The notes below the pieces were generated by a model. That model did not search any database. It was not told where the DNA came from and saw only the letters and a list, made by a program, of their open reading frames with translations. The position numbers and the translations under genes were made by a program. Shown in pieces: positions 1-64,000 of a DNA stretch of 64,000 nucleotides. This stretch comes from Longimicrobiales bacterium (GTDB taxonomy: Bacteria; Gemmatimonadota; Gemmatimonadetes; Longimicrobiales; Gaopeijiaceae): the NCBI GenBank assembly GCA_965116095.1, contig OZ220481.1, positions 1,525,192 through 1,589,191 of the forward strand. The letters are read 5' to 3'. How positions within the stretch are numbered: the first letter of the stretch is position 1; each line of letters begins with the position of its first letter.

Positions 1-748
1 AGACGCTGCCGATCAGGATCGCAAGCCAGAGGAGCGTCCATCTGCGCCGGAGAAGAATCGCTCCGCCGGCAAGCAGGAGCGGAATGAGGTATCCGTAGAG
101 CCCCGCCGGCGACGGTCTCGCGCTCTCCAAGAGCAGGGGCGCACTGACGCCGCCCGCGTAGGCTAGGACCGAAAAGACTGATCGGTCGTACCTAAGCGCA
201 AGGTAGAAGGCCAGCGCCGAGACGGAGGCCAAGGCGGCGAAGGCCGCCCCGTAGGGAATGAGCGCATGCACCTCCCGCGCCGCGTAGCCCGAAAGGTAGA
301 GGATCGCGACCGCCAAACCGGAGCAGGCATAGCCGACCCAGCGCCTCCGGCTCTCCATCCAGCGTCCCGTGGCGAGCAGCGCCGCTCCCAGCAGAGCGCC
401 CAGCCCGACCTGCAGCCATGGAGTGATCCATCCTTGATCGAAGACGTACTTCACAAAGAAGCCCGCGGAGAGAAAAAGGAAGAGCGCGCCCACCAAGGGC
501 ACCCACCTCGCGCCCCGTCCGCGCAGCTTTCCGAGCCCCCTGCGGACGCCTGGCCACAGGAGGCGGGAGGGGTCCTTGCCCTTTCCCTTGTCCTTGCCTT
601 TTCCAGACCCGGGGCGCGGGCGCACAGTCTTCTTCCGCCCCGCTTCCAAGCGACGGACCCTCTCCTCCAGATCGAGGATGCGGCGCTCCGCCTCCGGCGG
701 GATCCGCGATGGATCCTCTTCGCGCGAAGGGCGGACCGGCTGGCTCAA
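1..748 (-). CDS. DUF2339-like polytopic membrane protein, C-terminal part runs off the window start. It has an N-terminal coiled-coil (EAERRILDLEERVRRLEAGRKK), a Lys/Gly-rich linker, then multiple TM helices (WVPLVGALFLFLSAGFFVKYVF...).
   Basis: My own translation of the minus strand. That reading frame is not in the supplied ORF list below about 560. Hydrophobic helices and a coiled-coil N-terminus. Candidate TTG start at 748..746 preceded by AAGGAGG. Start is uncertain. Confidence 0.45.
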   Translation of the reverse strand, partial: MSQPVRPSREEDPSRIPPEAERRILDLEERVRRLEAGRKKTVRPRPGSGKGKDKGKGKDPSRLLWPGVRRGLGKLRGRGARWVPLVGALFLFLSAGFFVKYVFDQGWITPWLQVGLGALLGAALLATGRWMESRRRWVGYACSGLAVAILYLSGYAAREVHALIPYGAAFAALASVSALAFYLALRYDRSVFSVLAYAGGVSAPLLLESARPSPAGLYGYLIPLLLAGGAILLRRRWTLLWLAILIGSV

Positions 749-776
749 GCGGGCCGTCCCCTCCTTCCCGACGCCG

Positions 777-3644
777 CTACGACACGCCTCCGGAGCGAAT
801 CTCCAGCCCCAAGGTCTTGCCCTTCTCCAGGGCGGGCACTCCTTCCTCCAGCCAGACCGGAGCGGGCGCGTCCTTGAGGTAGTGGTCGAAGAACTGCTGC
901 ATGCGGACCGCCCAGTCCTTTTGGTTTGCCGCGCGCCGGAGTCCGTGCGCCTCCCCGTTGTAGTTGAGCATCCAGACCGGCTTGCCCAGCCTCCGCATCG
1001 CCACGAACATCTCAATCCCCTGATACCAAGGGACCGCCCCGTCCTCGTCATTGTGGAGCATCAGCAGCGGCGTGCGGATCTTATCGGCGAAGAAGAGGGG
1101 GGAGTTGTGCAGGTACTCGGCGGTGGCGTCCCAGAGGGTGGCGCCGATCCGGCTCTGCGTGCGCTCGTACTGGAACATGCGGCTCATCCCGGTTGCCCAG
1201 CGTATTCCGCCGTAGGCGCTCGTCATGTTGCTGACGGGAGCGCCGGCTTCGGCGGCTGCGAAGAGGTCCGTCTTCGTGATCATGTACGCAATCTGGTACC
1301 CGCCCCAGGAGTGTCCCTGCACGCCGACCCTCTTCGGGTCGACATATCCTTCCGCCAAGATGCTCAGCACGCCCGGCACGACCGCGTCCAGCGCGCTCTC
1401 GCCGGGATATCCGACCTCGTAGGGGATGTCCGGGATGAAGACGACGTAGCCTCGGCTGGCATAGAAGGACACCGAGATGGAGGAGCCGCCGGGTCTGGGG
1501 CTTCGGTACTGATGCAGGCCGTCGGACATGCGCTCGTAGAAGTAGACCATCATCGGGTAGTCGCGGCTCTCGTCGAACCCGTCCGGCTTCACGAGAATTC
1601 CCTGAAGCGGCGCGCCGTCGTTTGAAATCCAGCTGACGAGCTCCGCCGATCCCCAGCGCGCCTCCGCCTGCTGGGGATTCGCGTCCGAAAGGCGGAGAAG
1701 ATTCTCAAAGTCCGGCCCCGTCGCCCAGAGATCGGGAAATTCCCGGAAGTCCTCGCGCGTGACGAGCCAGCGGTCCGCATCCTTCGCTTTGCCGCGAAGG
1801 CGGAATCTCTTGTCCTCCATCAGCAGCGGAGTTGGCGCTGCGGGCCGGTCCGTCCGTCCCTTGTGAAATCCAGACGCCTTGTTGGAAAGGTGGAACGCTT
1901 CCCAGACGGCCTCGCCCTCGGGAGCAAAGGGATCCTCGGGATCCATTCGAGCAAGCCGGTACCGCACGCCGGTCGCGCGTCCCCGCCCCGCCGTGACGGA
2001 CTGGACCTCGCCGGTCTCGGGCTCGAAGCGCCAAACATCGAAGCGGTCGTAGAAGAGAAGCGCCTCTTCCCCCTTGGTCCAGCCCGCAGCGCCGTAGGGG
2101 GGAGGAATATCCGGGTCGTCGCTCAACTCGTTCCAAAGCGGCTGGCCGACTTCTTCCCCCACGGCCCGCGTCTTTCCGCTCTCCATATCGGCGACGATCC
2201 AGCGTTTCGCGTCGCCGTCCCACCAATGGGCGTAACGCCCAGTCGGCGAGAGCGCGGCAAAGCCCTTCGTCTTCTCCGCGATCCGCCTCTTTGCGCCCGT
2301 CCGCGCGTCGACCGCGTACAGGTCGGAGTATCTCCCGTCCCACGAAACCAGCTGCCTATAGAGAAGATCGCTCGTGCCCAGGTACCATCCGCCTCCCTCC
2401 GCCGGAGGCCGGATGCCGGGCACATCCTCGCTCCCCAGCTGGACCACGCGGCCATCCTCCAGATGCACGATCGCCAAGTAGCTCCGGTTGCGCTCGCGCT
2501 CCAGCTGCCTGAGCTGCATCGGCTGGAGGTACGGATCCTTCCAGTTCCAGATGTCCAGACGCACCCGGTCCTCGTCCAAGACGCCGTCTTCGGGCTCGGA
2601 CTCTTGCCGGGGCGCCGTGCCGAAGCGCAGCTCTTGTCCGTCCTTGGAAAACGCGATGTCGCCGTGCTCGCTGACCGTCCATCCGTCCGGGAGCGCCTCG
2701 GACGCGGAGGAGGCGCGCGCCGCGGCTTCAAAGCCCGGCGCCGAAGCATGATAGACGCTGAATTCACCGTCCTCGGAGCCCTCTTCGCCGCGATCCGCCC
2801 GGTCGCTCAGGAACGCGACCTGCGTCCCGTCCCTCGAAAGCGCGAGCTGCGCGTACCTGCCCTCCCCGGACGCGACCGCAAAGGAGCGAGGGCCTTCTTC
2901 GTCCAGCGCGAGAACCGTGACCCCGTCCGCCGCGCCGTCCGTGCTCGAAGCGGCGAAGGCGAGCGTTTCGGACTCTTCGGCAAAGACGTATTCGGTCGCG
3001 AATTCATAGCGAAAGCGCGCGCCCGACTCGAGAGACAGCGCGATCAGAGAGGAGCCCGCCTCCTTGGATGCCCCGGCCCCGCGCCCGGGCCCTCCTTCGG
3101 CAGGCGCCTCCTCCTCCGCGCCCTCCTCCCCTTCTTCGCCCTCCGCGTCTTCGGCTTCCGGCTCCTCCGTCGGTTGAAATGCCGCCCAAGCGCCCGTGGG
3201 CGCAGCCTTCCAGCTTTTTACCTCGCCCGCCCTGCGCGCCTCTCCTCCCCCTGCGCCGATTTCGTCCAAGACGAAGTAGGCGAGGGTGTCCTTCGGAAGA
3301 TCGCTCCCCTTTGAGCCCTCCATCTTGAGCGAGTCCAAGACCGCATCCGCCGGCGGGATCCGAAAAACGAGGAATTTCGACCCGCTCGTGAAGACCGGCG
3401 CCGCGCCTCGGATCCTTGCCTCTTCGCTCCCCTCTACGCTGCGCACAACGAGGACTGGATCGCCCTCGTAGGGCGTGAGCGCGTACGCGACCCACCGCCC
3501 GTCCGGCGAGAGCTGCGGCTGGGCGATGCTTCGCCAAGCCAGCGCGTCATCGTGGTCAAGCGCCGGCGGCGCCTCTTGGGCGGCGAGCGGCGCCTGAAGG
3601 GCCGCGAACGCGAAGAGAGCGGTCAGCGGGTTCCTAAGGTTCAT
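777..3644 (-). CDS. S9 family serine peptidase (prolyl oligopeptidase / dipeptidyl aminopeptidase type) with an N-terminal beta-propeller region and a signal peptide
   Basis: GHSWGGY nucleophile-elbow motif, C-terminal alpha/beta hydrolase region with D and H. Acidic low-complexity insert (EEPEAEDAEGEEGEEGAEEE). Start moved from the ORF-track start to the ATG giving MNLRNPLTALFAFAALQAPLAAQ (signal peptide). Confidence 0.85.
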   Translation of the reverse strand: MNLRNPLTALFAFAALQAPLAAQEAPPALDHDDALAWRSIAQPQLSPDGRWVAYALTPYEGDPVLVVRSVEGSEEARIRGAAPVFTSGSKFLVFRIPPADAVLDSLKMEGSKGSDLPKDTLAYFVLDEIGAGGGEARRAGEVKSWKAAPTGAWAAFQPTEEPEAEDAEGEEGEEGAEEEAPAEGGPGRGAGASKEAGSSLIALSLESGARFRYEFATEYVFAEESETLAFAASSTDGAADGVTVLALDEEGPRSFAVASGEGRYAQLALSRDGTQVAFLSDRADRGEEGSEDGEFSVYHASAPGFEAAARASSASEALPDGWTVSEHGDIAFSKDGQELRFGTAPRQESEPEDGVLDEDRVRLDIWNWKDPYLQPMQLRQLERERNRSYLAIVHLEDGRVVQLGSEDVPGIRPPAEGGGWYLGTSDLLYRQLVSWDGRYSDLYAVDARTGAKRRIAEKTKGFAALSPTGRYAHWWDGDAKRWIVADMESGKTRAVGEEVGQPLWNELSDDPDIPPPYGAAGWTKGEEALLFYDRFDVWRFEPETGEVQSVTAGRGRATGVRYRLARMDPEDPFAPEGEAVWEAFHLSNKASGFHKGRTDRPAAPTPLLMEDKRFRLRGKAKDADRWLVTREDFREFPDLWATGPDFENLLRLSDANPQQAEARWGSAELVSWISNDGAPLQGILVKPDGFDESRDYPMMVYFYERMSDGLHQYRSPRPGGSSISVSFYASRGYVVFIPDIPYEVGYPGESALDAVVPGVLSILAEGYVDPKRVGVQGHSWGGYQIAYMITKTDLFAAAEAGAPVSNMTSAYGGIRWATGMSRMFQYERTQSRIGATLWDATAEYLHNSPLFFADKIRTPLLMLHNDEDGAVPWYQGIEMFVAMRRLGKPVWMLNYNGEAHGLRRAANQKDWAVRMQQFFDHYLKDAPAPVWLEEGVPALEKGKTLGLEIRSGGVS

Positions 3645-4023
3645 CAGACTTCTCCGGTTGCGCTCCGTCGGACGCGAACAGCCTCTCGTACAGAGCTTCG
3701 TTGAATCCCGCCACGAAGACGGTTCCCGCGCGGATCGAGGGCGCCCGGAGCTTTCCGGTCCGCCCAAAGATCGGCGAGAGCGCGTCATCTCCAAGGGGCG
3801 CGCCCTCGAGGTTGAAGGAAACCACCTTCTTGCCGCGAGTCGCATACAAGGTACGGACGCCGGAGAGGATCTTCCGCGCCTCGCTTCGGTCCACGGGCGC
3901 CTTCCCGGCGTGCCGCACCTCTCCGTCTCGTACGCCGTGCTTTGCAAGAAACTCTTGCGTGCGCTTGCAGCTGGTTCAGCCCGGCCGGTGGTAGCGCCAG
4001 GCGAGCTTCGGTTGATCGCTCAT
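3634..4023 (-). CDS. ArsC/Spx/YffB-family thioredoxin-fold protein with an in-frame TGA at codon 16. This is either a selenocysteine (UxxC) candidate or a recent pseudogene. The ORF track only reports the part after the TGA (3634..3918).
   Basis: Read through the TGA, the product is MSDQPKLAWRYHRPG-[TGA]-TSCKRTQEFLAKHGV...LRAPSIRAGTVFVAGFNEALYERLF, 129 codons. This aligns residue-for-residue with the Spx N-terminus ([21 protein letters not shown]), with the TGA on the first Cys of the CxxC motif. A GAGGAGG Shine-Dalgarno sequence sits just 5' of the ATG at 4023. The C-terminal motif is like the ArsC/YffB-family C-terminus. Confidence 0.4.
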
Positions 4024-4126
4024 CGCCTCCTCGCTCTCATTGGTCGCGCCGCCGCCAAGACGCGCTCCCTTCTCTCGTATGCCCTTTGATCAATGCGCCG
4101 GCGCAGCGCCGTTCCAAGCGTGCAAC

Positions 4127-7100
4127 CTAATTGCCCGCCTTGAGCATCGCTTCGCGCAGGCTCGCCGTCGTTTGAATTTCGTAGCGCCCCGCATCTCGGC
4201 CGCGAAACACCTCGGGCGGCGGCCCTTTCAGCAGAGCCCGCACGCTTCCGGTGGCCGGATCTCTCACGATCGTCACGGGTCGCGAATCGTCCGCCCCGAT
4301 TTGAACAAGGCCCTCGGGACCTTCCAGCTGAATGACGTCGATCCGCTCCGCCAGATCCCCCGCGAGCGGAACCGCAAAGAAGAAGTAACTGTCGCCGTAG
4401 GCCCCCGCATCCGGCTCAAACGCAAGCGAGCGCAGCGCGCGACCGGCCGCGTCCCGAAGGTCGACGCGGTAGGAGCCCGCCTCGGTCGGAAGCTGCGGCG
4501 CAGCCTCCAGGACAAGCGGACTCAGGAGCCTTAGCTCGCCGTCCAGGACGCCTCCCCGAAGGATGAGAGACCTCTCTTTCTCCGCAGCCGATCCCTCGTC
4601 CAGCGAAAATGCGGCGCGCCCTCCCCCTTCGGCCTCCTCCCGGTAGTCGATCACCTTCTCGTAGTTCCAGTCGCTCAGCCAATTCAGTCCCGACCGGTAG
4701 CAGTACCCCATGAAATCCCGGTATACCACCGGATCGACCAGCGCTTCCGAGCCGAAGTCGTAGCCCCAGACGCCGATCGCGCCGTCTACGTGCGGAAAGT
4801 CCGGGTCCGCGTCCGTCACGCCGCCGCACGGGGCGTGCACCAGATTCAAGCTGTGGCCCACCTCGTGGGCCAGCTCCATCGGCCACGGCTTCCCGATGCT
4901 CGCCCACCCCCCGAGTCTGGCCCTGCCCCGCACGTAGCCGTTGCGGCTTGCGCCGACTCCGTAGTAATAGCCCGTCTCTCCGTCGACCGCCCGAAGAAGC
5001 TCCATCTCAAGCACGAGCTCCCACTGACCCCCGTCGCTCGTGAGGTCCAAACCGGTGTAGTAGGGCTCGCGGGAACGGGCGGTAAACTCCCCGAAGGGAA
5101 AGCTGTTCCTGAACGGCGCCGTCTGCTCCCCCGTTCCGTCGATGCCGCCGACCCATTCCAAAGCCGAGGAATCCGGATCGACCGCCTCGAGAACGGGCAC
5201 GACGGTGAGCCGCATCGGCGGCGCGCGAATCACCTCGAGCGCACGCCGACCCGACTCCGGGAAGCGCGTCGAGCTTCCCTCCGAAAGCGGAATGCCGCCC
5301 GAGCGAAGCTCAACGACCAGCTCGGTCCCGGGCTCGAGCGCATGCCCCGGAATTACGGCGTTGTGGGAGTGCTCGAGCCCGGATTCGTCGAAGCGGACGG
5401 AAAGAAGGTCGGCCCTCCGCTCCGCCGTCGTCTCGAATACGCGCCGCCCGTCTCTGAAAAAGGTCGCGACCACCTCGGGCTCGAAGAACGCGCCATCCCG
5501 ATCCGCAACGACGAAGACGCGAAGGAGCGCGTCGCGCCCCGCAATGAGGCGCGTGTCCATGCCGGGACTCTGCACCGATTGAATGAGGTACGCCCAGGGG
5601 ATCCTCACCTTGACCTCCTCCACGTTTTCGCATCCCCGGCCGGAGTGGCTCCAGAGGCCTCGGAGCCACCTCTGAAACGAGGGCGCGGGCGAAGCGCAGA
5701 GCTCCGTGTCGGCGAAGTTGAAGGCGCGCAGTCCTCGAAGCTCCTTCATCGAGCGGGGCAAAACGCCGGAAAGCCCGTTGCGGCTCAGGTCAAGCCCCCT
5801 CAGCTCCGCAAGATGCGCGATCTCTCGGGGCACGCCGCCCGCCAGATCGTTTCCCGAAAGATTGATGCTGCGAAGCTCGGAGAGGTGGGCAAGCTCATGA
5901 GAGAGCGCGCCCGCCAGGCCGTTGTCCCTTAAGTCGAGCGCCACGACGCGGCCATCGCTTCTTCGCGCCGAGACGCCGTGCCACGCGCTGGGCGGAAGAG
6001 GCCCTCCCCAATGCCGGGCGTTCGACCATCCTTCTCCGTCCGTGTCTTCGAAGAGCCCCGCCAGGGCAAGACGCTCGACTTCCTCGTCATCGCAAAAACG
6101 CACCCAGTCCGGCTCCGCAAGCTCCTTCGCCCAGTCGCGCATCTCGCGGTTGCTCCGGGGAACGCACAGCCCGGACTCCGAGCTCTGAAAGGACTTCAGA
6201 CCCCCTTTATCGCGGATGCACGCCGGGACCACGCCCTTGAGCCGCGTGGACGAGATCCACAGGCGGCCCAGCGATCTCGCTCCGCGACAGAGCTTGGCGG
6301 AAAGCCGCCCGTCGATTCCGGTCGAGGTAAAATCCAATTTCTCCAGCGTTTCGATGTCCCACAGGGTTTCCGGAATCGACCCGGTCAGACCGGTTTCCGA
6401 CAAATCGAGCTCCTTCAGCCGGGAAAGGCGTCCAAATTCCCAGGGTATCGTCGAATCGATTTCAGAATTCCGATCCAAATACAGGCGCTCCAGACTCCGC
6501 AAGCCGCCCAGCTCCGGAGGGAGAGCGCCGCTCAGCCGGTTGCTGCCAAAACTCATGACCTTGAGCGAAGCAAGCGCCCCCAGCTCTTTGGGCAGCGGTC
6601 CGGTCAGACGGTTTCCGCTCAACTGCATGCTCTCCAGTTTGGCGAGCGCGCCCAGTTCGGGCGGAATCGGTCCTTCAAGGGCCGCGTTGTAGAGCCCGAG
6701 ATCCACGAGGCTCTCCATGCGTCCAAGCTCCTTCGGAAGCGGACCGCTCAGGTCGCTGTGCCCCAGATAAAGCCACTCCAGCTTCTTGAGCTGGCCCAAT
6801 TCGGGAGGAATCGATCCCTCAAGGGGGTTTTCGCCCAACCAGAGCACCTCCAGATTCTCGAGATTCCCCAGCTCCTTCGGGATGCCGCCCGTAATTTCCG
6901 CCCGAAGCGCGTGAAATCGGCGCAGCTTTGTGAGGTTTCCCAGCTCCGAAGGGATCGGGGCGCCGAAGGCATTCCCTGAGAGCGACAGCTCCTCTAAGCG
7001 GCTCAGCTCGCCCAATTGAGACGGGATCGGCCCCTCAAGCGCGTTGCCGTAGAGTTCCAGAACTCGTAGCGCCGGCAGCTGCGAAATGGACGCCGGGATC

Positions 7101-8134
7101 GAGCCGCTCAAGCCGTTGTAGGTGAGCGTTAAGGTATCAAACGCCTCAAGCGGGGACGGAATCTCCGGTATTTCGCCCCGAAGATTCTCATTTTCCGCAA
7201 TGGTCAGACGCTTCAACCGGGAGAGATCCCAGATGGAAGACGGAAGCTCTCCGTCCAAGCCGTTGGCCACTAGGGACAGCCGAGTCACGAACCCCGCGGA
7301 GTCGGCTTCGACGCCCCGCCACTGGCTGATCGGCGCTTCCGTGAGCCAGTGCTCTCGCCGTCTCCACCCCTCGCCTCCCGTCGCCTCGTACAACTCTCGC
7401 AGCGCCTCCCGATCCGGCGTGATCGGAAGACAGACCACGACGCGATCGCCTTCGTTTTCGATCGACCTGAGCCACTCCAGCATCTCTCGCGGCAGACACA
7501 GTCCGCTCGCGTCGAACCAGAAGGTGCGCAAGCTGAGATCTTGAAGCCAAAGCGGAAGGACGCCCTTCATCTGCGTATTCGCCGCGTCGAGAAACTCAAG
7601 CTTCTTCAGGCCGGCAAGAGAATCCGGGAAGTTGCCCGAGATGCCCGTGTCGTTCAAGGGCAGCCGGCGGAGCTCCCCAAGGCCGCCCAGCGCGCCTGGA
7701 AGGGCTCCGGCAAGCTCCGGGTTATAGCTCAGGTCGAGCGCTTGAAGACCTTCCAAGTCGCCGACTTCAGGGGGGAGTTCGCCCCTCAGGTTGTTCTCGT
7801 ACAGCTCTAGACGGCTTACCCGCCCGTCGTCCCGCACCCAGACGTTTGCCCAATCGGCGAGCGGCGCGTCGGTGAGCCAACCGGTCTTGCGCGCCCAACC
7901 GGGACCGCCCAGCGCATTGTACATCGCCACGAGAGCCGCCCGGTCGGCTTGAACCAAACGAACGCCATCGCGCGCGTCCGCAACCTCCGGCGCGACGGCC
8001 GAGCGGTCCGGGCTGCACGACGCCGCTGCCGCCAAGGTCAAACACGCCCAGGTTGTTGAACGGCGACGAGACCGGTTGGCCTCGCGCCCTCGCCTAGGCG
8101 CCCCGCCAAACCCCCGCTCCGCGACAGTCGTCAC
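4127..8134 (-). CDS. Large lipoprotein-like secreted protein. It has three plant-type leucine-rich-repeat modules, each headed by an LRRNT-like cap, followed by a C-terminal metzincin-like zinc metallopeptidase domain.
   Basis: 24-residue LxxLxLxxNxLxGxIPxxLGxLxxL repeats. Three caps of the form LxxLYxATxGxxW...W.GV. HEVGHSLNLVH fits the HExxHxxGxxH metzincin pattern with N at the Gly position, as in pappalysin/M43. The ORF-track start (GTG at 8224) overlaps the upstream gene. I propose GTG at 8134, which overlaps the upstream TGA stop as GTGA, giving an N-region and hydrophobic stretch ending AAASC (lipobox-like). Confidence 0.7.
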   Translation of the reverse strand: MTTVAERGFGGAPRRGREANRSRRRSTTWACLTLAAAASCSPDRSAVAPEVADARDGVRLVQADRAALVAMYNALGGPGWARKTGWLTDAPLADWANVWVRDDGRVSRLELYENNLRGELPPEVGDLEGLQALDLSYNPELAGALPGALGGLGELRRLPLNDTGISGNFPDSLAGLKKLEFLDAANTQMKGVLPLWLQDLSLRTFWFDASGLCLPREMLEWLRSIENEGDRVVVCLPITPDREALRELYEATGGEGWRRREHWLTEAPISQWRGVEADSAGFVTRLSLVANGLDGELPSSIWDLSRLKRLTIAENENLRGEIPEIPSPLEAFDTLTLTYNGLSGSIPASISQLPALRVLELYGNALEGPIPSQLGELSRLEELSLSGNAFGAPIPSELGNLTKLRRFHALRAEITGGIPKELGNLENLEVLWLGENPLEGSIPPELGQLKKLEWLYLGHSDLSGPLPKELGRMESLVDLGLYNAALEGPIPPELGALAKLESMQLSGNRLTGPLPKELGALASLKVMSFGSNRLSGALPPELGGLRSLERLYLDRNSEIDSTIPWEFGRLSRLKELDLSETGLTGSIPETLWDIETLEKLDFTSTGIDGRLSAKLCRGARSLGRLWISSTRLKGVVPACIRDKGGLKSFQSSESGLCVPRSNREMRDWAKELAEPDWVRFCDDEEVERLALAGLFEDTDGEGWSNARHWGGPLPPSAWHGVSARRSDGRVVALDLRDNGLAGALSHELAHLSELRSINLSGNDLAGGVPREIAHLAELRGLDLSRNGLSGVLPRSMKELRGLRAFNFADTELCASPAPSFQRWLRGLWSHSGRGCENVEEVKVRIPWAYLIQSVQSPGMDTRLIAGRDALLRVFVVADRDGAFFEPEVVATFFRDGRRVFETTAERRADLLSVRFDESGLEHSHNAVIPGHALEPGTELVVELRSGGIPLSEGSSTRFPESGRRALEVIRAPPMRLTVVPVLEAVDPDSSALEWVGGIDGTGEQTAPFRNSFPFGEFTARSREPYYTGLDLTSDGGQWELVLEMELLRAVDGETGYYYGVGASRNGYVRGRARLGGWASIGKPWPMELAHEVGHSLNLVHAPCGGVTDADPDFPHVDGAIGVWGYDFGSEALVDPVVYRDFMGYCYRSGLNWLSDWNYEKVIDYREEAEGGGRAAFSLDEGSAAEKERSLILRGGVLDGELRLLSPLVLEAAPQLPTEAGSYRVDLRDAAGRALRSLAFEPDAGAYGDSYFFFAVPLAGDLAERIDVIQLEGPEGLVQIGADDSRPVTIVRDPATGSVRALLKGPPPEVFRGRDAGRYEIQTTASLREAMLKAGN

Positions 8135-9417
8135 CCGGCGCCGCCCCGAATCTCGTCTCTCATGGCGCCCAGAGCGCGGAGGGCGCGCTCGACGTGCTCC
8201 TCCGTGTTGTAGACGTGGGGGCACAGCCGCACCCCGCCGGTCTCGGCGCCCGCGATCCCGAATTCGCGGTAGAGGCGATCCAAGACGACGCTACGGTTAG
8301 GTCCCGCGCGCGCGATGCACACGCCCAGGGACAGCTCCTTTCGCATCGGGGTGACAAGCTCCAGCCCCAACGCGCGCATCCCCTCCTTCAGGCGCTTGGC
8401 CAGCTCTTGAATGCGGGCCTCGATTCGCGCGGGTCCGATCTCCTCGTGCAGCGCGACGGCCGTCCCCAGCGCGCCCAAGCAGGCATCGTCCCGCTGTCCC
8501 AGAGACTCGAACTTGCGGGCGCCCATGGGATCGGGTTCGATGTCGGCTCCCCAGCTGGGCGCCACGCTGTGCGGCCAGAGCTCGGAGACGCGCTCCGCGC
8601 GAACATAGAGAATTCCGGCCTCCTTGGGACCCATGAGCCACTTGTGGGCGGACGCGCTATAGGAGTCGCACCCCATCTCTCGCAGGTTGACGTCGGCCGC
8701 GCCCCAGCTCTGCGCGCCGTCCACGTGCACAAAGACGCCCCTCCTTCGCGCCTCCAAGGCAATCTCTCGCACCGGCAGGCGGATGCCTGTCACATTCGAG
8801 ATGTGCGTGAGCGCGAGGACCCGCGTGGATGCGCCGAGCGCCTCCAGGAACGGGGCCGCGAGTTCGCCCGCGTCGCTAGGGCTCGTTGGCGTGGACGCCT
8901 TGCGCGTCCGCACGCCCGTTCGCTGCGCCCGCACCTCCCACGCCACGTTGTTCGTGGGGTGATTCTGATCCCAGAGGAGGACCTCGTCGCCCGGACCCAG
9001 ATCCAGGCCCGCGCAGATGGTGTTATTGGCCTCGCTGGTATTTCGCACGATGGCGATCTCGTCTGCGGATGCGCCTAGCAGCTTCGCGATCCGCGCGCGG
9101 GCATCTTCGGCCATCCCCCGGAACTTCGCGCGGTTCTGGAAGGAGCAGTCGCGGTCAATATCCCGCGAGAGCTCCTCCACGCGCGCAGCCACCTCAATCG
9201 ACGAAGGGCAGAGGTTTGCGGCGTTCATCGGCACGCGCTCTTCGGCAAAGGAGAACCGGGCCCTCACGTCGTCCCATGGGACTGACCCGCCCGCCCGTGG
9301 AGTCTCCGCGCGGAGACGCCCGCGCCGGATTTGACCGTCCAAGAGACCGGCGACGGCGCCGGGAAGCGCCGCGCACCCAAACGTCCCGCCCAGAAAATCG
9401 CGCCTCGAAGGGTCCAA
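8131..9417 (-). CDS. Class V (fold type I) PLP-dependent aminotransferase / cysteine desulfurase-like / isopenicillin-N-epimerase-like enzyme with a twin-arginine (Tat) signal peptide
   Basis: SRRDFLGGTFGCAALPGAVAG Tat motif. Class V signature around SASAHKWLMGPKEAGILYV (PLP lysine). Start proposed at TTG (codon LDPSRRDFL) preceded by GGAGGG. The ORF-track ATG at 9546 would overlap the divergent gene's ATG. Confidence 0.75.
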   Translation of the reverse strand: MDPSRRDFLGGTFGCAALPGAVAGLLDGQIRRGRLRAETPRAGGSVPWDDVRARFSFAEERVPMNAANLCPSSIEVAARVEELSRDIDRDCSFQNRAKFRGMAEDARARIAKLLGASADEIAIVRNTSEANNTICAGLDLGPGDEVLLWDQNHPTNNVAWEVRAQRTGVRTRKASTPTSPSDAGELAAPFLEALGASTRVLALTHISNVTGIRLPVREIALEARRRGVFVHVDGAQSWGAADVNLREMGCDSYSASAHKWLMGPKEAGILYVRAERVSELWPHSVAPSWGADIEPDPMGARKFESLGQRDDACLGALGTAVALHEEIGPARIEARIQELAKRLKEGMRALGLELVTPMRKELSLGVCIARAGPNRSVVLDRLYREFGIAGAETGGVRLCPHVYNTEEHVERALRALGAMRDEIRGGAG

Positions 9418-9544
9418 GCTCCCTCCTGAAAAACCCGAATCGCGCCGGACCGCTCTACCCGCCGACCGCGGCCTGGACGCAAAGGAAGCGCGCCCAGACC
9501 GTATACTGGCTAGGCGACATCCACATCCGCAACCAAGGGGACGC

Positions 9545-10837
9545 ATGAAGCCGATCGCAGCGCGAATGGCCAATCTGGGCACGGAAAACGCCTTTAGCAT
9601 CGGACGCGACATCGCCAAGTGCGAGGCTAAGGGCATGCGGGTCATCCGCTTCAACCTCGGCGCGCCGGACTTCAGAAGCGCGCCCTTTCTCAATCGGATT
9701 GCGGCGGATGCGCTCGCGGCGGGCCGGAGCGGCTACTGCGACCCCCAAGGAATTCCGGCGTTTCGCCAGGCCGTGTCGGATCATCTTCTCGCGAGCCGCA
9801 AGGTTGAAGTCTCGCCGGATCGAATCGTGATCTTTCCCGGCGCAAAGCCTCCGATCGGCTTCACCTTCCTCAGCTGCGTCAATCCAGGCGACGAGGTGTT
9901 GTACCCCTCCCCCGGCTTTCCCATCTACGAGTCGTGGGTCCGCTTCGTCGGCGCGACGCCGATCCCCTATCCAGTCACTCAGGCGCGCGACTTCGCGCTC
10001 GGCGCGGACGACATTGCGCCCTTCCTCTCCCCGAAGGTCAGCTTGATCATCCTCTGCTCCCCATCCAACCCCACCGGGGGCGTCCTGAGCCGAGAGGAAC
10101 TCGCAGGGATCGCGGCGTTGATCCGGGAGAAGGCCCCGGCGAGGGCCCGGGTGTACTCCGACGAGATCTACGAGCAGATCCTCTTCGACGGTCGGTCCCA
10201 CGAGAGCATCCTCTCGCACCCGGGCATGGCGGAGCGGACGATTCTGGCGAGCGGCCTCTCCAAGGGATTTGCGATGACTGGATGGAGACTGGGCTGGGCG
10301 GCGCTGCCGACGCCGAAGGAGGCGGAGCTGTATACCCGCCTGAACATCAATACCGTCAGCTGCGTCCCGCCCTTCCTGCAGGAAGCCGGCGCGGCGGCGT
10401 ACGCCGATCCCAGGTCCGCGCCGATCGTCTCGAAGATGGTTCAGGCCTTTGAGAGGCGCAGGGACTGGATCGTGCCGGCGCTGAACCGGATCCCGGGCTT
10501 CTCTTGCCGCCTGCCGCAGGGAGCGTTCTACGTCTTCCCCGACGTTTCGGGCGCGTGTCTTCGCCTTGGGGCGATGGAGGCGTTCGAGAGACTCTCTCCC
10601 GAGGCCCGGGCGCGCACGTCGCCGGCGGGCATGCTGCAGCTGTTTCTCTTGTACAGGCACGGCGTTGCCGCGATGGATCGGGCATCCTTTGGGCGGATCG
10701 GCGCGGGCGAAGAGCACCACCTGCGGCTCTCGATCGCGAACTCGATGGAGGATATCCGGGAGGGCGCAAGCAGACTGGCGCGCGCCGCCCGCGACGCTGA
10801 GGGCTTTCGGAGCTTCGCCGAAGGCTGGAGCTGGTAG
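9545..10837 (+). CDS. Class I/II aminotransferase (aspartate/aromatic aminotransferase family)
   Basis: N-terminus like Thermus-type AspC. SGLSKGFAMTGWRLGWA PLP-lysine motif. Full length 430 aa. Confidence 0.85.
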   Translation: MKPIAARMANLGTENAFSIGRDIAKCEAKGMRVIRFNLGAPDFRSAPFLNRIAADALAAGRSGYCDPQGIPAFRQAVSDHLLASRKVEVSPDRIVIFPGAKPPIGFTFLSCVNPGDEVLYPSPGFPIYESWVRFVGATPIPYPVTQARDFALGADDIAPFLSPKVSLIILCSPSNPTGGVLSREELAGIAALIREKAPARARVYSDEIYEQILFDGRSHESILSHPGMAERTILASGLSKGFAMTGWRLGWAALPTPKEAELYTRLNINTVSCVPPFLQEAGAAAYADPRSAPIVSKMVQAFERRRDWIVPALNRIPGFSCRLPQGAFYVFPDVSGACLRLGAMEAFERLSPEARARTSPAGMLQLFLLYRHGVAAMDRASFGRIGAGEEHHLRLSIANSMEDIREGASRLARAARDAEGFRSFAEGWSW

Positions 10838-10854
10838 CCCGGAACCAACCTTGG

Positions 10855-12591
10855 CTATTCGGACAAAGGGTGTGACGCGCGCCTCTGGACCGCGGCGATC
10901 GCGTCCAGCTTCTCCGCGACTTCGGGGGCGATCTCTTCTGCGGGAACAAAGTCGGCGAGTTCGTGAAAGCTCTTCTTCCGCAAGAGGTTGGGAAGGTTGA
11001 TCCTTCGGAAGTAACTCCTGAGGATCGGCTTCAGAACCTCGTCGCTCGCCTTGATCCCTTGGTCCCAAGGCGACGCGCCTTTCAGCGTGCGCAGAGCGCG
11101 AGCGACTTCCGAGATCGCCGCGCGCATCGAGGCGAGTCTATTCTCCTCTTCTTGGGGCGCAAAGAGGGGCGCCGGATCACCCTCCTTGGCCGAAGCGCGC
11201 GCGTACGCCTCAAGCGTCGCCTTGGAGCAGAGGTAGTTCTCAGTCTCCCGGCGCTTCCAAGAGAGGCGCTGCAGGCGCGGCTCGCCAGCGTCCGTTTTGT
11301 CAAGCCGATCAAAGAGGGCGACGCCCTTTAAGTCCGGGAGCGCTTCTCGCAAGCCATAGAAGTGGCGCATGGCGTCGGACGGTCGATTGCCGACATAGTG
11401 AACAAATGGCTTCTCCAATGCGCCCGCCGCTTCCTCGTTGGCCAAGCGCCGCGCGAAGGCCTGAAGTATGGCGAGATCGGTGGAACCCTCCAAGTACAAG
11501 ACCCAGCCGGTCTGTTCGGCTTGGAGATAGTGATCCGCGCTGATCTCGGCCAGGGCTTTGCGCGTCTGACCTGGTCGGTCGATCCGATGCGGCGCTCCCA
11601 CAAAGGAGATCACCACGTCCTTTCCGGCCGCCTCGTTCAGCAACGCCTCCGAGTGGGTGGCCGCGATAATCTGGCTACCGCTCTCGCTGGCCGCGCCCGC
11701 GATCTCTCCGTAAATCTGTCGCTGCCGTATGATCTCCAGACCGGCGTCCGGTTCGTCCAGCAGGACGACGGCGCCGGGATTTGCATGCATGTACGCAAGA
11801 ATCAAGAGCGTCTGCTGCAGGCCCCGCCCCGCGGAGGAGAGGTCCAGCGCCGCGCCGCGCTCCCGATACCCCAGCGTGATTTCGCCCCGCTCCCGGAAAT
11901 AGCGGGGCTCCTCCAGCTCCACTCCGAAGAGCGCCTTGATCCGCGCCTTGAGCAGCTCCCAACGTTCCAGATCCCGCTCCGAGATGCGAAGACAGAGATT
12001 TCGGAGCACTTCGGCTGTGCGCCCCTCGCCGATTCTGACATCCACCGCGCCTTGGTCGAGACGCGTTTCCACGGCGGCCAAGCCGGAGAGCGGAGGAAGG
12101 AAAACGACGCGGGTTGAGGCCGCTTCCTTGGGGACCGGCATCCGCGCCGGCCGCTTCCCCTCTTCCAGCCGCAGAGGTCGGCAGTAGAGCGACTCTTCAT
12201 TGGCGTAATCGAATTCAAGGCCGCACCGCCAAGTCTTGCCCCTTTGGATGCCTTGGACGACGATGTCGATCCGCACATTGCTTGTCCGCGCGCTGCCCCG
12301 GACGCGGCGAACGTCGCGGGTGCGCAGATTGCGCCAGAGAAGTTTGGCGGAGGGATGCGGGATCGCGAGCGCGTCTCGGCGGTTAATCGCGACGCCGGGC
12401 CGGCGCTCCGGCGCGCTCTGGCCGGCGCGCTTCTCGCTCCAGCGCTTGACGCCGATATCCCAGAGGGCCAGCGCCTGCATCGCCGAAGTCTTGCCCGAGT
12501 TGTTCGGTCCGACGAAAACGACGGGGTTTCCGAGATCGATCTCGATCTCGTTGAAGCGCTTGAAGTTCCGCACGGTCAGCTTCACTAGCAT
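10855..12591 (-). CDS. OLD-family (overcoming lysogenization defect) class 1 nuclease: N-terminal ABC-type ATPase fused to a C-terminal TOPRIM domain. Candidate anti-phage defence protein.
   Basis: Walker A FVGPNNSGKTS, ABC signature LSSAGRGLQQ, Walker B VVLLDEPDAGLE, H-loop IIAATHS. C-terminal VLYLEGSTDLAIL (TOPRIM Glu) and ALFDRLD (DxD). At 578 aa it is similar in size and motif order to phage P2 Old (586 aa). Confidence 0.7.
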   Translation of the reverse strand: MLVKLTVRNFKRFNEIEIDLGNPVVFVGPNNSGKTSAMQALALWDIGVKRWSEKRAGQSAPERRPGVAINRRDALAIPHPSAKLLWRNLRTRDVRRVRGSARTSNVRIDIVVQGIQRGKTWRCGLEFDYANEESLYCRPLRLEEGKRPARMPVPKEAASTRVVFLPPLSGLAAVETRLDQGAVDVRIGEGRTAEVLRNLCLRISERDLERWELLKARIKALFGVELEEPRYFRERGEITLGYRERGAALDLSSAGRGLQQTLLILAYMHANPGAVVLLDEPDAGLEIIRQRQIYGEIAGAASESGSQIIAATHSEALLNEAAGKDVVISFVGAPHRIDRPGQTRKALAEISADHYLQAEQTGWVLYLEGSTDLAILQAFARRLANEEAAGALEKPFVHYVGNRPSDAMRHFYGLREALPDLKGVALFDRLDKTDAGEPRLQRLSWKRRETENYLCSKATLEAYARASAKEGDPAPLFAPQEEENRLASMRAAISEVARALRTLKGASPWDQGIKASDEVLKPILRSYFRRINLPNLLRKKSFHELADFVPAEEIAPEVAEKLDAIAAVQRRASHPLSE

Positions 12592-12725
12592 CCGGCGCCT
12601 CGCCTCTCGTTCCGGTCAGGCCTCGAGCGCAGACGGGCGCGGTCCGTCGAAAGCGGCTCGGCGGCCCGCCCCGCTGCCCAGCTAAGGTCTCTTGAGCTCA
12701 GCCCCGTATCGCGCGAAAGCCCGAG

Positions 12726-13508
12726 CTACCTCTCGGATATCTCAACCTCGAAGAGCTGCCTCCACAGCTTACCGGTGAGATAAAACTTGCCGCTCGCCGC
12801 ATCGTACGCGATCCCGTTCAGGACGGCGCCCGCGTCTGGAGATCGCTCCGCCTGAAGAGTAAGGCCGTAGGCATCAAGCGCGCCGGTCACTTCGCCCAGA
12901 AACTTGTCGATTCTCACGATCTCGTCCGTCTGATAGACGTTGGCGTAGATGTCGCCGCCCGGGAGGCACTCCAGCTCATTTAGGCTGCGCGTGGAATAGC
13001 CCCCCCGCCGCACCGGAAGCTCCCCCTCCGCCTCGAACGTTTCGGGATTTCGGATCGTCAGCGTTCCCGATCCGTTGGACATGTAGAGCCGGCTCCCGTC
13101 AAAGCAGAGGCCCCAGCCCTCTCCCTCGTAAGAGAGCGAGTCGGAGAGCTCCAGAGTCCGAGCGTCGTAGCGGTAGGCGACGCCTGCCTTCCAAGTCAGC
13201 TGGATGACCTGGGAGTCTACGACCGCAATCCCCTCCCCGAAGCGATCCTCGGGCAGCTCGACCTGCGCCAACACCTCGCCCGTCGCCACGTCCACGCGCC
13301 TGAGCGTGCTGCTGCCGTATTGGCCCGTGCTCTCCAGAAAGACGCCGTCGTAGAGCTCCAGCCCCTGCGTGTAGGCCCCGCCGTCGTGCGGCAGCGTACG
13401 GAGGACGGAATAGCCCAGCTGCGCCTCGCCGCCTTGGTCGCAGCCAAGCGCCGCGAGGGGGAAAAGCACGCATGAGAGCTTGATCGGAAACGATCTAGGT
13501 ATCTTCAT
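12726..13508 (-). CDS. Glutaminyl-peptide cyclotransferase (plant/bacterial beta-propeller type), secreted or lipoprotein
   Basis: YTQGLELYDGVFLESTGQYGSSTLRRVDVATGEV and repeated propeller blades. Signal peptide with LAALGC. Confidence 0.8.
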   Translation of the reverse strand: MKIPRSFPIKLSCVLFPLAALGCDQGGEAQLGYSVLRTLPHDGGAYTQGLELYDGVFLESTGQYGSSTLRRVDVATGEVLAQVELPEDRFGEGIAVVDSQVIQLTWKAGVAYRYDARTLELSDSLSYEGEGWGLCFDGSRLYMSNGSGTLTIRNPETFEAEGELPVRRGGYSTRSLNELECLPGGDIYANVYQTDEIVRIDKFLGEVTGALDAYGLTLQAERSPDAGAVLNGIAYDAASGKFYLTGKLWRQLFEVEISER

Positions 13509-13562
13509 TCGCCGCCCCTTGGGCCACGGGAGCCCGACGCCCCTCTCCGCCGGAGAAACTCA

Positions 13563-14696
13563 ATGCCGGCTCGACATTCCGCCGTTGATCCCGACGGCCT
13601 TCTCGAGTATTCCGTCGTCTTCACGAGTCGTTCCTTAAACCAGTTGTCCCGGCGCTTCGGCCGAACGATGCGGCGACTATCCGCCCTTCTCCGGGAAAGA
13701 TACAAGGCCCATGCCATGGCGGTCGTGCCTGGCGGAGGCACCTTCGCGATGGAAGCAGCGGCCCGCTGCTTTGCTGCGGACGCGCGCTGTCTGGTCCTGC
13801 GAAACGGGTGGTTCGGCTACCGATGGAATCAAATTTTGAGTATGGGGAGCATTCCCCAAGAAGTTCGGGTCTTAAAGGCGAGGCCTGTATCCTCCGCCGA
13901 CCGTGCCCCCTGGGCTCCGCCGGAGGCGGACTGCGTCGAGCGCGAGATCTTGGCCTTTCAACCGGATGTGGTGTTTACGGCGCATGTCGAGACATCGGCC
14001 GGCCTGATGCTGCCGGACGACTACCTTAGGCGCGCGGGAAAGGCCGCGCGCGCCGCGGGCGCCCTCTTCGTCGTTGACGCGATCGCGTCTGGATGCGCGT
14101 GGCTGGACATGGAGGCGCTGGGAATTGACGTTTTGATCACCGCGCCCCAAAAGGGCTGGAGCGCCTCTCCGTGCGCAGGCGTCGCGCTTCTCTCCCAAAG
14201 GGCCAAGGAACGGGTCGAGGCCGCATCTTCCACCTCCTTTGCGGCAGACTTAGGGGCTTGGCTTCGGGTTTCGGAGGCATTTGATCAAGGCGGCCACATC
14301 TATCACTCGACCCTTCCCACGGATGCGCTTCGCGTCTTCGCGAAGCGCGTCGAAGAGACCCGCGACTTTGGATATGACCTTGCGCGGAGCAGACAGTTCG
14401 AGCTTGGTTCAAGGGCCCGCGCGCTTCTTGCCGCCCACGGCTTTCAAGATGTGGCCGCGCCTCCCTACCAAGCCCCGGGCGTCGTCGTGAGCTACACCAG
14501 CGATCCCGAAATTCAGAATGGCGCGCGCTTTGCCGACGCAGGCGTTCAGGTCGCCGCCGGAATTCCGCTTCGCTTGGGCGAGGGCGTGGACTTCAAGACC
14601 TTTCGAGTCGGCCTCTTCGGCTTGGATAAGCTGTCGGACGTAGAGGCGACCATGGAGGAACTAGGGAAGGCTTTGGAGCGAATCCGCGATAGGTGA
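13563..14696 (+). CDS. Class V aminotransferase (alanine-glyoxylate / serine-pyruvate / phosphonate aminotransferase family)
   Basis: LITAPQKGWSASPCAGVALLS PLP-lysine region. About 377 aa, typical for this family. Confidence 0.75.
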   Translation: MPARHSAVDPDGLLEYSVVFTSRSLNQLSRRFGRTMRRLSALLRERYKAHAMAVVPGGGTFAMEAAARCFAADARCLVLRNGWFGYRWNQILSMGSIPQEVRVLKARPVSSADRAPWAPPEADCVEREILAFQPDVVFTAHVETSAGLMLPDDYLRRAGKAARAAGALFVVDAIASGCAWLDMEALGIDVLITAPQKGWSASPCAGVALLSQRAKERVEAASSTSFAADLGAWLRVSEAFDQGGHIYHSTLPTDALRVFAKRVEETRDFGYDLARSRQFELGSRARALLAAHGFQDVAAPPYQAPGVVVSYTSDPEIQNGARFADAGVQVAAGIPLRLGEGVDFKTFRVGLFGLDKLSDVEATMEELGKALERIRDR

Positions 14697-15321
14697 GAGT
14701 CTCGGGTAAGTACCCGTAGGGACGCGTGAGCGCGCCAGTGGATGGAGGCTCGCCTCTCCATCGGGGTCGCAGCGCTTTGAGCGAATGTCCGTGGATTCGG
14801 TCGCGCCCCACAGTGGGTGCTTTGTGGAGGCGAAGCATTTCGACGACCGACCTCAGCATGTCCGTTCGAATCCGCTTGCTCTTGGGAAGCACTCCTTGAG
14901 GACGCACGGGTTCGGCGCCCCTGACGGCGCTGAGCGCGCAACGGACTGACGCGGAAGAGTGTGCGGCTCTTGACGCGAAATGATGTCGAGCGACTCTCTT
15001 TCGCCGAGAGGAGGGGAAATTGCGGAAAATCCAACCCAGCGGCATTATGGATGATGCAGTCGCTCTGCCCCATTCTCCGCCTGACAACCCTTAGTCCACA
15101 TCAACATGAGCCAAGACGGATTCCAGCGCGCGCTTGACCAGATCCGGTCCATTGCCACCCACCAAGCGGACAAGGGCCGGCTATTCGAGCGACTGATGGC
15201 GGCGTTCTTCAAGGAGGACCCCGTTTATCGAGAGCGATTCTCGGGAGTCTGGCTGTGGAAGGACTGGGTCGACAAGAGGCTCGCGGAGGCCGCAAAGTAC
15301 TGTCCTTCAAGGCGATACCAT

Positions 15322-15335
15322 CCCCCCCCCCCCCC
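15322..15335 (+). repeat. Homopolymeric poly-C tract (14 C) inside the restriction-modification gene, at the nuclease/helicase junction. Slippage-prone contingency tract.
   Basis: Seen directly. Translated as PPPPP in the 15106 ORF, which terminates 5 codons later. 13 or 16 C would fuse it in-frame to the downstream frame (GIDLVAEEADG...). Confidence 0.9.
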
Positions 15336-18300
15336 AATTTGGTTTAGATAGGGCTGATCTCGGCATTGATCTGGTCGCAGAAGAGGCGGACGGAAGTGGC
15401 TGGTGCGCGATCCAGTGCAAGTGCTACGCGCCGGGAACGCGCGTAAGCAAACGACACCTCGATTCCTTCATCTCGGCGTCGGCGCGCGAGCCGTTCACCG
15501 CGCGCATCGTGGTCGACACCGGGGACTCTTGGGGTCCGAACGCCCTAAAGACCCTCAAGGGGCTGAAGCCCGCCTGCGCGGTTCTCAGATTCGGCGACCT
15601 TGCGGACCGACGCTTTGAATGGCCGGATCTTTCGGCGCATCGGCCCGAGGATCTCCGCTACGCCGGCGCGCCGTTTACGCTTCGTCCGCACCAGAAAGAG
15701 GCGCTGGACGATGTAATGGCCGGCTTCGAGGCCTTTGATCGCGGCAAGCTGGTGATGGCATGCGGCACCGGCAAGACCTTTACCGCCCTTCGGATCGCGG
15801 AGGCGGTCGCGGGCCCCGGAGGCCGGGCGCTTTACTTGGTGCCTTCGATCTCACTGTTTGCGCAGTCTATGCGCGAGTGGGCCACGCAGAAGTCCATTCC
15901 TCACGGCTACATCGGCATCTGTTCGGATACAAGCGCGGGGCGCTACAGAGAAGACGCCACGCTGATGGAGCTTGAGATCCCGGTCACGACCTCGCCGGTT
16001 CGCATTTCGGAGGAGCTTCGCAAGGAGCGGCCGGAGCAGATGACGGTCGTGTTTTGCACCTACCAGTCGCTCCCGTTGGTGGAGCGCGCTCAACAAGAGG
16101 GGGCCCCGCCGTTCGATCTCATCCTCTGCGACGAGGCGCATCGGACCACCGGAGTGGAGCGAGCGGACGACAAGAAGACCTCGCCCTTCGTCCTCGTGCA
16201 CGACAACGCCCGAATTCGTGGACGCAAGCGGCTGTACATGACCGCGACGCCGCGCATCTACACGGACAGATCAAAGAGGAAGGCCGCCAAGCACAGCATT
16301 GACGTCTTCTCGATGGACGAGAAAGAGATCTACGGCCCCGAATTCCACCGCCTTTCCTTTTCGCGAGCGATTGAACGCGAGCTGCTCTCCGACTACAAGG
16401 TCGTCATTCTCGCCTTGGCGGAAGACAGGGCGAACGCAGTGCTCCGGAAGCACGTCTCCAGTAGCGAGGCGAGCGAACTCAACATCACCGACGCCGCCAA
16501 GATCATGGGCTGCTGGCGGGCGCTTCAGCGACGCCAGGCTGCGGGAGGCAACGGGAAAGCGGACGACGAGTCCGAACGCCCGCTTACGCGGGCGATCGCC
16601 TTCGCGAATACCATCAAGGCCTCCCGTCTTTTGGAAAAACACTGGGACGGCGTGGTCGAGCAGGCGATCAGCATGCTGCCGCCGGAGGAACGGGCGAGCG
16701 CGCTGCGATGCTCTACGAAGCACGTAGACGGAAAGACGCGGGCGCTGGACCGCAAGGCGCGGATCGAGTGGCTGAAGGGCAAGGAGGACGGCGTCTGCCG
16801 GATCCTGAGCAACGCCCGCTGTCTTTCGGAGGGCGTCGACGTACCGGCGCTGGACGCCGTGTTCTTTACCGCGCCGCGCAGGTCTCCCGTCGAGATCGTC
16901 CAAGCGGTGGGACGGGTCATGCGCAAAACCCCGGACAAGGACTACGGGTACATCGTGCTCCCGGTCGCCATTCCGCCGGGAGTGTCGCCGGAGAAGGCGC
17001 TGAACGACAACAAACGCTTCGAATCCGTGTGGGAGGTCCTGCGCGCGCTCCGCTCCCACGACGACCGGTTCGATGCCGAGGTCAACCGGCTCGATCTGAA
17101 GAGGCCGGAGCGGATCATTATCGACATCGACGACTCGGATCAGTGGGAGATCGCATTTCCGCCGCTCGACCTACCGCCCGAGGCGATCTTCGCGAAGATC
17201 GTCGAGAAGTGCGGCGACCGAAAGTACTGGAAAACGTGGGCCAGTGACATCGCCGACATTTTTGCTCGCTTAGTGGAGCGAATCGGGAGTCTTCTGGCCG
17301 ATCCAGCAAACGAAGCGCTCAAGGAGTGGTTTGACGGCTTCCACCAAGAGCTGCGCGAGTCGATCAACAAGTCGGTCAGCGAGAGCGACGCCGTAGACAT
17401 GGTTGCGCAACACATCCTCACTCGACCGGTTTTCAACGCGCTCTTCGAGGGATACGACTTTGCTCGTGGAAATCCCGTCGCGCGGGCGCTGGAGCAGCTG
17501 CGCCAAGACTTCGGAGAGTTTGGGCTGGAAAACGAGCTCCGCGACATGGAGCCCTTTTATAAAAGCGTCCGGCTTCGCGCCAGAGGTTTGGACGACAGCG
17601 CGGCGCGCCAACAGGTACTGAAAGAGCTGTACGAGCACTTCTTCAAGATCGCGCTAAGCAAGGCAGCCGAGCGCTTGGGAATCGTCTACACGCCCGTCGA
17701 GGTGGTGGACTTCATTCTTCGAAGCGCGGATCACGTGCTGCGGGAAGAGTTTGGCAAGGGGCTTACCGACGAGGGGGTACATGTACTGGATCCCTTCACC
17801 GGGACAGGCCTCTTTCCAGCGCGAATGCTCCAGCTTGACCTGATTGACGACGCCGACGTGGCGCGCAAGTACCAAGAGGAGATTCACGCAAATGAGATCG
17901 TACTGTTAGCCTACTACATCGCAGCGGTCAACGTCGAAGAGGCTTTTCGCGCAAGAAGGGGCCTCGGAAGTGAATACAGCCCTTTCGAGGGCATCGTTTT
18001 GACTGACACATTTAACATGAATGAGTGCCAGACGAGCGTCTTCCTGTCAGAAAACAGCGACCGATCCAGCCGGCAGGAACAGGCGCGCATTGAAGTAGTC
18101 GTTGGCAATCCGCCTTGGTCTGCAGGGCAACGGAGTTCTGCCGACAATAACCCAAACGCAAGATACCCGGCGGTGGAGGCGCGAATCGCGAAGACCTACG
18201 CGGTGCGCTCGACAGCAGCAAACAAAAACAGCTTGTACGATTATTACAAAATGGCCATTCGATGGGCCTCTGACCGCATCGGCGATCAGGGCGTCGTCGC

Positions 18301-19107
18301 TCTCGTAACGAATGGGTCTTGGATCAGCGGCAACGCGGATTCGGGAGTCCGCGCGTGTTTGGCGGAAGAGTTTACGTCAATCCATGTAGTGAATCTTAGA
18401 GGTAATCAGCGCACACAGGGCGAACGGTCTCTTCAAGAGGGCGGAAAGATTTTTGGCCAAAGCTCCCGTGCGCCAGTAGCGATTACGCTATTGGTTCGTA
18501 ACCCCAAGAAATACAAGAACGGGTGTCGTATCTTGTATCACGACATCGGCGACTACCTGAAACGAGAAGACAAACTCAAAATTCTGCGCAGGGTCAGGTC
18601 GATTCAGGGAATATCCCAAATCAATTCTAAAAATGGATGGCGAGAGATCACACCAGATCCACATCATGATTGGATCGATCAGCGAGATCCTCGCTTTCAA
18701 CGTTTTTTTCCAATTAGCGTAAAGGTCAGTGGAGCAGATAGAGATGCAAGACCGGATGCAGTGTTCCGCAAATACAGTCATGGGTATCAGACCGGCAAGG
18801 ACGCTCATGTGTATAGTTTCTCGCCCAAAGCCTGTCTAGACAATGCCCGCAGTATGATTGCTGAATATCACTGTGCCGTGCGTGAATACGCTGATAACAA
18901 GGATTCAGTTTTTCATCGATTTGCTTCAAATATAAAATGGAATGCAAAACTGCGAAATCGCGTTAAAAATGGACTTGCGCGCAAATTCTCCGATAAATAC
19001 CTGAGAAATGTTGCATATCGACCCTTTGTTGGACAAATTCTCTATGGGGATCAGTTTTTTGCACACAGGCCCGCACACACAAGAGCCATGTTCCCTACTA
19101 CTGAACA

Positions 19108-19140
19108 TCGGGGAACAGGAATCGGGGAACAGGAATCGGG
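19108..19140 (+). repeat. Direct tandem repeat of a 14-nt unit (tcggggaacaggaa, 2.4 copies) inside the restriction-modification gene
   Basis: Seen directly. Translated as EQESG / NRNR in the two overlapping frames. Confidence 0.8.
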
Positions 19141-19190
19141 TCATTTGTGTTTCGGGTTTGGGATCGACGAAGCCCTTCTCGACGCTCGTC

Positions 19191-19440
19191 GTCAACGTGC
19201 TTCCCGACTCGGAGCTGGTGTCAAAAGGACAGTGCTTTCCCCGTCACCTATACCGAACAACCGAGCGATCTGCCTTCCCGGCATTGGGTCCGGGAGAGAA
19301 TTCTCGGTCTTTATCGTTGACAGACTGCCGGATTACCACATCCTTACAAACGGGCAGTGCTTCCCTCGCTGTGATTGGGTCCATTCACGGGGGTACCTTT
19401 GACCACCCTGACGTGTTTTCCCAGGAGTCGCCGACACTCC
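19191..19440 (+). repeat. Imperfect tandem duplication of a unit of about 122 nt, with the two copies read in different frames (VVNVLPDSELVSKGQCFPRH... versus IVDRLPDYHILTNGQCFPRC...)
   Basis: Both overlapping ORFs (ending 19402 and starting 19008) carry an LPD-x7-GQCFPR peptide about 122 nt apart, not a multiple of 3. Confidence 0.6.
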
Positions 19441-20198
19441 AGCGAATCGACAACATTACCGACGCGGCCTTGCTCCGGTTTCGGGCTGAGTACCAAGACG
19501 AGGACATTCAAAAGGACGACATCTTCAACTACGTCTACGGCATCCTGCACTCGCCGCGCTATCGCGACCGGTTCAAGAACGACCTTTCCAAGGGCCTGCC
19601 GCGAATTCCCTTTGCTCCTGACTTCGACGCCTTTGCTGGAGCGGGATCGGCGCTCTCGGAGCTGCATCTTCGCTACGACGACGAGAATCTCACGCGGTAT
19701 CCACTAAAGGTGGTGTCTTCTACGGGCCGCGATTTGGAAGCCGGCGATTTTCGATTGGGGAAGCGCCGGATGCGCTTTGCGGACAAGACGAAGCGCGATA
19801 CGCTGATCGTGAACGACCAAGTGAGACTCTTCGGCATTCCGAAGGAGGCCCACCGCTATGTCGTTGGCGGGCGAACGCCGCTTGAGTGGTTTATCTTCTA
19901 CTTTTTCGTAAAGACCGATAAGAGGAGCGGAATCGTAAACGACGCGAACGGGTGGTTTGAAGACCCTCGAGACTTGGTGCCAGCCATTGAGCGACTTGTC
20001 TATGTGAGCGTCGAGTCGGCTAGAATCGTTGATAGTCTCCCCGACCCGTTCGGCGACGTGCATAATGCATAGCTGCGTGAGGTCCGCGATATTTGAGGCC
20101 TGACTGAGCTTTCGACCACAGGCGCGTCGGAGTCGCGTCTTCCCTCCTTGCGGTTTCCTCGGACGAGCTGGCAAAGGCACTGGAGCGAATCTGGAAAC

Positions 20199-21176
20199 AT
20201 GAGAGCATCTTGCCAAGAGCCCGCTCAGCACACCCGTGCGCGCCTGCGGGCGGATGTCCGCCTGTCCATTGCCATCGCCCTGCTTTGGGCCGTTGGCTGC
20301 GAACCGTCCGTGCCGACTCCTTTTCAGCGAATGCCCGTGGATCCGCTCGCAGATCCACAGTGGGCGCTTGAGGAGGCGGAGCGCTCCGACGACTTGGTCA
20401 TCCTTCACGTGACGCGCCGGGGAGAGGGCTTTGAAGCGGAGCACATCCACGGCGCGCGACCACTTGCCTTGGAGGACATTTCATTTGACGGGGAGACGGG
20501 TGTTCGGGTGGAAATGCGCTCCCGGGATGAAATCGTCGAAGCGCTTCGCGCCGCCGGCGTTGGAAAGAACTCAACTGTCCTCTTCTACGGTCCGATGACG
20601 GCTGCTGCGCGCGCGTGGACCACGATGGACTTCTTGGGTTTGGGTGATCGGGCGTATCTGCTGGACGGCGGCATTCGAGAGTGGAAATCCCTGGGCGGAG
20701 AGGTTTCGTCAGGACCTCCGGGAGAGTGGTTCCGGGGAGATGTCGAAGCGCGAGTTGCAGCGGACTTCAGGGTTTCCGCCGAAGAGCTCCAGGGAATGCT
20801 CGGAGCACCCTCGCTTGCGCTCTTGGACGCCCGTCCAGATGACGAATACACCGGCCACGACAATGGCCTTGGCGGGCGCGTCAGGCCGGGCCACATCCCG
20901 GGCGCGAGACAGCTTTATTGGAGGGAGCTTGTCGATCCAGAAAACGAAACGCGCTTCAAGGGCGCGGACCAAGTGGCGCAAATTCTTGCGGACCATGGCG
21001 CGGGGCCGGATCGAACGCATGTCGTGTACTGCATGCTGGGAATGCGCGCCAGCGTGACCTACCTCGCGCTCAGGCGTCTGGGATACGACGCGCTCTTCTA
21101 CGACGGGAGCTGGCTGGATTGGGGCGACCGCGAGGATCTTCCGACCGAGACGGGGGCGGACCGGGGCGCGCCTTGA
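20199..21176 (+). CDS. Tandem-rhodanese-domain sulfurtransferase (thiosulfate / 3-mercaptopyruvate sulfurtransferase family), lipoprotein-like signal
   Basis: Two rhodanese modules. Active-site loop VVYCMLGMRAS. Start moved to MRAS... giving the LLWAVGCEPS signal. Confidence 0.8.
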   Translation: MRASCQEPAQHTRARLRADVRLSIAIALLWAVGCEPSVPTPFQRMPVDPLADPQWALEEAERSDDLVILHVTRRGEGFEAEHIHGARPLALEDISFDGETGVRVEMRSRDEIVEALRAAGVGKNSTVLFYGPMTAAARAWTTMDFLGLGDRAYLLDGGIREWKSLGGEVSSGPPGEWFRGDVEARVAADFRVSAEELQGMLGAPSLALLDARPDDEYTGHDNGLGGRVRPGHIPGARQLYWRELVDPENETRFKGADQVAQILADHGAGPDRTHVVYCMLGMRASVTYLALRRLGYDALFYDGSWLDWGDREDLPTETGADRGAP

Positions 21177-21718
21177 CGGCGGAGAAGAAACGCCAGGAAG
21201 AAGGCGGCACGCTAACTGGCGACGCTCGGCCGAAGGGCCCGGACGACCTGTTTCGCCGCTTGGACGAGCTCGCAATCGCCCATCGGACCGTGCGCCACGT
21301 CGCCGTCTTTACGGTGGAGGAGGCGCGGCGGCTGCGCGGCCGGTTCCAGGGATCCCACTCCAAGAACCTCTTTCTCCGGGACAAGAAGGAGAGACACTGG
21401 CTGGTTTCCGTTGAGAGCGAGCGGAAGGTGGACCTCGCTTGGCTTGCGGGAAAGCTCGGCACCGGCAGGCTCACCTTCTGCTCGGCCCGAAGACTCATGG
21501 GGTTTTTGGGCATTCGGGCTGGATCGGTTTCGCCCTTCGCGGTGATCAACGATCACCAGGGCGCGGTTCGCGTGGCGCTTGATCGCGCGCTTTTTCAGAC
21601 CGAGCCGCTGCACTTCCACCCCTTGGACAACACTCGGACGACCAGCATCTCCGGAGCAGAGCTCATTCGGTTCTTGGAAGAAGAGGGGCATCCGCCGCTC
21701 GTCCTGAACTTCCCCTGA
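21173..21718 (+). CDS. YbaK/ProX-family aminoacyl-tRNA deacylase (prolyl-tRNA editing protein homolog)
   Basis: LFRRLDELAIAHRTVRHVAVFTVEEA...HSKNLFLRDKKERHWLVSVESERKVDL...GSVSPFAVIND is a typical ProX pattern. Start is uncertain (TTG at 21173 directly after the rhodanese stop). Confidence 0.6.
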   Translation: MTAEKKRQEEGGTLTGDARPKGPDDLFRRLDELAIAHRTVRHVAVFTVEEARRLRGRFQGSHSKNLFLRDKKERHWLVSVESERKVDLAWLAGKLGTGRLTFCSARRLMGFLGIRAGSVSPFAVINDHQGAVRVALDRALFQTEPLHFHPLDNTRTTSISGAELIRFLEEEGHPPLVLNFP

Positions 21719-21818
21719 CGACCCATCGCCGAGGACGCTCCGAAGTCGCGCGCCTGATCAAGGCGCGATTCCCCAGTCAAGCCAACGGACCAACAACGCG
21801 GGCCAAGTCGCCCGCGTC

Positions 21819-22151
21819 TCAAGACTCGGAGAGCTCCTTCTTCCAAGCCCAGTCTCTCAGGCAAGTCCTCCACGCGCGAGTCCATTCCTTATGCGTGATC
21901 GGCTTGTCCGCCGGATGGTCGTCTCGCCACTCGGGCGGTTCCAACCCCATCCGCAACGCCGCGTCAATATGCAGCCTCTCCGGCCCCTTGTGTTCGCCAT
22001 GCGACTCATCCTTGCCGGCGAAGTCGTTCGGCGCGAACGCGATATAGAAGTCCTGAGCTAGCCGCGGGAACAGCCGACCTAAGTGGCCAACCACGGTGCC
22101 GGACTCGTATTCCACTCGACCGTTCCGGTACTTGCCGCGCCTAACGTCCAT
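21819..22151 (-). CDS. Hypothetical protein (110 aa), no family recognised
   Basis: ORF with non-GC-artifact composition (W/K/E/H-rich: WRDDHPADKPITHKEWTRAW). No motif I can name. Confidence 0.4.
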   Translation of the reverse strand: MDVRRGKYRNGRVEYESGTVVGHLGRLFPRLAQDFYIAFAPNDFAGKDESHGEHKGPERLHIDAALRMGLEPPEWRDDHPADKPITHKEWTRAWRTCLRDWAWKKELSES

Positions 22152-22367
22152 TTCGAGCTGCGAATATCCGCAGGCTACGTACTCCGTGCCTTTGTCCGCT
22201 GGCCTCTCGCTGATTCACCAACACCACCAGACGCGATCATGTCTGCTCACCGAAGCCTCCATCCGGAGCGCTCGTCGGTTCATCCGCGGGACCCCCGGCT
22301 CGCGCTCCGCTTTGACTCCCGACCCGTCCCGCGACGCCCAACGCCGCCGTCCGCCGGCTCCCGCAGC

Positions 22368-23576
22368 TTACCGGAAGGCGGGCAGGATCGCCGAGACGAT
22401 CAGGCTCATCGTTTCCCGTTCGTATCGCCCAGGTCCCCCGTCCGCACGCGCGAATGGCCAGTAATTCGTGGCGGCGACCACCAGCTTCTCTTCGGGAGAC
22501 ACGACCACGAATTGACCGCCGTACCCCCACGCGAAGTACAGCGGAAAGGGCGCGCTGGGCGCCAGCCACCACAGCCGACCGTAGTCGATTCCGGACAGAC
22601 CGCCCAAGGGCAGACCCAGCTCCCAGCCTTCAGTGGTGGAGGCGCGGATCCAGTCGCGGGGCACGACGGACATCCACCCGCTCCTTCCCTCCTCAAGCGC
22701 GAGCCAGCCCAGCCGCGCTAGGTCCCTCGTCGAGAGGTCAAGCCCGGAGCCCCCGTTGTGCTGTCCCATCGGCATGCGTTCCCAGCGCGCCGCCTTCACG
22801 CCGATGTGATCGAAGAGCACCCTCTGGGCAAAGTCGGGAAGCCCGACGCCGGTCGCCCCTTCGATCACGAGTCCCAAGAGGTGGACCGCGGCCGAGTTAT
22901 AGCGGTAGCGCTCTCCGGGAGGAGCCGCCGTCGGGAGTTCCAGGAGGTGTCGGACGGGGTCGTCCGATTGGATCCACCGCGCGTAGGAGTCGCCGCCGTG
23001 CTCGTCCCACTCGAATCCCGCGGTCATCGTCAGGAGATGGCGCACCGTGATCTTGCGCGAAGACTCGGACATCTCCTCGCCGTACGGACCCAAGTAGGAG
23101 GACGCTGGATCGTCCAAGCTCGCGATCCAGCCGCGATCCACGGCCACGCCCGCAAGGAGCGAGACGACGCTCTTCGTCACCGAACGGACATCGTGCAGCG
23201 AGTCCCGAGTCATTGCGCCGAAGTACTCCTCCAGCACGATTCGACCGTCTTTCGCGACCAACAAGCTGCGCATTCGATGGTTCCGGCCGGCCCTTTGCAC
23301 GGCAGCCTCCAGCGCGGAGGCGGACGCCCCGGCTTCTTGGGGCGTGATGCTCTTCCAAGGCCGAGAAAGGTCCAAGACGCCGGACGGAGGCTCTCCCGGA
23401 TCGACGATACCCGAACACGCCCCCAAGGTCGAAAAGAGCCCGGCGCTCAGCAGAACGAGAGTCAGCGCGCGCGCCCGGCGGCGCCAAAGAGAGCTTCCGC
23501 GCCGCTCATCGGGCCCATGCGCAGCCCGTCTCGCACGCGAACAGTTCAAACGGCCCTCCCGTCCATTTCTCGCCAT
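22368..23576 (-). CDS. Serine hydrolase of the beta-lactamase / penicillin-binding-protein (class C-like) family, lipoprotein
   Basis: SVTKS (SxxK) motif. Start moved to MARNG... with the LGACSG lipobox. Confidence 0.75.
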   Translation of the reverse strand: MARNGREGRLNCSRARRAAHGPDERRGSSLWRRRARALTLVLLSAGLFSTLGACSGIVDPGEPPSGVLDLSRPWKSITPQEAGASASALEAAVQRAGRNHRMRSLLVAKDGRIVLEEYFGAMTRDSLHDVRSVTKSVVSLLAGVAVDRGWIASLDDPASSYLGPYGEEMSESSRKITVRHLLTMTAGFEWDEHGGDSYARWIQSDDPVRHLLELPTAAPPGERYRYNSAAVHLLGLVIEGATGVGLPDFAQRVLFDHIGVKAARWERMPMGQHNGGSGLDLSTRDLARLGWLALEEGRSGWMSVVPRDWIRASTTEGWELGLPLGGLSGIDYGRLWWLAPSAPFPLYFAWGYGGQFVVVSPEEKLVVAATNYWPFARADGGPGRYERETMSLIVSAILPAFR

Positions 23577-23629
23577 TGACCCACCGGCCCCGCCTCTTGC
23601 GCTCGCTCGCCAGCGCGTGCGTAAGTTAC

Positions 23630-24280
23630 ATGGCCGACCCGCCGAACAAACGGCGCCCATTCGGGTTCGCCGCAGCTACGGAGACCCTCTTGAAGATACT
23701 GTACGCACGCCGGATTCGCGCCGCGCTCTTCGTTTTTGCCTTCGTTTGGGCATGCGATGTCTCGGGGCAAGCCGCAAACCCTGAGGAGCAGATCGCTCAA
23801 GCCCTCCTCGCCGCGCCCGCGGACAAGGCCGAGGGCGCATGGATCTTCGGGTACGCGCGCAACGGATCAATCGTCCAGCTGCGGGAAGGCGCCGGGGATT
23901 TTCACTGTTTCGCGGACAACCCCGCCGACGAGTCCTTCTCGACCTCTTGCCACCACGCCTCGCTGGAGCCGTACTTTGCTCGCGGGCGCGAACTCTCGGC
24001 AGAGGGAGTCACGGGCGAAGAGCGCTACGCCATTCGTTTCCGCGAGATAGAGTCCGGGACGCTTCAGGCGCCCGCGCCATCGGCGACCCAGTACATCTTC
24101 GACGGCGCTTGGGATCGGGCGACCCAAACGGGAACGGGCAGCGTGCGGTGGGTGGTCTACGTGCCGGGCGCCACGCCGGAGAGCACCGGTCTTTCCGAGC
24201 AGCCTTCGGAAGGCGGGCCGTGGATTATGCTCTCCGGCACTCCGGGGGCCCACATCATGATCATGCCGCCTCAAGGCTGA
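23630..24280 (+). CDS. Hypothetical secreted protein (signal peptide; His/Cys-containing)
   Basis: MADPPNKRRPFGF...RRIRAALFVFAFVWA signal-like N-terminus. No recognisable domain. Confidence 0.45.
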   Translation: MADPPNKRRPFGFAAATETLLKILYARRIRAALFVFAFVWACDVSGQAANPEEQIAQALLAAPADKAEGAWIFGYARNGSIVQLREGAGDFHCFADNPADESFSTSCHHASLEPYFARGRELSAEGVTGEERYAIRFREIESGTLQAPAPSATQYIFDGAWDRATQTGTGSVRWVVYVPGATPESTGLSEQPSEGGPWIMLSGTPGAHIMIMPPQG

Positions 24281-24334
24281 TCGGGCCGGGGCCGTCCCTC
24301 GGGGAAGGCCCATAGGCCGACCGGGCGCATCAAA

Positions 24335-25774
24335 GTGGTTGCGGCATTCTATTGGCTGGGCGTGATCGGCCTAGTTCTCCTTCACGCCATCTTCGTCATC
24401 TTCGTCCTTCTCCGACCAAGGGGCGGACAGCCCTCCTCAATGGCGTGGATTTTCGTGATCGTCGTCCTGCCCGTCGCGGGGATCGTGCTCTACCTGATGC
24501 TGGGTGAGGTGCGTACGGGAAGCAGGCGGCGGCGCCACCGCATGATTCAGGAAAAGACCGGACGGGCCTTGGAGGCGGCGTGGAAGGCGGACCCTTCCGA
24601 GTGGACGCCGACATCAAGCGGCCCCGCGGCGGTCGTTCGGCTCGCGAGCCTAGCGGCTGACACCCGTCCCCGCACCGGACATCGCGTCGCCCTTTTGGGC
24701 GATACGAACGACCTCGTTCAATCCCTGCTGGCCGATATCGAGAACGCGCGGCATCACATCCACCTGCAGAGCTACATCTACCTTGACGACGCGGTGGGGA
24801 GAGCCGTCGCCGCGGCTCTGGAGCGGGCTGCCCGGCGCGGCGTCGCATGCCGGGCGCTTCTCGACAACGTTGGGTCGTCGCGGTTTCTAAAGTCTGAGCT
24901 TTGCGCGCGGCTGCGGAAGGCGGGGGCGAGGGTCGAGGCCGCGCTCCCGACGAGCATCACCCAATTCGCTTCGATCCGCTTTGACATGCGCAACCACCGC
25001 AAGCTCGTGGTGATCGACGGCGCCGTCGGGTATACGGGGAGTCACAATGTCTCCTCCGAGGAGTTTCATCCGAAGCCTCGCTACGCTCCCTGGGTCGACG
25101 CCGCCATTCGGCTCGAAGGTCCGTGCGTGCGAGACCTGCAGGCGCTCTTCGTGGAGGACTGGTTCATGGACACGGCGGAGGATCTGGACGATCTGATTCG
25201 CCTGCCCACCCGGTCATGGCCGGACGGCGTGCCCCTTCAGGTCGTGGGCACGGGCGCGAATTCGTTAAACCAAGCCTTGGTGCGGGTGATCCAGTGCGCC
25301 GTCCATATGGCGCGCGAAGAGCTCGTCGTCACCACGCCGTACTTCGTGCCCGACGAAGGAACGGTTGCGGCCCTGACCACCGCCGCGATGCGCGGCGTGC
25401 GCACCGTGATCGTCGTTCCCGCGCGCAACGACTCGACCCTGGTCCGCTTCGCGAGCCGGAGCTTCTACCTGGCGCTGATGAACGCGGGCGCGGAAGTGCA
25501 TGAATTCACCGAGGGACTCCTGCACGCGAAAACGATCACCGTCGACCGCACCTTCTCTCTCGTAAGCAGCGCAAACCTCGACCGCCGCAGCTTCGAGATC
25601 AACTTCGAGGTATCGACGCTCGTCTACGACGAAGCGTTTTCGATGGAGCTCCGCGCCCTTCAGGAGCGCTACCTAAAGAGCTCACGCAGAGTGCGCGCCG
25701 AAGCGTGGCGGAAGCGCCCTTGGCCGCGCCGTCTCGGAGAAAACGCCGCCGGCTTGGTCAGCCCGCTTCTTTAG
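24335..25774 (+). CDS. cls: Cardiolipin synthase (phospholipase D superfamily, two HKD motifs, two N-terminal TM helices)
   Basis: HRKLVVIDGAVGYTGSHN and HAKTITVDRTFSLVSSANLDRRS HKD motifs. Confidence 0.85.
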   Translation: MVAAFYWLGVIGLVLLHAIFVIFVLLRPRGGQPSSMAWIFVIVVLPVAGIVLYLMLGEVRTGSRRRRHRMIQEKTGRALEAAWKADPSEWTPTSSGPAAVVRLASLAADTRPRTGHRVALLGDTNDLVQSLLADIENARHHIHLQSYIYLDDAVGRAVAAALERAARRGVACRALLDNVGSSRFLKSELCARLRKAGARVEAALPTSITQFASIRFDMRNHRKLVVIDGAVGYTGSHNVSSEEFHPKPRYAPWVDAAIRLEGPCVRDLQALFVEDWFMDTAEDLDDLIRLPTRSWPDGVPLQVVGTGANSLNQALVRVIQCAVHMAREELVVTTPYFVPDEGTVAALTTAAMRGVRTVIVVPARNDSTLVRFASRSFYLALMNAGAEVHEFTEGLLHAKTITVDRTFSLVSSANLDRRSFEINFEVSTLVYDEAFSMELRALQERYLKSSRRVRAEAWRKRPWPRRLGENAAGLVSPLL

Positions 25775-25784
25775 GCCGAACGCG

Positions 25785-26822
25785 TTGGATCCCGCATGGG
25801 AGGCGGCAATCGACTGGGCGGGGCTCCGCGCCGCGCGACCTAAGGGCGAAGGCCGCGCCCATCGGCCCGGATCGGCTTGGGTCTTGGGTCCCGGAGGCGG
25901 CCAGCTCGCTCGCGCCTTGGCTGCAGTCGGGGCGAGGACGCGCCGGTGGAGCAGACTCGCCTGCGGAGAATATGTCCCGGAGCCTTGGCCCGCGCGCGAT
26001 CTGGCGCGGGAAGCCTGGGCTCTCCTGCCCCGCTCCGGCGCCGAAGCGAAGATGCTCTTGCATATCGCCGCCGCCAGGACTCTTCCCGGAGGGCTGATCT
26101 TCCTCGCGGGAAGGACGAGATGCGGGATTCGCTCGGCAGGGCGCCGCTTTCCAAGAGGCGTGGGACCGCCCGTGACCGTCCTCGTTCGCCGAAGGTGCCG
26201 CGTGCTTCGCGCAAGGCGCGAAAGCGCGCCGCTAGCGTGCCTGGGGCCTCGACTCTGGCGGAGCGAAATCGAGCTTGATTTTGGGCGGGGTCCGCGTCGA
26301 TGGATCTCCTATCCGGGCATCTTCGCCCACGGACGCCTGGACGAAGGGACGCGCCTGCTGATCGAGCGGCTTCCCAAGATCTTCCCTGGCGCCCGCGCGC
26401 TGGATTACGGGGCCGGCGCGGGGCAGATTGCGGCGGCGGTGCTCGAGCGGCAGCCGAAGGCGCGAGTGACGATGGTCGAGCCGGATGTGCTCGCCGCGCG
26501 CGCCGCGGCGGAGAATGTTCCCGGCGCTCGGACTGTCTTGGGCGCGAGCATTGAAGCGGCGGCGAAGCATGGACCCTACGACTTCGTGCTCTCCAATCCG
26601 CCGATCCACCTGGAAGGCCGGCAGCGCCTCGATGTCGCGCGGGATCTTTGGCGGCGGGCAGGGGCGCTTCTCAACCGAAGAGGATCGCTCATCGTCGTGA
26701 GCCAGCGCCGCTTTGCTCCCGAGTCCGGGGCGCTAGCGCTGTTTCACAGAGTCGAGACGCTAGGCGACCGAGGGCCTCATCGGGTCTGGCGCGCGAGGGC
26801 GCCGAGACAGCCTCGCGCCTAA
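25785..26822 (+). CDS. Class I SAM-dependent methyltransferase of the RsmC/RlmG (rRNA guanine-N2) type
   Basis: GAGAGQ SAM-binding loop and NPPIH catalytic motif. Length about 345 aa. Confidence 0.7.
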   Translation: MDPAWEAAIDWAGLRAARPKGEGRAHRPGSAWVLGPGGGQLARALAAVGARTRRWSRLACGEYVPEPWPARDLAREAWALLPRSGAEAKMLLHIAAARTLPGGLIFLAGRTRCGIRSAGRRFPRGVGPPVTVLVRRRCRVLRARRESAPLACLGPRLWRSEIELDFGRGPRRWISYPGIFAHGRLDEGTRLLIERLPKIFPGARALDYGAGAGQIAAAVLERQPKARVTMVEPDVLAARAAAENVPGARTVLGASIEAAAKHGPYDFVLSNPPIHLEGRQRLDVARDLWRRAGALLNRRGSLIVVSQRRFAPESGALALFHRVETLGDRGPHRVWRARAPRQPRA

Positions 26823-26881
26823 CTCCAAGACGCGAGGGATCGGGCTCCGCGACTCCAAGGCATGACCTAGAGGTCCCGATC

Positions 26882-27694
26882 TTATCCGTAGCGCCCGGCG
26901 ATGTACTGCGCGGTGCTCCTCCTCTTCGGCGACGCGAAGAGCGTCACGGTGGGTCCCCGCTCGACCACCCGCCCGAGGAGCATAAAGACGCAGTGATCGG
27001 ACGCCCGCTTTGCCTGAGCCATATTGTGCGTCACGATCAGAATCGAATAGTCGCCTCTCAGTTCGTAAATCAGCTCTTCGACGGCCTCCGTGCCCGCGGG
27101 ATCCAGCGCCGAGCAGGGCTCGTCCATCAGCAGAACTTGCGGCTTCACCGGCAGCAGTCGGGCGATGCACAGCTTCTGCTGGCGCTCCAGCGACAGCTCC
27201 GTCGCATTCATCGACAGGCGATTCTTGACCTCGTCCCACAGCAAGACCCGTTTGAGCGCGGACTCCACGACCTCGTCCTCGCGCTCCTTCGAACGCCTGC
27301 CGTTCTCGCCCGCGTGCAGGCGGTAGCCGAACAGCACGTTTTCGCGGATGGAGACCGGGAGGGGGTTGGGCCGCTGAAAGACCATCCCGACCTGCTGGCG
27401 AACCTGCAGGATCTCCACGTCGGGCGCGTAAATGTCCCGCCCCAAGATCCGAACCTCTCCGGTCGTGCGCACGCCCGGGGCGCGCTCGGCGATCCGATTG
27501 CAGCTCCGAAGCAGCGTCGTCTTGCCGCATCCGGAGGGTCCGATCATCGAAGTAATCAGCCCGCGTTCGACGCTCAGATTGACGTCGAAGAGCGCTTGAA
27601 AGTCGCCGTACCAGAGGTTTAGGCCGCCGATTTCGATCGCCGGCGAGCCGCGATTAGCCAAAGCGGCCCTCAATGTAGTCCCGCGTGCGCTCAT
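26882..27694 (-). CDS. pstB: Phosphate ABC transporter ATP-binding protein PstB
   Basis: NLWYGDFQALFDVNL...GPSGCGKTTLLR, characteristic PstB N-terminus. Walker B and signature motifs. Confidence 0.9.
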   Translation of the reverse strand: MSARGTTLRAALANRGSPAIEIGGLNLWYGDFQALFDVNLSVERGLITSMIGPSGCGKTTLLRSCNRIAERAPGVRTTGEVRILGRDIYAPDVEILQVRQQVGMVFQRPNPLPVSIRENVLFGYRLHAGENGRRSKEREDEVVESALKRVLLWDEVKNRLSMNATELSLERQQKLCIARLLPVKPQVLLMDEPCSALDPAGTEAVEELIYELRGDYSILIVTHNMAQAKRASDHCVFMLLGRVVERGPTVTLFASPKRRSTAQYIAGRYG

Positions 27695-28496
27695 CCTTCA
27701 CTTCGCCCGCGAAGAGAGCGCTGGTTTCTCCGACTTCAATGACCTTGCCGGAGAGAAAGAACGCGGTTCTGGAGGCCAGGCGCTCGGCCTGCTGCACAAG
27801 GTTGGTGACCAAGATGATCGTCATCTCGCTCCTTAGCTCGCGCAGCACGTCCTCAATGCGACTCGTCGTGACCGGATCGACCGCAATCGAGAACTCGTCC
27901 AATAGCAGAAACTCCGGCTCCTGTGAAAGAGCCCGAGCGATCGTAAGCCGCTGCTGTTGTCCCCCGGAAAGAAGGCTCCCCAGCGAGTCCAGTCGGTCTT
28001 GAACCTCTGTCCAAAGCGCCGCGCGCTTCAGGCACCGCTCGACAATCTCGTCCAGCTCGTCCTTGCGCGAGATGCCCCGCAAGCGCGGCGCGAAGGCGAC
28101 GTTCTCGTACACGGAGAGCGGAAGTCCCACCGGGAGGGGAAAGACGACCCCGACCCTTCGCCTGAGCGCGTAGAGATTTCGCCAGTCGCGCACGGAGCGG
28201 TCGTTGATTCGAAGCTCTCCCTCCAGCTCCATCCCGGGGGTGAAGACGTCCATCCGGTTAATCGCGCGCAGAAAGGAGGTCTTTCCGCTTCCCGCCGGAC
28301 CGACAATTCCGAAGATCTCGTGCTCGCGGATCTCCAGATTCGCCCGCTCGAGCGCGACCTTTTTGTTGTAGCGGATCGTCAGGTCCTCCGCTTGTACGAC
28401 AGCTTCTCCGACCTCGGGCGCGTCGGCGTGATCAGGCCCGCGCCCGATCTCCTCGGCCAGGTTGATCATGCGAAGCGCAGCAGCGCCTCCTACCAT
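27654..28496 (-). CDS. pstB: Second PstB-type ABC ATPase (pstB2). The ORF-track N-terminal extension is rejected.
   Basis: GPAGSGKTSFLRAINRM, LSGGQQQRLTIARAL, LLLDEFSIAVDP. Start set to MVGGAAALRMINLAEE at 28496, just after the pstA stop. Confidence 0.85.
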   Translation of the reverse strand: MVGGAAALRMINLAEEIGRGPDHADAPEVGEAVVQAEDLTIRYNKKVALERANLEIREHEIFGIVGPAGSGKTSFLRAINRMDVFTPGMELEGELRINDRSVRDWRNLYALRRRVGVVFPLPVGLPLSVYENVAFAPRLRGISRKDELDEIVERCLKRAALWTEVQDRLDSLGSLLSGGQQQRLTIARALSQEPEFLLLDEFSIAVDPVTTSRIEDVLRELRSEMTIILVTNLVQQAERLASRTAFFLSGKVIEVGETSALFAGEVKDERTRDYIEGRFG

Positions 28497-29401
28497 CGCT
28501 TTTGTCCTCTGAAGTAGATGCGAAAGGCGATCGAGACCGCGTTCATGAGAAGCACGCTCGAAATTAGGACCAGGGCCACGCCGAAGGGCACGGCCTCCGG
28601 AATGCCGGTCACTTGGGTCTGTATGACGAATAGGTGCAGCGAGAGCGCCATCGTCTGGTCCAAGACGCTCTGGGGAAGGACGGCGAGGAAGGCTGCGGCG
28701 CCGGTGAACATGATCGGCGCCGTTTCCCCGGCGGTGCGGGACACCTCCAGGATGATCCCGGTGAGGATGCCGCTCATTGAGTTCGGGAGCACGACCTTGC
28801 GAATCGTCTGCCAGCGCGTCGCGCCCATGTTCCAGCATGCGGCCCGGAAGGACTGGGGTACCGCCTGAAGCGCCTCCCGGGTGGCGACGATCACGACCGG
28901 AAGCGCCATGATCGCGAGGGTGAGGCTCGCGGCCAAAATGCTGGTGCCCATCCGAAAGAACAACACGAAGGCGCCCACGCCGAAGAGCGCGTGCACGATC
29001 GACGGCACGCCGGCGAGGTTGATGACGGCGAGGTTGATCGCCCGGGTCAGTCGGTTGTCCTTGGCGTACTCGCTGAGGTACAGAGCCGCAGCCACTCCGA
29101 TCGGCACGGACGCGAGAAGGGAAACCACCACGAGCCAGATCGTTCCGACCAACGCCGTGAGGATGCCGCCCTCCGCTCCGCCATTTCTTGGGGGAGTAAA
29201 GAGAAACTCCCAAGTGATCGCGGGGGCTCCGCGGACGATCAGGACTCCCAGGATGAGCAGCACCGGAATCACCAGCGCGACCGTCGTAAAGAAAAACAAC
29301 GCGCGGGCGAGGCGCTGAGTCCGATAGCTGCGCGCGTTTGCGGCCGTGGATTCGAACACCTTTGCGCCTCTACCCCTTGCGAGTCCGGCGGATGAAGACA
29401 T
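28490..29401 (-). CDS. pstA: Phosphate ABC transporter permease PstA
   Basis: Six TM helices. EAA-like loop (ALPVVIVATREALQAVP). Confidence 0.9.
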   Translation of the reverse strand: MSSSAGLARGRGAKVFESTAANARSYRTQRLARALFFFTTVALVIPVLLILGVLIVRGAPAITWEFLFTPPRNGGAEGGILTALVGTIWLVVVSLLASVPIGVAAALYLSEYAKDNRLTRAINLAVINLAGVPSIVHALFGVGAFVLFFRMGTSILAASLTLAIMALPVVIVATREALQAVPQSFRAACWNMGATRWQTIRKVVLPNSMSGILTGIILEVSRTAGETAPIMFTGAAAFLAVLPQSVLDQTMALSLHLFVIQTQVTGIPEAVPFGVALVLISSVLLMNAVSIAFRIYFRGQKRW

Positions 29402-30290
29402 CGGCCGCCAAGTTGATCAGGAAGGTGATCGTGAAGAGAAGGATGCCCAGCGTAAAGAGGGAGCCGTAGTGATCGGAGCCGTAAGCGGTGTCGCCCAGCT
29501 CCGCGGCGATCGTCGCGGTCAGGGCCCGCACGGCATCGAAGGGGCTGGTCGGAATGTTGACTGCGTGGCCCGTCGCCATCAGCACCGCCATCGTCTCGCC
29601 GAACCCCCGACCGACGCCCAGCAGGACGGCGGCGACGAGCCCGTGGCGGGCGGCGGGGATCACCACCCCCCGGACGACCTCCCACTTCGTGGCGCCCATC
29701 GCTTCGGCCGCTTCCCGATATCCGTCGGGCACGGCCTTGAGCGCGTCTTCGGCGATCGTCGCCATGATCGGCGCCGCCATCAGCGCCAGGATGATTCCGG
29801 CGTTGAAGGCGTTAAGCCCGACGGGAACTCCAAATAGATCGACGATGAGTCCGTTGAGGATCGTGGCGCCGACGAAGCCCCAGACGACCGAGGGGATCGC
29901 CGCAAGCATCTCCACGAGGATCTTGAGGATCTCGCCGACGCGTCCGGTCGCGAACTCTGAGATGAAGATGGCGGCGCCCAACGCGAGCGGAACCGAAAAG
30001 AGCATCGCGATCCCCGTGACCGACGCCGTCCCCACGATGAGCGCCAGCGCGCCGTAGGTGGGGTTGTCGGAGGTGGGCCGCCAAGCGATCGACGTGAAGA
30101 ACTCGCGCAGATCCAAAGTGGAGATGACGAACGCCAAGCCCTCCTTCGTCACGAAGACGAAGATCCCGATGACGAAGACGATCGCCGATACGCCGCCCAG
30201 AAGAATGAGCAGGTGCGCGATCCTGTCCGTCCACCAAGCGCGGTCCCGTCGGTCGACCAAGTGGGAGTCCGATGTAGTTGGCGCGTTCAC
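29370..30290 (-). CDS. pstC: Phosphate ABC transporter permease PstC
   Basis: PstC-like TM topology (EAMGATKWEVVRGVVIPAA). Start set at GTG overlapping the pstS TGA (GTGA). The ORF-track 5' extension overlaps pstS in another frame. Confidence 0.8.
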   Translation of the reverse strand: MNAPTTSDSHLVDRRDRAWWTDRIAHLLILLGGVSAIVFVIGIFVFVTKEGLAFVISTLDLREFFTSIAWRPTSDNPTYGALALIVGTASVTGIAMLFSVPLALGAAIFISEFATGRVGEILKILVEMLAAIPSVVWGFVGATILNGLIVDLFGVPVGLNAFNAGIILALMAAPIMATIAEDALKAVPDGYREAAEAMGATKWEVVRGVVIPAARHGLVAAVLLGVGRGFGETMAVLMATGHAVNIPTSPFDAVRALTATIAAELGDTAYGSDHYGSLFTLGILLFTITFLINLAADVFIRRTRKG

Positions 30291-31192
30291 GATCTGGCGG
30301 ACGGGCAGGCTAGGTCCTTGGCGATCGGCGCGTATCCGCGCGCCTGCACAATGCACTGCCCCGTCTCCGACAAAATCCAGCTCAGGTAGTCCCGCACGTG
30401 GCCTTGCGGCTCTCCGGCGGTGTACATGAGGAGCGGCCTCGCGATCGGAAAGGTCCCGTCGATGGCGGTCTCCACCGAGGGCGCCACGCAGGCGCCGCCC
30501 TCTTGGGCGAGGCACGGCATTCCCACGTGCGGCGTGGCGTAGGCGAGCCCCGAAAAGCCGATCGCGCAGGGCGTGTGCCCGACGAGCTCCACCACGTCCT
30601 TGGAGCCGTGCATGTCCAGGGAGCCCAGTTTGTAGTCGGCGCCGCGGCCTAGCACCGCATCCCGAAAGTAGATATAGGTGCCGGAGTTGTTTTGGCGGCT
30701 CACGCGCACGATTTCCTCCGAAGGGCACCCCGGCACTTCCACGCCCAGTTCGCTCCACTTGGTCGTGGATCCGTCCGCCGCGTAAATGCTCCTGAGCTCT
30801 GAGATCCTCATCTCGCGAATCGGATTGCGGGCGTTCAGAAAGACCGCGACCGCGTCGTAGCCGACCACGTGCTCAAGCGGCTCAATCCCGTTGGCCCGGG
30901 CTTGCTCAATCTCCGATTCGCGCATTCGGCGAGAGGAATTCGCGATGTCCAAGGTGCCGTTGATCAGGGCGGAAATACCCGTTCCGGATCCGCCGCCGGT
31001 CACGGCGATGTACACGCGCTCGTGCATGTCGCCGTAGGCCTCGGCCCACGCCTGAGCGACATCCAGCAGCGTGTCCGACCCCTTGTTCTGGATCTGGGCG
31101 TGATCTCGCGAGCCGGGCCGACCGCAGGCGAAGAAAAACAGGCCGGCAAGGAGCAGCAGCCGAGTTGGAGGGGTTTGAGCGCGGATCTTCAT
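30287..31192 (-). CDS. pstS: Phosphate-binding lipoprotein PstS
   Basis: MKIRAQTPPTRLLLLAGLFFFACG lipoprotein signal. GSDTLLDVAQAWAEAY...TGGGSGTGI PBP domain. Confidence 0.85.
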   Translation of the reverse strand: MKIRAQTPPTRLLLLAGLFFFACGRPGSRDHAQIQNKGSDTLLDVAQAWAEAYGDMHERVYIAVTGGGSGTGISALINGTLDIANSSRRMRESEIEQARANGIEPLEHVVGYDAVAVFLNARNPIREMRISELRSIYAADGSTTKWSELGVEVPGCPSEEIVRVSRQNNSGTYIYFRDAVLGRGADYKLGSLDMHGSKDVVELVGHTPCAIGFSGLAYATPHVGMPCLAQEGGACVAPSVETAIDGTFPIARPLLMYTAGEPQGHVRDYLSWILSETGQCIVQARGYAPIAKDLACPSARS

Positions 31193-31355
31193 TGCTGCGG
31201 GAGGAGGAACGCGGCCCTGATGTCGCGGATCAACTTCCCGGCTCCGCGTCACGACGGGGTAACGGCCGGGAAACCGTCGCATGGGAGGTCGATCCCTCTT
31301 GGCTGGACGGGCAAGTCCCGCCTTCGGGAGCCGTCCGCGCGAATGGAATGGCCCC

Positions 31356-32645
31356 CTAGCCCTGCTCGTCGTCCGCCGGACCGCCGATTCGCTTGCTTGC
31401 CTCGCCCAGCACCTGCGCCAGATCAATGCCCAAAAGGGACGAAATCGACTCCATCGTCCCATAGGCGCTCTGGAGCCTCTGGTTGAGCGCGTTGGCGGAG
31501 CCATCGCCGCTTCCGCCGTCCAGCACGACCATCCGGTCGATCTTTACGTCCTTCACGGCGTCGACCGCCGTCTGCATCAGCTCTGGAAGCTTGTCGGCCA
31601 AGAAAACCGCGAACGCCGCATCGCCGCCGGCCTGGGTCTGCTCATATAGCTGCCTCAAGACCTCCACGCGCGCCTTTCCTTCCTCAAGGAGCGGCGCCGC
31701 CTGCGCCTGCGCGTCGGCAAACGCCGCCAGCTTGCGGGCTTCAGCCGGCTCGATCACGTCCGCCCTGAGCCGCTGCTGCTCGCGCTCCACCCGTCTGACT
31801 TCCAAGGTCTTCTGCGCTTCCACCTCGGCTTCCTCCGCCTTCACCTTGGCGATCTTCTCGGCGGTTTCGGCCTCGCGTCCCAACTCGGCTTCCCGGACCC
31901 GCAGAGCGTTTTGGGCCTCCGCCACCTTTACTTCCGCCTGCGCTTCGCGGACGCGCGCTCGTCGTTTCGCGTCGGCCCTGGCCTCCCGCGTATCCGCTTC
32001 GGCGACCGCTTCGGCAATCTCTGCTTGGCGGATCGCCTCGGCCGACTTTTTTCGACCGATCGCGGCGAGGTAGCCTCTCTCGTCTGCGACGTTCTGGATC
32101 TTGAGCACATCCAAGTGGAAGCCCAGCGACGCCAAGTCCTCGCCCGCGTCATCGGACAGGGCCTTCCCGAAGCCAAGGCGATCCTCGTTCACTTCTTCCG
32201 GCGTGAGCGTCGCGAGGACGCCCCGGAGGTTGCCTGTCAGCGTATCCTGCGCGAGCAGGCGAATCTCCTCGTCGTCCTTCCCCAAGAGGCGCTCCACTGC
32301 GTTGTTGAAGACCCATTCGGGGTCCGAGGCGATCTTCACATTGGCGATCGCCTCGACGTTGAGCGGAATATTGCCCTTGGAAAAGGCGTTCGTGACCGAC
32401 ACCTCAATGGGGATCGTCTCCAAGTTGAGGTAATCGACCGTCTCCACGATCGGGATCCTCAGGGTCCGTCCACCCTTGATGGAGCGGAAACCGACCCGCC
32501 GCCCCTTTCCGGTGGCGCGGCTCTTTCCCGTGATCACCGCGGCAATGTTCGGGGGGACGATGACGATTAGCCGCTTGACGGTCAGGATCGCGGCGAGAAT
32601 CGCGAAGAGGACGGCGGCGGCGGCGAAGAGAACCGTTTCACTCAA
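31356..32645 (-). CDS. Flotillin / SPFH (band 7) domain protein with a long Ala/Glu-rich coiled coil
   Basis: SPFH core (IPIVETVDYLNLETIPIEV...), EA-repeat coiled coil. N-terminal TM. Start is uncertain (TTG at 32645 or ATG at 32726). Confidence 0.8.
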   Translation of the reverse strand: MSETVLFAAAAVLFAILAAILTVKRLIVIVPPNIAAVITGKSRATGKGRRVGFRSIKGGRTLRIPIVETVDYLNLETIPIEVSVTNAFSKGNIPLNVEAIANVKIASDPEWVFNNAVERLLGKDDEEIRLLAQDTLTGNLRGVLATLTPEEVNEDRLGFGKALSDDAGEDLASLGFHLDVLKIQNVADERGYLAAIGRKKSAEAIRQAEIAEAVAEADTREARADAKRRARVREAQAEVKVAEAQNALRVREAELGREAETAEKIAKVKAEEAEVEAQKTLEVRRVEREQQRLRADVIEPAEARKLAAFADAQAQAAPLLEEGKARVEVLRQLYEQTQAGGDAAFAVFLADKLPELMQTAVDAVKDVKIDRMVVLDGGSGDGSANALNQRLQSAYGTMESISSLLGIDLAQVLGEASKRIGGPADDEQG

Positions 32646-33312
32646 GGGACACGCTCCCGTTGGCGGGTGGTGAGCCGAGGGACGGACGAGGGTCGCCCGC
32701 CTCCAGAGCCGGCTGCGGCTCTTCAAGCGTTGAAATTAAGGCGACGCCTTGGCGCATTTCCACGACGACCGCCTGGCCGCCCCGGAGGATTGGAGGGCCG
32801 TCTTCGTCCCAGAGGCACGCGCGGAGGCGCAGCTGCTGGTCGCCGAACTGGACGGCCACGCTTCCGGGACTGTCCTTCTCTACCGGCAGAAGGACCGTGC
32901 CCGGTAGTCCTTCGTAGTCCTGTTCGGTGCTCAGTTCTCCCGCCTCCGTGCGGCGCAACAGACCGAAGAGGTAGTGCACCGAAAAGCCGGATGCGAGGCC
33001 CGCGCCGCTTGCGGCGAGCGCGGTAAGGAGCGTGCGCGCTCCTCCAAAGGCCAAGTGCATCGCGGTGCCGGACAAGCCGAACGCAAAGAGTGTGTAAATC
33101 AGAGCGCGGATGGAAAAGATCGCCGCCGGACCGGCAGCGTTGGCCCCATCCGGATCAATATCCAGCTCCGCCGCTCCGTCCGCCTCCGCGTCGCCGCCGA
33201 AGAGCGAGAAGAGGACCAAGCCTCCTCCGAGGATGAGGCACGCCGCGTAGGCAGTCAGCATTGAGGGGCGATAATTGACCCGAGGAGCGAGTGGTCGGAG
33301 CGACTTCCTCAT
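32638..33312 (-). CDS. NfeD-like membrane protein (short YuaF type), partner of flotillin
   Basis: N-terminal TM helices, C-terminal OB-fold-like VAVQFGDQQLRLRACLWDEDGPPILRGGQAVVVEMRQGVALI. Gene order nfeD then flotillin. Alternative start at 33261. Confidence 0.6.
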   Translation of the reverse strand: MRKSLRPLAPRVNYRPSMLTAYAACLILGGGLVLFSLFGGDAEADGAAELDIDPDGANAAGPAAIFSIRALIYTLFAFGLSGTAMHLAFGGARTLLTALAASGAGLASGFSVHYLFGLLRRTEAGELSTEQDYEGLPGTVLLPVEKDSPGSVAVQFGDQQLRLRACLWDEDGPPILRGGQAVVVEMRQGVALISTLEEPQPALEAGDPRPSLGSPPANGSVSLE

Positions 33313-33820
33313 GCGAGGGCGCGCTCCTCTTGATTCCGCCCGCCTTTCGGCAAGCGTCGCTCGGCGAGAGACGGCCCGCACACAGTACTGTACCGAAAGC
33401 GACTGGTTTGCCGCAAGCGATAGAAACCCGATGTTTCGGAATTTCAGAGAAAGACTGGAGCATGCTTCTCCCCGCCCGCGCCCTGCTTGTCGACAGCGGC
33501 TGCAGTGGAGAGTCGGTTTCGCCGACAACCACTCGCCGTGATCGAATTCGCCCGACATCGAAAAGCGAATGGACAAGCTCGCCAATTCGCTGCTGCTGAC
33601 CGTCCAGCACAGGCAGGAGGCGCTTGAGATCCCATGGGCGCAGACTCCCGGCGCTCCGGCATGCACGCCTTCATTGAGCGGCGCGCCATTCTCCTGGGCT
33701 AGTCCGAAGCGCGCTCGCGGGAGGCTTTGGCCGGTAGAGGTTTCCGCGTCGCCGTCTCGCGCTTTAACTGAAACTCCGATACGCCAACAAACTCGGTTCA
33801 ACAGCCTGCGCCCGCCTTCC

Positions 33821-33866
33821 AAGAAGAGAAGCGGGGTTCCAGAGCCTATGCTCCGGAACCCCGCTC
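33821..33866 (-). terminator. Rho-independent terminator candidate downstream of the large repeat protein gene
   Basis: Ten-bp GC-rich stem (gcggggttcc / ggaaccccgc) with a loop. On the minus strand it is followed by UUCUCUUCUU. Confidence 0.5.
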
Positions 33867-33902
33867 AATCCTCTAACGTCCGCGCGATTCAACCGGCGCC
33901 GT

Positions 33903-36900
33903 TTAGCTGAGCGGAACGTAGCTGATCCGAATGAACCCCTTGGTTTGGAGCGCATGGCATTGGTAGGCCGATGGCGGGTCAAACTCTTGATGCGCGCCCC
34001 ACGCCGCCTTGGTCGGATCATGCGGCACAATGATCCTCCTTGTTGCTGGGCGGCTCCACTTGGTGGAGTCCGGTTCGTTAAACACGCCGCTGCTTGGGTC
34101 GCATGCAACGCCATTACTGCCCCACTTCATCTCGAATTTTCCATCCTTGCTTTTCGCGCCGTTTTCTTGCTGCAAGACATAGCGGCCCGGAGCCAGCTCG
34201 ATTACGGGCTCGTGCCCATCAAGCTTGAGCCAAAAAGAGAGAATTTTGTCGTTGCCTTCCGTCACCATAGGGTACTTTCCGCCCACGTACCTCTTTAGCG
34301 TCGCTACCGAGTCGGTCCCGTAGTCGGCCACCGCCGAATCCGTAATCGTGAGCGCGTGATATCTGGGGTGAGAAAAGCCGTCGCCGCAATCCACGAAGGT
34401 GGTGTCGTTATTTCCGGCTCGCCTGCTTGAAGCTCCGCATTTGAAAAACGGAAATTCAATCATGCCCTCGTGCTTTTTCCTGCTCGAGTCCACCGAATCC
34501 TGCCCAGGGTACATCCACACCTTCGTCTTGATCTTCCGGTTCGCCACCATCCCAAAGCCCAAAGCCTGATGTCCGGGAGCCGCCAAGCCGCTTAGGCGCG
34601 GCCCCTCGTTGGCCGCGTATTCCTCCATGATCACGCCCGTCCGGTGATCCTGGCGCACCGCGTCCGTCTTGGCGCCCCAAGCGCCGCCGCCTGCACAGAG
34701 AACCGATTCTCCCTTGCACTGGAACCTCTTGTTGTCTCCGGCGAACGGCTCTTGAATCGTCGCCGCTTTGTCGAAGTTCTTTGTGTCCGTCTCGTTGTCG
34801 CTGGGGTATGCCAGCTGCGTTCCCGCGCCGGCAACGGTCACTTGGTAGACCTCCGACGGCAGCCCCTCGAACTCGAAGGTCCCGTCGTCGTCGGTCCGCG
34901 TCCGCCGGGCGTGGCCACGCGGCACCGACAGAATCTGCGTCGTCTCTTTCGCCTCAGCCTTCACCTTGCCCGTTACCCGCACCTTCAGCGATACCTGCTT
35001 GCCGCCCTGGACGAACGTTTGCGTCCCATCCACGTACGTCGCGCCGGACAAACCACGCGTCACGTTCGAACAATCGAGGTCCGCTGTCGGCGGGAGCGTG
35101 TCGGCGTCGTTGAAGCAGATGCCCGTCACGCGCACGGCCGCCCTGCCCTCGAGGCCCGCATCCATAAAGCGCGTCTCGTAGTGCGTCATCCCCTCCGGCA
35201 TCAGCTCCTTCAGGCCCGTCGCTTCGTCCGCGCCCACCGTCGCCATACCCAACGACATCGTCTCCGAATACGAAATGCCCGTAAACCGCGTCCCGTTGTC
35301 CTGCAACATCCGGAACATGTAGTCGGAGTCGCCCGCCGTAGCCGTCACCGCGTACGTGCCGTCCAGCATCTCCCGAATCACCGCCTTGCCCATGTCGTCC
35401 GTATTTTCCTCCATCGTCTTGCCGCCGTGCAGGGCCTTCGCCATTAGCTCGACGTCCATCCCGTCCGCATTCATCGGATCTCCGGCGCTCCTGAACATCG
35501 CCGACAACGAGTTGCCCATGCGCTTGTAGCCGAAGCTCGAACACATTTTCTTATCCCGAGGATTCGCCTTGCACGCCGCGTACATCGGCATGTGCGCCAT
35601 CGAGTTCGGATCCAAATCCATCGTCTCCGACCCCACGATCATCCCGCCCTCCTCCTCGAGCCACGAATCCAGCTCCGCCCGCAGCCGATACTTCCCCTCC
35701 TGCGTCATGACGCCCTTGAAGACGTGCGAGGAGTCCAGCATCGTCGTCGACGACACGATCTCCCAGCTCCCGCCGTCCGACATCTTCTCCAAGTGCAGCT
35801 CCACGTCGCCCTCCGACGGCGCCACGTCCTTCCTGTCCCCCGTGCACGTCTTGTCCGTCGCCTTCAGCGGCACGCACGACACGCCAGGCACGTCGTCCAG
35901 CTCCCGGTGCGCGCCGACCTTGACGTCCACCTTCTTGTGACCCACCACCAGCGTCCCCAGATGCATCGCCTCGTCCGGCGGATGCAGGCCGTTGTGCGTG
36001 AACTCCAAATACTCCATCCCCTCGTCGTCCATGTCGTGGTGGAAGTACAGATTCATGTCCTTCATCCCCACGCGATACTTCCCCGTCTTCGACGGCGCCG
36101 CCGTCAGCGTCAAGGACGCCGATCCGTTCGAGCCCGTCGTCGCCGTCGCCGACGCCGTCTTGCTCGTCCCCTTGAACGCCGCCACCTCCGCCTTGTTCAT
36201 GTACCCGCCGCCCGCGCTCCCCCGACGCACGCTCCGCACCGTCAACGACACGTTCGCCTTGTTCGCCAGGTACAGCAGCGGATCCATCGACTCCGACTTT
36301 AAGGACATCGGATCCACCATCGCCGTGTCCGTTGCGTCCTCCGCCTTAAAGTCCGCCGCCATATCTCCCATCGATCCCATGAGATACACCATGTTCCCCG
36401 CGAGAGAGCCCGTCGGAATCTCGAGCATCGCCATCCCGTCCTCGTCGGTCTTCGCCTCCGCCAGCGCCTCCTGACCCCACCCCTTCGCGTGATCCTCGGG
36501 GTCGCTCGCCACCGCCTTCACCATGACGCCCTCGACCCCCATGTCGCTCATGCAATCGTCCTTCGCGCAATTCGCGTAGCCGTACTTCGCCATCACGGTC
36601 AGCGAATGATGCGTCAGCTCGTACTCGAAGTCATGCTTCATCTCTTCGCCCGCATCCAGCTCGATCACCATCCCCGTCGTTCCCAGTCCGCCGCCCGTCA
36701 TCTTCGTGTGCGTCGGATTCATCGGAGGCGACGCGTACACCAGCCGGTAGCTCCCGGCTTTTAGCTCCCCGAAGCTGTACATCCCCATATCGTCCGTCAT
36801 TGCGGTCCTCGCGTCCGCCACGCCCGGCCCGTTCAACGTCAGCTTCACCGCGCCGGACAGACCCGCCGCGCCCGCGTCGCGCAGCGTCTTCTCGCCGCCC

Positions 36901-38339
36901 GCCAAAACCAGCATCCCCGAAACCCTCGCCGTGCGCACGTGCGTCCCGCTGAAGTTCGCCCGCGTCTCCATATCATCCATCGCCTCGACCTCCATCTCCA
37001 TCTCCTCGAAAGCGTACATCCCCATCTGCGCCTCCGTCGGCATGAGCGCTGCCATGTACGTCCCCGCCTTCAAGCCCCGGAAGGAGTACACCCCCGACGC
37101 ATCCGTAGTCGCGTTCATCGCCTCGTCCATGTCCCCGCCCGTCAAGCGCACCGCCATCCCGGCGACGAACATCCCCTCGACGCTCACCGCGCCCGCAATC
37201 GCCGCCGTCCGCAGCATCGATCCCTGAAAGTCCACCGTCCCCCGCTCCCCCGGATCCAGCGTTACTTCCCTCGAGGTCGCCGCAAACTCGTACGACTCCG
37301 CGTCGTACCCCGAGATCGACACCGTCCACGTCCCGGGCAGCAGCCCGGAAAAGACGTACATCCCGTCCGCGTCCGTTCGCGCGGACGGCGCATCCTCCGG
37401 CCCGTCCAACTCGACCACGGCGCCCTGAACCGGCTGACCGTCCGCAAGCACGTGCCCCGAAATCGACGCGCCCCTCAAGAACGTCCCCGAAAAGTCCGCC
37501 TTGACCACCGCGTTCGCCGCAGCCTCCACGTCCATCGACTCTTCGGAAAAACTCACGCGATCCGCGTCGTACCCCGATATCGTCACCGCGTAGCTCCCCG
37601 GCAGCAGATCCGCAAAGGCGTACATGCCGTCCGAATCCGTCGCCGCCCGATGCTCCTCGACTCCCGAAATCTCGACCGCGACGCCCGCCAAAGGCTCGCC
37701 CTCCGCCTCGACCACGCCTTCGATCCCCGCCGTGCGCAGCATCGTCCCGGCAAAGTCCGCCACCTCCGTCGACGCCACCGCCAGCGTCCGCGTCACGCTC
37801 GTCTCCGCAAAGGCGTACAAATCCGCGTCGAATCCCGAAATCTCCACCGTGTGCGTTCCCGCCCGAAGCCCCGAAAACGCATACGCGCCCATCGCGTCCG
37901 TCATGACCGATCCCTCGGACATCCCCGAAAGACGCACCGTCACGCCCTCAAGGCGCATGTCGCCGGCCATCACCGTACCCGTCAGCGCCGACGTCCGTAT
38001 CCACGACCCCGAAAAGTCCACCGTCACCGACTGACCCGCCGACGCTATCGTCGCAGACCCCGTCGCGGCGTCAAACGCCGCGTCCGCCGGATACCCCGTT
38101 ATCGACACCGCGTAGGTACCCGCCTCCACGCCGTCGAACCGATACGACCCGCCGCCCGACGTCGTCTGCGAACTCCCGTTCGACAGCGACACCGACACGC
38201 CGTCCAGCCCTTCCCCCTCCACCATCACCTTCCCCAGAATCGACCCCGCCTCGGGCGGCGCCGTAGCCTCGTCACAGGCCCACGCGCCTACCGCCAGCAG
38301 CGCCCCGATCCCGAGCGCCCTCATCTTGCCTCTGCTCAT
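33903..38339 (-). CDS. Giant secreted protein (about 1478 aa). It has a signal peptide, about eight CarboxypepD_reg-like (transthyretin-like) beta-sandwich repeats, an extremely Met-rich central region (~10 % Met) and a Cys-containing C-terminal domain of unknown function.
   Basis: Repeats of about 90 aa ending ...YxFxGLxAGTYTVxISGxDA. Start moved to MSRGKMRALGIGALLAVGAWAC, because the ORF-track start has no signal peptide and includes translated poly-G. Met count is about 10 to 11 per 100 aa over about 600 aa. Confidence 0.75.
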   Translation of the reverse strand: MSRGKMRALGIGALLAVGAWACDEATAPPEAGSILGKVMVEGEGLDGVSVSLSNGSSQTTSGGGSYRFDGVEAGTYAVSITGYPADAAFDAATGSATIASAGQSVTVDFSGSWIRTSALTGTVMAGDMRLEGVTVRLSGMSEGSVMTDAMGAYAFSGLRAGTHTVEISGFDADLYAFAETSVTRTLAVASTEVADFAGTMLRTAGIEGVVEAEGEPLAGVAVEISGVEEHRAATDSDGMYAFADLLPGSYAVTISGYDADRVSFSEESMDVEAAANAVVKADFSGTFLRGASISGHVLADGQPVQGAVVELDGPEDAPSARTDADGMYVFSGLLPGTWTVSISGYDAESYEFAATSREVTLDPGERGTVDFQGSMLRTAAIAGAVSVEGMFVAGMAVRLTGGDMDEAMNATTDASGVYSFRGLKAGTYMAALMPTEAQMGMYAFEEMEMEVEAMDDMETRANFSGTHVRTARVSGMLVLAGGEKTLRDAGAAGLSGAVKLTLNGPGVADARTAMTDDMGMYSFGELKAGSYRLVYASPPMNPTHTKMTGGGLGTTGMVIELDAGEEMKHDFEYELTHHSLTVMAKYGYANCAKDDCMSDMGVEGVMVKAVASDPEDHAKGWGQEALAEAKTDEDGMAMLEIPTGSLAGNMVYLMGSMGDMAADFKAEDATDTAMVDPMSLKSESMDPLLYLANKANVSLTVRSVRRGSAGGGYMNKAEVAAFKGTSKTASATATTGSNGSASLTLTAAPSKTGKYRVGMKDMNLYFHHDMDDEGMEYLEFTHNGLHPPDEAMHLGTLVVGHKKVDVKVGAHRELDDVPGVSCVPLKATDKTCTGDRKDVAPSEGDVELHLEKMSDGGSWEIVSSTTMLDSSHVFKGVMTQEGKYRLRAELDSWLEEEGGMIVGSETMDLDPNSMAHMPMYAACKANPRDKKMCSSFGYKRMGNSLSAMFRSAGDPMNADGMDVELMAKALHGGKTMEENTDDMGKAVIREMLDGTYAVTATAGDSDYMFRMLQDNGTRFTGISYSETMSLGMATVGADEATGLKELMPEGMTHYETRFMDAGLEGRAAVRVTGICFNDADTLPPTADLDCSNVTRGLSGATYVDGTQTFVQGGKQVSLKVRVTGKVKAEAKETTQILSVPRGHARRTRTDDDGTFEFEGLPSEVYQVTVAGAGTQLAYPSDNETDTKNFDKAATIQEPFAGDNKRFQCKGESVLCAGGGAWGAKTDAVRQDHRTGVIMEEYAANEGPRLSGLAAPGHQALGFGMVANRKIKTKVWMYPGQDSVDSSRKKHEGMIEFPFFKCGASSRRAGNNDTTFVDCGDGFSHPRYHALTITDSAVADYGTDSVATLKRYVGGKYPMVTEGNDKILSFWLKLDGHEPVIELAPGRYVLQQENGAKSKDGKFEMKWGSNGVACDPSSGVFNEPDSTKWSRPATRRIIVPHDPTKAAWGAHQEFDPPSAYQCHALQTKGFIRISYVPLS

Positions 38340-38532
38340 ACGCGCTTTCCCTTTCCTAAGTGCGCGCCGGAAAGCCCGGCCCGAGCCCATGACGGACCCG
38401 TTCAAACCGAAGCCTCCCGCGCCTTCCCGCACACGCAAACCCAAGCGCATGCGTTTCGGCACGCCTATATAGGTGCAAGAGTCGTGCCAAAAATGAGAAA
38501 AATTGCGTAAATACCTGCGGTTCAAGGAGATA

Positions 38533-38550
38533 CCCCCCCCCCCCCCCCCC
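38533..38550. repeat. Homopolymeric C18 (G18 on the minus strand) tract in the divergent promoter region between the giant protein gene and the PQQ dehydrogenase gene
   Basis: Seen directly. About 190 bp from each flanking start codon. Confidence 0.9.
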
Positions 38551-38574
38551 ATTTTCTCCGCGATGCGCGAAAAC

Positions 38575-38607
38575 TCGAATTTTCGACGACCCTCATCGAA
38601 ATTTCGA
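38575..38607. promoter_or_regulatory. Pair of 12-bp palindromic operator-like sites, TCGAATTTTCGA (38575..38586) and TCGAAATTTCGA (38596..38607), 21 bp centre to centre, plus a GC-rich hairpin (38631..38660)
   Basis: Seen directly. AT-rich palindromes stand out in about 68 % GC DNA. Spacing is two helical turns. Confidence 0.35.
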
Positions 38608-38741
38608 CACTTGAAGGGCCGGGTTGAGACCAGAAGGCCGTCCCGCATTTCGCGGGAGGCCTCTAACTACGCAGTCGCCGCCGAAGTGGTTGTTTCCTAC
38701 GTTTACCTGAACGCCGACAAACGGAGCGGCGGCGAAACGAC

Positions 38742-40784
38742 GTGAAACGGTTGGTTCAAAGATCCCCGAGGCGCGCGATAGGAAGATCTGACGGAGAGAC
38801 GCACGGCGAGCATCTTCGGCTCGCGCCGCGTCTTTGTGCTGCTTTCGCAGCGGCGCTCTTTGCTTTGGGCGGGCCCGCTCTCGCCCAAAAGGGGGCGCTC
38901 GGGGGAGAGTGGAGGCACTACGCGGGCGACTACGGCGCCACGCGCTACTCCGCGCTGGATCAGATTCACGCGGGCAACGCCGATTCGCTGAACATCGCGT
39001 GGCGCTGGACCGCCGCAAACTTCGGTCCCGTTCCTGAAGTGAATTATCGGACGACGCCGCTGATGGCGAACGGAGTCCTCTTTGCGACCGCGGGATACAG
39101 GAGGACGGTCGTCGCCATCGACGCGGGAACGGGCGAGACCCTTTGGACATATCGCTTGGACGAAGGCGACCGCTCGGCGCCCAGACGCAATTCGGGGCGT
39201 GGCGTCGCCCTCTGGGAGGATTCTCGCGGCAGGCTCAGGGTCTACGTCGTCTCTCCTGGCTTTCAGTTGATCTCGCTTGATGCCGCGACCGGCCTTCCCG
39301 TGCAAGGCTTCGGAAGCCAAGGCATCCTGGACCTCAGGGCGGGACTCGTGCCGCCCGGCGAGCTGGAGACCACCCCGCTGGGATCCTCCTCTCCGCCGGT
39401 CATTCTGGACGACGCGCTCGTTGTCGGATCGGCGCTTCCCTCCGGCGCGGCCCCGCCGTCGCCTGAAATGCCGAAGGGCTTCGTCCGAGGGTACGATCCA
39501 GAGACCGGCGAGCTCCTCTGGACCTTCCACACGATTCCCCGGCCCGGCGAATTCGGACATGAGAGCTGGGAAGGGGACTCTTGGAGCTATACTGGAAACA
39601 CCGCCGTCTGGACTCCCTTTTCCGCAGATCCTCGGACCGGCGTCGTCTACCTCCCCGTCGAGGCGCCGACGGGAGACTACTACGGGGGTCACCGGCTCGG
39701 CGACAATCTCTTTTCCCAGAGCTTGGTCGCGGTGCGCGCCCGCGACGGAAGGCGCGTCTGGCACTACCAGACGGTGCGTCACGGCATCTGGGACTACGAT
39801 CCGCCGGCGCCCCCGATCCTGGCCGATGTCGAAATAGGCGGACAGCTGCGCAACATTGTCGCGCTGCTTACGAAGCAGGGATTCACCTTCGTCTTCGACC
39901 GCGCAACTGGAGAGCCGATCTGGCCGATTGAAGAACGCGCCGTGCCCGAGAGCGACGTTCCCGGCGAACGCGCCTCCCCCACGCAACCATTTCCTACGAA
40001 GCCGCCGCCCTTTGATCGCCAAGGCGTGGATCCCGCCGAGCTCATCGACTTCACGCCGGAGCTTCGGGCCGAAGCCCTGGAAATCATCTCTCGCCTGCGC
40101 CACGGTCCGCTCTACACGCCGCCCTCCCTTGTATCGGAGTCGGGCACCCAAGGCACGCTGATGGTGCCGGGTTCGCTGGGCGGAGCCAACTGGCCGGGCG
40201 GCGCACTTGACCCTGAAACCGGCCTGCTCTACGTGCAGTCGGTCACCGCTCCAAGCGTGATCGCGCTCCGCGCCGACCCGGAAATCTCACAGATGCGATA
40301 CGTGCGCGGCGGCGGCCTTCGGCTGCGGGGAGGCGGCGGACCCAGGGGCCTTCCTCTCTTTCGCCCTCCTTGGGGGCGAATCACGGCGATCGACCTCAAG
40401 AGCGGGGAGATCGCATGGCAGATCCCAAATGGAGAGGCGCCGGAGTACGTACGAGAACACCCAGCGCTGGAAGGCGTCCAGGTTGGGCGCACGGGCCGGC
40501 CCGACCGAGGCGGACTGCTTGCGACGCGCACGCTGCTCTTTGCCGGCGAGGGGGGCGGAATGTACGCGGCCTACGGGTCCGGCGGCCGCATGTTTCGCGC
40601 GCACGACAAGTCGACCGGCGAGATCCTCGCCGAAATCGAACTCCCGGCGAATCAGACGGGGCTTCCGATGACCTACATGCACGAGGGCCGTCAGTTCATC
40701 GTGCTGGCGGTGGGCGCGCAGCGGCATCCGGGAGAGCTGGTCGCCCTCACGCTTCCGGAGCGCCCCGCGCCCGGGAGACCGTAA
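38742..40784 (+). CDS. PQQ-dependent dehydrogenase (quinoprotein glucose/alcohol dehydrogenase family, 8-bladed propeller), secreted
   Basis: WRHYAGDYGATRYSALDQI, repeated W-containing PQQ propeller motifs. Signal peptide. Exact start is uncertain. Confidence 0.8.
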   Translation: MKRLVQRSPRRAIGRSDGETHGEHLRLAPRLCAAFAAALFALGGPALAQKGALGGEWRHYAGDYGATRYSALDQIHAGNADSLNIAWRWTAANFGPVPEVNYRTTPLMANGVLFATAGYRRTVVAIDAGTGETLWTYRLDEGDRSAPRRNSGRGVALWEDSRGRLRVYVVSPGFQLISLDAATGLPVQGFGSQGILDLRAGLVPPGELETTPLGSSSPPVILDDALVVGSALPSGAAPPSPEMPKGFVRGYDPETGELLWTFHTIPRPGEFGHESWEGDSWSYTGNTAVWTPFSADPRTGVVYLPVEAPTGDYYGGHRLGDNLFSQSLVAVRARDGRRVWHYQTVRHGIWDYDPPAPPILADVEIGGQLRNIVALLTKQGFTFVFDRATGEPIWPIEERAVPESDVPGERASPTQPFPTKPPPFDRQGVDPAELIDFTPELRAEALEIISRLRHGPLYTPPSLVSESGTQGTLMVPGSLGGANWPGGALDPETGLLYVQSVTAPSVIALRADPEISQMRYVRGGGLRLRGGGGPRGLPLFRPPWGRITAIDLKSGEIAWQIPNGEAPEYVREHPALEGVQVGRTGRPDRGGLLATRTLLFAGEGGGMYAAYGSGGRMFRAHDKSTGEILAEIELPANQTGLPMTYMHEGRQFIVLAVGAQRHPGELVALTLPERPAPGRP

Positions 40785-43014
40785 CCCGCCCGCTCGCGTC
40801 CACAAGCACCCTCACGGTGCCGTGCAGGTCCGTGCGATGAACGAGAACGCCTCGACTTTCGAGCGCCTCAATCACTTCCGGCGCCGGATGGCCGTGTCGA
40901 TTGCGTCGTCCAGCACTGATGATCGCATGATCCGGGCGCACCCGCTCAAGAAACGCATCGCCGGTGGAGGTGCGGCTGCCGTGGTGGCCCACCTTCAGGA
41001 TGTCGGACTGTTCCAGCCGATCCAGAATCCGATCCTCCGCCGCTTTGTTTGCATCCCCCATCAGCAGAATCCGAACGCCCGCGTACGTGGCGAGGAGGAT
41101 GACGGAGAGTTCGTTGGGCCCGATGTCGCGTTGAAGATGGGCTTGGGCGTCCGGACCCAAAACCTCGAACAGCACTCCGTCCGTGCGCCACGAGACGCCG
41201 TCATGGACGCGGCGCCAAGGGATATTCTCGGCGCGCGCCGCCGCGACGCCCGCCGCGTGTCCGCTCTGCCCGAACGCGGTGCCGGGGCCAAGCACGCTGC
41301 CTGCCCGAAAGGCGCGAAGCACCGAAGCGAGCCCTCCCGCATGATCCTGGTCCGAATGAGTAAGCAGGACCGTCTCCAGCCGAGTCGCGCCCCGCGCCCG
41401 AAGAAATGGGACGACGCGTCTTTGGCCCGCGTCGCCCCCTTGGTAGGCGGGCCCCGCGTCGATGAGCATCCAGCGACCCATAGGCGTCCTGATCGCAAGC
41501 GCGTCGCCCTGCCCCACGTCGATGGCCGACAGCTCCAGCCGACCCCTTCCCAGGAGATGCTGCGCCGCTTCGCCCAAATGAAGCGCGCTGACTGCGGAGA
41601 GGACCGCGACTAACAGCTTTAGGCCGCCGCTTGCGCGCGGACGCATCCGAAGAAGAAAGAGCGACAGAAGCGCGCCGCCCGTGAGCAGCGTGGCCTCCAA
41701 GGGAGAGGCGCTGACGACGGTATGCGGGATTTGCGCGAGCGCCTTCGCCGCGATCGCGAGAAAGGAGAGCAGCGTGTCCGCCGCTCCGCCTGCGACGGAG
41801 GCCCCTGGAAGGCCCAGAATATCCAGCGCCGCCGCCGCGAAGATCCCTGGAACCGCAGCAACGACCAGCGGCGTCAGGGCCAAAGAGGAAGGCAGCGAGA
41901 GAAGCGGAATCTCTCCGAAGTGGATTGCAAGCACCGGGGCCGTAAACACACTCGCCCCGGCTCCGACGGCTGCGGCCTGAAGCGTTCGACCGAGCCAGCC
42001 CCTAGCGGCCGTCAGCCGCCGACGCGCCCACCGATCCGCGAATAGAATTCCCAAGACGCCGGTCAACGTCAGCTGAAAGCCGGCATGAGAAGCGACGGAA
42101 GGATCGACCAGCGTCATCACGAGGGCCGCGCAGGCAAGCGCTCCCAAGGGGTGTACGGGAACGCCTTTGATTCGCCCAACCGATAGCGCTGAAATCATCC
42201 ACGCGGCCCGAACGGCCGATGTCGGCGCGCCGATCAGCGCCACGTACGCCCATACGACGACGGGCACGAGGATCGCCCTTGCGCGAAAAGTCGCCTTCAG
42301 CGCGGCGAGAAAGAGGCCCCAGAGCAGCCCGACGATTCCCACGTGGAATCCGGAAATGGCCAGCAGGTGCGCGATCCCGGCTCTCGCGAAGGCCTCGCGC
42401 AGCTCCGGCGAAATCCCGTCGCGGTCGGCCAGCGAAAGCGCTTTGGCCATCCCCGCGCGCTCCGGTATCCGACGCTCCAAGGCGAGCGACGCCCTCTCGC
42501 GCGCCCGAGCCGTCCACCTGGCGACAAGAGGAACCTCGGCTTCCGCCGCCTTTGCGTCCTCCGCGCGCGCAAAGAACACTGGCGACAAGCCGCGTCCCAA
42601 GCCCCACTCGCCCGGGATGCGAAGCGGGGCGCCCGCAGCAGGCGGCGCGCCGCGCCCCGCGAGGTATACCCGGACCTTTGCGCAAGCGCTCCGCGGGGCG
42701 CCGGTCCGCACGAACGAGCTCGCGCCCTGGAGGCGCGCCACCGCAAAGTAGCCCTCGATTGCCGCAGCGCGACCCGCCGCGGCTTCTCTTCGGCACCTCT
42801 CAAGGGAAGCCTCGTGAGCCCCTCTCCATCCGGCGCCCGCGGCGAAGGCCGCCGCGACGGCGACGAACGTCGATTTTGGGCCGATCCATAGCCCTAGGGG
42901 AACGACTAGCAGCGCAGCCGCAAGAAGGCCGGACCCTGCCGGAAGAAGAAAATGAAGGGCGGCGCCGGAAACGAAGCCGAAGGCCGCCCAAGCTACGGGC
43001 GGGCCGGTGGTCAA
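40747..43014 (-). CDS. comEC: DNA internalization competence protein ComEC/Rec2 (competence domain plus C-terminal metallo-beta-lactamase domain)
   Basis: AGIAHLLAISGFHVG competence motif. MBL HxHxDH-like LLTHSDQDHAGG. Confidence 0.85.
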   Translation of the reverse strand: MTTGPPVAWAAFGFVSGAALHFLLPAGSGLLAAALLVVPLGLWIGPKSTFVAVAAAFAAGAGWRGAHEASLERCRREAAAGRAAAIEGYFAVARLQGASSFVRTGAPRSACAKVRVYLAGRGAPPAAGAPLRIPGEWGLGRGLSPVFFARAEDAKAAEAEVPLVARWTARARERASLALERRIPERAGMAKALSLADRDGISPELREAFARAGIAHLLAISGFHVGIVGLLWGLFLAALKATFRARAILVPVVVWAYVALIGAPTSAVRAAWMISALSVGRIKGVPVHPLGALACAALVMTLVDPSVASHAGFQLTLTGVLGILFADRWARRRLTAARGWLGRTLQAAAVGAGASVFTAPVLAIHFGEIPLLSLPSSLALTPLVVAAVPGIFAAAALDILGLPGASVAGGAADTLLSFLAIAAKALAQIPHTVVSASPLEATLLTGGALLSLFLLRMRPRASGGLKLLVAVLSAVSALHLGEAAQHLLGRGRLELSAIDVGQGDALAIRTPMGRWMLIDAGPAYQGGDAGQRRVVPFLRARGATRLETVLLTHSDQDHAGGLASVLRAFRAGSVLGPGTAFGQSGHAAGVAAARAENIPWRRVHDGVSWRTDGVLFEVLGPDAQAHLQRDIGPNELSVILLATYAGVRILLMGDANKAAEDRILDRLEQSDILKVGHHGSRTSTGDAFLERVRPDHAIISAGRRNRHGHPAPEVIEALESRGVLVHRTDLHGTVRVLVDASGRVTVSRARGAPEA

Positions 43015-43280
43015 TCCAGAGGCGACTCCCTCTCCGCCGCGACGGGCATCCGGCTAGACGCGCGCTCTTCGCGCAGCAGGCGCCTGACCCGAAGGTCGGA
43101 ATACAGCCCCGCAAGGAGCGTCGCCGCCATGCCGACCAGCATTCCCCCGAAGGCCACGTAGGCGACCGGCACCTCCCGGAGCCGAACGACGCCCAAGTCG
43201 AGCGCAACCCACTGGTCCGAATTCAGCCGAGCCAAGACCGCGCCCGCAAGCGCTACGATCAAAAGCGCCGGGATCCTCAT
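43011..43280 (-). CDS. LapA/DUF1049-like small inner-membrane protein
   Basis: MRIPALLIVALAGAVLARLNSDQWVALDLGVV... two-TM LapA-like pattern. The ORF-track upstream extension is rejected. Confidence 0.45.
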   Translation of the reverse strand: MRIPALLIVALAGAVLARLNSDQWVALDLGVVRLREVPVAYVAFGGMLVGMAATLLAGLYSDLRVRRLLREERASSRMPVAAERESPLD

Positions 43281-43305
43281 CGCCCACGGTCCGAGGCGCA
43301 CCTTT

Positions 43306-44676
43306 CTACGAGGCCCTTTGACGCGGCTGAAGCTCGGGGGCGCAGGCGCGCTCCGCAATAAAGGTGGCTCCAGTGGTGCCCGCCAGCCGAGCATGCACAT
43401 AGGCGCCGATTTCGCTCTCTTCCGCGGGCACGACCAGCGCCTTAAAGCGTCGGGTGCGTCCCATGAGCATTCCCTTGGTCTTGGCGGGCCGCTCCAGCAG
43501 GGCTTCCTCCACCCGCCCCACCTCGCCCAGGTTGATCTCTCGCTGAATGCGCCGAGTCAGGCGAATGAGGCGGGTCAAACGCTCGCTTGCGGTATCCGGA
43601 TCGACGAACTGATCGCGCGGAAGTCTGGTGGCGGGCGTGCTCGGTCGCTCGCTGTAGCAGTAGGTAAAGGCCTCGTCAAAACGCACCTCCCGAAGCAGAT
43701 CCAGCGTCTCCTGAAACTCCGATTCGGTCTCTCCGGGGAAGCCCGCGATCACGTCGGTCGAGAGCGCGACATCGGGAACCGCGCGGCGGATCAGCTCGAC
43801 CTTCTCCAGGAAACTCTCCCGCGTGTAGCGCCGAAGCATCCGCTTGAGCGTGCGGTCGCACCCGGACTGAACCGGCAGGTGAAACTGCTCGCACACGGCC
43901 TCTTCGCTGGCCATCGTCTCCGCGAGCTCCTCCGTGACATCGTTCGGGTGCGGAGAGGTAAAGCGCACCCTCCGGATCCCCGGCGTCCGTCCCGCCTCCC
44001 TGAGCAGTCGCGCAAAGCTCCAGCCATCCACGCTCCATGAATTGACGGTTTGCCCAAGCAGCGTGACCTCGGAGACTCCCGACTGCGCAATGCGCCCGAC
44101 CTCGGCCAACACCTCCCGGGGATCCCGGTTTTTCTCCGAGCCGCGCACATAGGGGACGATGCAGAAGGTGCAGCGGTGGTTGCACCCCCTTTGGATCGGA
44201 ATCCACGCCGAGATGCTTGATCGCCGTCGCTGCTCCAGCCCTTGGTAGTTCTCGTCCATCGAGAGGCCAAGCACCGACAGCTGCTTCTGCTTCGGCCCGC
44301 CTCCGGGCGGCCGCGCGGCTCTCCGCCCCGCCTCCCGCACCGCGCTCGCAAGACCCCGATATCCGTCCGGTCCCACGACGAGATCCACGTGAGGCGCGCG
44401 CGAAAGAAGGTCATTCCCCATCCGCTCCGCCATGCATCCGGTGACGCCCAGCACGAGGTCCGGCTTGCTCTTGCGGAGCCCGTTCAGCTGTCCGATGCGA
44501 CCAATCACCCGTCGCTCGGCATGCTCTCTGATCGCACAGGTGTTCACGAGGACGACATCGGCGTCCCCGGCCTCCTCCACGATCTCAAAGCCGTCCGATT
44601 CAAGGAGGCCCTCCATGAGCTCGCCGTCCGAGATGTTCATCTGGCAGCCGTAGGTCTCGACGTACGCTTTCTTCAT
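43306..44676 (-). CDS. miaB: tRNA-i6A37 methylthiotransferase MiaB (radical SAM)
   Basis: MKKAYVETYGCQMN, CNHRCTFCIVP radical-SAM cluster, TRAM C-terminus. Confidence 0.9.
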   Translation of the reverse strand: MKKAYVETYGCQMNISDGELMEGLLESDGFEIVEEAGDADVVLVNTCAIREHAERRVIGRIGQLNGLRKSKPDLVLGVTGCMAERMGNDLLSRAPHVDLVVGPDGYRGLASAVREAGRRAARPPGGGPKQKQLSVLGLSMDENYQGLEQRRRSSISAWIPIQRGCNHRCTFCIVPYVRGSEKNRDPREVLAEVGRIAQSGVSEVTLLGQTVNSWSVDGWSFARLLREAGRTPGIRRVRFTSPHPNDVTEELAETMASEEAVCEQFHLPVQSGCDRTLKRMLRRYTRESFLEKVELIRRAVPDVALSTDVIAGFPGETESEFQETLDLLREVRFDEAFTYCYSERPSTPATRLPRDQFVDPDTASERLTRLIRLTRRIQREINLGEVGRVEEALLERPAKTKGMLMGRTRRFKALVVPAEESEIGAYVHARLAGTTGATFIAERACAPELQPRQRAS

Positions 44677-45989
44677 GTCTCGTCCAGCCTGACCCTGAGT
44701 CCGTCTTGCGAAAGCGTGCCCGCGTGGAGCCGGCCGGGATCCGGCCTTCGCCGGGACTGTACTTCGACGCGCAGGTAATCGCTCGTCAGCGCGGAGCCTT
44801 CGTTTCCTTCCAGCACGACCCGGACCCGGGCGCCGCCCCGCGCTCGGGCATATCTGATCCCCTTGCGACGCGCAAGCTCCCGCAGCTCCCGGCTCCGCGC
44901 GCGGGCCTTGCGAGGCGAGACCCGCCCCTCCATCTCCGCCGCGACGGTGCCGCTCCTCGCGGAGTAGGGAAAGACATGCAGGTAGGTGAAGGGAATCTCC
45001 CGCACCAACCGCATGGTTTGCTCATGGTCATCGTCCGTTTCTCCGGGAAAGCCGGCAATGATGTCCGCGCCCAGTCCGATGGGGCGCGCCCTCTGCGCGA
45101 TCTCCCGGGCTCTCGCGCGGTACTGCTCGCGCGTATGCCACCTGCGCATCCGCCTGAGCACCGCATCCGCGCCGCTTTGAAGGGGCATGTGTAGGTGGCG
45201 GGCAAGGCGCTCTCCGCTCGTCTCCAAGAGACGAATCAGGTCGTCGTCCACCTCCGTGGCCTCAATGCTGCCAAGTCGAAACCGCGTCTTCGGCGTCTCC
45301 TCGAGCAGCCTTGCGACGAGCTCCGAAAGGCTCCGCTTAGGCTCTAGATCGCGCCCGTAGTGACCGATGTGCACCCCGGTGATCACGAGCTCCGGGTGCG
45401 AGGCGGCGAGCGTCCGGGCTTCCAAGAGAATGCGGCCAAAGCTCCGGCTTCGGCTGGGGCCGCGCGCGAGGCGCGTCGCGCAGAACGCGCATTTGCGGTC
45501 GCAGCCGTCCTGGATCTTGAGCCATCCCCTGGTCGCTCCAGAGCGACGAAGGAGCACCTTGGCCGCCATGCTCTCGATGTGGCCTCTATCCAGGGACCGC
45601 GCTCCGCCCAGCTGGGCCAGCCCCCGCGCGCGCGTCCCCAGCGCGCGAACGGAGGCATGGAACACCTCCTTCGGATCGTGCCCGCCGACGACCGAGCTGA
45701 CCTCCCGCATCTTATCGTAGGGCTCTGGCGACAGGGCGGCGCCGCAGCCCGCGACCACGATGCGCGTCTCGGGACTCTCCCTCTTTGTGCGCCGGATGAA
45801 GCGCCGGGCCGCGCGATCCGCGCGGTGCGTCACGGTGCAGCTGTTCACGACGCACAGGTCTCCCGCTCCCCGTTCGGCCCTTTGCATCCCGCCGGCCTCA
45901 AGGAGCTGGCGCATCCGCTGGGTATCGTACTGATTCGTTTTGCAGCCGAAGGTCCGGAAGGAAACCGTCGGCGCGCGCGGCAGAGGCAT
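44673..45989 (-). CDS. Second radical-SAM methylthiotransferase of the MiaB family (MtaB/RimO-like)
   Basis: VSFRTFGCKTNQYD, CDRKCAFCATRLARG. Start moved to MPLPRAPT to avoid a 100-nt overlap with the upstream gene. Confidence 0.8.
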   Translation of the reverse strand: MPLPRAPTVSFRTFGCKTNQYDTQRMRQLLEAGGMQRAERGAGDLCVVNSCTVTHRADRAARRFIRRTKRESPETRIVVAGCGAALSPEPYDKMREVSSVVGGHDPKEVFHASVRALGTRARGLAQLGGARSLDRGHIESMAAKVLLRRSGATRGWLKIQDGCDRKCAFCATRLARGPSRSRSFGRILLEARTLAASHPELVITGVHIGHYGRDLEPKRSLSELVARLLEETPKTRFRLGSIEATEVDDDLIRLLETSGERLARHLHMPLQSGADAVLRRMRRWHTREQYRARAREIAQRARPIGLGADIIAGFPGETDDDHEQTMRLVREIPFTYLHVFPYSARSGTVAAEMEGRVSPRKARARSRELRELARRKGIRYARARGGARVRVVLEGNEGSALTSDYLRVEVQSRRRPDPGRLHAGTLSQDGLRVRLDET

Positions 45990-46006
45990 CGTTCTCGCCG
46001 CTGCCG

Positions 46007-47188
46007 CTAAAAGCGGGAAATCCCCAGAGAGACCGTTGCCCGCCAGAAGCGTTCGCTCAACGGCGCGCTCGCCCGGCTTCCCCGCTCCAACGCCAGGTCC
46101 ATCCACCCCGCGCGCACGCCGTTCAGCTGGGCGAGGTTAAAGCCCAAGCCCATCGTCCACGCCGTCTCCCGTCCGTCAGCCCCGGCAAAGCGAAAGGGGA
46201 GCGCGGAGGACCGGTATCCAATCCGAACGGGCAGACTCCGCGAAGCCCCGTCGATGGCGGTCCATTCGATTCCGGCTCCGTAACTCGCTCTCGCCTCGCT
46301 CAGCGCGTCTTGGGGGAAGCCCGCAGCCCCGCGCCAGTCTTGGAAGGCGGCCGAGAGGTTAAGGCCTAGGCGCGGCGTGAGCATGCCGGAGACGCCGGCG
46401 AGATAGCGCGCGGGCAGATCGAAGTACGACGACTCTCCCGAAGTTCCCTCCAGCGGCGCGGACTCCAACCGACCGGACCACTCCACTGTCGCCGCCGCGT
46501 GAATCAGCGGGTGCGGGTCCAGCGCAATCGATGCCGCCGCGTTGTAGCCGCGGTAGTCCCAGGAGCCGCTCTCGCGAAAGCTCTCGATGCCGCTTCCCAG
46601 CCCGAGGGAATCGAGAGTCCGGTCGAATTCATGGTCCAGGCGCCCAAGGTATGTCCCTAGGGCGACGCCCGCGCGTATCCGCCCCCCCAGCCGCTGCGCC
46701 CACCCTAGCCGCGCGACCGAGGAGCCGCCCCGGCTCTCGAAGCGATCCACCAAGTTCAGGGGCTCGCCCCCGAGCGTCGTGGATCGCGGGACCTCAGACA
46801 CCCAGCTCTGCTCCATATGGCCCGAGAGGGAAAAGAAGACGGCGCCCCGAGCGGACAAGACCGGATATCCGATCGCCACCAAAGGAAAGCGCGTGGCGGC
46901 GCTCCCGCCGCTCACCTCGCCCAGCGCGTACTCGCCCCAAACCGGCTGCATCGAAACGGTGACGGTCGGGAAGAGAAGCGTCGCCGCTCCCGCGAGGTCC
47001 GTCGCCGAGAGCTCGAGGCCGGCCAAGCCGACGCCCACGTTGCCCAGCGCCGCGCTTCTTCCGTCCAGGGCGCCGGCGGGCACGCCTAGGCCCCGGTATC
47101 CAAGCAGCGACTGCGCCGAAGCATGAAAGAGGGAGAGATGCGCCGCGCCAAGAAGGAGCAGGGTGGTCTTCAGGAGGCGCGCCATCAT
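46007..47188 (-). CDS. Putative outer-membrane beta-barrel protein (signal peptide, C-terminal Phe)
   Basis: MMARLLKTTLLLLGAAHLSLFHASAQ signal. Alternating-hydrophobic strands. Terminal ...SLGISRF. Confidence 0.45.
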   Translation of the reverse strand: MMARLLKTTLLLLGAAHLSLFHASAQSLLGYRGLGVPAGALDGRSAALGNVGVGLAGLELSATDLAGAATLLFPTVTVSMQPVWGEYALGEVSGGSAATRFPLVAIGYPVLSARGAVFFSLSGHMEQSWVSEVPRSTTLGGEPLNLVDRFESRGGSSVARLGWAQRLGGRIRAGVALGTYLGRLDHEFDRTLDSLGLGSGIESFRESGSWDYRGYNAAASIALDPHPLIHAAATVEWSGRLESAPLEGTSGESSYFDLPARYLAGVSGMLTPRLGLNLSAAFQDWRGAAGFPQDALSEARASYGAGIEWTAIDGASRSLPVRIGYRSSALPFRFAGADGRETAWTMGLGFNLAQLNGVRAGWMDLALERGSRASAPLSERFWRATVSLGISRF

Positions 47189-48492
47189 CCGGGCCCCGCC
47201 CTCGCGAAAGAAAGAAGAAGCCGGAGCTCCGGCGCGCGCGGAGACTCCGGCCCATGAAAGGCGCCGTACTCCAGCGACGCCGGCTCCAGCACGCTAAGAA
47301 GGGAGAGCGAGGCGCGCGCGTTGCTCGAATCCGGGTCCAAGAGTTCGCGCACGAATCCCGTCACGGGCACTTCGAACGCCTCCCCCGCCCGCTCCCCAAA
47401 CCACTCGGGCGGGGCGGCGTGGCCGACGACGCCCAGCAGAGAGCTTCCGAGCGGAGACTTCGGGAGGATTTCAGGCGCAAGGACCCGTCGCGCGTCGATC
47501 CTAAGCGAGTCCGACGGAGCATACGCGGGCTCCGTCCGTTGCGTCGTAAACCGCAGGCCCGCATATGTCACCTGACTCGGCCGGATCGCGACCGGACACC
47601 CCACCGCGCGGCAGAGTTCGGGCGGTCCTCGCAGCGTTCTCGGCGCCTCCACTTCCACGACCGTCCGCCAAGCCGGGGCGCCGCCGATGCGAAGGGAGCT
47701 CCCCGGCGGCGGGGCAGGCAGCGGCGTATACAGGAAGGTGGATGTCCGCGTTGATGCCTGGAGTTCAAGCAGCGTGTCGGGATCAAGCGAGGGCCGGGTC
47801 TTGATCCAGAGGAGCGTCGAGGCTACTTCCAGTCGCGTGCCCTTATCCTCGGTCGTGAGCCGAAGGCCCAGCGCTCCTCGCGCGGAGTCCGACCAGATCC
47901 CGGTCCACAGAGAATCCACCGCAATCGAGATCGAATCGCCCTTCGAAGGATCCCAGATCGCGCTTCCCAGACGCGCGGCACGCCCGCCTCCGGGCTCGCT
48001 CCAAGCCCTTTGGACTCCGCCGGTGTCCACCGCCAAGGTCCAGCTCGCGCTCCCAGCGTCCCAAGGCTCGGTCATGGCCTCGGCGATCACTCGAACGGGC
48101 GCGCGCGCAACCGACGCCAATGTGTCGAAGCGGGGCACGATCCTCGCCGAGATAAAGGTCAGGCTCGAGTCCGGACGCGTCGTGCCGCCGGTGTCCTGAA
48201 CGGGCGCCACCTTCGGGTAGGCGCCGACCCGCACTAAGGTCCGCGCGCTCAAGCTGTCGCCGTAGCCGCGAGCGACGAAGCCGCGTCCCAGGTCGGAGGG
48301 CCGCCCGTATCCGCCCAGCGACTGCGCCGACTTCGCGAATTCGGAGAAGGGGAGCACGACCTCCATCGTCACGACTTCCGGGATCAGCTCCTCCAGAGGC
48401 GCCGATGGCGTCTCCTCGGCGCAAGAGACGACCCCGAGCAGGGCAAATGCCGCCGCGGGCCCGTGGCGGTACAGCCCCCGGACTCCGGTCAC
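47185..48492 (-). CDS. Hypothetical lipoprotein
   Basis: LLGVVSC lipobox. ATGA overlap with the downstream outer-membrane protein gene. No recognisable domain. Confidence 0.45.
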   Translation of the reverse strand: MTGVRGLYRHGPAAAFALLGVVSCAEETPSAPLEELIPEVVTMEVVLPFSEFAKSAQSLGGYGRPSDLGRGFVARGYGDSLSARTLVRVGAYPKVAPVQDTGGTTRPDSSLTFISARIVPRFDTLASVARAPVRVIAEAMTEPWDAGSASWTLAVDTGGVQRAWSEPGGGRAARLGSAIWDPSKGDSISIAVDSLWTGIWSDSARGALGLRLTTEDKGTRLEVASTLLWIKTRPSLDPDTLLELQASTRTSTFLYTPLPAPPPGSSLRIGGAPAWRTVVEVEAPRTLRGPPELCRAVGCPVAIRPSQVTYAGLRFTTQRTEPAYAPSDSLRIDARRVLAPEILPKSPLGSSLLGVVGHAAPPEWFGERAGEAFEVPVTGFVRELLDPDSSNARASLSLLSVLEPASLEYGAFHGPESPRAPELRLLLSFARAGPG

Positions 48493-48899
48493 AGCGAAAA
48501 GGGCGCCGGAAGCAACGCTCCCAAGGACCAGCGCCGCTCTTTTCCTCCGGCCACGGAGCGGATTTCCAGCCCCGGGCCGGAAAACTCGGCCAGAACCTGC
48601 CTACAGGCGCCGCAGGGCGAAACCGGCTCTCTCGACTCGGTAGCGATCACAAGCTCCTTCGCCTCTCTTTCCCCGCCCGCGACCATCGCGCACACCGCAG
48701 CGCGCTCGGCGCAGATCGTCAGCCCCAAGGAGGCATTCTCAACGTTGCATCCCACGAAGATCGTCCCGGACTTCGCCTTCAGGGCGGCGCCCACGCGAAA
48801 GCCCGAGGAAGGCGCGTAGGCGCGCAGCATGACGCGACGCGCCTCTTGGGCAAGCGAGTCCTCCGAGGAATCCACGATGGTCTGATTCAAGCGCCCCAC
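48489..48899 (-). CDS. cdd: Cytidine deaminase
   Basis: CAERAAV...PCGACRQV zinc-binding motifs. Confidence 0.85.
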   Translation of the reverse strand: MGRLNQTIVDSSEDSLAQEARRVMLRAYAPSSGFRVGAALKAKSGTIFVGCNVENASLGLTICAERAAVCAMVAGGEREAKELVIATESREPVSPCGACRQVLAEFSGPGLEIRSVAGGKERRWSLGALLPAPFSL

Positions 48900-50029
48900 A
48901 CCCTGGGCAACCGTCGAGCGAGCCCGGTCAGCACCTCGTAGTCGATCACGCCCGCCCGCCGGGCCGTTTCATCAAGGGAAATCACGCTCCCCATATACTG
49001 CCCAATTAACGTAACCGCATCGCCAACCTTCACCCGTCCGCCCTCCGGCACGCGGATCACCGTCACGTCCATCGAGACGCGTCCCACAATGGGAGCCCGG
49101 ATCGCTCCCCCGCCGTCTCGCGCTCGGACCAACGCTTGGCCGCGATTGCCCAGCGCCCTCGGATATCCGTCCCCGTAGCCGATGGAGAGCGTGGCCCACT
49201 CTTCGGGGCCGCTTGCCCGGTACGTCGCCCCGTATCCCAGGGTGGCGCCCCTCCGCGCCTTTCGGACCAGCGAGGCGCGGGCGCGAAGGCTGACCACGGG
49301 CCGGGCCGCAGGGTCGCGCGCGCCCGCGGCCCCGCCGAAGAGACGAATGCCCGGGCGAATCGCGTTTGCGCATCCGGCCGGAAGACGAAGGGCGGCGGCG
49401 CTGTTCGCAAAGTGAATAAGCGGGCGCTGGCGGCGAGCGGCTGCTTGGAGGACCGGCTCAAGCAGCTTCAGCGCCTCTTGAAAGAGGCGGGTCTGGCTTC
49501 GGGCGGCGTCAAGGAAAGGCTCGTCCGCAGAGTGGAGATGCGTAAAGACGCCCTCGAGCCGCGCGCCGGACTCCAACGCCTTAAGGATGCTCGCGCGGCG
49601 CTCCCTGAGTCCTTGGAGCGCAAAGCCGGAACGCCCCATCCCCGTGTCCACCTCAATCTGAAACCCGGCGCCCCTCCGCCCCTTCTTCGCCGTACGGCTC
49701 ACGACGGAGAGCCCCGCCCGGCCCGAAATCGCAGGGACAAAGCCCAGCCGAAGCGCGCGCTCGAGCTCATCCGGAGCGAGAGGGCTGTAGATCATGATGC
49801 ATCGCTTGATCCCCGCATCGCGCAGCTCGACGCCTTCCCGGACGCACGCGACCCCGAAGGCGTAAGGATCCTCCGACTCCAACGCGCGGGCCACCGCAGG
49901 GGCGCCCAGCCCGTACCCGTCCGCCTTGATCATCGGGATAAACCGAGTGGCGGCCGGGTGCAAAGCGCGAAGGCGGCGGGCGTTCTCAAGGAGCGCGCCC
50001 GAATCCACCTCTATCCAAGCGCGGCGCAT
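48887..50029 (-). CDS. alr: Alanine racemase
   Basis: IPMIKADGYGLG PLP-lysine motif. GRVSMDVTVI C-terminal domain. Start moved to MRRAWIEVD. Confidence 0.85.
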   Translation of the reverse strand: MRRAWIEVDSGALLENARRLRALHPAATRFIPMIKADGYGLGAPAVARALESEDPYAFGVACVREGVELRDAGIKRCIMIYSPLAPDELERALRLGFVPAISGRAGLSVVSRTAKKGRRGAGFQIEVDTGMGRSGFALQGLRERRASILKALESGARLEGVFTHLHSADEPFLDAARSQTRLFQEALKLLEPVLQAAARRQRPLIHFANSAAALRLPAGCANAIRPGIRLFGGAAGARDPAARPVVSLRARASLVRKARRGATLGYGATYRASGPEEWATLSIGYGDGYPRALGNRGQALVRARDGGGAIRAPIVGRVSMDVTVIRVPEGGRVKVGDAVTLIGQYMGSVISLDETARRAGVIDYEVLTGLARRLPRVWGA

Positions 50030-50337
50030 CCCCCGGCGCTTGTTCGAGAAGGCATACCCTCCGTCGGGGGCGCCTGTTGCCCGAGGCCGGATTCCCCTCC
50101 GCTTACCGAAACGCGCGCTCCAGGCCGCCTTCCGACGAGATTCGGTCATAAACTTCCGCTTGATTTCGGGCGACAAAAAGCAGGGCGTTTGGAGGGCATC
50201 CAGCTTTCCAAGAAACGCGACGGGAACCATTTCGCTTCGGACAAGTATTGCTCCTTGGGCGACGAAGACGATCCAGACAGCCGATTCGCCGCCTCCAAGA
50301 GTATTCTCGGTTCACATTCTTGCTCAAGGAGCATCAC

Positions 50338-51387
50338 ATGGAAACACCTCGCGCGCTTCACCCGACATCCCTCCGTCTCCCGCTCCCGGGAGCCGCAGCC
50401 CTCCTCGCATGGGCCATATTCTCGGCCTGCGGCGACAATACCGCTGCCCCGGATCCGCCTGTCGCGACCGCCATCGCCGTCTCGCCCGCCTCGGTAAAGA
50501 TCGGCGCAATCGGGGACACCGTACGCGTGACCGCAACGATTACCGATCAAAACGGCGCCGCCTTCGCGGGCTCTCCCGTCTGGGCCAGCGATGCGCCGGA
50601 CGTCTTCTCCGTCAGCTCTGACGGACTCGTGGAGGCTCTGGCGGAAGGCTCCGGCGCCGTAACCGCGACCTACGAGTCGCTTTCCGCGTCGGCGGAAGTC
50701 ACCGTGGACGCCAATCGGGCGCCCGTCTTCCTGCTTGACACCGCGGCGCAGCTGATCATTGACGTTGGCCAATCAAGCGCGGGCTCCATCGGCGACTTCT
50801 TCCAGGATCCGGATGGAGACGTGCTGGCCTTCACCGCCTCCTCCTCCGACACCTCCATCGTGAAGGTGGAAATTCAGGGCGAGGACGGAGTCGCGTACGG
50901 CGCAGCGGCGGGATCGGCCGTGATCACGCTCACCGCGATTGATCCGGGCGGGCTCTCGGCGAGCGGCGAGATGAACGTCACGGTCGTCGCAAGCAACCGT
51001 GCGCCCGTCCCGGTTCTGGATTCCTTTCCAACCAGGCAAGCAACGGTAGGGGACACGGTCACGATCGACTTTTCGGAGTTCTTCGTCGACCCGGACGAGG
51101 ACGCGCTGACCTTCGCCGCAGCCTCCTCCGACTCTACGATCATCTCCATCTCGGTCGATGGAAACTTGGGATTCCTGCGCGCGCTTGCCGCAGGCGCGGC
51201 GGGAATTGAAGTCACCGCTTCGGATCCCGGAGGTCTGTCCGCAGCCATCGTCCTTCCGGTTGAGATTGCGAGCCCTCTCGCGCCCATCGCCGCTTGGACT
51301 CCCGGCGCGAAGTCCGCTCATTCAATGTCCGAAGAAAGGCGAATCGAACGCGGACCAGCGCCTCCTCGCCCTATTGAAAGGCGCTGA
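50338..51387 (+). CDS. Lipoprotein with a Big_2 (bacterial Ig-like) domain and dystroglycan-type cadherin-like repeats (FxDPDGDxLxFxAxSSD)
   Basis: IFSACGD lipobox. AAGGAG Shine-Dalgarno before the ATG at 50338. Repeat signature. Confidence 0.7.
   Translation: METPRALHPTSLRLPLPGAAALLAWAIFSACGDNTAAPDPPVATAIAVSPASVKIGAIGDTVRVTATITDQNGAAFAGSPVWASDAPDVFSVSSDGLVEALAEGSGAVTATYESLSASAEVTVDANRAPVFLLDTAAQLIIDVGQSSAGSIGDFFQDPDGDVLAFTASSSDTSIVKVEIQGEDGVAYGAAAGSAVITLTAIDPGGLSASGEMNVTVVASNRAPVPVLDSFPTRQATVGDTVTIDFSEFFVDPDEDALTFAAASSDSTIISISVDGNLGFLRALAAGAAGIEVTASDPGGLSAAIVLPVEIASPLAPIAAWTPGAKSAHSMSEERRIERGPAPPRPIERR
50841..50885 (+). repeat. 45-nt stretch identical to 52147..52191 in the paralog (ctcctccgacacctccatcgtgaaggtggaaattcagggcgagga)
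   Basis: Seen directly. Flanks are about 85 % identical over about 120 nt. Confidence 0.8.
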
Positions 51388-51631
51388 TTCGCATGGCGTC
51401 GTCAACCCCAACGGGCGCAGTCGCCCGGTCTCCGCCTTTAGATTCCAGCTTGGCCCAAGGCGTCGGGCTCGTCCGATGTCCTGCGGGAGGAGCACGAGTC
51501 GCGGACGGTCGATTCCCGCGATCCTCGCGATGAGCCTTTGCGCGGCGCCCTCCGACCGCCTTCCACCCAAACTGTGAATCTCGACGCGACGACGAAGATC
51601 TCTCCTTCGCACCCGACCTGAGGAATCTTGC

Positions 51632-53518
51632 ATGCACAGCGCTTCACCCCCACGACACGCGCCTTTTATTACATCACGCATCGCCATCATCGCAGCGGCG
51701 CTCCTTGCCTGGGCTAGCTGCGGAGACGGCGCCACGACGCCCAGCGATCCGCCGCCGGATCCCCCCGCCGCGTCTGCGATCGTCATCTCTCCGGAGTCGG
51801 CCACGATCACCACAATCGGCGACACGGTCCGCTTCACGGCGGCGCTCACCGATCAGTACGGGGCCGCCTTCACCGGCTCGATCACCTGGTCCAGCACGGT
51901 GCCGGATGTCTTCTCCGTCACCTCCGATGGATTGGTGACGGGTCTTGACAACGGGTCCGGGGCGGTGACCGCGACATTCCAATCCCTTTCGGCGGAGGCT
52001 TCGGTCACGGTCGACGCCAATCGGGCGCCCTACTTTCGGCTTGACACGGCGGCGACGCTGGATGTGGAGGTCGGCGAAACGAACACCGGCTCCCTCCAGG
52101 AATACTTCGACGACCCCGACGGCGACGCCTTGGTTTTCTCGGCCGTCTCCTCCGACACCTCCATCGTGAAGGTGGAAATTCAGGGCGAGGAAGGGACCGT
52201 CTATGGCGCGGCGGAGGGATCGGCCGTGATCGAAATCACCGCGACCGATCCCGGGGGGCTTGAGGCGATGGGAGAGCTTCGCGTGTCGGTGACGCAGACC
52301 AATCACCCGCCCCAAGTGCTCGTGGACGAGGTCGACACGTTGATGCTCGCTCCCGGGGACACCATGACCGTGAACGTCAGCGACTGGTTCATTGATCAGG
52401 ATTTGGATTCGCTTTCGTACATGGCGACGACATCGGATTCATCGGTCGCGGTTGCGCATGCGCGCGGAGCATCCGTCGAAATCGAGGCAATGGGCGAAGG
52501 GATGGCGACCGCGACCGTGACCGCTACCGACCCCGACGGTCTGTCCGCGGAGGTCGACGTTCCGATCAAGGTGGTGGCTCCGCCGGAAAATCAGTCGCCC
52601 ATGGCCGTGGGGTCCATCGAGGATCAGTCGGTGAGCTCGGGCGACACGATGTCGCTGGACCTTTCGGGTTACTTCAGCGATCCGGATGGCGACGCGCTCA
52701 TCTACGCGGCGTCCTCTTCCGACGGGGGCGTGGCGACGGCGGAGGTGGACGGCGAAGAGCTGGTCCTTGCGGGAGCTGGACCCGGCGAGGCGACGATCAG
52801 CGTCTCGGCGACCGATCCCGGCGGCTTGTTTGCGGAGCAGACATTCACGGTCTCCGTGCCAAACTCGGCGCCGCAGCTTGTCTTGGAGATCGCCGATACG
52901 GTCCTCGCCTACGAGGCGGATACCCTGGTGGTCAGGGACCTCTCGGCGTACTTCCAGGACCCCGACGGAGAGGACCTCGTCTTTGAGGTCGAGACGGACC
53001 TGGACTGGGATTACGCGGTGGAAGGCTCCGAGCTCGTGATTCGCCACGGCAGGGACATCGCGACGCTCTCGGATACGGTGGCTGAGAGCGGAGCGTTCAC
53101 GGTGAGTGCATTTGACGGGGCGGGGCTTCAGGTCGTAGACACTTTTGAGGCGACCGTCGAGGAGTGGGTCCCGCTCGCTGCGGTTGAAGTCGCTCCGGGC
53201 GTGGTGACCATCACCCTTCCCTCGCTCTCCTTCCCGGTGGTTTCCTGTTTCCCGGTGGACAACTACGTGGTGAACGATCTCAGACTGACCGCCCACTTTA
53301 CCGAATGGCAGACGCGGGCGGACTCCGCGTCGGATTGGATGGCCGTCGCCGGCACCCGAGTGGAAAAGCAGGTCTGCCCGTATCCACCCCTCGGAGTGAC
53401 GCCTGATCCCGGAGAGTACCGCGTCGTTGGAGAGCTGGAGGGTCTTGGCGGGCCTGTGCGCAGGAAGTACCGAAGCATCAACACCTTCACCGTGCCGGCT
53501 GGGTATCCGGGTCGCTAG
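51632..53518 (+). CDS. Paralogous lipoprotein: Big_2 domain, five cadherin-like repeats, and a C-terminal domain of unknown function
   Basis: N-terminal 190 aa about 60 % identical to the upstream gene. WASCGD lipobox. Confidence 0.7.
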   Translation: MHSASPPRHAPFITSRIAIIAAALLAWASCGDGATTPSDPPPDPPAASAIVISPESATITTIGDTVRFTAALTDQYGAAFTGSITWSSTVPDVFSVTSDGLVTGLDNGSGAVTATFQSLSAEASVTVDANRAPYFRLDTAATLDVEVGETNTGSLQEYFDDPDGDALVFSAVSSDTSIVKVEIQGEEGTVYGAAEGSAVIEITATDPGGLEAMGELRVSVTQTNHPPQVLVDEVDTLMLAPGDTMTVNVSDWFIDQDLDSLSYMATTSDSSVAVAHARGASVEIEAMGEGMATATVTATDPDGLSAEVDVPIKVVAPPENQSPMAVGSIEDQSVSSGDTMSLDLSGYFSDPDGDALIYAASSSDGGVATAEVDGEELVLAGAGPGEATISVSATDPGGLFAEQTFTVSVPNSAPQLVLEIADTVLAYEADTLVVRDLSAYFQDPDGEDLVFEVETDLDWDYAVEGSELVIRHGRDIATLSDTVAESGAFTVSAFDGAGLQVVDTFEATVEEWVPLAAVEVAPGVVTITLPSLSFPVVSCFPVDNYVVNDLRLTAHFTEWQTRADSASDWMAVAGTRVEKQVCPYPPLGVTPDPGEYRVVGELEGLGGPVRRKYRSINTFTVPAGYPGR

Positions 53519-53933
53519 ACCGGAGCGCCGCGCGCTGGGTCAGTGCGTGCGCGCGCAGGCTCGGGCGAGCAAGCTGGGCTTCGACTGGCCGGAGGCGTTG
53601 GACGCGCTTCCGAAGGTCGAAGAGGAGGCGGGCGAGCTTCGGGCGGCCTTGCGGGCCGTTCGAAGTTCGCCTTCAGCCGGGACCGACGCGTCCGTCGTTC
53701 AAGAAGTTGGGGACCTACTATTTTCTGCCGTTAACGTCTCTCGCCTTGCCGGCGTGGACCCCGAGCGAGCGCTCCGGTCCGCCGTAGCGAAGTTTGAGCG
53801 GCGGTTTGGCGAAGTAGAGCGGCTGGCGCGGGCTGCGGGGCTTGCGATGCCGGGGAGTTCGCTTGACGCGCTGGACCGGCTCTGGGAGAAAGTCAAGGCT
53901 GGCGAATCAGGGAGACCCGAGAAAAGCCGGTAA
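53427..53933 (+). CDS. MazG-like nucleotide pyrophosphohydrolase (small single-domain type)
   Basis: EEEAGELRAALRA...VQEVGDLLFSAVNVSRLAGVDPERAL MazG motifs. Start is uncertain (the ORF-track ATG overlaps the upstream gene by 92 nt). Confidence 0.55.
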   Translation: MESWRVLAGLCAGSTEASTPSPCRLGIRVARPERRALGQCVRAQARASKLGFDWPEALDALPKVEEEAGELRAALRAVRSSPSAGTDASVVQEVGDLLFSAVNVSRLAGVDPERALRSAVAKFERRFGEVERLARAAGLAMPGSSLDALDRLWEKVKAGESGRPEKSR

Positions 53934-54336
53934 GGCGAAGCCTGCCCAGACTCCAACTTCGCTTCGATCCCGCCGGGGCGCAGAGCATCTTCGCCGCGCA
54001 GCAGCCACGCCGCCATTCGCATAGCTTTAGCAGCTGGCGCAGGATTGACCTCTTGTCCTCGGACAGTCGCATCGGGCTCAGCAGCTTGATCGCCCCGCGC
54101 TTCGAGCGGAAATCGGCGCTTCAACTTAAGCTGTCCGGTTGACGGCGGTGCTCTTCCATCCGCGAATCGGCGCGAGGAGGCCTCGGACACTCCTGTCGCA
54201 GCTCTGGCGGGAATCGCGACCGGAGCGACCGCTTGAGAAGGAGACCGAGTACCGAAGGGTCGTAGGCCCGCGCCTGTAGAAGCGTTGCTGACCATACCTT
54301 GTGTTCCGTTGTCGCCTTGGAACCCGAAGAAGAGAA

Positions 54337-54900
54337 ATGGACGCGTCTTGGTCTACATGGGGCGAGATCCTGCCCACGCTTGCGGCCATTGGAGCGGTAT
54401 GCGGCTCCGTAGTGGTCTGGTTCCGGCTCTCCGGCCGGGTGGTGACCCAAGCGGTTGAGCACACGAGCCTTGCGGCCGACAAGAAGGTCGACGACAAGCT
54501 CGAAGAGCTTGATGTCAAGCTCGAGAAGATCGACGCCAGATTCGCGCGCGTCGAAGAGCGGTTCGAGAAGATCGACGCCAAATTCGAGCGCGTCGGCGAA
54601 ATGATCGACGCCAAGTTCGAGCGGCTTCGAGAGGAAATCAGAAAAGACCACGCCAAGCTCGACGCTCGGATCAGCGCGATGGAGCGCCGCTTGGATACGC
54701 GCGTGGACCGCATTGAGACGCTCTTGCTGTCGATCCTTAGCTCCACAGGCGCGCTCCCCGCGCAAATTAATCGGAAGAACGCCTCGGATTCTCCGGCAAC
54801 GCTGACCGACAGAGACCTGCCAGCAACCGAAAAAGCCCCGTCAGGGACTCAGGCGGTTGATCAGCCTGGGAAACGCGGACAGCTCGCGGATGTGTCTTAG
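54337..54900 (+). CDS. Small membrane-anchored coiled-coil protein with 11-residue repeats (KIDARFARVEE / RFEKIDAKFER / VGEMIDAKFER ...)
   Basis: N-terminal TM (ILPTLAAIGAVCGSVVVWF). 33-nt DNA tandem repeats. Its 3' end overlaps the convergent asnS by about 60 nt. Confidence 0.45.
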   Translation: MDASWSTWGEILPTLAAIGAVCGSVVVWFRLSGRVVTQAVEHTSLAADKKVDDKLEELDVKLEKIDARFARVEERFEKIDAKFERVGEMIDAKFERLREEIRKDHAKLDARISAMERRLDTRVDRIETLLLSILSSTGALPAQINRKNASDSPATLTDRDLPATEKAPSGTQAVDQPGKRGQLADVS

Positions 54901-56130
54901 GCCGGCGATCCATGCGGCCGTTCGTTCGATGCCCAATCCAAAGCCCGAATGCGGAAAGCTCCCGTACCGCCTGAGGTCCAAGTACCAGGAGTAGGACTCC
55001 TCGGGAAGACCTTCCTCCCGAATCCTTGAACGCAGCCGGTCGTAGTCGTCTTCCCGCTGGCTGCCGCCGATGATCTCTCCGTACCCTTCTCCCGCAAGCA
55101 GATCGTTACAGAGCACCGTGCGGGAATCCTTGGGGTTCTCCTTCATGTAGAACGCCTTGGCCTGCTTCGGATAGTTGTAGACAAAGACCGGAAGCTCATG
55201 CCAGCTTGCAATCTGGACTTCCTCCCGCACTCCGAAGTCCCTGCCCCACTCCAGATCGAAGCCTTCGCTATTGAGTCGCTCCACCGCGTCAGAGTATGAG
55301 ATCCGGGGAAAGGGCGGTCGTATCCTCTCCAGCGGCGTCGTATCGCGGCCAAGGACCTCAAGCTCCTTGCGGCAGCGAAGGAGCGCCCCCTGGACCACGG
55401 CGGAGACCAACTCCTCTTGGAGCGCCATGTTGTCGTTTGAGTCCGCAAACGCCACCTCGGGCTCCACCATCCAAAACTCCGTTAGATGGCGGCGAGTCTT
55501 CGACTTCTCGGCGCGAAAGGTGGGCCCGAAGCAGTAGACTCTCCTGAAGGCGGGGCAAGCGCTCTCCACGTACAGCTGTCCCGTCTGCGCCAGAAAGGCC
55601 TTCTCGCCGAAGTAGTCGGTCTCGAAGAGCGTGCCGGCAGACTCGCCGATGGAACCGGTCAGGATCGGCGTGTCGATCCTCGTGAAGCCGCGCTCGTCCA
55701 AGAATTCCTGGACGAGCCGCGCGACGCGGGAGCGGACCGAAAGTCCGGCCCGCTGGCGCGACGACCTTATCCAGAGGTGTCTGCGATCCAGCAGAAAGTC
55801 GGCGCCGTGCTCCTTGGGCTGGATCGGATACTCCGCGCTCTCTCCGAGGCGGACGACTCCGTCCACCAGCAGCTCCACCCCTCCAGGGGCCCGCGGCGCC
55901 GCCTGCAGCGTCCCTTCCAGCCGGACGCAGCTTTCCTTCGAGAGCGTCGAGCCGAGTTCCCATAGCGCCTTAGGCAGCGTCGACCGGACCAGCACGCCCT
56001 GAATCACGCCGGTCCCGTCGCGCAGGTCGACGAATCCGACTCGCCCGTGGACCCGTACCGACTCCACCCAGCCCGAAAACGCCGCGCGGCCCTCTCCGCG
56101 CCCCGCAGCTTCACGCACCGTCGTCTCCAT
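54841..56130 (-). CDS. asnS: Asparagine--tRNA ligase (class IIb)
   Basis: FRAEKSKTRRHLTEFWMVEPEVAF and GGSQRE...LRRYGSFPHSGFGLGIERT closely match the E. coli AsnRS motifs. 429 aa. Confidence 0.85.
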   Translation of the reverse strand: METTVREAAGRGEGRAAFSGWVESVRVHGRVGFVDLRDGTGVIQGVLVRSTLPKALWELGSTLSKESCVRLEGTLQAAPRAPGGVELLVDGVVRLGESAEYPIQPKEHGADFLLDRRHLWIRSSRQRAGLSVRSRVARLVQEFLDERGFTRIDTPILTGSIGESAGTLFETDYFGEKAFLAQTGQLYVESACPAFRRVYCFGPTFRAEKSKTRRHLTEFWMVEPEVAFADSNDNMALQEELVSAVVQGALLRCRKELEVLGRDTTPLERIRPPFPRISYSDAVERLNSEGFDLEWGRDFGVREEVQIASWHELPVFVYNYPKQAKAFYMKENPKDSRTVLCNDLLAGEGYGEIIGGSQREDDYDRLRSRIREEGLPEESYSWYLDLRRYGSFPHSGFGLGIERTAAWIAGLRHIRELSAFPRLINRLSP

Positions 56131-56146
56131 GACGAGAATTTACCCC

Positions 56147-58273
56147 CTACAGAGTCTCGGAGAGTTTGGCGCGCTCCTGGTACCTTCGCACGAGGTGCGC
56201 GCGCACGCCGGCGTTTGACGGCTCCTGCAGGTTCGGGTCGGCCTCCACGATCCGCCGAGCCCGCGCTTGGGCAAGCGCAACGACCTCTTCATGCACCACC
56301 GGGTCGAAAAACCGAAACCGCACGCGGTGGCCGTGTTGGGCCTTGCCCACCAAGTCGCCCGCGCCTCTGATCTCAAGGTCCCTGCGCGCAATTTTGAAGC
56401 CGTCGTTCGTCTGGACCATCGCCTCCAAGCGCGCATCCGCGTCCCTGCCTCCGTTCGAGATGAGAATGCACCTCCCGGCGCGGCTTCCCCTGCCGACGCG
56501 ACCCCTGAGCTGATGCAGCTGCGAAAGGCCGAAGCGCTCGGCGTTCTCGATGACGATGCATGTCGCGTTCGCCACGTCGATGCCGACTTCGATGACCGTC
56601 GTCGTCACCAGCAGGTCGATCCGGCCCTGAAGAAAACCCCGGGAAATGCGAGACTTCTCTTTGTCCGGCAACCGCCCATGCAGCAGCGCCAGCCGGTAGG
56701 GCCGGAAAACATCGCGCCGCAGCGTCCGAAACTCCTTTTCCGCCGCTTTCAGGTCGATCTTTTCCGACTCCTCGACGAGGGGAAAGACGAGATAAGCCTG
56801 CCTGCCCTTTGAGAGCTCCCGCCGGACCTCTTCGTAGACCGCTTCCCGTTCGCCGGGCCGCGCGAGCCTTGTCTTTACCGGCGTCCTTCCCGGGGGAAGC
56901 TCGTCGATCACGCTGAGATCAAGGTCGCCGTAGTAGGTCAGCGCCAAAGACCTGGGGATCGGCGTGGCGGACATGACCAGCACGTCCGGCGGAGGCTTCC
57001 GGTCGGCCAGCTGCAGCCGCTGCTTCACTCCGAAGCGATGCTGCTCGTCGATTACGGCTAGACCCAAGCGCGAAAACTCGACCCCCTCCTGAATCAGCGC
57101 CTGCGTGCCGACGATCAGCCGCGCCGCCCCGTCGCGAATCCGTCTGCGCGCAGCCAAGCGCGAGGACCCCGAGAGCACCCCGACCACAAGCTCGACATCA
57201 ATTCCCAAGGCTTTGGTCAACCGCTGAATCGTCGTCGCGTGCTGTTCGGCCAGCACGCCCGTCGGCGCCATGATCACGGCCTGGTAGCCGGATTCAATCG
57301 CGAGCAGCATGCAGAAGAGCGCGACCAGCGTCTTTCCGGATCCCACGTCGCCCTGCAAGAGACGCCTCATGCGGCGAGGCGCATGCATGTCTGCGAAGAT
57401 CTCGCGCAGGGCCTTCGTCTGCGCCGCCGTCAGCCGGAACGGGAGCGCCGCATACAGCGGGCGAATCAGCCGATTCGTGCGCTCAAAGGAAATGCCGGGC
57501 ACCAAGCGGGTCGCGCGGTACCGTGCGCGCGCGCGCAGCAGCTGCAAAAAAAACTGCTCGTCGTAGGCGAGCCTGCGACGGGCGGCAGCGACCTCCTCCA
57601 TGCGATCCGGGCGGTGAAAGGCCCGCAGCGCCGCATCCAGCGCAAGGACCTTTGCGCCTTGTCGCTCTGACCGGGAGAGGTACTCCTCGCCCTTTGCCCC
57701 AGCGAGAAGAAAGTCCAAGTTCCGGGCGAGGATCCGGCGGAAGTACCACTGAGGCACGTCCTCCGAGGCGGGGTACGTCGAGAAGATCCTGCCGCGACCC
57801 GGGCGCCTCCTCGCCTCCTCGCCAGCCGCGCCCTTCTCGCGGTCCGCGGCCCTCAGCACGACGACGAGCTCCCGGGGCTGGATCTGCACGCCGTTGAAGA
57901 AGCGCACCGGCCCGGAGACGAGGATTAGATCGTTCACTCGAATCTGCCGATCAATCCAAGGCTGGCCCGGCCACGCGCAGGTCATCACGCCGCTGTCGTC
58001 CCGAATCACCGCCTGAAAGACTCGGAAGCCGGAGCGCGTCGGGATGACGCCCTTGCTCGCAACCTCCCCGACGCAGGTGACGTCCATTCCCGTCCGCAAG
58101 GCGGCGACGGGCGTCACGGTGGATGCGTCGTCGTGCCTCCGCGGGACGTGGTATAGCAGGTCCCTTGCAGTCGCGATGCCCATCCGAGTGAGGGACTCGG
58201 CGTATTTCGGCCCTACGCCCTTCAGGAACTGTACGGGCTGGTCCAGCCGCGAAAAGGGCGCGCGCCGGGTCAA
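56147..58273 (-). CDS. recG: ATP-dependent DNA helicase RecG
   Basis: Wedge domain N-terminus. GDVGSGKT, DEQHRFG, QLRGRVGRG helicase motifs. Confidence 0.9.
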   Translation of the reverse strand: MTRRAPFSRLDQPVQFLKGVGPKYAESLTRMGIATARDLLYHVPRRHDDASTVTPVAALRTGMDVTCVGEVASKGVIPTRSGFRVFQAVIRDDSGVMTCAWPGQPWIDRQIRVNDLILVSGPVRFFNGVQIQPRELVVVLRAADREKGAAGEEARRRPGRGRIFSTYPASEDVPQWYFRRILARNLDFLLAGAKGEEYLSRSERQGAKVLALDAALRAFHRPDRMEEVAAARRRLAYDEQFFLQLLRARARYRATRLVPGISFERTNRLIRPLYAALPFRLTAAQTKALREIFADMHAPRRMRRLLQGDVGSGKTLVALFCMLLAIESGYQAVIMAPTGVLAEQHATTIQRLTKALGIDVELVVGVLSGSSRLAARRRIRDGAARLIVGTQALIQEGVEFSRLGLAVIDEQHRFGVKQRLQLADRKPPPDVLVMSATPIPRSLALTYYGDLDLSVIDELPPGRTPVKTRLARPGEREAVYEEVRRELSKGRQAYLVFPLVEESEKIDLKAAEKEFRTLRRDVFRPYRLALLHGRLPDKEKSRISRGFLQGRIDLLVTTTVIEVGIDVANATCIVIENAERFGLSQLHQLRGRVGRGSRAGRCILISNGGRDADARLEAMVQTNDGFKIARRDLEIRGAGDLVGKAQHGHRVRFRFFDPVVHEEVVALAQARARRIVEADPNLQEPSNAGVRAHLVRRYQERAKLSETL

Positions 58274-59181
58274 GGCCCTTGCAGCAGGCCTCGCGCGAAG
58301 GCCCGCGGGTCGAAGGAAATAAGATCTCCCTCGCCCTCCCCGCAGCCGACCAGCTTTACTCGGACGCCCGTGCGCTCCTCGACCTGCACGACAATCCCGC
58401 CCTTTGCGGTGGAATCCATCTTGGTCAAGACGATGCCGGAGACCTGGACCGCGCGCTGAAAGGCTTCCGCCTGCCTCAGCCCGTTCTGGCCCACCGTCGC
58501 ATCCAACACCAGCAGCGTCTCGTGAGGCGCACCTTCAACCCGCCGTCCCGCGACGCGCGCGATCTTCTTGAGCTGCTCCAAGAGTCCGACGTTGGTGTGC
58601 AGCCTCCCGGCGGTGTCCACGAGCACCGCGTCGCTTCCCTTGGCGAGGGCCTGATCCAGCGCGTTGTACGCGATCGACGCGGGATCCTGGCCTCGGCGGC
58701 CCCGCACGAACTCCGCGCGCGCTCTCTCGGCCCACCGCGCGAGCTGGGTTGCGGCCGCAGCGCGGTAGCTGTCGCACGCCGCGATCAAGACGGAGCGCCC
58801 TTGGCTCCTCAAACGAAGGGCCATCTTTCCCAGCGTTGTCGTCTTGCCCGCCCCATTGACGCCCACGGCCATATAGACGGCGGGCGAGGCCTCAGGCCGG
58901 GCGAGCTCCCGCGGCGCGTCCCCAAGGATGCGTACGACGGCATCCACCAAGATCTCGCGCGCCTTGGCCGCGTCCATCTTCGGCGCGCGCCCGCGCTTTC
59001 GCGCCAGCTCCTTCGTCAGGCGCTGCGCAGCGTCCAGTCCAAAGTCCGCGAGGATCAAGCGCTCTTCAATTTCCTCCAGCGCGTCCTCATTGAGCCGTCG
59101 AATGGCGGGGAGCACCTTGGCCAGCGCGCGCCGCCAGAGCCCGGCTCTACTGCGCCCGCGCGCTTCCTTGCTCGACGTCAC
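58270..59181 (-). CDS. ftsY: Signal recognition particle receptor FtsY
   Basis: GVNGAGKTTT, DTAGR, TKMD SRP-GTPase motifs. Confidence 0.9.
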   Translation of the reverse strand: MTSSKEARGRSRAGLWRRALAKVLPAIRRLNEDALEEIEERLILADFGLDAAQRLTKELARKRGRAPKMDAAKAREILVDAVVRILGDAPRELARPEASPAVYMAVGVNGAGKTTTLGKMALRLRSQGRSVLIAACDSYRAAAATQLARWAERARAEFVRGRRGQDPASIAYNALDQALAKGSDAVLVDTAGRLHTNVGLLEQLKKIARVAGRRVEGAPHETLLVLDATVGQNGLRQAEAFQRAVQVSGIVLTKMDSTAKGGIVVQVEERTGVRVKLVGCGEGEGDLISFDPRAFARGLLQGP

Positions 59182-59188
59182 CCTCCGC

Positions 59189-61141
59189 TCACCCCAGCCC
59201 CGCGCGCCTGCGGCCGATCCACTCGGCGCATAACGCCGCGAGGATCAGCAAGTAAATCCAAGGGCTGCTGCGAAGCGCCCTTCCGGAGGCGAACCGCGCC
59301 AGCTCCGCCCCTCCTGGAACGAAGAAATCGCTGAGATCGCGCTTCGGGCGAAGCGCGTCGCCCGACCAGCGAGACGAGAATACGCGGCCTACGCGCTCCT
59401 CGCCGCCCGCGCTCGCCTGGTACTCGTAGGCGCCTTCGGGGAGCGGCGGCCCCATGAACGTCCCGTCGGGAGAGATCCGCGTCCGCGCGCGCGCCTTAAC
59501 CTCTCCCAAGGAATCAAAGACGACGAGCTGGACATCTTCTCCCGCGCGGCCGGGCGCGCGCCAAGCCGTCGGACGCTCCGAGGGCTGAACGAGCGGGTTT
59601 GGGACAACCCCGTCCAGCGCGTCGACTTGGTCCCCTGCGATCAGCCAGTCGGCTGCGCCTGACCAAAGCCCCCGGTATGCCGCCCTCGCCTCGCCTTCGC
59701 GCACCGCCCACCGCCAGAATCCTCCGGCCAGCGCAACGGCGGTCCGCCCGCAGGGGCCGCCTCGGGAACACTCGCCCAAAGTCTCTTCCTCTCGCAGAAA
59801 GAGCGCGCCCTGAAGGTCGGGTTGTCCGACGCGGCGAACCTCCAGCGCCCGCGTCCAGGAGGCATCGGCCGAAGACGCCCGCTGCTCCAAAAGAGGAAGG
59901 TCCGCGAAAGCTGCGCCGGCGATCAGAGGCAAGCTGGACCGGGCTGGATAGGCGAGGTCGCCGGAGTTCGCGCTTGCCTCTAGGCCGGCGGATTCCGCCC
60001 CGGCTGCGTTTCGAGCGAGGACGAGCAGCCCCGCGCCGCCGCTCCGAGCTGAGAAAAACCACTCGGGAGTATCCTCGTCCGCTTCGACCACGACGATCAG
60101 TCGCGCGAAGCGCGCGGCCGCGCGCGCGCCCTCCCCGTTCAGGGCGGAATCGACTGCGTGCGCGGTCGCGCCGGCAAACTCCTGATAGCGATCATCTCCG
60201 GTCCTGATGAAGCCGCGCCCGGAAAGCCCGGTGACGCGCTCCAGCACGGAAAGCAGGTGTTTGGACTCCCACGAGGCGCCGGCGGCAAGCAGTATGATCT
60301 CCGCCGGGACCTCCTCGGCATCCAACGGGGCAATCCGCTCGTCGTCGAGTTCGAAGCCGTCCGCAGAGGTGATTCGCGCCGTCACGGCCCCCGCCGCAAC
60401 TCCCGGCTCGAGAAAAAGCCGTACCTCCGCGCGACGCGCTCCGCCGGGCGGCGCCTCCAGGAGGGTCCGCTCCAGGATGGCGCCTTCGGCAAGGAACTCG
60501 ACCCGCGCGGAGTCGCCGGAGGCTTCGCCTTGGAGTTCAATCCAACCCTCCAGCGAATCTCCCGAAGACGCGCCCCTGGTCAGCTCGAAGCCGGAAATGC
60601 CCAGGTTCGGTCGGCCTTCGGGGAGCGGGGGCGCGCGAAGTTCCGCGCCGGCGCCCCGCGCCGCCTGCGCCGCGCGCGCGACATCGGCCACTCGCCCATC
60701 GGTCAGGAGAACGATCTCGCGGGCGCCGCTCTGGACGGCAATCCCCACCGCATCCGCAACCTGGGAGCGAAGCCCCGCGGGGATTTGACCGGATAGTTCG
60801 GCGGTCGATGTCCGTCGGGCGCGGTCTCCTGCGAGAATCACCTCCGCGCCGTTTCTCTCATGCGACTGGGCGACCTCCAAAGCGTGTTCCCAGATCGAGC
60901 GTCCGTCGATCGAAAGCGTCCGCATCGACTCAGAGCCATCCAGAATGACGGTTGCGGCAGGCGAGGAGGACGCGCCGCCCGGAAGCGGAGGGTTCCAGAC
61001 GAGAGCGGCAAGAAGAAAAACGACCAAGAGCCTGACCGCAAGGAGGAGTCCCTTGAGGCGCACGCGGGACTCCCTTCGGAGGTACAGCCACGCCGAAAGC
61101 GCGCCGGCCGCGAGCAACAGCCCGACCGCGACGTGCGCCAC
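59189..61141 (-). CDS. Membrane-anchored protein with a possible vWA-like domain (BatA-like?), otherwise unknown function
   Basis: N-terminal TM helices. TVILDGSESM resembles a MIDAS DxSxS motif. Low-complexity, Ala/Gly-rich remainder. Confidence 0.45.
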   Translation of the reverse strand: MAHVAVGLLLAAGALSAWLYLRRESRVRLKGLLLAVRLLVVFLLAALVWNPPLPGGASSSPAATVILDGSESMRTLSIDGRSIWEHALEVAQSHERNGAEVILAGDRARRTSTAELSGQIPAGLRSQVADAVGIAVQSGAREIVLLTDGRVADVARAAQAARGAGAELRAPPLPEGRPNLGISGFELTRGASSGDSLEGWIELQGEASGDSARVEFLAEGAILERTLLEAPPGGARRAEVRLFLEPGVAAGAVTARITSADGFELDDERIAPLDAEEVPAEIILLAAGASWESKHLLSVLERVTGLSGRGFIRTGDDRYQEFAGATAHAVDSALNGEGARAAARFARLIVVVEADEDTPEWFFSARSGGAGLLVLARNAAGAESAGLEASANSGDLAYPARSSLPLIAGAAFADLPLLEQRASSADASWTRALEVRRVGQPDLQGALFLREEETLGECSRGGPCGRTAVALAGGFWRWAVREGEARAAYRGLWSGAADWLIAGDQVDALDGVVPNPLVQPSERPTAWRAPGRAGEDVQLVVFDSLGEVKARARTRISPDGTFMGPPLPEGAYEYQASAGGEERVGRVFSSRWSGDALRPKRDLSDFFVPGGAELARFASGRALRSSPWIYLLILAALCAEWIGRRRAGLG

Positions 61142-61172
61142 GCGTCAGAGAACCTTCGGGAGGCGAGGCGAG

Positions 61173-62486
61173 CTAGCGTTCCCGGTCGTCAGCTCTCAAT
61201 CCAGGGGAGGCGCCCGTTCTCCAAGCGTTGCGCAGGAATTCGGCATCGGAAAGAAGCGCCGCCTTTTCGTCGCGCTGCCGCTCCCACTCGTCCCATTCGG
61301 CCGCTGCGATCTTCTCTCCGGGGGGACGGTCGATCGTCTCCGGGTTCAGGGGGCGTCCATGAAGGCGCAGCTCGTAGTGGAGGTGCGGCGCCGTCGCCAA
61401 TCCGGTCATCCCGACATACCCGATGACATCGCCCTGGCGCACGCGATCCCCCACCTTTTGACCCGCTTTGAATGACTGCATGTGCGCGTACCGCGTGAGG
61501 TAGCCGTTCGCGTGCGCGATGTCCACGACGTTGCCGTAGCCGGACGACGCGGCTTGCCGCGCGACCACGCCGTCGCTGGTCGCCATGATCGGCGTTCCGG
61601 GCCGGGCTCGGTAGTCCACGCCCCAATGGGGGCGATAGACCTTGAGGATGGGGTGAAAGCGCCGTCGCTGATAGGCGGAGGAAACGGAACTCGAGGCGAG
61701 AGGCGCAAGGAGAAAGAAGCTCTGCACCGACCGGCCCTCCAGATCGTAGAAGCCGGACTCGCCCTCTGGATTCACATATCGGACGGCCTCAATTCTCCGC
61801 CCTCTGTGCGTCATCTCCAGCGCGAGCACAACGGCAGATCTCATCGTTCCATCAGGCCTCTTTTCCCATTCCACTACGGCCCGGTACTCGTCGCCGCCCC
61901 ACAGCTTCATGAAGTTGACCTTGGCGCCCAGCGTCCGCTCCACCAGCCCGGCGAGGCTTCTCCGCTCGAGGGACCTGAACCCGTTCACGAAGTCGCTGGT
62001 CCTAATCGACGCCGCAAGCGACTGGCCGGAGCCGATCACGCCCTGAAGAAAAAGCGTATCCAAGCTTACCGCCACGGCGCGCATGGAGGCGCGCCACTCC
62101 CCGGGCGCGTCGCTCCGAAAAACGTGCACCGTCGAGTCCGGGCCAAAGTCGAGCTCCAGGTGTTCCAAATGATTGGTGCCCGCCACCCAGTGAACGCGCA
62201 TCCCCGAGCCCGCCCGAACTTGGCGAAGGTCGACCCGGTAGCCCAGGGCGACAAGGATGCTCGCGCGCGTCGCTCGCTCCAGCGGGAGGCGGTCCAGCAC
62301 GGACTGTACGGTGCTTCCGCTCTCTACTTTCGTCGCCTCCACCGTGATCGGCGCGCCCGCCCGGTGGGGATCCGCCGGGCGAAACACGGGCGCCCCAATC
62401 GGAGTTAGAAGAGCTAGCGCCGCGCATGCGGCGAGCGCCAGCGTACAGATGGCGACCCGAAGCAGCTTCCCGCGTTGCGTCTTCAA
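61173..62486 (-). CDS. M23 family (LytM-type) metallopeptidase
   Basis: HWGVDY...GYGNVVDIAHANGYLTRYAHM...HLHYELR M23 motifs. Confidence 0.8.
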   Translation of the reverse strand: MKTQRGKLLRVAICTLALAACAALALLTPIGAPVFRPADPHRAGAPITVEATKVESGSTVQSVLDRLPLERATRASILVALGYRVDLRQVRAGSGMRVHWVAGTNHLEHLELDFGPDSTVHVFRSDAPGEWRASMRAVAVSLDTLFLQGVIGSGQSLAASIRTSDFVNGFRSLERRSLAGLVERTLGAKVNFMKLWGGDEYRAVVEWEKRPDGTMRSAVVLALEMTHRGRRIEAVRYVNPEGESGFYDLEGRSVQSFFLLAPLASSSVSSAYQRRRFHPILKVYRPHWGVDYRARPGTPIMATSDGVVARQAASSGYGNVVDIAHANGYLTRYAHMQSFKAGQKVGDRVRQGDVIGYVGMTGLATAPHLHYELRLHGRPLNPETIDRPPGEKIAAAEWDEWERQRDEKAALLSDAEFLRNAWRTGASPGLRADDRER

Positions 62487-63700
62487 GCTGACAGTCTTCG
62501 GATGAATAGCGGAATCTCCTTCTCCATTCCGACCGACAGGGCAAACGCAGGCGGCGACTCGGAGCGGTCCACTGAGTTTGAAGTTCGCAGGCGCGCCGAG
62601 CTTTCATTGTAACGGATGTCCGCCGAGCTTGCGACGGGAGGGGAGGTCCTCGGCCGCTGCGGCGGCCGGACGGCAGAGCTCTTCGCGACCCGAACCGAGC
62701 GAGGGGAGCCGTTCCGGACGGCCCCCGACCCGTACAGCTTCATCGTCTCGAAACCGGTCGCGATGACCGTGACATGCACCTTCCCCTCCAAATCGGAGTC
62801 GCGGGCCGATCCAAAGATAATCTCGGCTTCGTCGCCGGCCTCTTTCTGAATCGTCGCGGCGACGTCCCAGACATCCTCCATCGTCAGGTCGTCCCCTCCC
62901 GTGATGTTGATCAGAACTCCTTTCGCGCCGTTGATCGAGAGGTTGTCCAAGAGCGGGCATTCAATGGCGGTCTTGGCCGCCGTCGTCGCCCGCTCCTCGC
63001 CCTCGCCCCGACCGATGCCCATCAGCGCGGTCCCGTGATTCGTCATGACGGTGCGAACATCGGCGAAGTCGACGTTCACCTCGCCGGTGACTCGGATCAC
63101 GTCGCTGATCCCCTGCGTCCCGTGCAGGAGCATTTCGTCCGCCTTGGCGAGCGCGGCCCGAAAGGAGGTGCCCTTCGTGCACACGGACAGGAGGCGGTCG
63201 TTCGGCACGACGACCATTGTGTCGACGCAGGGACCGAGATCCTGCAGGCCTTCTTCGGCCTGCGCCATTCTGCGCCTGCCCTCGAAGCCGAAGGGCTTGC
63301 TGACCACGCCGACGACGAGCGCTCCCAAATCGCGGCCGATTTCGCCGACGATGGGCGCGGCGCCGGTCCCCGTGCCGCCCCCCATTCCGGCGGCGACGAT
63401 GACGAGGTCGGCCCCCTGAAGCGCCTCTCGCACCTCATCGATGTCCTCCTCGATTGCCTCGCGCCCCACGCCCGGTCGCGCGCCCGCGCCCAACCCCTTG
63501 GTGAGCTGCTTTCCGATCTGGATCTTGGTTTCCGCGCCGGACCTCGCCAGGGCTTGGGCGTCGGTGTTTACCGAGATGAACTCGACGCCCTCGACCTTCT
63601 CCTTGATCATTCGGTTGATGGCGTTGCAGCCCGCGCCTCCGACTCCGATGACCTTCATCACCGCCGTGGGGTTGGGTTGCTCCGCTAGCTCGAACATCAT
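62483..63700 (-). CDS. ftsZ: Cell division protein FtsZ
   Basis: GVGGAGCNAI, tubulin signature GGGTGTGAAP. Start moved to MMFELAE with a perfect AGGAGGA Shine-Dalgarno. The ORF-track extension is rejected. Confidence 0.95.
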   Translation of the reverse strand: MMFELAEQPNPTAVMKVIGVGGAGCNAINRMIKEKVEGVEFISVNTDAQALARSGAETKIQIGKQLTKGLGAGARPGVGREAIEEDIDEVREALQGADLVIVAAGMGGGTGTGAAPIVGEIGRDLGALVVGVVSKPFGFEGRRRMAQAEEGLQDLGPCVDTMVVVPNDRLLSVCTKGTSFRAALAKADEMLLHGTQGISDVIRVTGEVNVDFADVRTVMTNHGTALMGIGRGEGEERATTAAKTAIECPLLDNLSINGAKGVLINITGGDDLTMEDVWDVAATIQKEAGDEAEIIFGSARDSDLEGKVHVTVIATGFETMKLYGSGAVRNGSPRSVRVAKSSAVRPPQRPRTSPPVASSADIRYNESSARLRTSNSVDRSESPPAFALSVGMEKEIPLFIRRLSA

Positions 63701-63755
63701 CCTTCCTCCTCTGTGATGGTGTATCTGGGCGCGCCGCGCCCGCTCGGGTCTACCT

Positions 63756-64000
63756 CTAGAAGAACTCTTCCAGCCACGCTCTGACTCGTCCCACGAAGCC
63801 CTGAGCAACTGTCGCCGCGCCCTGTCCCGTCCGGATATAGCGATCCAGCTCGTGGACCGCGAGACCGGCGGCTGCGGTGAACGCGAAGGGATCGCACTGC
63901 GCATCAAGCCCGGCGGGCGACGCCGGGGGCTTGGCCAGACGGACCGGCAGATCCAACGCCGATCGCGCGAAGGTTGCGATTCCCGGAATTCTCGCGCCGC
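63756..64000 (-). CDS. ftsA: Cell division protein FtsA, C-terminal fragment (the gene continues beyond the window end)
   Basis: C-terminal amphipathic helix ...GRVRAWLEEFF. Position immediately upstream of ftsZ. Confidence 0.75.
   Translation of the reverse strand, partial: GARIPGIATFARSALDLPVRLAKPPASPAGLDAQCDPFAFTAAAGLAVHELDRYIRTGQGAATVAQGFVGRVRAWLEEFF

Follow-up and report, generated by a model that had tools for sequence, protein, structure and literature searches.

The minus strand of the window (the whole 64-kb stretch of DNA analysed, from a Longimicrobiales bacterium) carries an ArsC/Spx-like reading frame in which an in-frame TGA stands where the first Cys of a CxxC redox motif would be expected, which raises the question of whether this codon is read as selenocysteine (Sec) or has broken the gene. 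The sequence-only reading of the locus proposed an ArsC/Spx selenoprotein with Sec in place of Cys in a UxxC motif, and this proposal is supported by a conserved TGA, by selection on both sides of it, by a covarying SECIS element and by a match to the curated family NF041106. Its stated alternative, a nonsense pseudogene, is contradicted by the conservation of the hairpin and by relatives that carry the same TGA. We assign positions 4023 to 3634, with high confidence, to a 129-residue Trx-fold selenoprotein of the ArsC/Spx/YffB superfamily in which Sec16 would be inserted by way of a SECIS element. Judged from comparative sequence data, the locus is very likely to be a genuine gene for a selenocysteine protein, having a U-x-x-C active site and a recoding hairpin of its own.

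Sequence and translation give 129 sense codons including the TGA, from the ATG at 4023-4021 to the TAG at 3636-3634 of the minus strand. These data agree with what had been noted initially, namely a minus-strand start at ATG 4023 with GAGGAGG (4032-4026) immediately 5', a length of 129 codons, a single TGA in frame where the first Cys of CxxC would stand, and a supplied ORF track that shows the downstream 94 amino acids only. The features of the gene are as follows.

3634 to 4023, minus strand: complete selenoprotein gene, Met1 to Pro129 with predicted Sec16, delimited by sequence, translation and full-length homologue alignment.
4026 to 4032, minus strand: Shine-Dalgarno-like GAGGAGG two bases 5' of ATG 4023, read from the sequence and presumed to function as such.
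3979 to 4002, minus strand: conserved N-terminal block L-A-W-R-Y-H-R-P-G, encoded 5' of the UGA.
3976 to 3978, minus strand: in-frame UGA, codon 16, predicted to encode Sec16 at the first position of the U-T-S-C redox motif.
3967 to 3969, minus strand: TGC codon of Cys19, the presumed resolving Cys of UxxC.
3733 to 3768, minus strand: family signature F-G-R-T-G-K-L-R-A-P-S-I (residues 86-97), which contains the invariant G-K-L-R-A-P loop.
3634 to 3918, minus strand: 94-aa ORF beginning with GTG, the sole product in the mechanical ORF list, corresponding to the C-terminal 73% of the real protein.

The spacing of the GAGGAGG to the ATG is short when the whole heptamer is counted. Within the family signature, G87, G90, K91, L92, R93, A94 and P95 are each at least 95% conserved in the homologue alignment; the G-K-L-R-A-P loop aligns with the LLRRP loop of Spx ('llrrP') and may be the cis-Pro loop of the Trx fold. 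The 94-aa ORF is an annotation artefact, gene callers having cut the gene short at the UGA, and the sole near-identical public protein (P0001, NCBI/ENA) is the same 94-aa fragment, without a name.

Of 101 related loci from reference genomes and metagenomes, 96 have TGA at the codon of interest and 5 have TGC; the reference genomes contribute 76 TGA and 4 TGC loci (of 80) to which the TGA of the window can be added, and the metagenomes 20 and 1 (of 21). The loci with this TGA column span Gemmatimonadota/Longimicrobiales, Vicinamibacteria/Acidobacteriota and Latescibacterota. Cys forms are found as P0002, P0004-P0006, L041, L054, L055, L072 and L083, and protein-database homologues read WRYHRPG-C-TSCKRT. 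Thus both Cys and predicted Sec occur at the column that the sequence-only reading had singled out for inspection, and the relatives, which it had suggested might carry an intact TGC if the gene were simply broken, mostly have TGA. The Cys19 column is TGC or TGT in 76 of 77 Sec-form genes (the window and the reference-genome loci), the exception being L017 with AGT (Ser), and Ser is also found in the metagenome loci L089 and L100. In a phmmer alignment to Spx structures, the TGA coincides with Cys10 of Spx and the Cys that is kept coincides with Cys13, as had been claimed.

One homologue, P0003, has Trp at this column, presumably from a gene caller run with code 4, and the UGA might accordingly be thought to encode a standard amino acid, either by reassignment (code 4 or 25) or by near-cognate Trp/Cys read-through. 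Such a reading is extremely improbable. UGA is an ordinary stop in 8 of the 23 other confident genes of the window, including that for AsnRS, whose match reaches the end of its profile, and the codon is therefore not reassigned; none of the 23 contains an internal stop codon. A dedicated covarying hairpin with a bSECIS loop signature, as described below, would be needless under reassignment, and the pairing of Cys with TGA at a redox CxxC, which is the standard signature of Sec (PMC9312934), points to Sec.

Selection on the protein is evident on either side of the UGA. Upstream, each of the residues W, R, Y, H, R, P and G is kept in 75-77 of the 77 sequences, whereas synonymous codons alternate; variation amounts to 29.5% at third codon positions versus 4-5% at first and second positions, and most loci have an in-frame ATG 11-14 codons 5' of the TGA. 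Downstream, conservation reaches at least 95% at 32 positions, and 113 codons remain open after the TGA with a coding-like GC3 excess. Because the WRYHRPG block is essentially invariant while its codons vary synonymously, the comparison shows that translation evidently initiates 5' of the UGA and continues across it. The parsing of the locus by ORF callers would suit two separate products, a 15-residue leader that ends at the UGA and a 94-aa protein from GTG 3918, with the hairpin having a regulatory role such as attenuation or coupling. This arrangement is hardly credible, given that protein-level conservation extends over the 20 codons from the TGA to GTG 3918 (TSCKRTQEFLAKHGVRDGE...), where helix 1 of the fold and the resolving Cys are encoded, that the Cys-form homologues are single continuous proteins, and that a profile match from residue 8 to 112 crosses the TGA.

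The element that would direct the insertion of Sec overlaps the codons just downstream.

3943 to 3959, minus strand: putative bacterial SECIS hairpin, embedded in the codons of Thr22-Gln-Glu-Phe-Leu-Ala27 and identified from comparative evidence.

Its stem pairs 3958-3954 with 3948-3944, to which A3953-U3949 is added, and its loop is G3952 U3951 U3950, or AGUUU with the A-U pair opened; at the bottom of the stem, C3959 and A3943 are mismatched in the window. The hairpin begins 19 nt past the UGA, and its apical loop lies 22-23 nt past the UGA. In the alignment, 97.7% of cells in helix columns 20-26/30-36 are paired, versus 33-71% with slid partner columns, and cells changed on both sides of the helix number 36 where 5.7 would be expected (0 of 500 shuffles). 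At pair 21-35, 51 sequences have GC, 12 UA and 10 AU, and at pair 23-33, 60 have AU, 13 GC and 1 UA. The same helix is predicted unaided by RNAalifold, and it is absent from all four Cys forms among the reference genomes. Several compensatory changes exchange an amino acid while the pairing is kept (Thr-Ala to Ala-Val; Ala to Glu; Gln to Arg). In the helix region, the Phe codon is TTT in 72 of 77 sequences, versus a background of 18.5%, and the Leu codon is CTT in 62 of 77, versus 8%. Because the hairpin is built from those codons, the T-Q-E-F-L-A peptide and its codon choice are under protein and RNA constraint alike, and the comparison shows a SECIS that shapes both the peptide (QEFLA) and codon usage, with the rare TTT and CTT being enforced.

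Published criteria for a bSECIS are a loop of 3-9 nt, a stem of 4-16 bp, a spacing of 16-37 nt and an MFE of -7.5 or lower, with G within the first two positions of the loop in the pattern N1-G-[G|U]-N-N2 (PMC13188914). The hairpin falls within all of these bounds, with the loop A-G-U-U-U, a stem of 5-7 bp, a spacing of 22-23 nt and an MFE of -12.7 kcal/mol over the 47 nt that follow the UGA; by itself it is weak (-5.9 kcal/mol). Folded as a single sequence, the 40-60 nt that follow the TGA did no better than shuffles (z about +0.9), and hence the folding check suggested by the sequence-only reading fails on one sequence and succeeds as a conserved hairpin across many; the predicted SECIS is demonstrable solely through cross-sequence comparison. 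Like the consensus bacterial SECIS (bSECISearch, E. coli fdhF type), it has a small apical loop with G then U, an upper stem and spacing of the dimensions given, and a location within the coding sequence directly 3' of the UGA. It differs from the consensus in being very short, with no conserved lower stem identified, and it matches no family or model in Rfam.

With the TGA entered as Cys, the product scores 100.7 bits against NCBIfam NF041106 'ArsC family (seleno)protein' (curated cutoff 85; E 6.4e-29), with residues 8-112 on profile positions 2-107 of 107, a match that spans the TGA. A score of this size, together with the recurrence of the TGA column, lies well outside what chance would produce. 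This score and the U/C-x-x-C motif at the N-terminus of helix 1 indicate that the 3634-4023 product belongs to NF041106. The Pfam ArsC family PF03960 matches below its gathering threshold of 24 (19.4 bits, E 1.3e-3), yet over the full length of the profile (positions 1-77 of 79); TIGR00014 (ArsC equivalog) is absent among matches at E <= 1; and the Spx models TIGR01617 (23.8 versus 75.05 bits) and NF002459 (21.8 versus 123 bits) fall below their cutoffs. Identification as a true ArsC or a true Spx was rejected, the family thresholds having failed for both. Among solved structures, the closest match by sequence is Spx (phmmer, E 2e-4). The structural model used was that of the 47%-identical Cys homologue P0002 in place of the window protein itself (AlphaFold, pLDDT 93.1), and its best Foldseek matches are Spx, YffB and ArsC-family chains (probability 1.00, TM 0.52-0.57), with Spx as the best of them (TM 0.52-0.56), which suggests a Trx-like fold of the Spx/YffB/ArsC type for the family. 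Fold and sequence together would place the protein nearest to Spx/YffB/ArsC.

The selenoprotein gene is followed on the same strand by another gene.

777 to 3644, minus strand: downstream gene for a secreted, peptidase-like protein of 955 aa, probably of class S9 (prolyl-oligopeptidase-type).

The GHSWGG motif in the product of 777-3644 suggests an S9 peptidase. Its ATG at 3644 overlaps the 3' end of the selenoprotein gene by 11 nt, and the two genes are therefore probably co-transcribed. A peptidase orthologue occupies the same position solely in L027 and L031 among the related loci, and the peptidase gene is outside any conserved system with the selenoprotein. No ars genes (arsR, arsB/acr3, arsA and similar) were found in the window or among the neighbours common to related loci.

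The window copy is on a long branch, with a best identity to any retrieved relative of 54-58% in both collections, and it departs from the family at five positions where conservation is 95% or more (G46R, L50R, A62T, L86F and S89T), none of these changes being shared by its nearest relatives. The five altered positions, the mismatch of the bottom SECIS pair and the public annotation as a 94-aa fragment only would all fit a nonsense pseudogene, an ArsC/Spx-like gene inactivated by mutation of TGC to TGA and left with no functional product. That explanation is nevertheless very improbable in light of the same TGA in 96 of 101 related loci from at least three phyla, purifying selection on both flanks of the TGA, a covarying SECIS 3' of it, the 113 open codons and their coding-like GC3 excess, a whole-length pass of the curated HMM, and an intact start codon and Shine-Dalgarno sequence. 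The family might also be a true selenoprotein family of which the window copy is relaxed or decaying, or the genome might have lost the Sec machinery, in which case the UGA terminates translation. Loss of an ArsC-like selenoprotein is documented in sister lineages (PMC1794560), the window copy has five private substitutions and no relative above 58% identity, and none of selA, selB, selD and tRNA-Sec was found within the 64-kb window. In this copy, however, the UGA and Cys19 are still present, as are the WRYHRPG block, the GKLRAP loop, five to six SECIS pairs and the rare codons TTT and CTT; its score exceeds the family cutoff, and translational coupling links its 3' end to a downstream gene that is intact. 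These features make decay quite unlikely.

For the functional selenoprotein that we favour, translation would begin at ATG 4023 and reach the UGA at 3978-3976, where release would be pre-empted by the mRNA hairpin 3959-3943 acting as a bacterial SECIS. The hairpin would recruit SelB-GTP-Sec-tRNA(Sec), Sec would be delivered to the A site, and it would replace the N-terminal nucleophilic Cys of CxxC to give U16-T-S-C19. In its mature form the protein is most probably an oxidoreductase of the selenol/thiol type. From its place at the N-terminus of helix 1, Sec16 would attack an oxidised substrate, join Cys19 in a selenenylsulfide and be recycled by a cellular thiol reductant. Sec insertion in the host, the catalytic cycle and the substrate are in this scheme what we infer. 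Arsenate is probably not the substrate, and the family is without biochemical evidence for any member (PMC13188914). The family has the Sec form in 96 of 101 loci, and its nearest characterised relatives are the redox-sensing Spx regulators; the protein might be a Sec-based redox sensor or regulator, or have some other activity for which Sec is effectively indispensable. We consider this unlikely; if it were true, selenocysteine would be put to a new use in an Spx-like switch that depends on it, and the SECIS would at the same time encode the conserved QEFLA helix.

UxxC ArsC-like selenoproteins have already been catalogued (PMC2398784, PMC9312934, PMC13188914). NF041106 appears in reviews of the prokaryotic selenoproteome as 'Arsenate reductase-like protein, UxxC', where it is given no SECIS structure, taxonomic range or function (PMC13188914; PMC9312934). 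It has the same UxxC motif, size and Sec/Cys alternation as the window protein, which differs from it in no defining way and is simply divergent (identity of 58% or less, five private substitutions). The Global Ocean Sampling selenoproteome includes 'Arsenate reductase 2' (cd03032, UxxC; 42 sequences) (PMC2398784), which shares the UxxC motif and belongs to the Spx-like branch cd03032, matching Spx as the nearest solved relative here; motif and domain assignment suggest that it and NF041106 may be the same family.

Spx/MgsR of Firmicutes, which bind the alpha-CTD of RNA polymerase (PDB 1z3e, 3gfk, 6gho, 7f75), have in common with the window protein the T-S-C that follows the first redox residue, a GFNE/GYNE motif near the C-terminus and an L-R-x-P loop, but the rmsd is 6-7 Å, the phyla differ, and the central region of P0002 (residues 55-68) is a predicted beta-hairpin where Spx is helical. 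The glutaredoxin-coupled ArsC of the R773 type (TIGR00014) is of the same superfamily and fold, with an aligned first active-site residue and the YH-x-P-x-(C/U) context in common; this type, 'ArsC 1', is also a selenoprotein, with UxxS, whereas the motif here is UxxC. The GFNE of the window protein presumably stands at the place of the third catalytic Arg of R773 ArsC.

The gene is thus a divergent new member of an already published selenoprotein family, whose UxxC motif and Sec/Cys alternation are also published, and current understanding is unchanged by the gene or its analysis. What the comparison adds is a well-supported SECIS structure for NF041106 and a strong predominance of the Sec form in three phyla that go unmentioned in the selenoproteome literature searched. 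Annotation is the practical point: in public databases the gene is represented by a nameless fragment of 94 aa, and truncation of this kind probably affects many of the approximately 200 related genes in MAGs of Gemmatimonadota, Acidobacteriota and Latescibacterota, namely those called without selenoprotein-aware pipelines. As for the organism itself, the presence of the gene marks the host as a probable user of selenocysteine.

The selenoprotein gene of the window is read from the minus strand, and its anatomy follows from sequence and translation, with the mechanical ORF list for the last entry:

4032-4026, minus strand: Shine-Dalgarno-like GAGGAGG ahead of the start codon
4023-3634, minus strand: selenoprotein gene of 129 codons, from ATG at 4023 to TAG at 3636-3634
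3978-3976, minus strand: in-frame TGA, the sole one, at codon 16, followed by T-S-C
3634-3918, minus strand: 94-aa ORF with a GTG start, all that the ORF list shows of the gene

The sequence-only reading had described the frame, its ATG, the Shine-Dalgarno sequence and the TGA before TSC accurately in every detail. Its remark that ORF callers show just the 94-aa downstream part is borne out by the ORF list and by P0001, the sole near-identical protein among 5.8 billion sequences, which is the same 94-aa fragment, unnamed (NCBI/ENA). The placement of the TGA on Cys10 of Spx, and of the retained Cys on Cys13, was recovered by phmmer against Spx crystal structures. When the TGA was entered as Cys for searches of Pfam and NCBIfam, the protein matched NF041106 ('ArsC family (seleno)protein') at 100.7 bits, above the curated cutoff of 85 (E 6.4e-29), with the entire profile covered. 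Spx models in NCBIfam reached about 22-24 bits, far under their cutoffs, TIGR00014 (true arsenate reductase) was absent among the NCBIfam matches, and Pfam gave sub-threshold matches alone (Glutaredoxin, 20.2 bits; ArsC, 19.4 bits with a gathering score of 24). The selenoprotein is a divergent member of the NF041106 family. A second kind of mis-annotation in this family is P0003, a homologue from a 584-nt contig (ENA) in which the Sec column is occupied by Trp (WRYHRPGWTSCKRT) and which ends in a nonsensical tail; its gene was probably called under a genetic code in which UGA is Trp, so that the true stop was read through.

A scan of one genome per species, by pattern and tblastn, yielded 212 relatives, and 80 loci (L001-L080) were kept. 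These are from Gemmatimonadota (many of them Longimicrobiales), Vicinamibacteria and other Acidobacteriota, and Latescibacterota, with a minority from a few Melainabacteria/Obscuribacterales and one Gemmataceae. The sequence-only reading had proposed asking whether homologues carry Cys or Sec at the TGA column: TGA is present there in 76 of the 80 loci (Sec forms) and TGC in the other four (Cys forms L041, L054, L055 and L072), and an independent metagenome sample has TGA at 20 of 21 loci and TGC at one. The protein database also contains full-length Cys forms, with the sequence WRYHRPG-C-TSCKRT. Each of the seven residues ahead of the TGA, W-R-Y-H-R-P-G, is kept in 75 to 77 of 77 sequences, with codons that vary synonymously (29.5% variation at third positions versus 4-5% at first and second positions), and an in-frame ATG is located 11 to 14 codons 5' of the TGA in most loci (15 codons in the window). 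Thus, translation begins 5' of the TGA and reads through it. Conservation of the TGA together with protein-level selection upstream of it cannot be accounted for by a nonsense pseudogene, the alternative raised for the gene. Code REASSIGNMENT was excluded, as TGA ends 8 of the 23 other confidently identified genes of the window, including those for AsnRS, MtaB, Alr and ComEC; none of the 23 contains an internal stop codon.

Two distinct Sec-form copies were found in a single metagenome-assembled genome on two occasions (L005 and L013 in CALJKZ01; L002 and L060 in JABDLS01), and paralogues appear to be present in some genomes, unless binning merged two strains. There are also three loci with UxxS in place of UxxC (TGA ACG AGT AGT or equivalent), namely L017 at 6031-6042 (Gemmatimonadota M8-32_Bin_122) and the metagenomic L089 and L100. 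In all three the resolving Cys has become Ser while the TGA and SECIS are retained, which suggests that a one-selenol mechanism may be viable in some members of the family.

The window region after the UGA, which the sequence-only reading had proposed folding in search of a stem-loop, did not outperform shuffled sequence when folded singly (z +0.84 to +0.90), and this fold was rejected as evidence. A conserved hairpin was found by comparison, as a covarying helix in an ungapped alignment of 77 Sec-form genes (TGA plus 57 nt):

3959-3943, minus strand: SECIS hairpin, alignment columns 20-26 paired with columns 30-36

Standard pairs occupy 97.7% of sequence-by-pair cells, compared with 33-71% after a shift of the 3' partners by 1 to 3 columns. 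Changes on both sides of a pair were observed in 36 cells versus 5.7 expected, and 0 of 500 shuffles matched the observed both-side changes, percentage paired or covariation score. Pair 21-35 is G-C in 51 genes, U-A in 12 and A-U in 10; pair 23-33 is A-U in 60, G-C in 13 and U-A in one. The same helix was predicted by RNAalifold unprompted. Some switches that keep the pairing alter the protein, from ACG...GCG (Thr, Ala) to ACU...GAG (Thr, Glu) or GCA...GUG (Ala, Val), and from CAA...CUU (Gln, Leu) to CGA...CUC (Arg, Leu); without selection on RNA structure, such compensatory switches would be difficult to account for. Codon usage within the hairpin is skewed as well, with TTT for Phe in 72 of the 77 Sec-form genes versus a background of 18.5% in these GC-rich loci, CTT for Leu in 62 of 77 versus 8%, and GAG for Glu in all 77. 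Both the QEFLA peptide and the helix are absent from the four reference-genome Cys forms.

The consensus published for bacterial SECIS elements includes the loop pattern N1-G-[G/U]-N-N2, in which N1 and N2 pair (PMC13188914), and the hairpin agrees with it on every point, with a loop of A-G-U-U-U and a stem of 5-7 bp. The spacing from UGA to loop is 22-23 nt. For the 47 nt that follow the UGA, the minimum free energy in the window is -12.7 kcal/mol, near the family median of -12.0. Nothing relevant was found in Rfam at gathering or permissive thresholds, and a search for a conserved lower stem returned just trivially conserved columns. A longer stem that is possible in the window, TGCAAG (3969-3964) with CTTGCA (3948-3943), was rejected on inspection because it is lost in relatives with ACT...GAG. 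Conservation of the TGA, selection on its flank, the covarying hairpin and the match to NF041106 together uphold the sequence-only reading of the gene as an ArsC/Spx-like selenoprotein with Sec for Cys.

Two metagenomic loci depart from this pattern. L083 (contig Ga0070726_10004794, approximately 1501-1560) is a TGC Cys form that has TQEFLAKH and six of the seven SECIS pairs, with CTC for CTT, and looks like a recent conversion from Sec to Cys with a relic SECIS. L096 keeps the TGA with three of the seven pairs (ACC CAG GAG TTC CTG GCC), and may be a decaying copy or one that uses a different structure.

A structure was modelled for P0002, a Cys form 47% identical to the window protein, with five homologues (mean pLDDT 93.1, pTM 0.86). 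The model begins beta-alpha-beta and continues with a helix, a beta-hairpin and a helix; another beta-hairpin, made of strands 94-97 and 100-103, precedes the last helix, and CxxC lies where helix 1 begins. The top Foldseek matches in the PDB are Spx structures (6gho, 1z3e and others; probability 1.00, TM 0.52-0.56), followed by YffB (1rw1), ArsC-family proteins (3gkx, 3f0i, 3rdw), and then glutaredoxins and NrdH. However, the rmsd to Spx is 6-7 Å, and residues 55-68 are predicted to form a beta-hairpin where Spx is helical; P0002 is therefore placed on a distant branch of the Spx/YffB/ArsC superfamily. Invariant throughout the family are W9, R10, Y11, H12, R13, P14, G15, U16, S18, C19, E24, F25 and L26, as well as a loop, G87-R-S/T-G-K-L-R-A-P95, that aligns with the LLRRP loop of Spx and, judging from other thioredoxin-fold proteins, is presumably a cis-Pro loop facing the active site. 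The most likely mechanism is a selenol/thiol oxidoreductase cycle, in which Sec16 would attack the substrate, a Sec16-Cys19 selenenylsulfide would form, and a cellular reductant would reopen it. Arsenate is an unlikely substrate: TIGR00014 is not matched, the ArsC selenoprotein has UxxS where this protein has UxxC, and no ars genes lie nearby.

With a G+C content of 65%, the window is a stretch of ordinary chromosome that encodes FtsZ, RecG, AsnRS, MiaB, MtaB, alanine racemase, PstABC, cardiolipin synthase, ComEC and a PQQ dehydrogenase, and the best matches of the selenoprotein and its neighbours alike are in Longimicrobiales metagenome-assembled genomes, so that the window probably derives from this lineage. 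The nearest neighbours are:

ATG at 3644, minus strand: downstream gene for a 955-aa secreted S9-peptidase-like protein, overlapping the 3' end of the selenoprotein gene by 11 nt
4127-8224, minus strand: upstream gene for a 1365-aa leucine-rich-repeat protein with an HExxH metalloprotease-like C-terminal region
8131-9693, minus strand: SufS/PvdN-like class-V aminotransferase (NCBIfam), with weak selenocysteine lyase SclA matches too

The overlap (3634-3644, minus strand) spans the last codons and stop of the selenoprotein gene (ATGAACCTTAG), an arrangement that suggests translational coupling of the two genes. Neighbourhood analysis was noisy due to shadow ORFs in GC-rich DNA, and targeted tblastn was used as well. 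Only in L027 and L031, the two closest Longimicrobiales loci, is the selenoprotein gene followed by a true peptidase orthologue. The SufS-like gene is downstream in L022 and directly upstream in L006 and L040, and so the leucine-rich-repeat gene looks like an insertion between the two. No neighbour common to related loci across phyla was found by either approach. Synteny is thus shallow and lineage-specific, and no function was inferred from context.

Elsewhere in the window, a tandem-rhodanese sulfurtransferase-like protein (20148-21176, plus strand) has sub-threshold matches to 3-mercaptopyruvate sulfurtransferase and to ExtH, a selenite/tellurite-reduction rhodanese, and probably carries out generic sulfur-transfer chemistry. 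An AAA-ATPase (10855-12591, minus strand) weakly matches the MADS3 anti-phage ATPase, and a 1297-aa helicase/restriction-like protein (15509-19402, plus strand) weakly matches a DNA phosphorothioation restriction enzyme and type I R subunits, all far below cutoffs; the two may constitute a small defence island. The strongest coding signal of the window belongs to a 1581-aa ORF (33903-38648, minus strand) with no NCBIfam match at E <= 1e-5, and other sizeable ORFs without a family match are at 12726-13508, 32638-33822, 47185-48492, 50248-51387, 51632-53518 and 59189-61141.

ARAGORN scans of the window and of L001-L060 gave no tRNA-Sec, and NCBIfam identified no SelA, SelB or SelD among 30 genes of the window. 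An approximate E. coli SelD query (tblastn) had no match in the window or the 80 loci with their short flanks. Neither the NCBIfam nor the tblastn result says anything about the whole genome. A scan for TGA-interrupted coding frames found no second credible selenoprotein in the window. Sec competence of the organism would follow from the selenoprotein gene itself.

The window copy has diverged to an unusual degree. Its closest retrieved match is 54% identical in the genomes and 58% identical in the metagenomes; a metagenome scan for close relatives, intended for a selection test on the lineage, found nothing above that second value. Five positions that are at least 95% conserved elsewhere carry changes private to this copy, and the bottom SECIS pair is a C/A mismatch. 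These features would fit a relaxed or non-functional copy; however, all elements linked to Sec decoding and to catalysis are retained and the score is above the NF041106 cutoff. Such decay is considered very improbable, and this is very probably a working selenoprotein gene.

ArsC-like selenoproteins were reported in Desulfotalea and Desulfuromonas in 2006 (PMC1794560). The GOS survey distinguished 'Arsenate reductase 1' (pfam03960, UxxS, 77 sequences) from 'Arsenate reductase 2' (cd03032, UxxC, 42 sequences) (PMC2398784). An 'Arsenate reductase-like protein' with UxxC was listed under COG1393 in a 2022 review (PMC9312934) and under NF041106, the very model that the window protein passes, in a 2026 review (PMC13188914). 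According to these reviews, nearly all such selenoprotein families are known from bioinformatics only (PMC9312934; PMC13188914). NF041106 was thus already known as a curated selenoprotein family, to which a new, divergent member is added here. The present analysis contributes a SECIS for NF041106 that is supported by covariation, evidence that this element constrains QEFLA and the codons used for it, and the finding that Sec forms strongly predominate in Gemmatimonadota, Vicinamibacteria and Latescibacterota.

What the first reader, a model, noticed from the sequence alone, without database searches (positions are those of the whole stretch)
15322..15335. C14 homopolymer inside the restriction-modification gene places the Mrr-like nuclease N-terminus out of frame: a phase-variation (contingency) switch or inactivating slip
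The 81-aa ORF (15106..15351) is the N-terminus of the Mrr-like PD-(D/E)xK nuclease domain. The downstream frame (from about 15362) continues that same domain (GIDLVAEEADGSGWCAIQCKCY) into the helicase. The two frames are separated only by the C14 run. One C fewer or two more restores a single long ORF. Long homopolymers are strongly counter-selected in 68 % GC genomes unless functional. Homopolymeric tracts switch restriction-modification genes on and off in Haemophilus, Neisseria, Helicobacter and Campylobacter.
Basis: partly seen in the sequence, partly recalled or inferred. Interest (0 to 1): 0.7.

Follow-up and report, generated by a model that had tools for sequence, protein, structure and literature searches.

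The report
Poly-C switch in a restriction enzyme gene
A run of 14 cytosines splits the nuclease end of an otherwise intact single-chain restriction-modification gene, and because that gene's relatives carry slippage-prone repeats and a release-factor-type frameshift signal, the run looks like a reversible on/off switch rather than decay.

Summary
The C14 run at 15322-15335 is real. It puts the 81-aa N-terminus of a Type ISP restriction-modification enzyme (frame 1) out of frame with the rest (frame 2). C13 or C16 fuses them.

I first read a second frame break in the specificity domain as decay, but it is a conserved design. In all seven loci of the closest clade (Longimicrobiales MAGs) the same junction carries a repeat: (AGCCG)x11/35, (GAGCC)x45, (GA)x16 or x4, a 10-mer x10, and here a 14-mer x2.4. 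After the repeat come two diverged copies of the hairpin and Loop VI segment in different frames, each under purifying selection in its own frame. Copy B ends in (A/C)GGGGGTAYCTTTGAC, the 16-nt prfB +1 frameshift cassette.

The window gene is in the copy-B frame with that cassette intact, so C14 is its only ORF break.

The most likely reading is a hypermutable contingency tract, currently OFF. It is not proven: no reads are available, and a consensus length error cannot be excluded.

A second tract (C18, 38533-38550) shares a 13-mer flank with C14 and lies upstream of a sigma-54-type promoter. That link is unexplained.

The parts
15106..15351 (+). 81-aa ORF (frame 1): the N-terminal helices of the Mrr-like nuclease domain, ending at TAG 15349-15351. 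It lacks all catalytic residues.
   Evidence: The same ORF is on record as protein P0121.
15322..15335 (+). C14 homopolymer. C13 or C16 would read HPPPP(P)QF and fuse frame 1 to frame 2.
15268..15361 (+). Atypical linker patch around the tract. It holds the lowest-GC3 24-codon window in the first 1000 codons (0.42 against 0.77). It is 31 residues long where 23 homologues have an invariant 29, and the conserved FN, PES and RFDLTDT residues are lost.
   Evidence: No other protein in the database shares it.
15306..15318 (+). 13-mer TTCAAGGCGATAC just 5' of C14. The only other exact copy in the window abuts the C18 tract.
15362..19106 (+). Body of the Type ISP enzyme in frame 2: the nuclease catalytic core (GIDLVA...IQCK), ResIII/Helicase_C ATPase, ISP coupler, N6-adenine methyltransferase (NPPW) and the first part of the specificity domain through Loop V.
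19107..19140 (+). Perfect tandem repeat (ATCGGGGAACAGGA) x2.4 at the junction where six clade relatives carry a repeat. At 2.4 copies the body is in the copy-B frame; 3.4 copies would give the copy-A/tail frame; 1.4 copies would give the third frame.
19134..19253 (+). Copy A (frame 0) of the hairpin and Loop VI segment, NRVICVSGLGSTKPF...PDSELVSKGQCFPRHLY. It has Glu at the position of LlaGI His1368.
19256..19399 (+). Copy B (frame 2) of the same segment, NNRAICLPGIGSGREF...PDYHILTNGQCFPRCDWVHSRGYL. It has His at the position of LlaGI His1368.
19388..19403 (+). CGGGGGTACCTTTGAC: an SD-like element, a 3-nt spacer, then CUU UGA C. This is the prfB-type +1 programmed frameshift cassette joining copy B (frame 2) to the tail (frame 0).
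19401..20072 (+). Tail of the specificity domain (frame 0). Type_ISP_C profile positions ~109-339 lie in ORF 19008..20072, which holds copy A and this tail. The tail is intact.
38533..38550 (+). Second tract, C18, preceded by TTCAAGGAGATAC (38521-38533). It lies in the intergenic region between a large CarboxypepD_reg surface-protein gene (- strand) and a PQQ dehydrogenase gene (+ strand).
38474..38489 (-). Perfect sigma-54 consensus TGGCACGACTCTTGCA, about 45 nt downstream (- strand) of the G18 tract and ~125 nt upstream of the probable start of the surface-protein gene.
   Evidence: for position

Best explanation
The C14 run is a hypermutable (slipped-strand) contingency tract in the linker of the Mrr-like nuclease domain of a single-polypeptide Type ISP restriction-modification enzyme from a Longimicrobiales (Gemmatimonadota) genome. 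With 14 C, translation ends after 81 residues, before every nuclease catalytic residue: the OFF state. With 13 or 16 C the linker reads HPPPP(P)QF and the nuclease is fused to the helicase-methylase body: the ON state. The remainder of the gene is not broken. Its clade uses a repeat at the Loop V/hairpin junction to choose between two alternative Loop VI cassettes encoded in different frames. The window gene sits in the cassette-B frame, which reaches the tail of the specificity domain through a prfB-type +1 ribosomal frameshift at CUU UGA C. What is shown: the tract, the frames, the intact domains, the clade-wide repeats, the dual-frame selection and the cassette sequence. What is inferred: that the tract length actually varies, that frameshifting occurs at the cassette, and that cassettes A and B differ in target specificity.
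For: - **Tract and frames:**
- **All Type ISP domains present:**. Walker A (GTGKT), DEAH, motif I (FTGTG), NPPW and D...QCK are visible in the translation.
- **No lesions outside repeats:** homologue alignment shows no stop or frameshift in 4.9 kb except at the C tract and the repeat junction. The C13 plus +1-frameshift product is 1654 aa without stops. It matches Type_ISP_C at 1.4e-77, in two stretches because of the extra segment.
- **Native position of the tract:** it sits where 23 homologues have a 29-residue linker containing PP, PPP or PPPP. These are encoded with CCG codons and no homopolymer.
- **Repeats in the clade:** L001 (AGCCG)x35, L086 (GAGCC)x45, L087 (AGCCG)x11, L088 (CAGGGAGCCG)x10, L002 (GA)x16, L085 (GA)x4. 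A more distant relative, L089, has two repeats in one gene, (AG)x22 and (ATCC)x14.
- **Both copies are translated:** region A varies mainly at A-frame codon position 3 (8/3/21 variable columns). Region B varies mainly at B-frame codon position 3 (3/25/9 in A-frame numbering).
- **Cassette:** GGGGG-NNN-CTTTGAC occurs only at the seven Type ISP loci in 1.15 Mb. In six loci it equals the E. coli prfB site AGGGGG UAU CUU UGA C; the window has CGG GGG, as in P. fluorescens prfB.
- **Precedent for partial activity:** a LlaGI N-terminal deletion (residues 2-165) is a stable, active translocase. The H. pylori HP0669 methylase-plus-specificity fragment methylates on its own.
Against: - No read-level or between-strain data show that the C tract varies in length.
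- None of the six closest homologous loci has a homopolymer at this position.
- The linker around the tract is aberrant: conserved FN, PES and RFDLTDT residues are lost. That could mark damage rather than design.
- In the OFF state no obvious ribosome-binding site precedes the next in-frame start (GTG 15509), so OFF may silence methylation too. In a cell that stays alive this would not differ from a dead gene.
- Frameshifting at the cassette is untested, and the more distant relative L089 lacks the cassette.
Confidence: 0.55

Rival explanations
1. Consensus error. The true tract in most cells is C13 or C16, and the assembly miscounted a long homopolymer by one or two bases. The nuclease is then simply in frame and there is no OFF allele in the record.
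For: The closest genomes are long-read metagenome-assembled chromosomes, and the source contig is 2.86 Mb. From general knowledge, homopolymer length is the main residual error of such data and grows with run length. One base fewer gives a clean ORF. The gene is otherwise intact.
Against: This cannot be tested here. Even if true, a 13-16 C run remains a mutational hot spot, so this rival changes the current state and not the nature of the tract. The C18 tract and the long perfect repeats in relatives show that such tracts are assembled in this group.
Confidence: 0.2
2. Fixed inactivating slip. The enzyme's nuclease, and probably the whole protein, was lost by a one-base slip in a Pro-coding C-rich stretch. 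The gene is an early pseudogene with no reversible function.
For: The linker patch is unique among 120 homologues and has lost conserved residues. No homologue has a tract here. Restriction genes are often inactivated. H. pylori Type ISP genes carry authentic frameshifts not due to repeats.
Against: The remaining 4.7 kb carries no stop codon or stray frameshift, and all catalytic motifs are kept. The frameshift cassette and both Loop VI copies are intact. A 14-base perfect run is far longer than a simple slip in CCG CCG CCG codons would produce.
Confidence: 0.15
3. Recoding at the tract. The DNA stays at C14, and a fraction of ribosomes shift +1 on CCC-C codons (peptidyl-tRNA-Pro slippage during poly-proline stalling), or RNA polymerase slips on the run. 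A low constitutive level of full-length enzyme results.
For: The required shift (frame 1 to frame 2) is +1, the same direction as the clade's conserved prfB-type signal. From general knowledge, CCC-N sites and proline runs are +1-prone.
Against: No stimulatory element (SD-like sequence or adjacent stop) lies at the right distance; the TAG is five codons after the last CCC. No homologue has this arrangement. From general knowledge, RNA polymerase slippage is best documented for A/T runs.
Confidence: 0.1

Closest known systems
Homopolymer- or repeat-driven phase-variable restriction-modification genes (Type III mod genes of Haemophilus, Neisseria and Helicobacter; Type IIG cj0031 of Campylobacter; Type I hsd genes). 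From own knowledge and the reviews listed.
   Same: A long perfect repeat inside the reading frame whose length sets the frame. The gene is otherwise intact. It is a defence/epigenetic gene.
   Different: Here the enzyme is a single-polypeptide Type ISP. I found no described phase-variable Type ISP in the held library. The tract lies in the nuclease linker. The host is a GC-rich environmental Gemmatimonadota rather than a host-adapted pathogen. Length variation has not been observed.
LlaGI / LlaBIII, the characterised Type ISP enzymes (PDB 5FFJ, 4XQK)
   Same: The same domain order and motifs. The N-terminal 233 residues align with LlaBIII 12-219, and the C-terminal region aligns with LlaGI and LlaBIII.
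   Different: The lactococcal enzymes have one Loop VI, no internal repeats and no frameshift signal. This clade also has a 17-residue longer nuclease linker.
prfB (release factor 2) +1 programmed ribosomal frameshift
   Same: The same 16-nt signal: SD-like (A/C)GGGGG, a 3-nt spacer, CUU UGA, then C.
   Different: It sits inside the specificity domain of a restriction enzyme and not at codon ~25 of prfB. No autoregulatory loop is evident. Its apparent role is to join one of two alternative cassettes to a shared C-terminus. The window's spacer is UAC, not UAU/UCU.
Repeat-driven C-terminal switching (H. canadensis, PMC2823697, title and abstract only; truncated HsdS specificity change in Neisseria NgoAV, own knowledge)
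   Same: A repeat near the 3' part of a gene changes which C-terminal sequence is made.
   Different: Here both alternatives are homologous copies of one recognition segment, laid out in tandem in different frames, and one of them needs a ribosomal frameshift to rejoin the common tail.
H. pylori Type ISP HP0667-HP0669 (PMC3936762)
   Same: A Type ISP gene split by frameshifts. The methylase-plus-specificity fragment is active alone.
   Different: Those frameshifts are stated not to be due to repeats.
Promoter-region poly-C/poly-G tracts (Bordetella fim, Neisseria porA and opc; own knowledge)
   Same: The C18 tract lies in the upstream control region of a surface-protein gene.
   Different: The promoter here fits sigma-54, with the tract at about -70 to -87. 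This would act on enhancer phasing rather than on the -35/-10 spacing.

Membership tests
Type ISP restriction-modification enzyme | N-terminal Mrr-like PD-(D/E)xK nuclease with a catalytic Asp and a QxK/ExK motif | tested here: met
   Pfam Mrr_cat_2 at 3e-31. GIDLVAEE...AIQCK aligns with LlaBIII GVDLVAEQ...AIQAK. The domain is split by the C14 frameshift.
Type ISP restriction-modification enzyme | Superfamily 2 helicase-like ATPase plus the ISP coupler domain | tested here: met
   ResIII at 2.3e-20, Helicase_C at 2.5e-09, ISP_coupler at 3.6e-39. GTGKT and DEAH are seen in the translation.
Type ISP restriction-modification enzyme | Gamma-class N6-adenine methyltransferase (motif I FxGxG, motif IV NPPW) | tested here: met
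   N6_Mtase at 5.1e-08. DPFTGTG and GNPPW are seen in the translation.
Type ISP restriction-modification enzyme | C-terminal specificity domain in the same polypeptide | tested here: inconclusive
   Type_ISP_C is complete only if a +1 frameshift at 19397-19400 or a repeat change is assumed. Scores are 1.4e-77 and 2.4e-79 respectively. As written, the ORF stops at 19402.
Repeat-mediated phase-variable (contingency) gene | A long perfect repeat tract inside the ORF, far longer than composition predicts | tested here: met
   C14; about 0.017 runs of this length expected.
Repeat-mediated phase-variable (contingency) gene | Tract length decides whether the ORF is open, and the gene is otherwise intact | tested here: met
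Repeat-mediated phase-variable (contingency) gene | Tract length differs among reads, cells or strains | not testable with these tools
   No reads or sister strains of the source genome were available. The genome is not in the reference set: the motif scan gave 0 hits and the best marker match is 75% identical. For the other repeat in the same gene, orthologues differ in unit and copy number.
Repeat-mediated phase-variable (contingency) gene | A switch in phenotype (restriction or methylation ON/OFF) | not testable with these tools
   This needs methylome or phage-plating data.
prfB-type +1 programmed ribosomal frameshift site | CUU UGA C shifty stop with an SD-like GGGGG three nucleotides upstream | tested here: met
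   Window 19388-19403 reads CGGGGGTACCTTTGAC. Six relatives read AGGGGGTATCTTTGAC.
prfB-type +1 programmed ribosomal frameshift site | The +1 frame continues a homologous protein and the zero frame stops | tested here: met
   The +1 product has 23 residues between GQCFPR and RIDNI, against 24 in intact P0008.
prfB-type +1 programmed ribosomal frameshift site | Conservation of the signal across diverged homologues | tested here: met
   It is invariant in 7 of 7 clade loci although the flanks vary. It is absent in the more distant L089.
prfB-type +1 programmed ribosomal frameshift site | A frameshifted protein is actually made | not testable with these tools
   This needs a reporter assay or mass spectrometry.

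The most novel reading that the evidence does not exclude
This clade of Type ISP enzymes is a three-state, repeat-driven switch of target specificity. The length of a repeat between Loop V and the core hairpin selects one of three outcomes. The first is cassette A: Glu at the base-reading position equivalent to LlaGI His1368, read straight through into the tail. The second is cassette B: His at that position, joined to the tail only by a borrowed prfB-type +1 ribosomal frameshift and therefore expressed at a level tied to release factor 2. The third is a dead frame. In the window gene a separate C14 tract adds an independent on/off control at the nuclease. If so, this would be the first programmed +1 frameshift of the RF2 type found outside prfB in a defence gene, and the first phase-variable Type ISP enzyme.
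Probability: 0.4. Interest if true: 0.85.

Novelty: new variant of a known kind. Interest (0 to 1): 0.72.

Why it matters
Homopolymer switches in restriction genes are familiar from a handful of host-adapted pathogens. Finding one in a single-polypeptide Type ISP enzyme of an uncultured, GC-rich Gemmatimonadota lineage would widen the range of contingency loci. Many relatives of this lineage come from sponge and marine metagenomes.

The context matters more than the tract. The same gene family combines three recoding devices in one reading frame:
- repeats inside the gene;
- two overlapping-frame copies of a DNA-reading loop;
- a signal identical to the release factor 2 frameshift site.

If these work as inferred, one gene can give two specificities and an off state. 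The methylome and the phage-defence spectrum of a clonal population would then be heterogeneous.

For annotation, such genes are routinely called as a truncated large ORF plus a roughly 100-285-aa 'Type_ISP_C' fragment. They are likely to be dismissed as pseudogenes.

Tried and rejected
- **'Double-lesion pseudogene'.** I first read the split of Type_ISP_C between frames 2 and 0 as a second inactivating lesion. I dropped this after finding the same layout, repeats and the prfB cassette in all clade relatives.
- **Mobile element carrying the tract.** The shared 13-mer plus poly-C gave 0 hits in 185,579 reference genomes. It gave 2 hits in metagenomes, from unrelated 37% and 50% GC contigs and probably by chance. 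It gave 0 hits in viral contigs and no further copy in 1.1 Mb of related loci.
- **Donor for the linker patch.** A protein search with the patch found only the 81-aa ORF itself.
- **Promoter reading of the shared flank.** No sigma-70-like promoter or terminator lies at either tract. By eye, the 13-mer fits neither the IHF nor the sigma-54 consensus.
- **Source contig.** The exact-protein look-up found no record, and the cluster listing gave no names.
- **Search for 'state A' fusion proteins.** None was found among 294 hits. The hits were 94-286-aa tail-frame ORFs. Two that I checked (L090, L091) are IS-flanked remnants with no enzyme body upstream, so they say nothing about switching.
- **Literature.** I found no paper describing a phase-variable Type ISP enzyme or an RF2-type frameshift in a restriction gene. 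The held library is incomplete.

Full report
**The observation.** The window has 14 consecutive C at 15322-15335. The window is 65.1% GC. Apart from C14 and a C18 run at 38533-38550, no C or G run exceeds 7 and the longest other run is A8. About 0.017 C or G runs of 14 or more are expected by composition. ORF 15106..15351 (81 aa, frame 1) ends at TAG, five codons after the last CCC. Frame 2 is open from upstream of the tract to 19402. Deleting one C gives a 1431-aa ORF.

**What the gene is.**
- Pfam finds Mrr_cat_2, ResIII/DEAD, Helicase_C, ISP_coupler, N6_Mtase and Type_ISP_C in that order. This is the architecture of single-polypeptide Type ISP restriction-modification enzymes.
- The N-terminal 233 residues align with LlaBIII residues 12-219. 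The C-terminal part aligns with LlaGI and LlaBIII.
- The 81-aa ORF corresponds to the N-terminal helices. The catalytic GIDLVA...IQCK block lies after the tract.
- The nearest relatives are 62-73% identical proteins from metagenome assemblies.
- A neighbouring PQQ dehydrogenase places the window in Longimicrobiales (Gemmatimonadota). Many of the relatives come from sponge or marine MAGs, and the source species is not in the reference genome set.

**The tract in its linker.**
- Twenty-three homologues share an invariant 29-residue linker, VPHFN...PESGPPxRFDLTDT, between WLWKDW and GIDLVA. The tract lies where they have PP, PPP or PPPP.
- In the two closest loci whose DNA I read at this site (L001, L002), those prolines are encoded with CCG codons. 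None of the six clade loci has a homopolymer of 9 or more.
- The window's linker is unusual. It is 31 residues long, and the conserved FN, PES and RFDLTDT residues are replaced.
- The roughly 94 bp from 15268 to 15361 contain the lowest-GC3 stretch in the first 1000 codons, 0.42 against a mean of 0.77.
- Downstream of the tract the spacing F-G-L-x-x-x-D-x-G matches LlaBIII (Y-G-I-P-K-K-D-T-G) rather than the clade.
- The patch may therefore derive from a different, lower-GC allele. No donor was found.

**The apparent second lesion is a conserved device.** Type_ISP_C is split. Profile positions 2-120 are in frame 2, and positions 109-339 are in ORF 19008..20072 in frame 0. I first took this for decay. 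The junction coincides with a perfect 14-bp tandem repeat (x2.4) at 19107-19140. After it lie two diverged copies of a ~40-residue segment: copy A in frame 0 and copy B in frame 2. Six relatives have exactly the same layout. At the same junction they carry:

| Locus | Repeat at the junction |
|---|---|
| window | (ATCGGGGAACAGGA)x2.4 |
| L001 | (AGCCG)x35 |
| L086 | (GAGCC)x45 |
| L087 | (AGCCG)x11 |
| L088 | (CAGGGAGCCG)x10 |
| L002 | (GA)x16 |
| L085 | short (GA)x4 |

- The distance from copy A's GQCFPR to copy B's is 128 nt in six loci and 125 nt in the window. Both equal 2 mod 3.
- Among the six relatives, variable columns in region A fall at codon position 3 of the A frame (8/3/21). In region B they fall at codon position 3 of the B frame (3/25/9 in A-frame numbering). 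Each copy is therefore under purifying selection in its own frame, so both frames are translated.

**The frameshift cassette.**
- Copy B ends in ...RGYL followed by TGA, and the tail of the specificity domain continues in the +1 frame.
- The DNA there is AGGGGGTATCTTTGAC in six loci and CGGGGGTACCTTTGAC in the window.
- This is the 16-nt prfB frameshift site: an SD-like AGGGGG (CGGGGG in P. fluorescens), a UAU spacer, the shifty stop CUU UGA, and C as the next base.
- The pattern GGGGG-N3-CTTTGAC occurs nowhere else in 1.15 Mb of window and related loci.
- A +1 shift at CUU-U gives ...SRGYL-DHPDVF...RIDNI. That leaves 23 residues between GQCFPR and RIDNI, the same spacing as the 24 in the intact single-copy homologue P0008.
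- With C13 and this shift the product is 1654 aa without stops.
- In the window the body is in frame with copy B and the cassette is intact. The C14 tract is therefore the only break in the reading frame.

**What the two copies may do.**
- By alignment to LlaGI (chain index plus 164), the duplicated segment covers the core hairpin 1347-1358 and Loop VI 1365-1374. The repeat sits just after Loop V, 1324-1331.
- LlaGI His1368 reads the +3 guanine. The equivalent LlaBIII residue, Asn1360, reads adenine.
- Copy B has His at this position and copy A has Glu, in the window and in the relatives.
- Intact sister homologues have His, Glu, Gln or Asn there.
- I infer that repeat length selects cassette A, cassette B or a dead frame, and so selects target specificity or OFF. 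This is an inference from alignment and is untested.
- Of the proteins and loci of this clade that I examined, five including the window are in the B state and the rest are in the third frame.
- No A-state fusion protein was found. This is unexplained. Copy numbers of long repeats in short-read assemblies are also unreliable.

**How this bears on C14.** Three points favour a contingency tract over decay.
1. The gene has no lesion other than at repeats.
2. The gene family in this lineage is built around hypermutable repeats. One relative, L089, carries two of them in one gene, (AG)x22 and (ATCC)x14.
3. A one-proline change in this linker should be tolerated, because homologues vary from two to four prolines there.

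Against this reading, no homologue has a tract at this site and the surrounding linker is aberrant. I have no reads, so neither length variation nor a consensus miscount can be assessed.

What happens in the OFF state is open. A nuclease-less LlaGI is a stable translocase, and an H. pylori methylase-plus-specificity fragment methylates alone. I see no ribosome-binding site before the next in-frame start, GTG 15509.

**The second tract.**
- C18 at 38533-38550 is preceded by TTCAAGGAGATAC. C14 is preceded by TTCAAGGCGATAC. These are the only two exact matches to TTCAAGGNGATAC in the window.
- A match of 2 mismatches or better is not rare: three are found against about two expected by chance. An unanchored local alignment of the two upstream 40-mers scores as high as only 0.8% of random pairs. 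The weight therefore rests on both exact copies lying directly next to the only two long tracts.
- C18 lies between a large CarboxypepD_reg-repeat protein gene on the minus strand and a PQQ dehydrogenase gene. The probable start of the minus-strand gene is near 38349, with a lipoprotein-like signal.
- On the minus strand the tract is followed, about 45 nt downstream, by the only match in the window to the sigma-54 consensus, TGGCACGACTCTTGCA. This places the tract at roughly -70 to -87.
- A plausible reading is phase-variable enhancer phasing of a surface-protein gene.
- Why the two tracts share a flank is unexplained. Short ectopic copying between the sites is one idea. No further copies exist in the related sequence available.

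**Verdict.** A consensus length error (0.2), a fixed slip (0.15) and recoding at the tract (0.1) remain as rivals. The C14 tract by itself is a new member of a known kind of switch. The repeat, dual-cassette and prfB-type frameshift arrangement found while checking it is the more unusual result and deserves experimental follow-up.

Noticed in passing
window 38533-38550 (with 38521-38533 and 38474-38489): A second long homopolymer, C18, has the same 13-mer flank as C14. It lies in an intergenic region ~45 nt upstream (- strand) of a perfect sigma-54 consensus and ~185 nt upstream of a 1.5-kaa CarboxypepD_reg-repeat, lipoprotein-like gene. It is a candidate promoter-phasing switch. The shared flank is unexplained.
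   Followed up: partly
window 19107-19140; L001 7051-7228; L002 7052-7085; L086 5526-5750; L087 5112-5166; L088 4647-4746: Perfect repeats with different units (14, 5, 2, 5, 5 and 10 nt) sit at one and the same junction of the Type ISP specificity domain in different genomes.
   Followed up: yes
window 19388-19403; L001 7478-7493 and the equivalent sites in L002, L085-L088: The 16-nt prfB (release factor 2) +1 frameshift cassette lies inside a restriction-modification gene. It is invariant in seven loci and sits exactly where a +1 shift rejoins the protein.
   Followed up: yes
window 19134-19253 and 19256-19399: Two diverged copies of the hairpin and Loop VI segment lie in different reading frames. 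They differ (Glu against His) at the residue aligned with the base-reading His1368 of LlaGI.
   Followed up: yes
window ~18100-20072: GC3 falls from 0.77 (first 1000 codons) to 0.49 in the last third of the gene, and window GC drops to 0.50 at 18-19 kb. The methylase/specificity end looks like a module of different origin.
   Followed up: partly
L089 4670-4713 and 5868-5923: A more distant Type ISP gene (3.7-Mb contig, 69% GC) carries two repeats, (AG)x22 in the body and (ATCC)x14 at the specificity junction. It has A and B copies but no prfB-type cassette.
   Followed up: partly
L066 3575-3586: In a related Longimicrobiales chromosome, a C12 tract (G12 on the coding strand) lies 5 nt upstream of the probable GTG start of a gene with a signal-peptide-like N-terminus.
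   Followed up: partly
L090 and L091 (6001-6846 / 6001-6840): Stand-alone ~280-aa Type_ISP_C ORFs sit next to transposase genes with no enzyme body upstream. They appear to be remnants of disrupted Type ISP genes.
   Followed up: partly
window 10855-12591 (-), 4127-8224 (-): An AAA_15/AAA_21 ATPase gene lies 2.5 kb upstream of the Type ISP gene, possibly part of a defence cluster. A 1365-aa leucine-rich-repeat protein gene is also present.
   Followed up: no
L008, L009, L020 (short-read MAG contigs): Clusters of very long poly-C/poly-G runs (up to 30) occur near contig ends. They look like assembly artefacts rather than biology.
   Followed up: no

What the first reader, a model, noticed from the sequence alone, without database searches (positions are those of the whole stretch)
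33903..38339. Giant surface protein with a strikingly methionine-rich core (about 10 % Met over about 600 aa): possible Cu(I)-binding or oxidant-sink domain
After about eight CarboxypepD_reg-like repeats, the protein has about 600 residues in which Met is roughly 10-11 per 100 aa by manual count over three 100-aa windows. Typical proteins have about 2 %, and Met codons are disfavoured in high-GC genomes. The Met residues occur in MxM, MxxM, MDDM and MGxM clusters plus His pairs (HHDMDDEGM, MAHMPMY). These patterns are typical of periplasmic Cu(I)/Ag(I)-binding proteins (CopC/PcoC/CusF, Ctr-type Mets motifs) or of sacrificial Met-rich antioxidant proteins. A Cys-containing 550-aa C-terminal domain has no family I recognise.
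Basis: partly seen in the sequence, partly recalled or inferred. Interest (0 to 1): 0.6.

Follow-up and report, generated by a model that had tools for sequence, protein, structure and literature searches.

The report
Methionine-coated giant surface lipoprotein family
A 1,478-residue surface lipoprotein of a Gemmatimonadota bacterium really does carry about 9 % methionine over 700 residues, a trait shared more mildly by its counterparts in related genomes, but nothing yet shows that it binds copper.

Summary
The gene (33903-38339, minus strand) encodes 1,478 aa. Residues 351-1060 hold 64 Met (9.0 %), against 1.43 % in 25 other window proteins.

The protein is a lipoprotein: about 11 tandem transthyretin-like (CarboxypepD_reg) beta-sandwich domains, then an orphan head of about 300 aa. 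The Met-rich "core" is the distal, diverged part of that stalk.

Profile comparison with 1,114 related repeats places Met at solvent-facing strand and loop positions, not in the hydrophobic core. GC3 of the other codons stays at 0.88, so this is not AT drift.

MxM, MxxM and His/Met motifs are no commoner than in shuffles. No CopC, CusF or PCuAC homology was found, and no cop/cus genes lie nearby in four genomes. Copper binding is therefore plausible but untested.

New context:
- The gene is the syntenic counterpart of giant lipoproteins in other Gemmatimonadota, which also have Met-rich mid-zones (4-7 %).
- All four loci carry an exact sigma-54 promoter core.
- This genome holds 10 paralogues with near-identical stalks (91-97 % among nine) and variable heads (44-82 %; about 20 % for the outlier P0007).
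- A G18 tract lies between the enhancer-like dyads and the promoter.

Both AlphaFold models failed.

The parts
33903..38339 (-). Complete coding sequence (1,478 aa plus stop) of the Met-rich giant lipoprotein
   Evidence: It is identical to database protein P0001 apart from that entry's over-extended N-terminus.
38274..38339 (-). Signal peptide with lipobox-like AWAC (Cys22), followed by acidic DE
   Evidence: Read from the sequence. Orthologues carry canonical lipoboxes, MNRLKLL...L(I/A)(N/A)AC[GDE][ED]. The Cys count is odd: 15 = 7 close pairs plus Cys22.
36933..38249 (-). Five clear 87-92-aa CarboxypepD_reg (transthyretin-like) repeats, R1-R5, residues 31-469. R5 (378-469) is already Met-rich.
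   Evidence: Pfam PF13620, E = 1.3e-54, 7 stretches. Own repeat HMM gives 107-126 bits per repeat.
35160..37289 (-). Met-rich zone, residues 351-1060: 64 Met in 710 aa (9.0 %). 35 Met columns are invariant in all 10 paralogues.
36609..36932 (-). R6 (residues 470-577), a diverged CarboxypepD_reg unit with full-length homologues in other Gemmatimonadota giants
   Evidence: about 35 % identity over 108 aa to P0085, P0010 and others.
35154..36608 (-). R7-R10 (residues 578-1062), four strongly diverged, mostly beta units. They contain three Cys pairs (591/596, 822/832, 923/933).
   Evidence: No Pfam or PDB hit. A weak colinear match of residues 762-938 to P0105 957-1174 preserves the Cys pairs. R10 gives a weak repeat-HMM hit.
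35955..36047 (-). His/Met/acidic stretch YFHHDMDDEGMEYLEFTHNGLHPPDEAMHLG (residues 765-795), nearly invariant in all 10 paralogues. It is the best single candidate for a discrete metal site.
   Evidence: Alignments A1 and A3. Function is inferred only.
34794..35153 (-). R11 (residues 1063-1182), the last transthyretin-like unit. The variable region starts here, after Cys1075.
   Evidence: Pfam hits to CarboxypepD_reg, EMC7 and NOMO. Identity profile.
33906..34793 (-). Orphan, hypervariable C-terminal head (residues 1183-1478) with three conserved Cys pairs
   Evidence: Over the whole variable region (residues 1076-end, which includes R11), identity is 44-82 % among nine paralogues and about 20 % to P0007. 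A profile search of 1.84 billion representatives finds only the family itself and three fragments. No Pfam or PDB hit.
33829..33866 (-). Intrinsic-terminator-like hairpin (17 pairs, 11 G-C) with a T-rich tail, 37 nt after the stop. The gene ends its transcription unit.
38474..38489 (-). Sigma-54 (RpoN) type promoter TGGCACGACTCTTGCA. The GC of the -12 element lies about 135 nt upstream of the ATG.
   Evidence: It is the only exact match in the window. An exact GGCAC-N5-TTGC lies upstream of all three syntenic orthologues on the coding strand.
38533..38550 (-). Homopolymeric G18 tract (C18 on the + strand) between the enhancer-like dyads and the sigma-54 promoter
   Evidence: Only one other long tract occurs in 64 kb (C14 at 15322-15335), and it shares flanking sequence.
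38575..38608 (.). Two 13-nt dyad-symmetric sites, TCGAA(A/T)TTTCGAC, spaced 21 nt apart, about 90-120 nt upstream of the -24 element. Candidate binding sites for an enhancer-binding protein.
   Evidence: Function is inferred from their position relative to the sigma-54 promoter.

Best explanation
ARCHITECTURE (shown or strongly supported). The gene encodes a lipid-anchored, exported stalk-and-head protein. A lipoprotein signal is followed by about 11 tandem transthyretin-like (CarboxypepD_reg) beta-sandwich domains, and these carry an orphan head of about 300 aa. It is the positional counterpart of a giant lipoprotein found after rimO/miaB-comEC in other Gemmatimonadota. Like them, it is transcribed from a sigma-54 promoter.

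The 'Met-rich core' is the outer half of the stalk (domains 5-10). There, solvent-facing strand and loop positions that normally hold Thr, Ser, Lys, Glu or Gln have been filled with Met, next to many Asp and Glu and some His. The hydrophobic core positions stay Val, Ile, Leu, Phe or Tyr. What is conserved between orthologues is the Met content, not the exact positions. That pattern points to selection for a bulk chemical property of the surface.

FUNCTION (inferred, not shown). The most likely use of a thioether-plus-carboxylate coat outside the cell is low-affinity, multi-site capture or buffering of soft metal ions, Cu(I) first. This would resemble the Met-rich insert of CueO, where many Met act collectively and individual sites are dispensable. 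The variable head would do the specific binding.

About 0.85 of my confidence attaches to the architecture and surface-Met part. About 0.3 attaches to the copper-capture function. The confidence value given for this explanation (0.3) is that of the functional claim.
For: - Met enrichment is 9.0 % against a 1.43 % background.
- GC3 of non-Met codons in the core is 0.88, higher than in the flanks, so ATG is specifically enriched.
- 35 Met columns are invariant in 10 paralogues. Variable ones exchange mainly with Thr and Lys, and also with Leu, Val and Ala.
- R5 aligned to R1-R4 shows Met replacing Thr, Ser, Arg, Asp and Glu at alternating strand positions.
- In 74 Met-rich repeats from other Gemmatimonadota proteins, Met concentrates at positions that are polar in 751 Met-poor repeats. 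The conserved core positions have about 0 % Met.
- Syntenic orthologues P0105, P0024 and P0010 have Met-rich mid-zones of 47, 45 and 29 Met per 700 aa, against 1.3-1.7 % Met in their neighbours.
- Other CarboxypepD_reg giants of the same genome (P0009, P0012, P0013) have only about 0.5 % Met.
- Export is supported by the conserved lipobox and the paired Cys.
- The sigma-54 core is conserved in 4 of 4 syntenic loci.
- For collective, site-independent action of Met-rich domains on Cu(I), see PMC11494321.
Against: - No linear Cu(I) motif is above chance.
- There is no homology to CopC, PcoC, CusF, PCuAC or cupredoxins.
- No cop, cus or multicopper-oxidase genes lie in the window or beside three orthologues.
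- Known copper regulons are not typically sigma-54 dependent (my own knowledge).
- No 3-D model is available, so surface exposure rests on profile comparison and is solid only for R5 and for homologous repeats, not for R7-R10.
- Roughly 40 % of variable Met columns swap with Leu, Val, Ile or Ala, so some Met are probably buried.
Confidence: 0.3

Rival explanations
1. Sacrificial antioxidant coat. Exposed Met on an abundant surface stalk are oxidised to sulfoxide by peroxide, hypochlorite or photo-oxidants. This shields the membrane and the functional head.
For: - Selection on composition rather than position is what a chemical sink predicts.
- Met lies at solvent-facing positions.
- The closest relatives of the host's MiaB-like protein (window 43306-44676) come from MAGs whose names point to salt-flat and lake sites, where irradiation may be high (the habitat link is my inference).
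- Periplasmic and outer-membrane Met repair systems exist in other bacteria (PMC9404787, PMC9302797, listed).
Against: - No msr gene lies in the window or in three orthologous loci.
- A protein outside the outer membrane has no obvious reductant, so capacity would be stoichiometric only.
- Nothing links expression to oxidative stress.
Confidence: 0.2
2. Structural or adhesive role. Flexible hydrophobic Met side chains on an otherwise acidic surface mediate lateral packing of stalks, domain-domain contacts or promiscuous binding of hydrophobic partners, as Met-rich surfaces do in calmodulin and the SRP54 M domain. No metal or redox chemistry is involved.
For: - Met is spread evenly along 700 aa with no site-like clusters, and MM pairs are avoided.
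- Many variable Met exchange with Leu, Val and Ala.
- In the core, Met rises while Val, Ile, Ala and Ser fall.
- The stalk is nearly identical among paralogues (91-97 % among nine), as expected for a shared scaffold that must pack.
Against: - R1-R4 of the same stalk, and other CarboxypepD_reg giants of the same genome, manage with 0.5-3 % Met.
- The accompanying rise in His, and the His/Met/acidic block at 765-795, is not explained.
Confidence: 0.25
3. No function for Met as such. The enrichment is a historical accident of a fast-evolving lineage-specific segment, spread through the genome by duplication and gene conversion.
For: - All ten copies come from one genome and are 91-97 % identical among nine copies (83-85 % for P0007) in this region. 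Conservation among them is therefore not independent evidence.
- All common replacement partners of Met (Thr, Lys, Leu, Val) are single-nucleotide neighbours of ATG.
Against: - Independent orthologues at about 40 % identity in three other genomes also have Met-rich mid-zones 3-5 times their local background.
- Seventy-four Met-rich repeats from many MAGs show position-specific Met at surface sites.
- GC3 of the remaining codons is the highest in the gene, so there was no AT drift.
Confidence: 0.1

Closest known systems
Giant CarboxypepD_reg-repeat lipoproteins of Gemmatimonadota (for example P0105, P0024, P0010; annotated only as 'carboxypeptidase regulatory-like domain-containing protein')
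   Same: - Same genomic position, after rimO/miaB x2 and comEC.
- Same lipoprotein signal.
- Colinear at 42 % identity over residues 1-541, plus a weak match of 762-938 that keeps the Cys pairs.
- A sigma-54 promoter core upstream.
- A Met-rich mid-section.
   Different: - The orthologues are 2,100-2,300 aa and end in Cadherin-like, Y_Y_Y or fn3 modules. P0024, P0105 and P0010 each appear once in their syntenic locus.
- Here the distal part is replaced or diverged into R7-R11 plus an orphan head.
- Met reaches 9 % rather than 4-7 %.
- The gene has expanded to 10 paralogues.
- A G18 tract sits in the promoter region.
Met-rich copper-handling segments: CueO Met-rich insert, CopC/PcoC, CusF, PcoE/SilE
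   Same: - Extracytoplasmic location.
- High Met together with Asp and His.
- In CueO the Met act collectively, with dispensable individual sites (PMC11494321).
   Different: - No sequence homology and no characteristic motif spacing above chance.
- No copper genes nearby.
- Met is embedded in folded beta-sandwich repeats over 700 aa, rather than in a loop or helix of 40-50 aa or a small single domain.
Stalk-type adhesins built from prealbumin-like repeats (SdrD B repeats, SpaA-type domains)
   Same: - Tandem beta-sandwich stalk that projects a terminal binding region.
- Pfam SdrD_B and SpaA models hit the repeats.
   Different: - Those are Gram-positive, sortase-anchored proteins with the binding domain at the N-terminus.
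- Here the anchor is an N-terminal lipid and the variable head is C-terminal.
- Those proteins show no Met enrichment, to my knowledge.
Multi-copy surface protein families with conserved scaffold and variable tip, including phase-variable contingency loci and polymorphic C-terminal systems
   Same: - Ten paralogues with 91-97 % identical stalks among nine copies and 44-82 % identical heads.
- Extra frameshifted head fragments exist (P0126-P0128).
- A long homopolymeric tract lies in the control region.
   Different: - There is no toxin or immunity module, and a terminator follows the stop directly.
- Tract-length variation was not observed.
- The loci of the other nine copies could not be read.

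Membership tests
CarboxypepD_reg (PF13620) / transthyretin-like repeat proteins | Significant match to the domain model, in tandem copies | tested here: met
   E = 1.3e-54, 182.9 bits against a cut-off of 32.3, 7 stretches. Five repeats score 107-126 bits with an internal HMM.
Bacterial lipoprotein | N-terminal signal peptide ending in a lipobox with an invariant Cys | tested here: met
   The sequence is ...GALLAVGAWAC|DE, invariant in position in 10 paralogues. Orthologues have canonical L-(A/I/V)-(A/N)-A-C. The -2 Trp in this family is atypical. No dedicated predictor was available.
Syntenic Gemmatimonadota giant-lipoprotein orthologue group | Same gene neighbourhood and colinear N-terminal sequence | tested here: met
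   The order rimO/miaB x2 - comEC - giant gene is seen in the window and in L083, L084 and L085, with FBPase before the giant gene in the three loci and a divergent PQQ-dehydrogenase gene in the window. Identity is 42 % over residues 1-541.
Sigma-54-dependent gene | -24/-12 element TGGCAC-N5-TTGC upstream on the coding strand | tested here: met
   An exact match lies at 38474-38489 and is the only one in the window. Exact cores lie upstream of all three syntenic orthologues. Whether rpoN and an activator are present in the genome could not be checked.
CopC/PcoC, CusF, PCuAC, cupredoxin copper proteins | Sequence membership in the family model | tested here: not met
   No such family appears at E <= 1 in Pfam or NCBIfam. 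A PDB profile search of the core finds nothing.
Mets-motif Cu(I) binding segments | MxM, MxxM, MxxxM or H-M spacings clustered beyond what composition gives | tested here: not met
   All counts lie within shuffle expectation. MM is 0 against 5.6 expected. PCuAC and CusF patterns are absent.
Mets-motif Cu(I) binding segments | Measured Cu(I) or Ag(I) binding | not testable with these tools
   This needs protein biochemistry.
Polymorphic toxin systems (CdiA-CT, Rhs and similar) | Variable C-terminal toxin domain followed by a cognate immunity gene | tested here: not met
   The variable C-terminus is present, but it matches no toxin family. A strong terminator lies 37 nt after the stop, and the next 1.1 kb holds no ORF with a family match or with GC3 as high as the neighbouring genes (0.70 against about 0.8).
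Phase-variable contingency locus | Long simple-sequence tract in the promoter or coding region | tested here: met
   The G18 tract at 38533-38550 lies between the UAS-like dyads and the sigma-54 promoter.
Phase-variable contingency locus | Tract length varies within the population and switches expression | not testable with these tools
   No reads or other strains are available. The genome is absent from the searchable contig collections.

The most novel reading that the evidence does not exclude
Gemmatimonadota carry a conserved, sigma-54-controlled class of giant surface lipoproteins whose stalk domains are deliberately coated with methionine. This would be an undescribed extracellular Met-based chemistry, either a Cu(I) sponge or a sacrificial oxidant shield. 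In this genome the class has evolved into a ten-member repertoire of interchangeable, hypervariable heads. Expression of each copy would be switched by a poly-G tract that changes the spacing between enhancer sites and the sigma-54 promoter.
Probability: 0.15. Interest if true: 0.75.

Novelty: new variant of a known kind. Interest (0 to 1): 0.5.

Why it matters
Met-rich segments are known as short copper-handling inserts in periplasmic proteins. This case is different. Hundreds of residues of folded, extracellular beta-sandwich repeats have their outward-facing positions filled with Met, and the trait recurs in orthologues of an under-studied phylum.

If the coat binds Cu(I) or quenches oxidants, it would be a new way for cells to protect or condition their surface. 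The findings also give a testable function to a very common class of proteins annotated only as 'carboxypeptidase regulatory-like'.

The paralogue expansion, with a constant stalk and variable head, together with a homopolymeric tract inside a sigma-54 control region, would be an unusual route to surface variation in an environmental bacterium.

If none of this holds, the finding is an extreme compositional variant of an ordinary repeat protein.

Tried and rejected
1. AlphaFold2 on the Met-rich core (alignment A2) and on R11 plus head (alignment A4) gave mean pLDDT of 30.5 and 29.4, which is unusable. No fold search was run on them. In hindsight a single repeat with a deep alignment would have been the better job.

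2. Word-index homologue searches with core-only queries (residues 567-1075, then alignment A6) returned nothing, not even the protein itself. They are uninformative rather than negative.

3. I tried to reach the other nine paralogue loci. Exact-protein look-ups of P0001, P0002, P0007 and P0126 found no record. Scans of genome contigs and metagenome contigs with the core alignment found no relative.

4. Cluster members P0122 and P0123 are unrelated short ORFs, a clustering artefact.

5. AT-biased mutation as the cause of ATG gain is rejected. GC3 of non-Met codons is 0.88 in the core.

6. Copper-motif reading is rejected at the level of linear motifs.

7. Polymorphic toxin with immunity gene is rejected for this locus.

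8. I tested whether the poly-G tracts are adapter or assembly artefacts. Flanks show no significant similarity to SMART/ULI, ONT, SMRTbell, Nextera or TruSeq sequences, which I recalled from memory. The single metagenome hit of the flank pattern (L082) reads as natural coding sequence in an unrelated low-GC contig and is probably chance. An artefact is not fully excluded.

9. Rfam found nothing in the window.

10. Literature searches for Met-rich proteins or CarboxypepD_reg proteins in Gemmatimonadota found nothing.

Full report
**1. The observation**

The minus-strand ORF ending at 33903 is real. It has GC3 of 0.83. Read from the ATG at 38339 it gives 1,478 aa that begin with a signal peptide.

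Met is 5.55 % overall, but the distribution is sharply zonal:
- 3.4 % in residues 1-350
- 9.0 % (64 of 710) in residues 351-1060, with 100-aa windows reaching 13
- 1.4 % in residues 1061-1478

Twenty-five other proteins of the window average 1.43 % Met and never exceed 7 Met per 100 aa. The binomial probability of the core is about 1e-30.

**2. What the Met-rich segment is made of**

Pfam finds seven CarboxypepD_reg stretches (E = 1.3e-54), plus related prealbumin-fold models. An HMM built from the protein's own repeats finds the following:
- five clean 87-92-aa units at residues 31-469
- a sixth unit around residue 508
- weaker units around residues 957 and 1122

The fifth unit is already Met-rich. 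The protein is therefore a chain of about 11 beta-sandwich units followed by a head of about 300 aa. The 'core' is the diverged distal half of the stalk, not a separate domain type.

Fourteen of the 15 Cys form seven closely spaced pairs from residue 591 onwards. The fifteenth is the lipobox Cys22. This fits an exported, disulfide-bonded lipoprotein; that reading is inferred from the sequence.

**3. Where the Met residues sit**

Both AlphaFold2 jobs failed, with pLDDT of about 30.

Aligned to R1-R4, the Met of R5 replace Thr, Ser, Arg, Asp and Glu at alternating strand positions and in loops. Only one Met replaces a core Val.

I then aligned 1,114 repeats from 200 other retrieved proteins to the same model:
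- In the 74 repeats with at least 6 Met, Met concentrates at positions 5, 7, 13, 21, 25, 30, 31, 37, 39 and 68.
- In 751 Met-poor repeats, most of these positions hold Gln, Thr, Ser, Glu or Lys and have low hydrophobic fractions.
- The conserved core positions (4, 8, 18, 20, 22, 38, 40, 43, 48, 50) hold essentially no Met.

Among the ten paralogues, 35 core-zone Met columns are invariant. In the 42 variable columns Met exchanges with Thr (16), Lys (11), Leu (9), Val (7) and Ala (5). Most Met are therefore at solvent-facing positions, and a minority are probably buried. This is solid for R5 and the homologous repeats and is only extrapolated to R7-R10.

**4. Not a mutational by-product**

GC3 of the non-Met codons is 0.88 in the core, against 0.84 in the N-terminal part and 0.76 in the C-terminal part. 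ATG has been gained specifically.

Other CarboxypepD_reg giants of the same genome (P0009, P0012, P0013) have about 0.5 % Met.

**5. Not copper motifs as such**

In composition-preserving shuffles of the core, none of these is enriched: MxM (5 observed, 5.6 expected), MxxM (7, 5.7), MxxxM (7, 5.6), His-Met spacings, and CopC-, CusF- and PCuAC-type patterns. Adjacent MM is absent, against 5.6 expected (P = 0.002). Met spacing is otherwise indistinguishable from random.

No copper-protein family is hit in Pfam, NCBIfam or PDB.

The one stretch that looks like a discrete site is YFHHDMDDEGMEYLEFTHNGLHPPDEAMHLG (residues 765-795). It is nearly invariant in all ten paralogues.

**6. Family and evolution**

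The protein database holds the exact protein (P0001) and nine further full-length paralogues. All are recorded on a contig of 2,856,470 bp.

- Residues 1-1075 are 91-97 % identical among nine of the copies.
- From Cys1075 onwards identity falls to 44-82 %.
- The tenth copy, P0007, is about 20 % identical in that region.

A profile of the C-terminal region was scored against all 1.84 billion cluster representatives. For the head it finds only the family itself and three short, frameshifted-looking head fragments (P0126-P0128). Every other hit is to the transthyretin-like unit R11.

The host is a Gemmatimonadota bacterium near Longimicrobiales: its MiaB-like protein (window 43306-44676) is 69 % identical to the best species representative.

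**7. Orthologues elsewhere**

The gene is not an orphan. P0105, P0024 and P0010 are giant lipoproteins of 2,092-2,323 aa from three other Gemmatimonadota assemblies. They lie directly after two rimO/miaB-type radical-SAM genes and comEC, with FBPase in between. This is the position and orientation of the window gene, where a PQQ-dehydrogenase gene on the other strand replaces FBPase.

P0105 aligns colinearly at 42 % identity over residues 1-541, including the signal peptide. It aligns again, weakly, over residues 762-938, with both Cys pairs preserved. The lipobox is conserved across the group.

These orthologues also have Met-rich mid-zones. They hold 47, 45 and 29 Met in the richest 700 aa, while their neighbours have 1.3-1.7 % Met. 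Individual Met positions are mostly not conserved. The window protein is thus the extreme of a conserved compositional trait, which argues for selection on a bulk surface property.

**8. Regulation**

The element TGGCACGACTCTTGCA lies at 38474-38489 on the coding strand, with its -12 GC about 135 nt upstream of the ATG. It is an exact sigma-54 -24/-12 element and the only one in the window. An exact GGCAC-N5-TTGC lies at a comparable distance upstream of all three syntenic orthologues.

About 90-120 nt further upstream are two 13-nt dyads, TCGAA(A/T)TTTCGAC, spaced 21 nt apart. This is the usual geometry of sites for an enhancer-binding protein.

Between the dyads and the promoter lies a G18 tract at 38533-38550. 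A strong terminator follows the stop codon. No cop, cus, msr, rpoN or activator gene lies in the window.

**9. Interpretation**

The architecture is well supported: a lipid-anchored stalk of transthyretin-like domains, a variable orphan head, sigma-54 control, and a Met-coated distal stalk.

The purpose of the coat is inferred. My estimates are:
- about 0.3 for low-affinity, multi-site capture of Cu(I) or another soft metal, by analogy with the collectively acting Met-rich insert of CueO (PMC11494321)
- about 0.25 for a structural or adhesive role
- about 0.2 for a sacrificial antioxidant role
- about 0.1 for no function

The remainder is for roles I have not thought of. The absence of copper genes in four loci and the lack of motifs count against the copper reading. 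The extracellular Met, Asp and His chemistry and the position-independent conservation count for it.

**10. Verdict**

This is a new variant of a known kind of protein. It has added interest from the paralogue expansion with variable heads and from the poly-G tract in a sigma-54 control region.

Noticed in passing
window 15106-19402 (+), tract at 15322-15335: A Type ISP restriction-modification gene (Mrr_cat_2 nuclease, ResIII helicase, ISP coupler, N6 methylase, Type_ISP_C) is split by a frameshift exactly at a C14 tract. One base fewer would restore the frame. It looks like a phase-variable or inactivated R-M enzyme.
   Followed up: partly
window 15301-15340 and 38516-38555: The only two long homopolymer tracts in 64 kb share about 35 nt of flanking sequence: AAAnT-G(14-18)-(AT)GGTATCnCCTTGAA on the G strand. 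The 14-nt flank occurs twice, against 0.01 expected. One copy is inside a coding region and the other is in a promoter region. It may be a small mobile or recognised element. An assembly artefact is not fully excluded.
   Followed up: partly
window 18000-20100: GC drops to 0.525. A second, overlapping ORF (19008-20072) encodes another Type_ISP_C specificity domain with a segment similar to the end of the main ORF. This may be an alternative or duplicated target-recognition module.
   Followed up: no
P0126, P0127, P0128 (not in the window): Three short database proteins (129-209 aa) match only the variable head of the family at high score, and two end in out-of-frame sequence. They look like extra, broken or silent head copies. 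Their location is unknown.
   Followed up: partly
window 4127-8224 (-), 50248-53518 (+), 777-3947 (-): Other large probable surface or exported proteins lie in the same window: a 1,365-aa leucine-rich-repeat protein, two Big_2/Big_9/cadherin-like proteins and a 1,056-aa S9 peptidase. All have ordinary Met content.
   Followed up: no
L083 16625-21778 and L085 14584-20922: In two related genomes the Met-rich giant lipoprotein is followed directly by a second giant gene. One is 1,717 aa with SWM_repeat and fn3 domains. The other is 2,112 aa with no Pfam hit. The window has no such gene.
   Followed up: no
L082 2052-2075: An unrelated low-GC metagenome contig has a G13 tract followed by TATCTCCTTGAA inside an acyltransferase-like membrane-protein ORF, which it splits. 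It is probably an independent phase-variable gene and a chance match to the flank pattern.
   Followed up: partly
tool behaviour: the search for homologous proteins returned no hit at all, not even the query's own database entry, for queries restricted to residues 567-1075 or 578-1062. Negative results from that tool for this region should not be trusted.
   Followed up: yes
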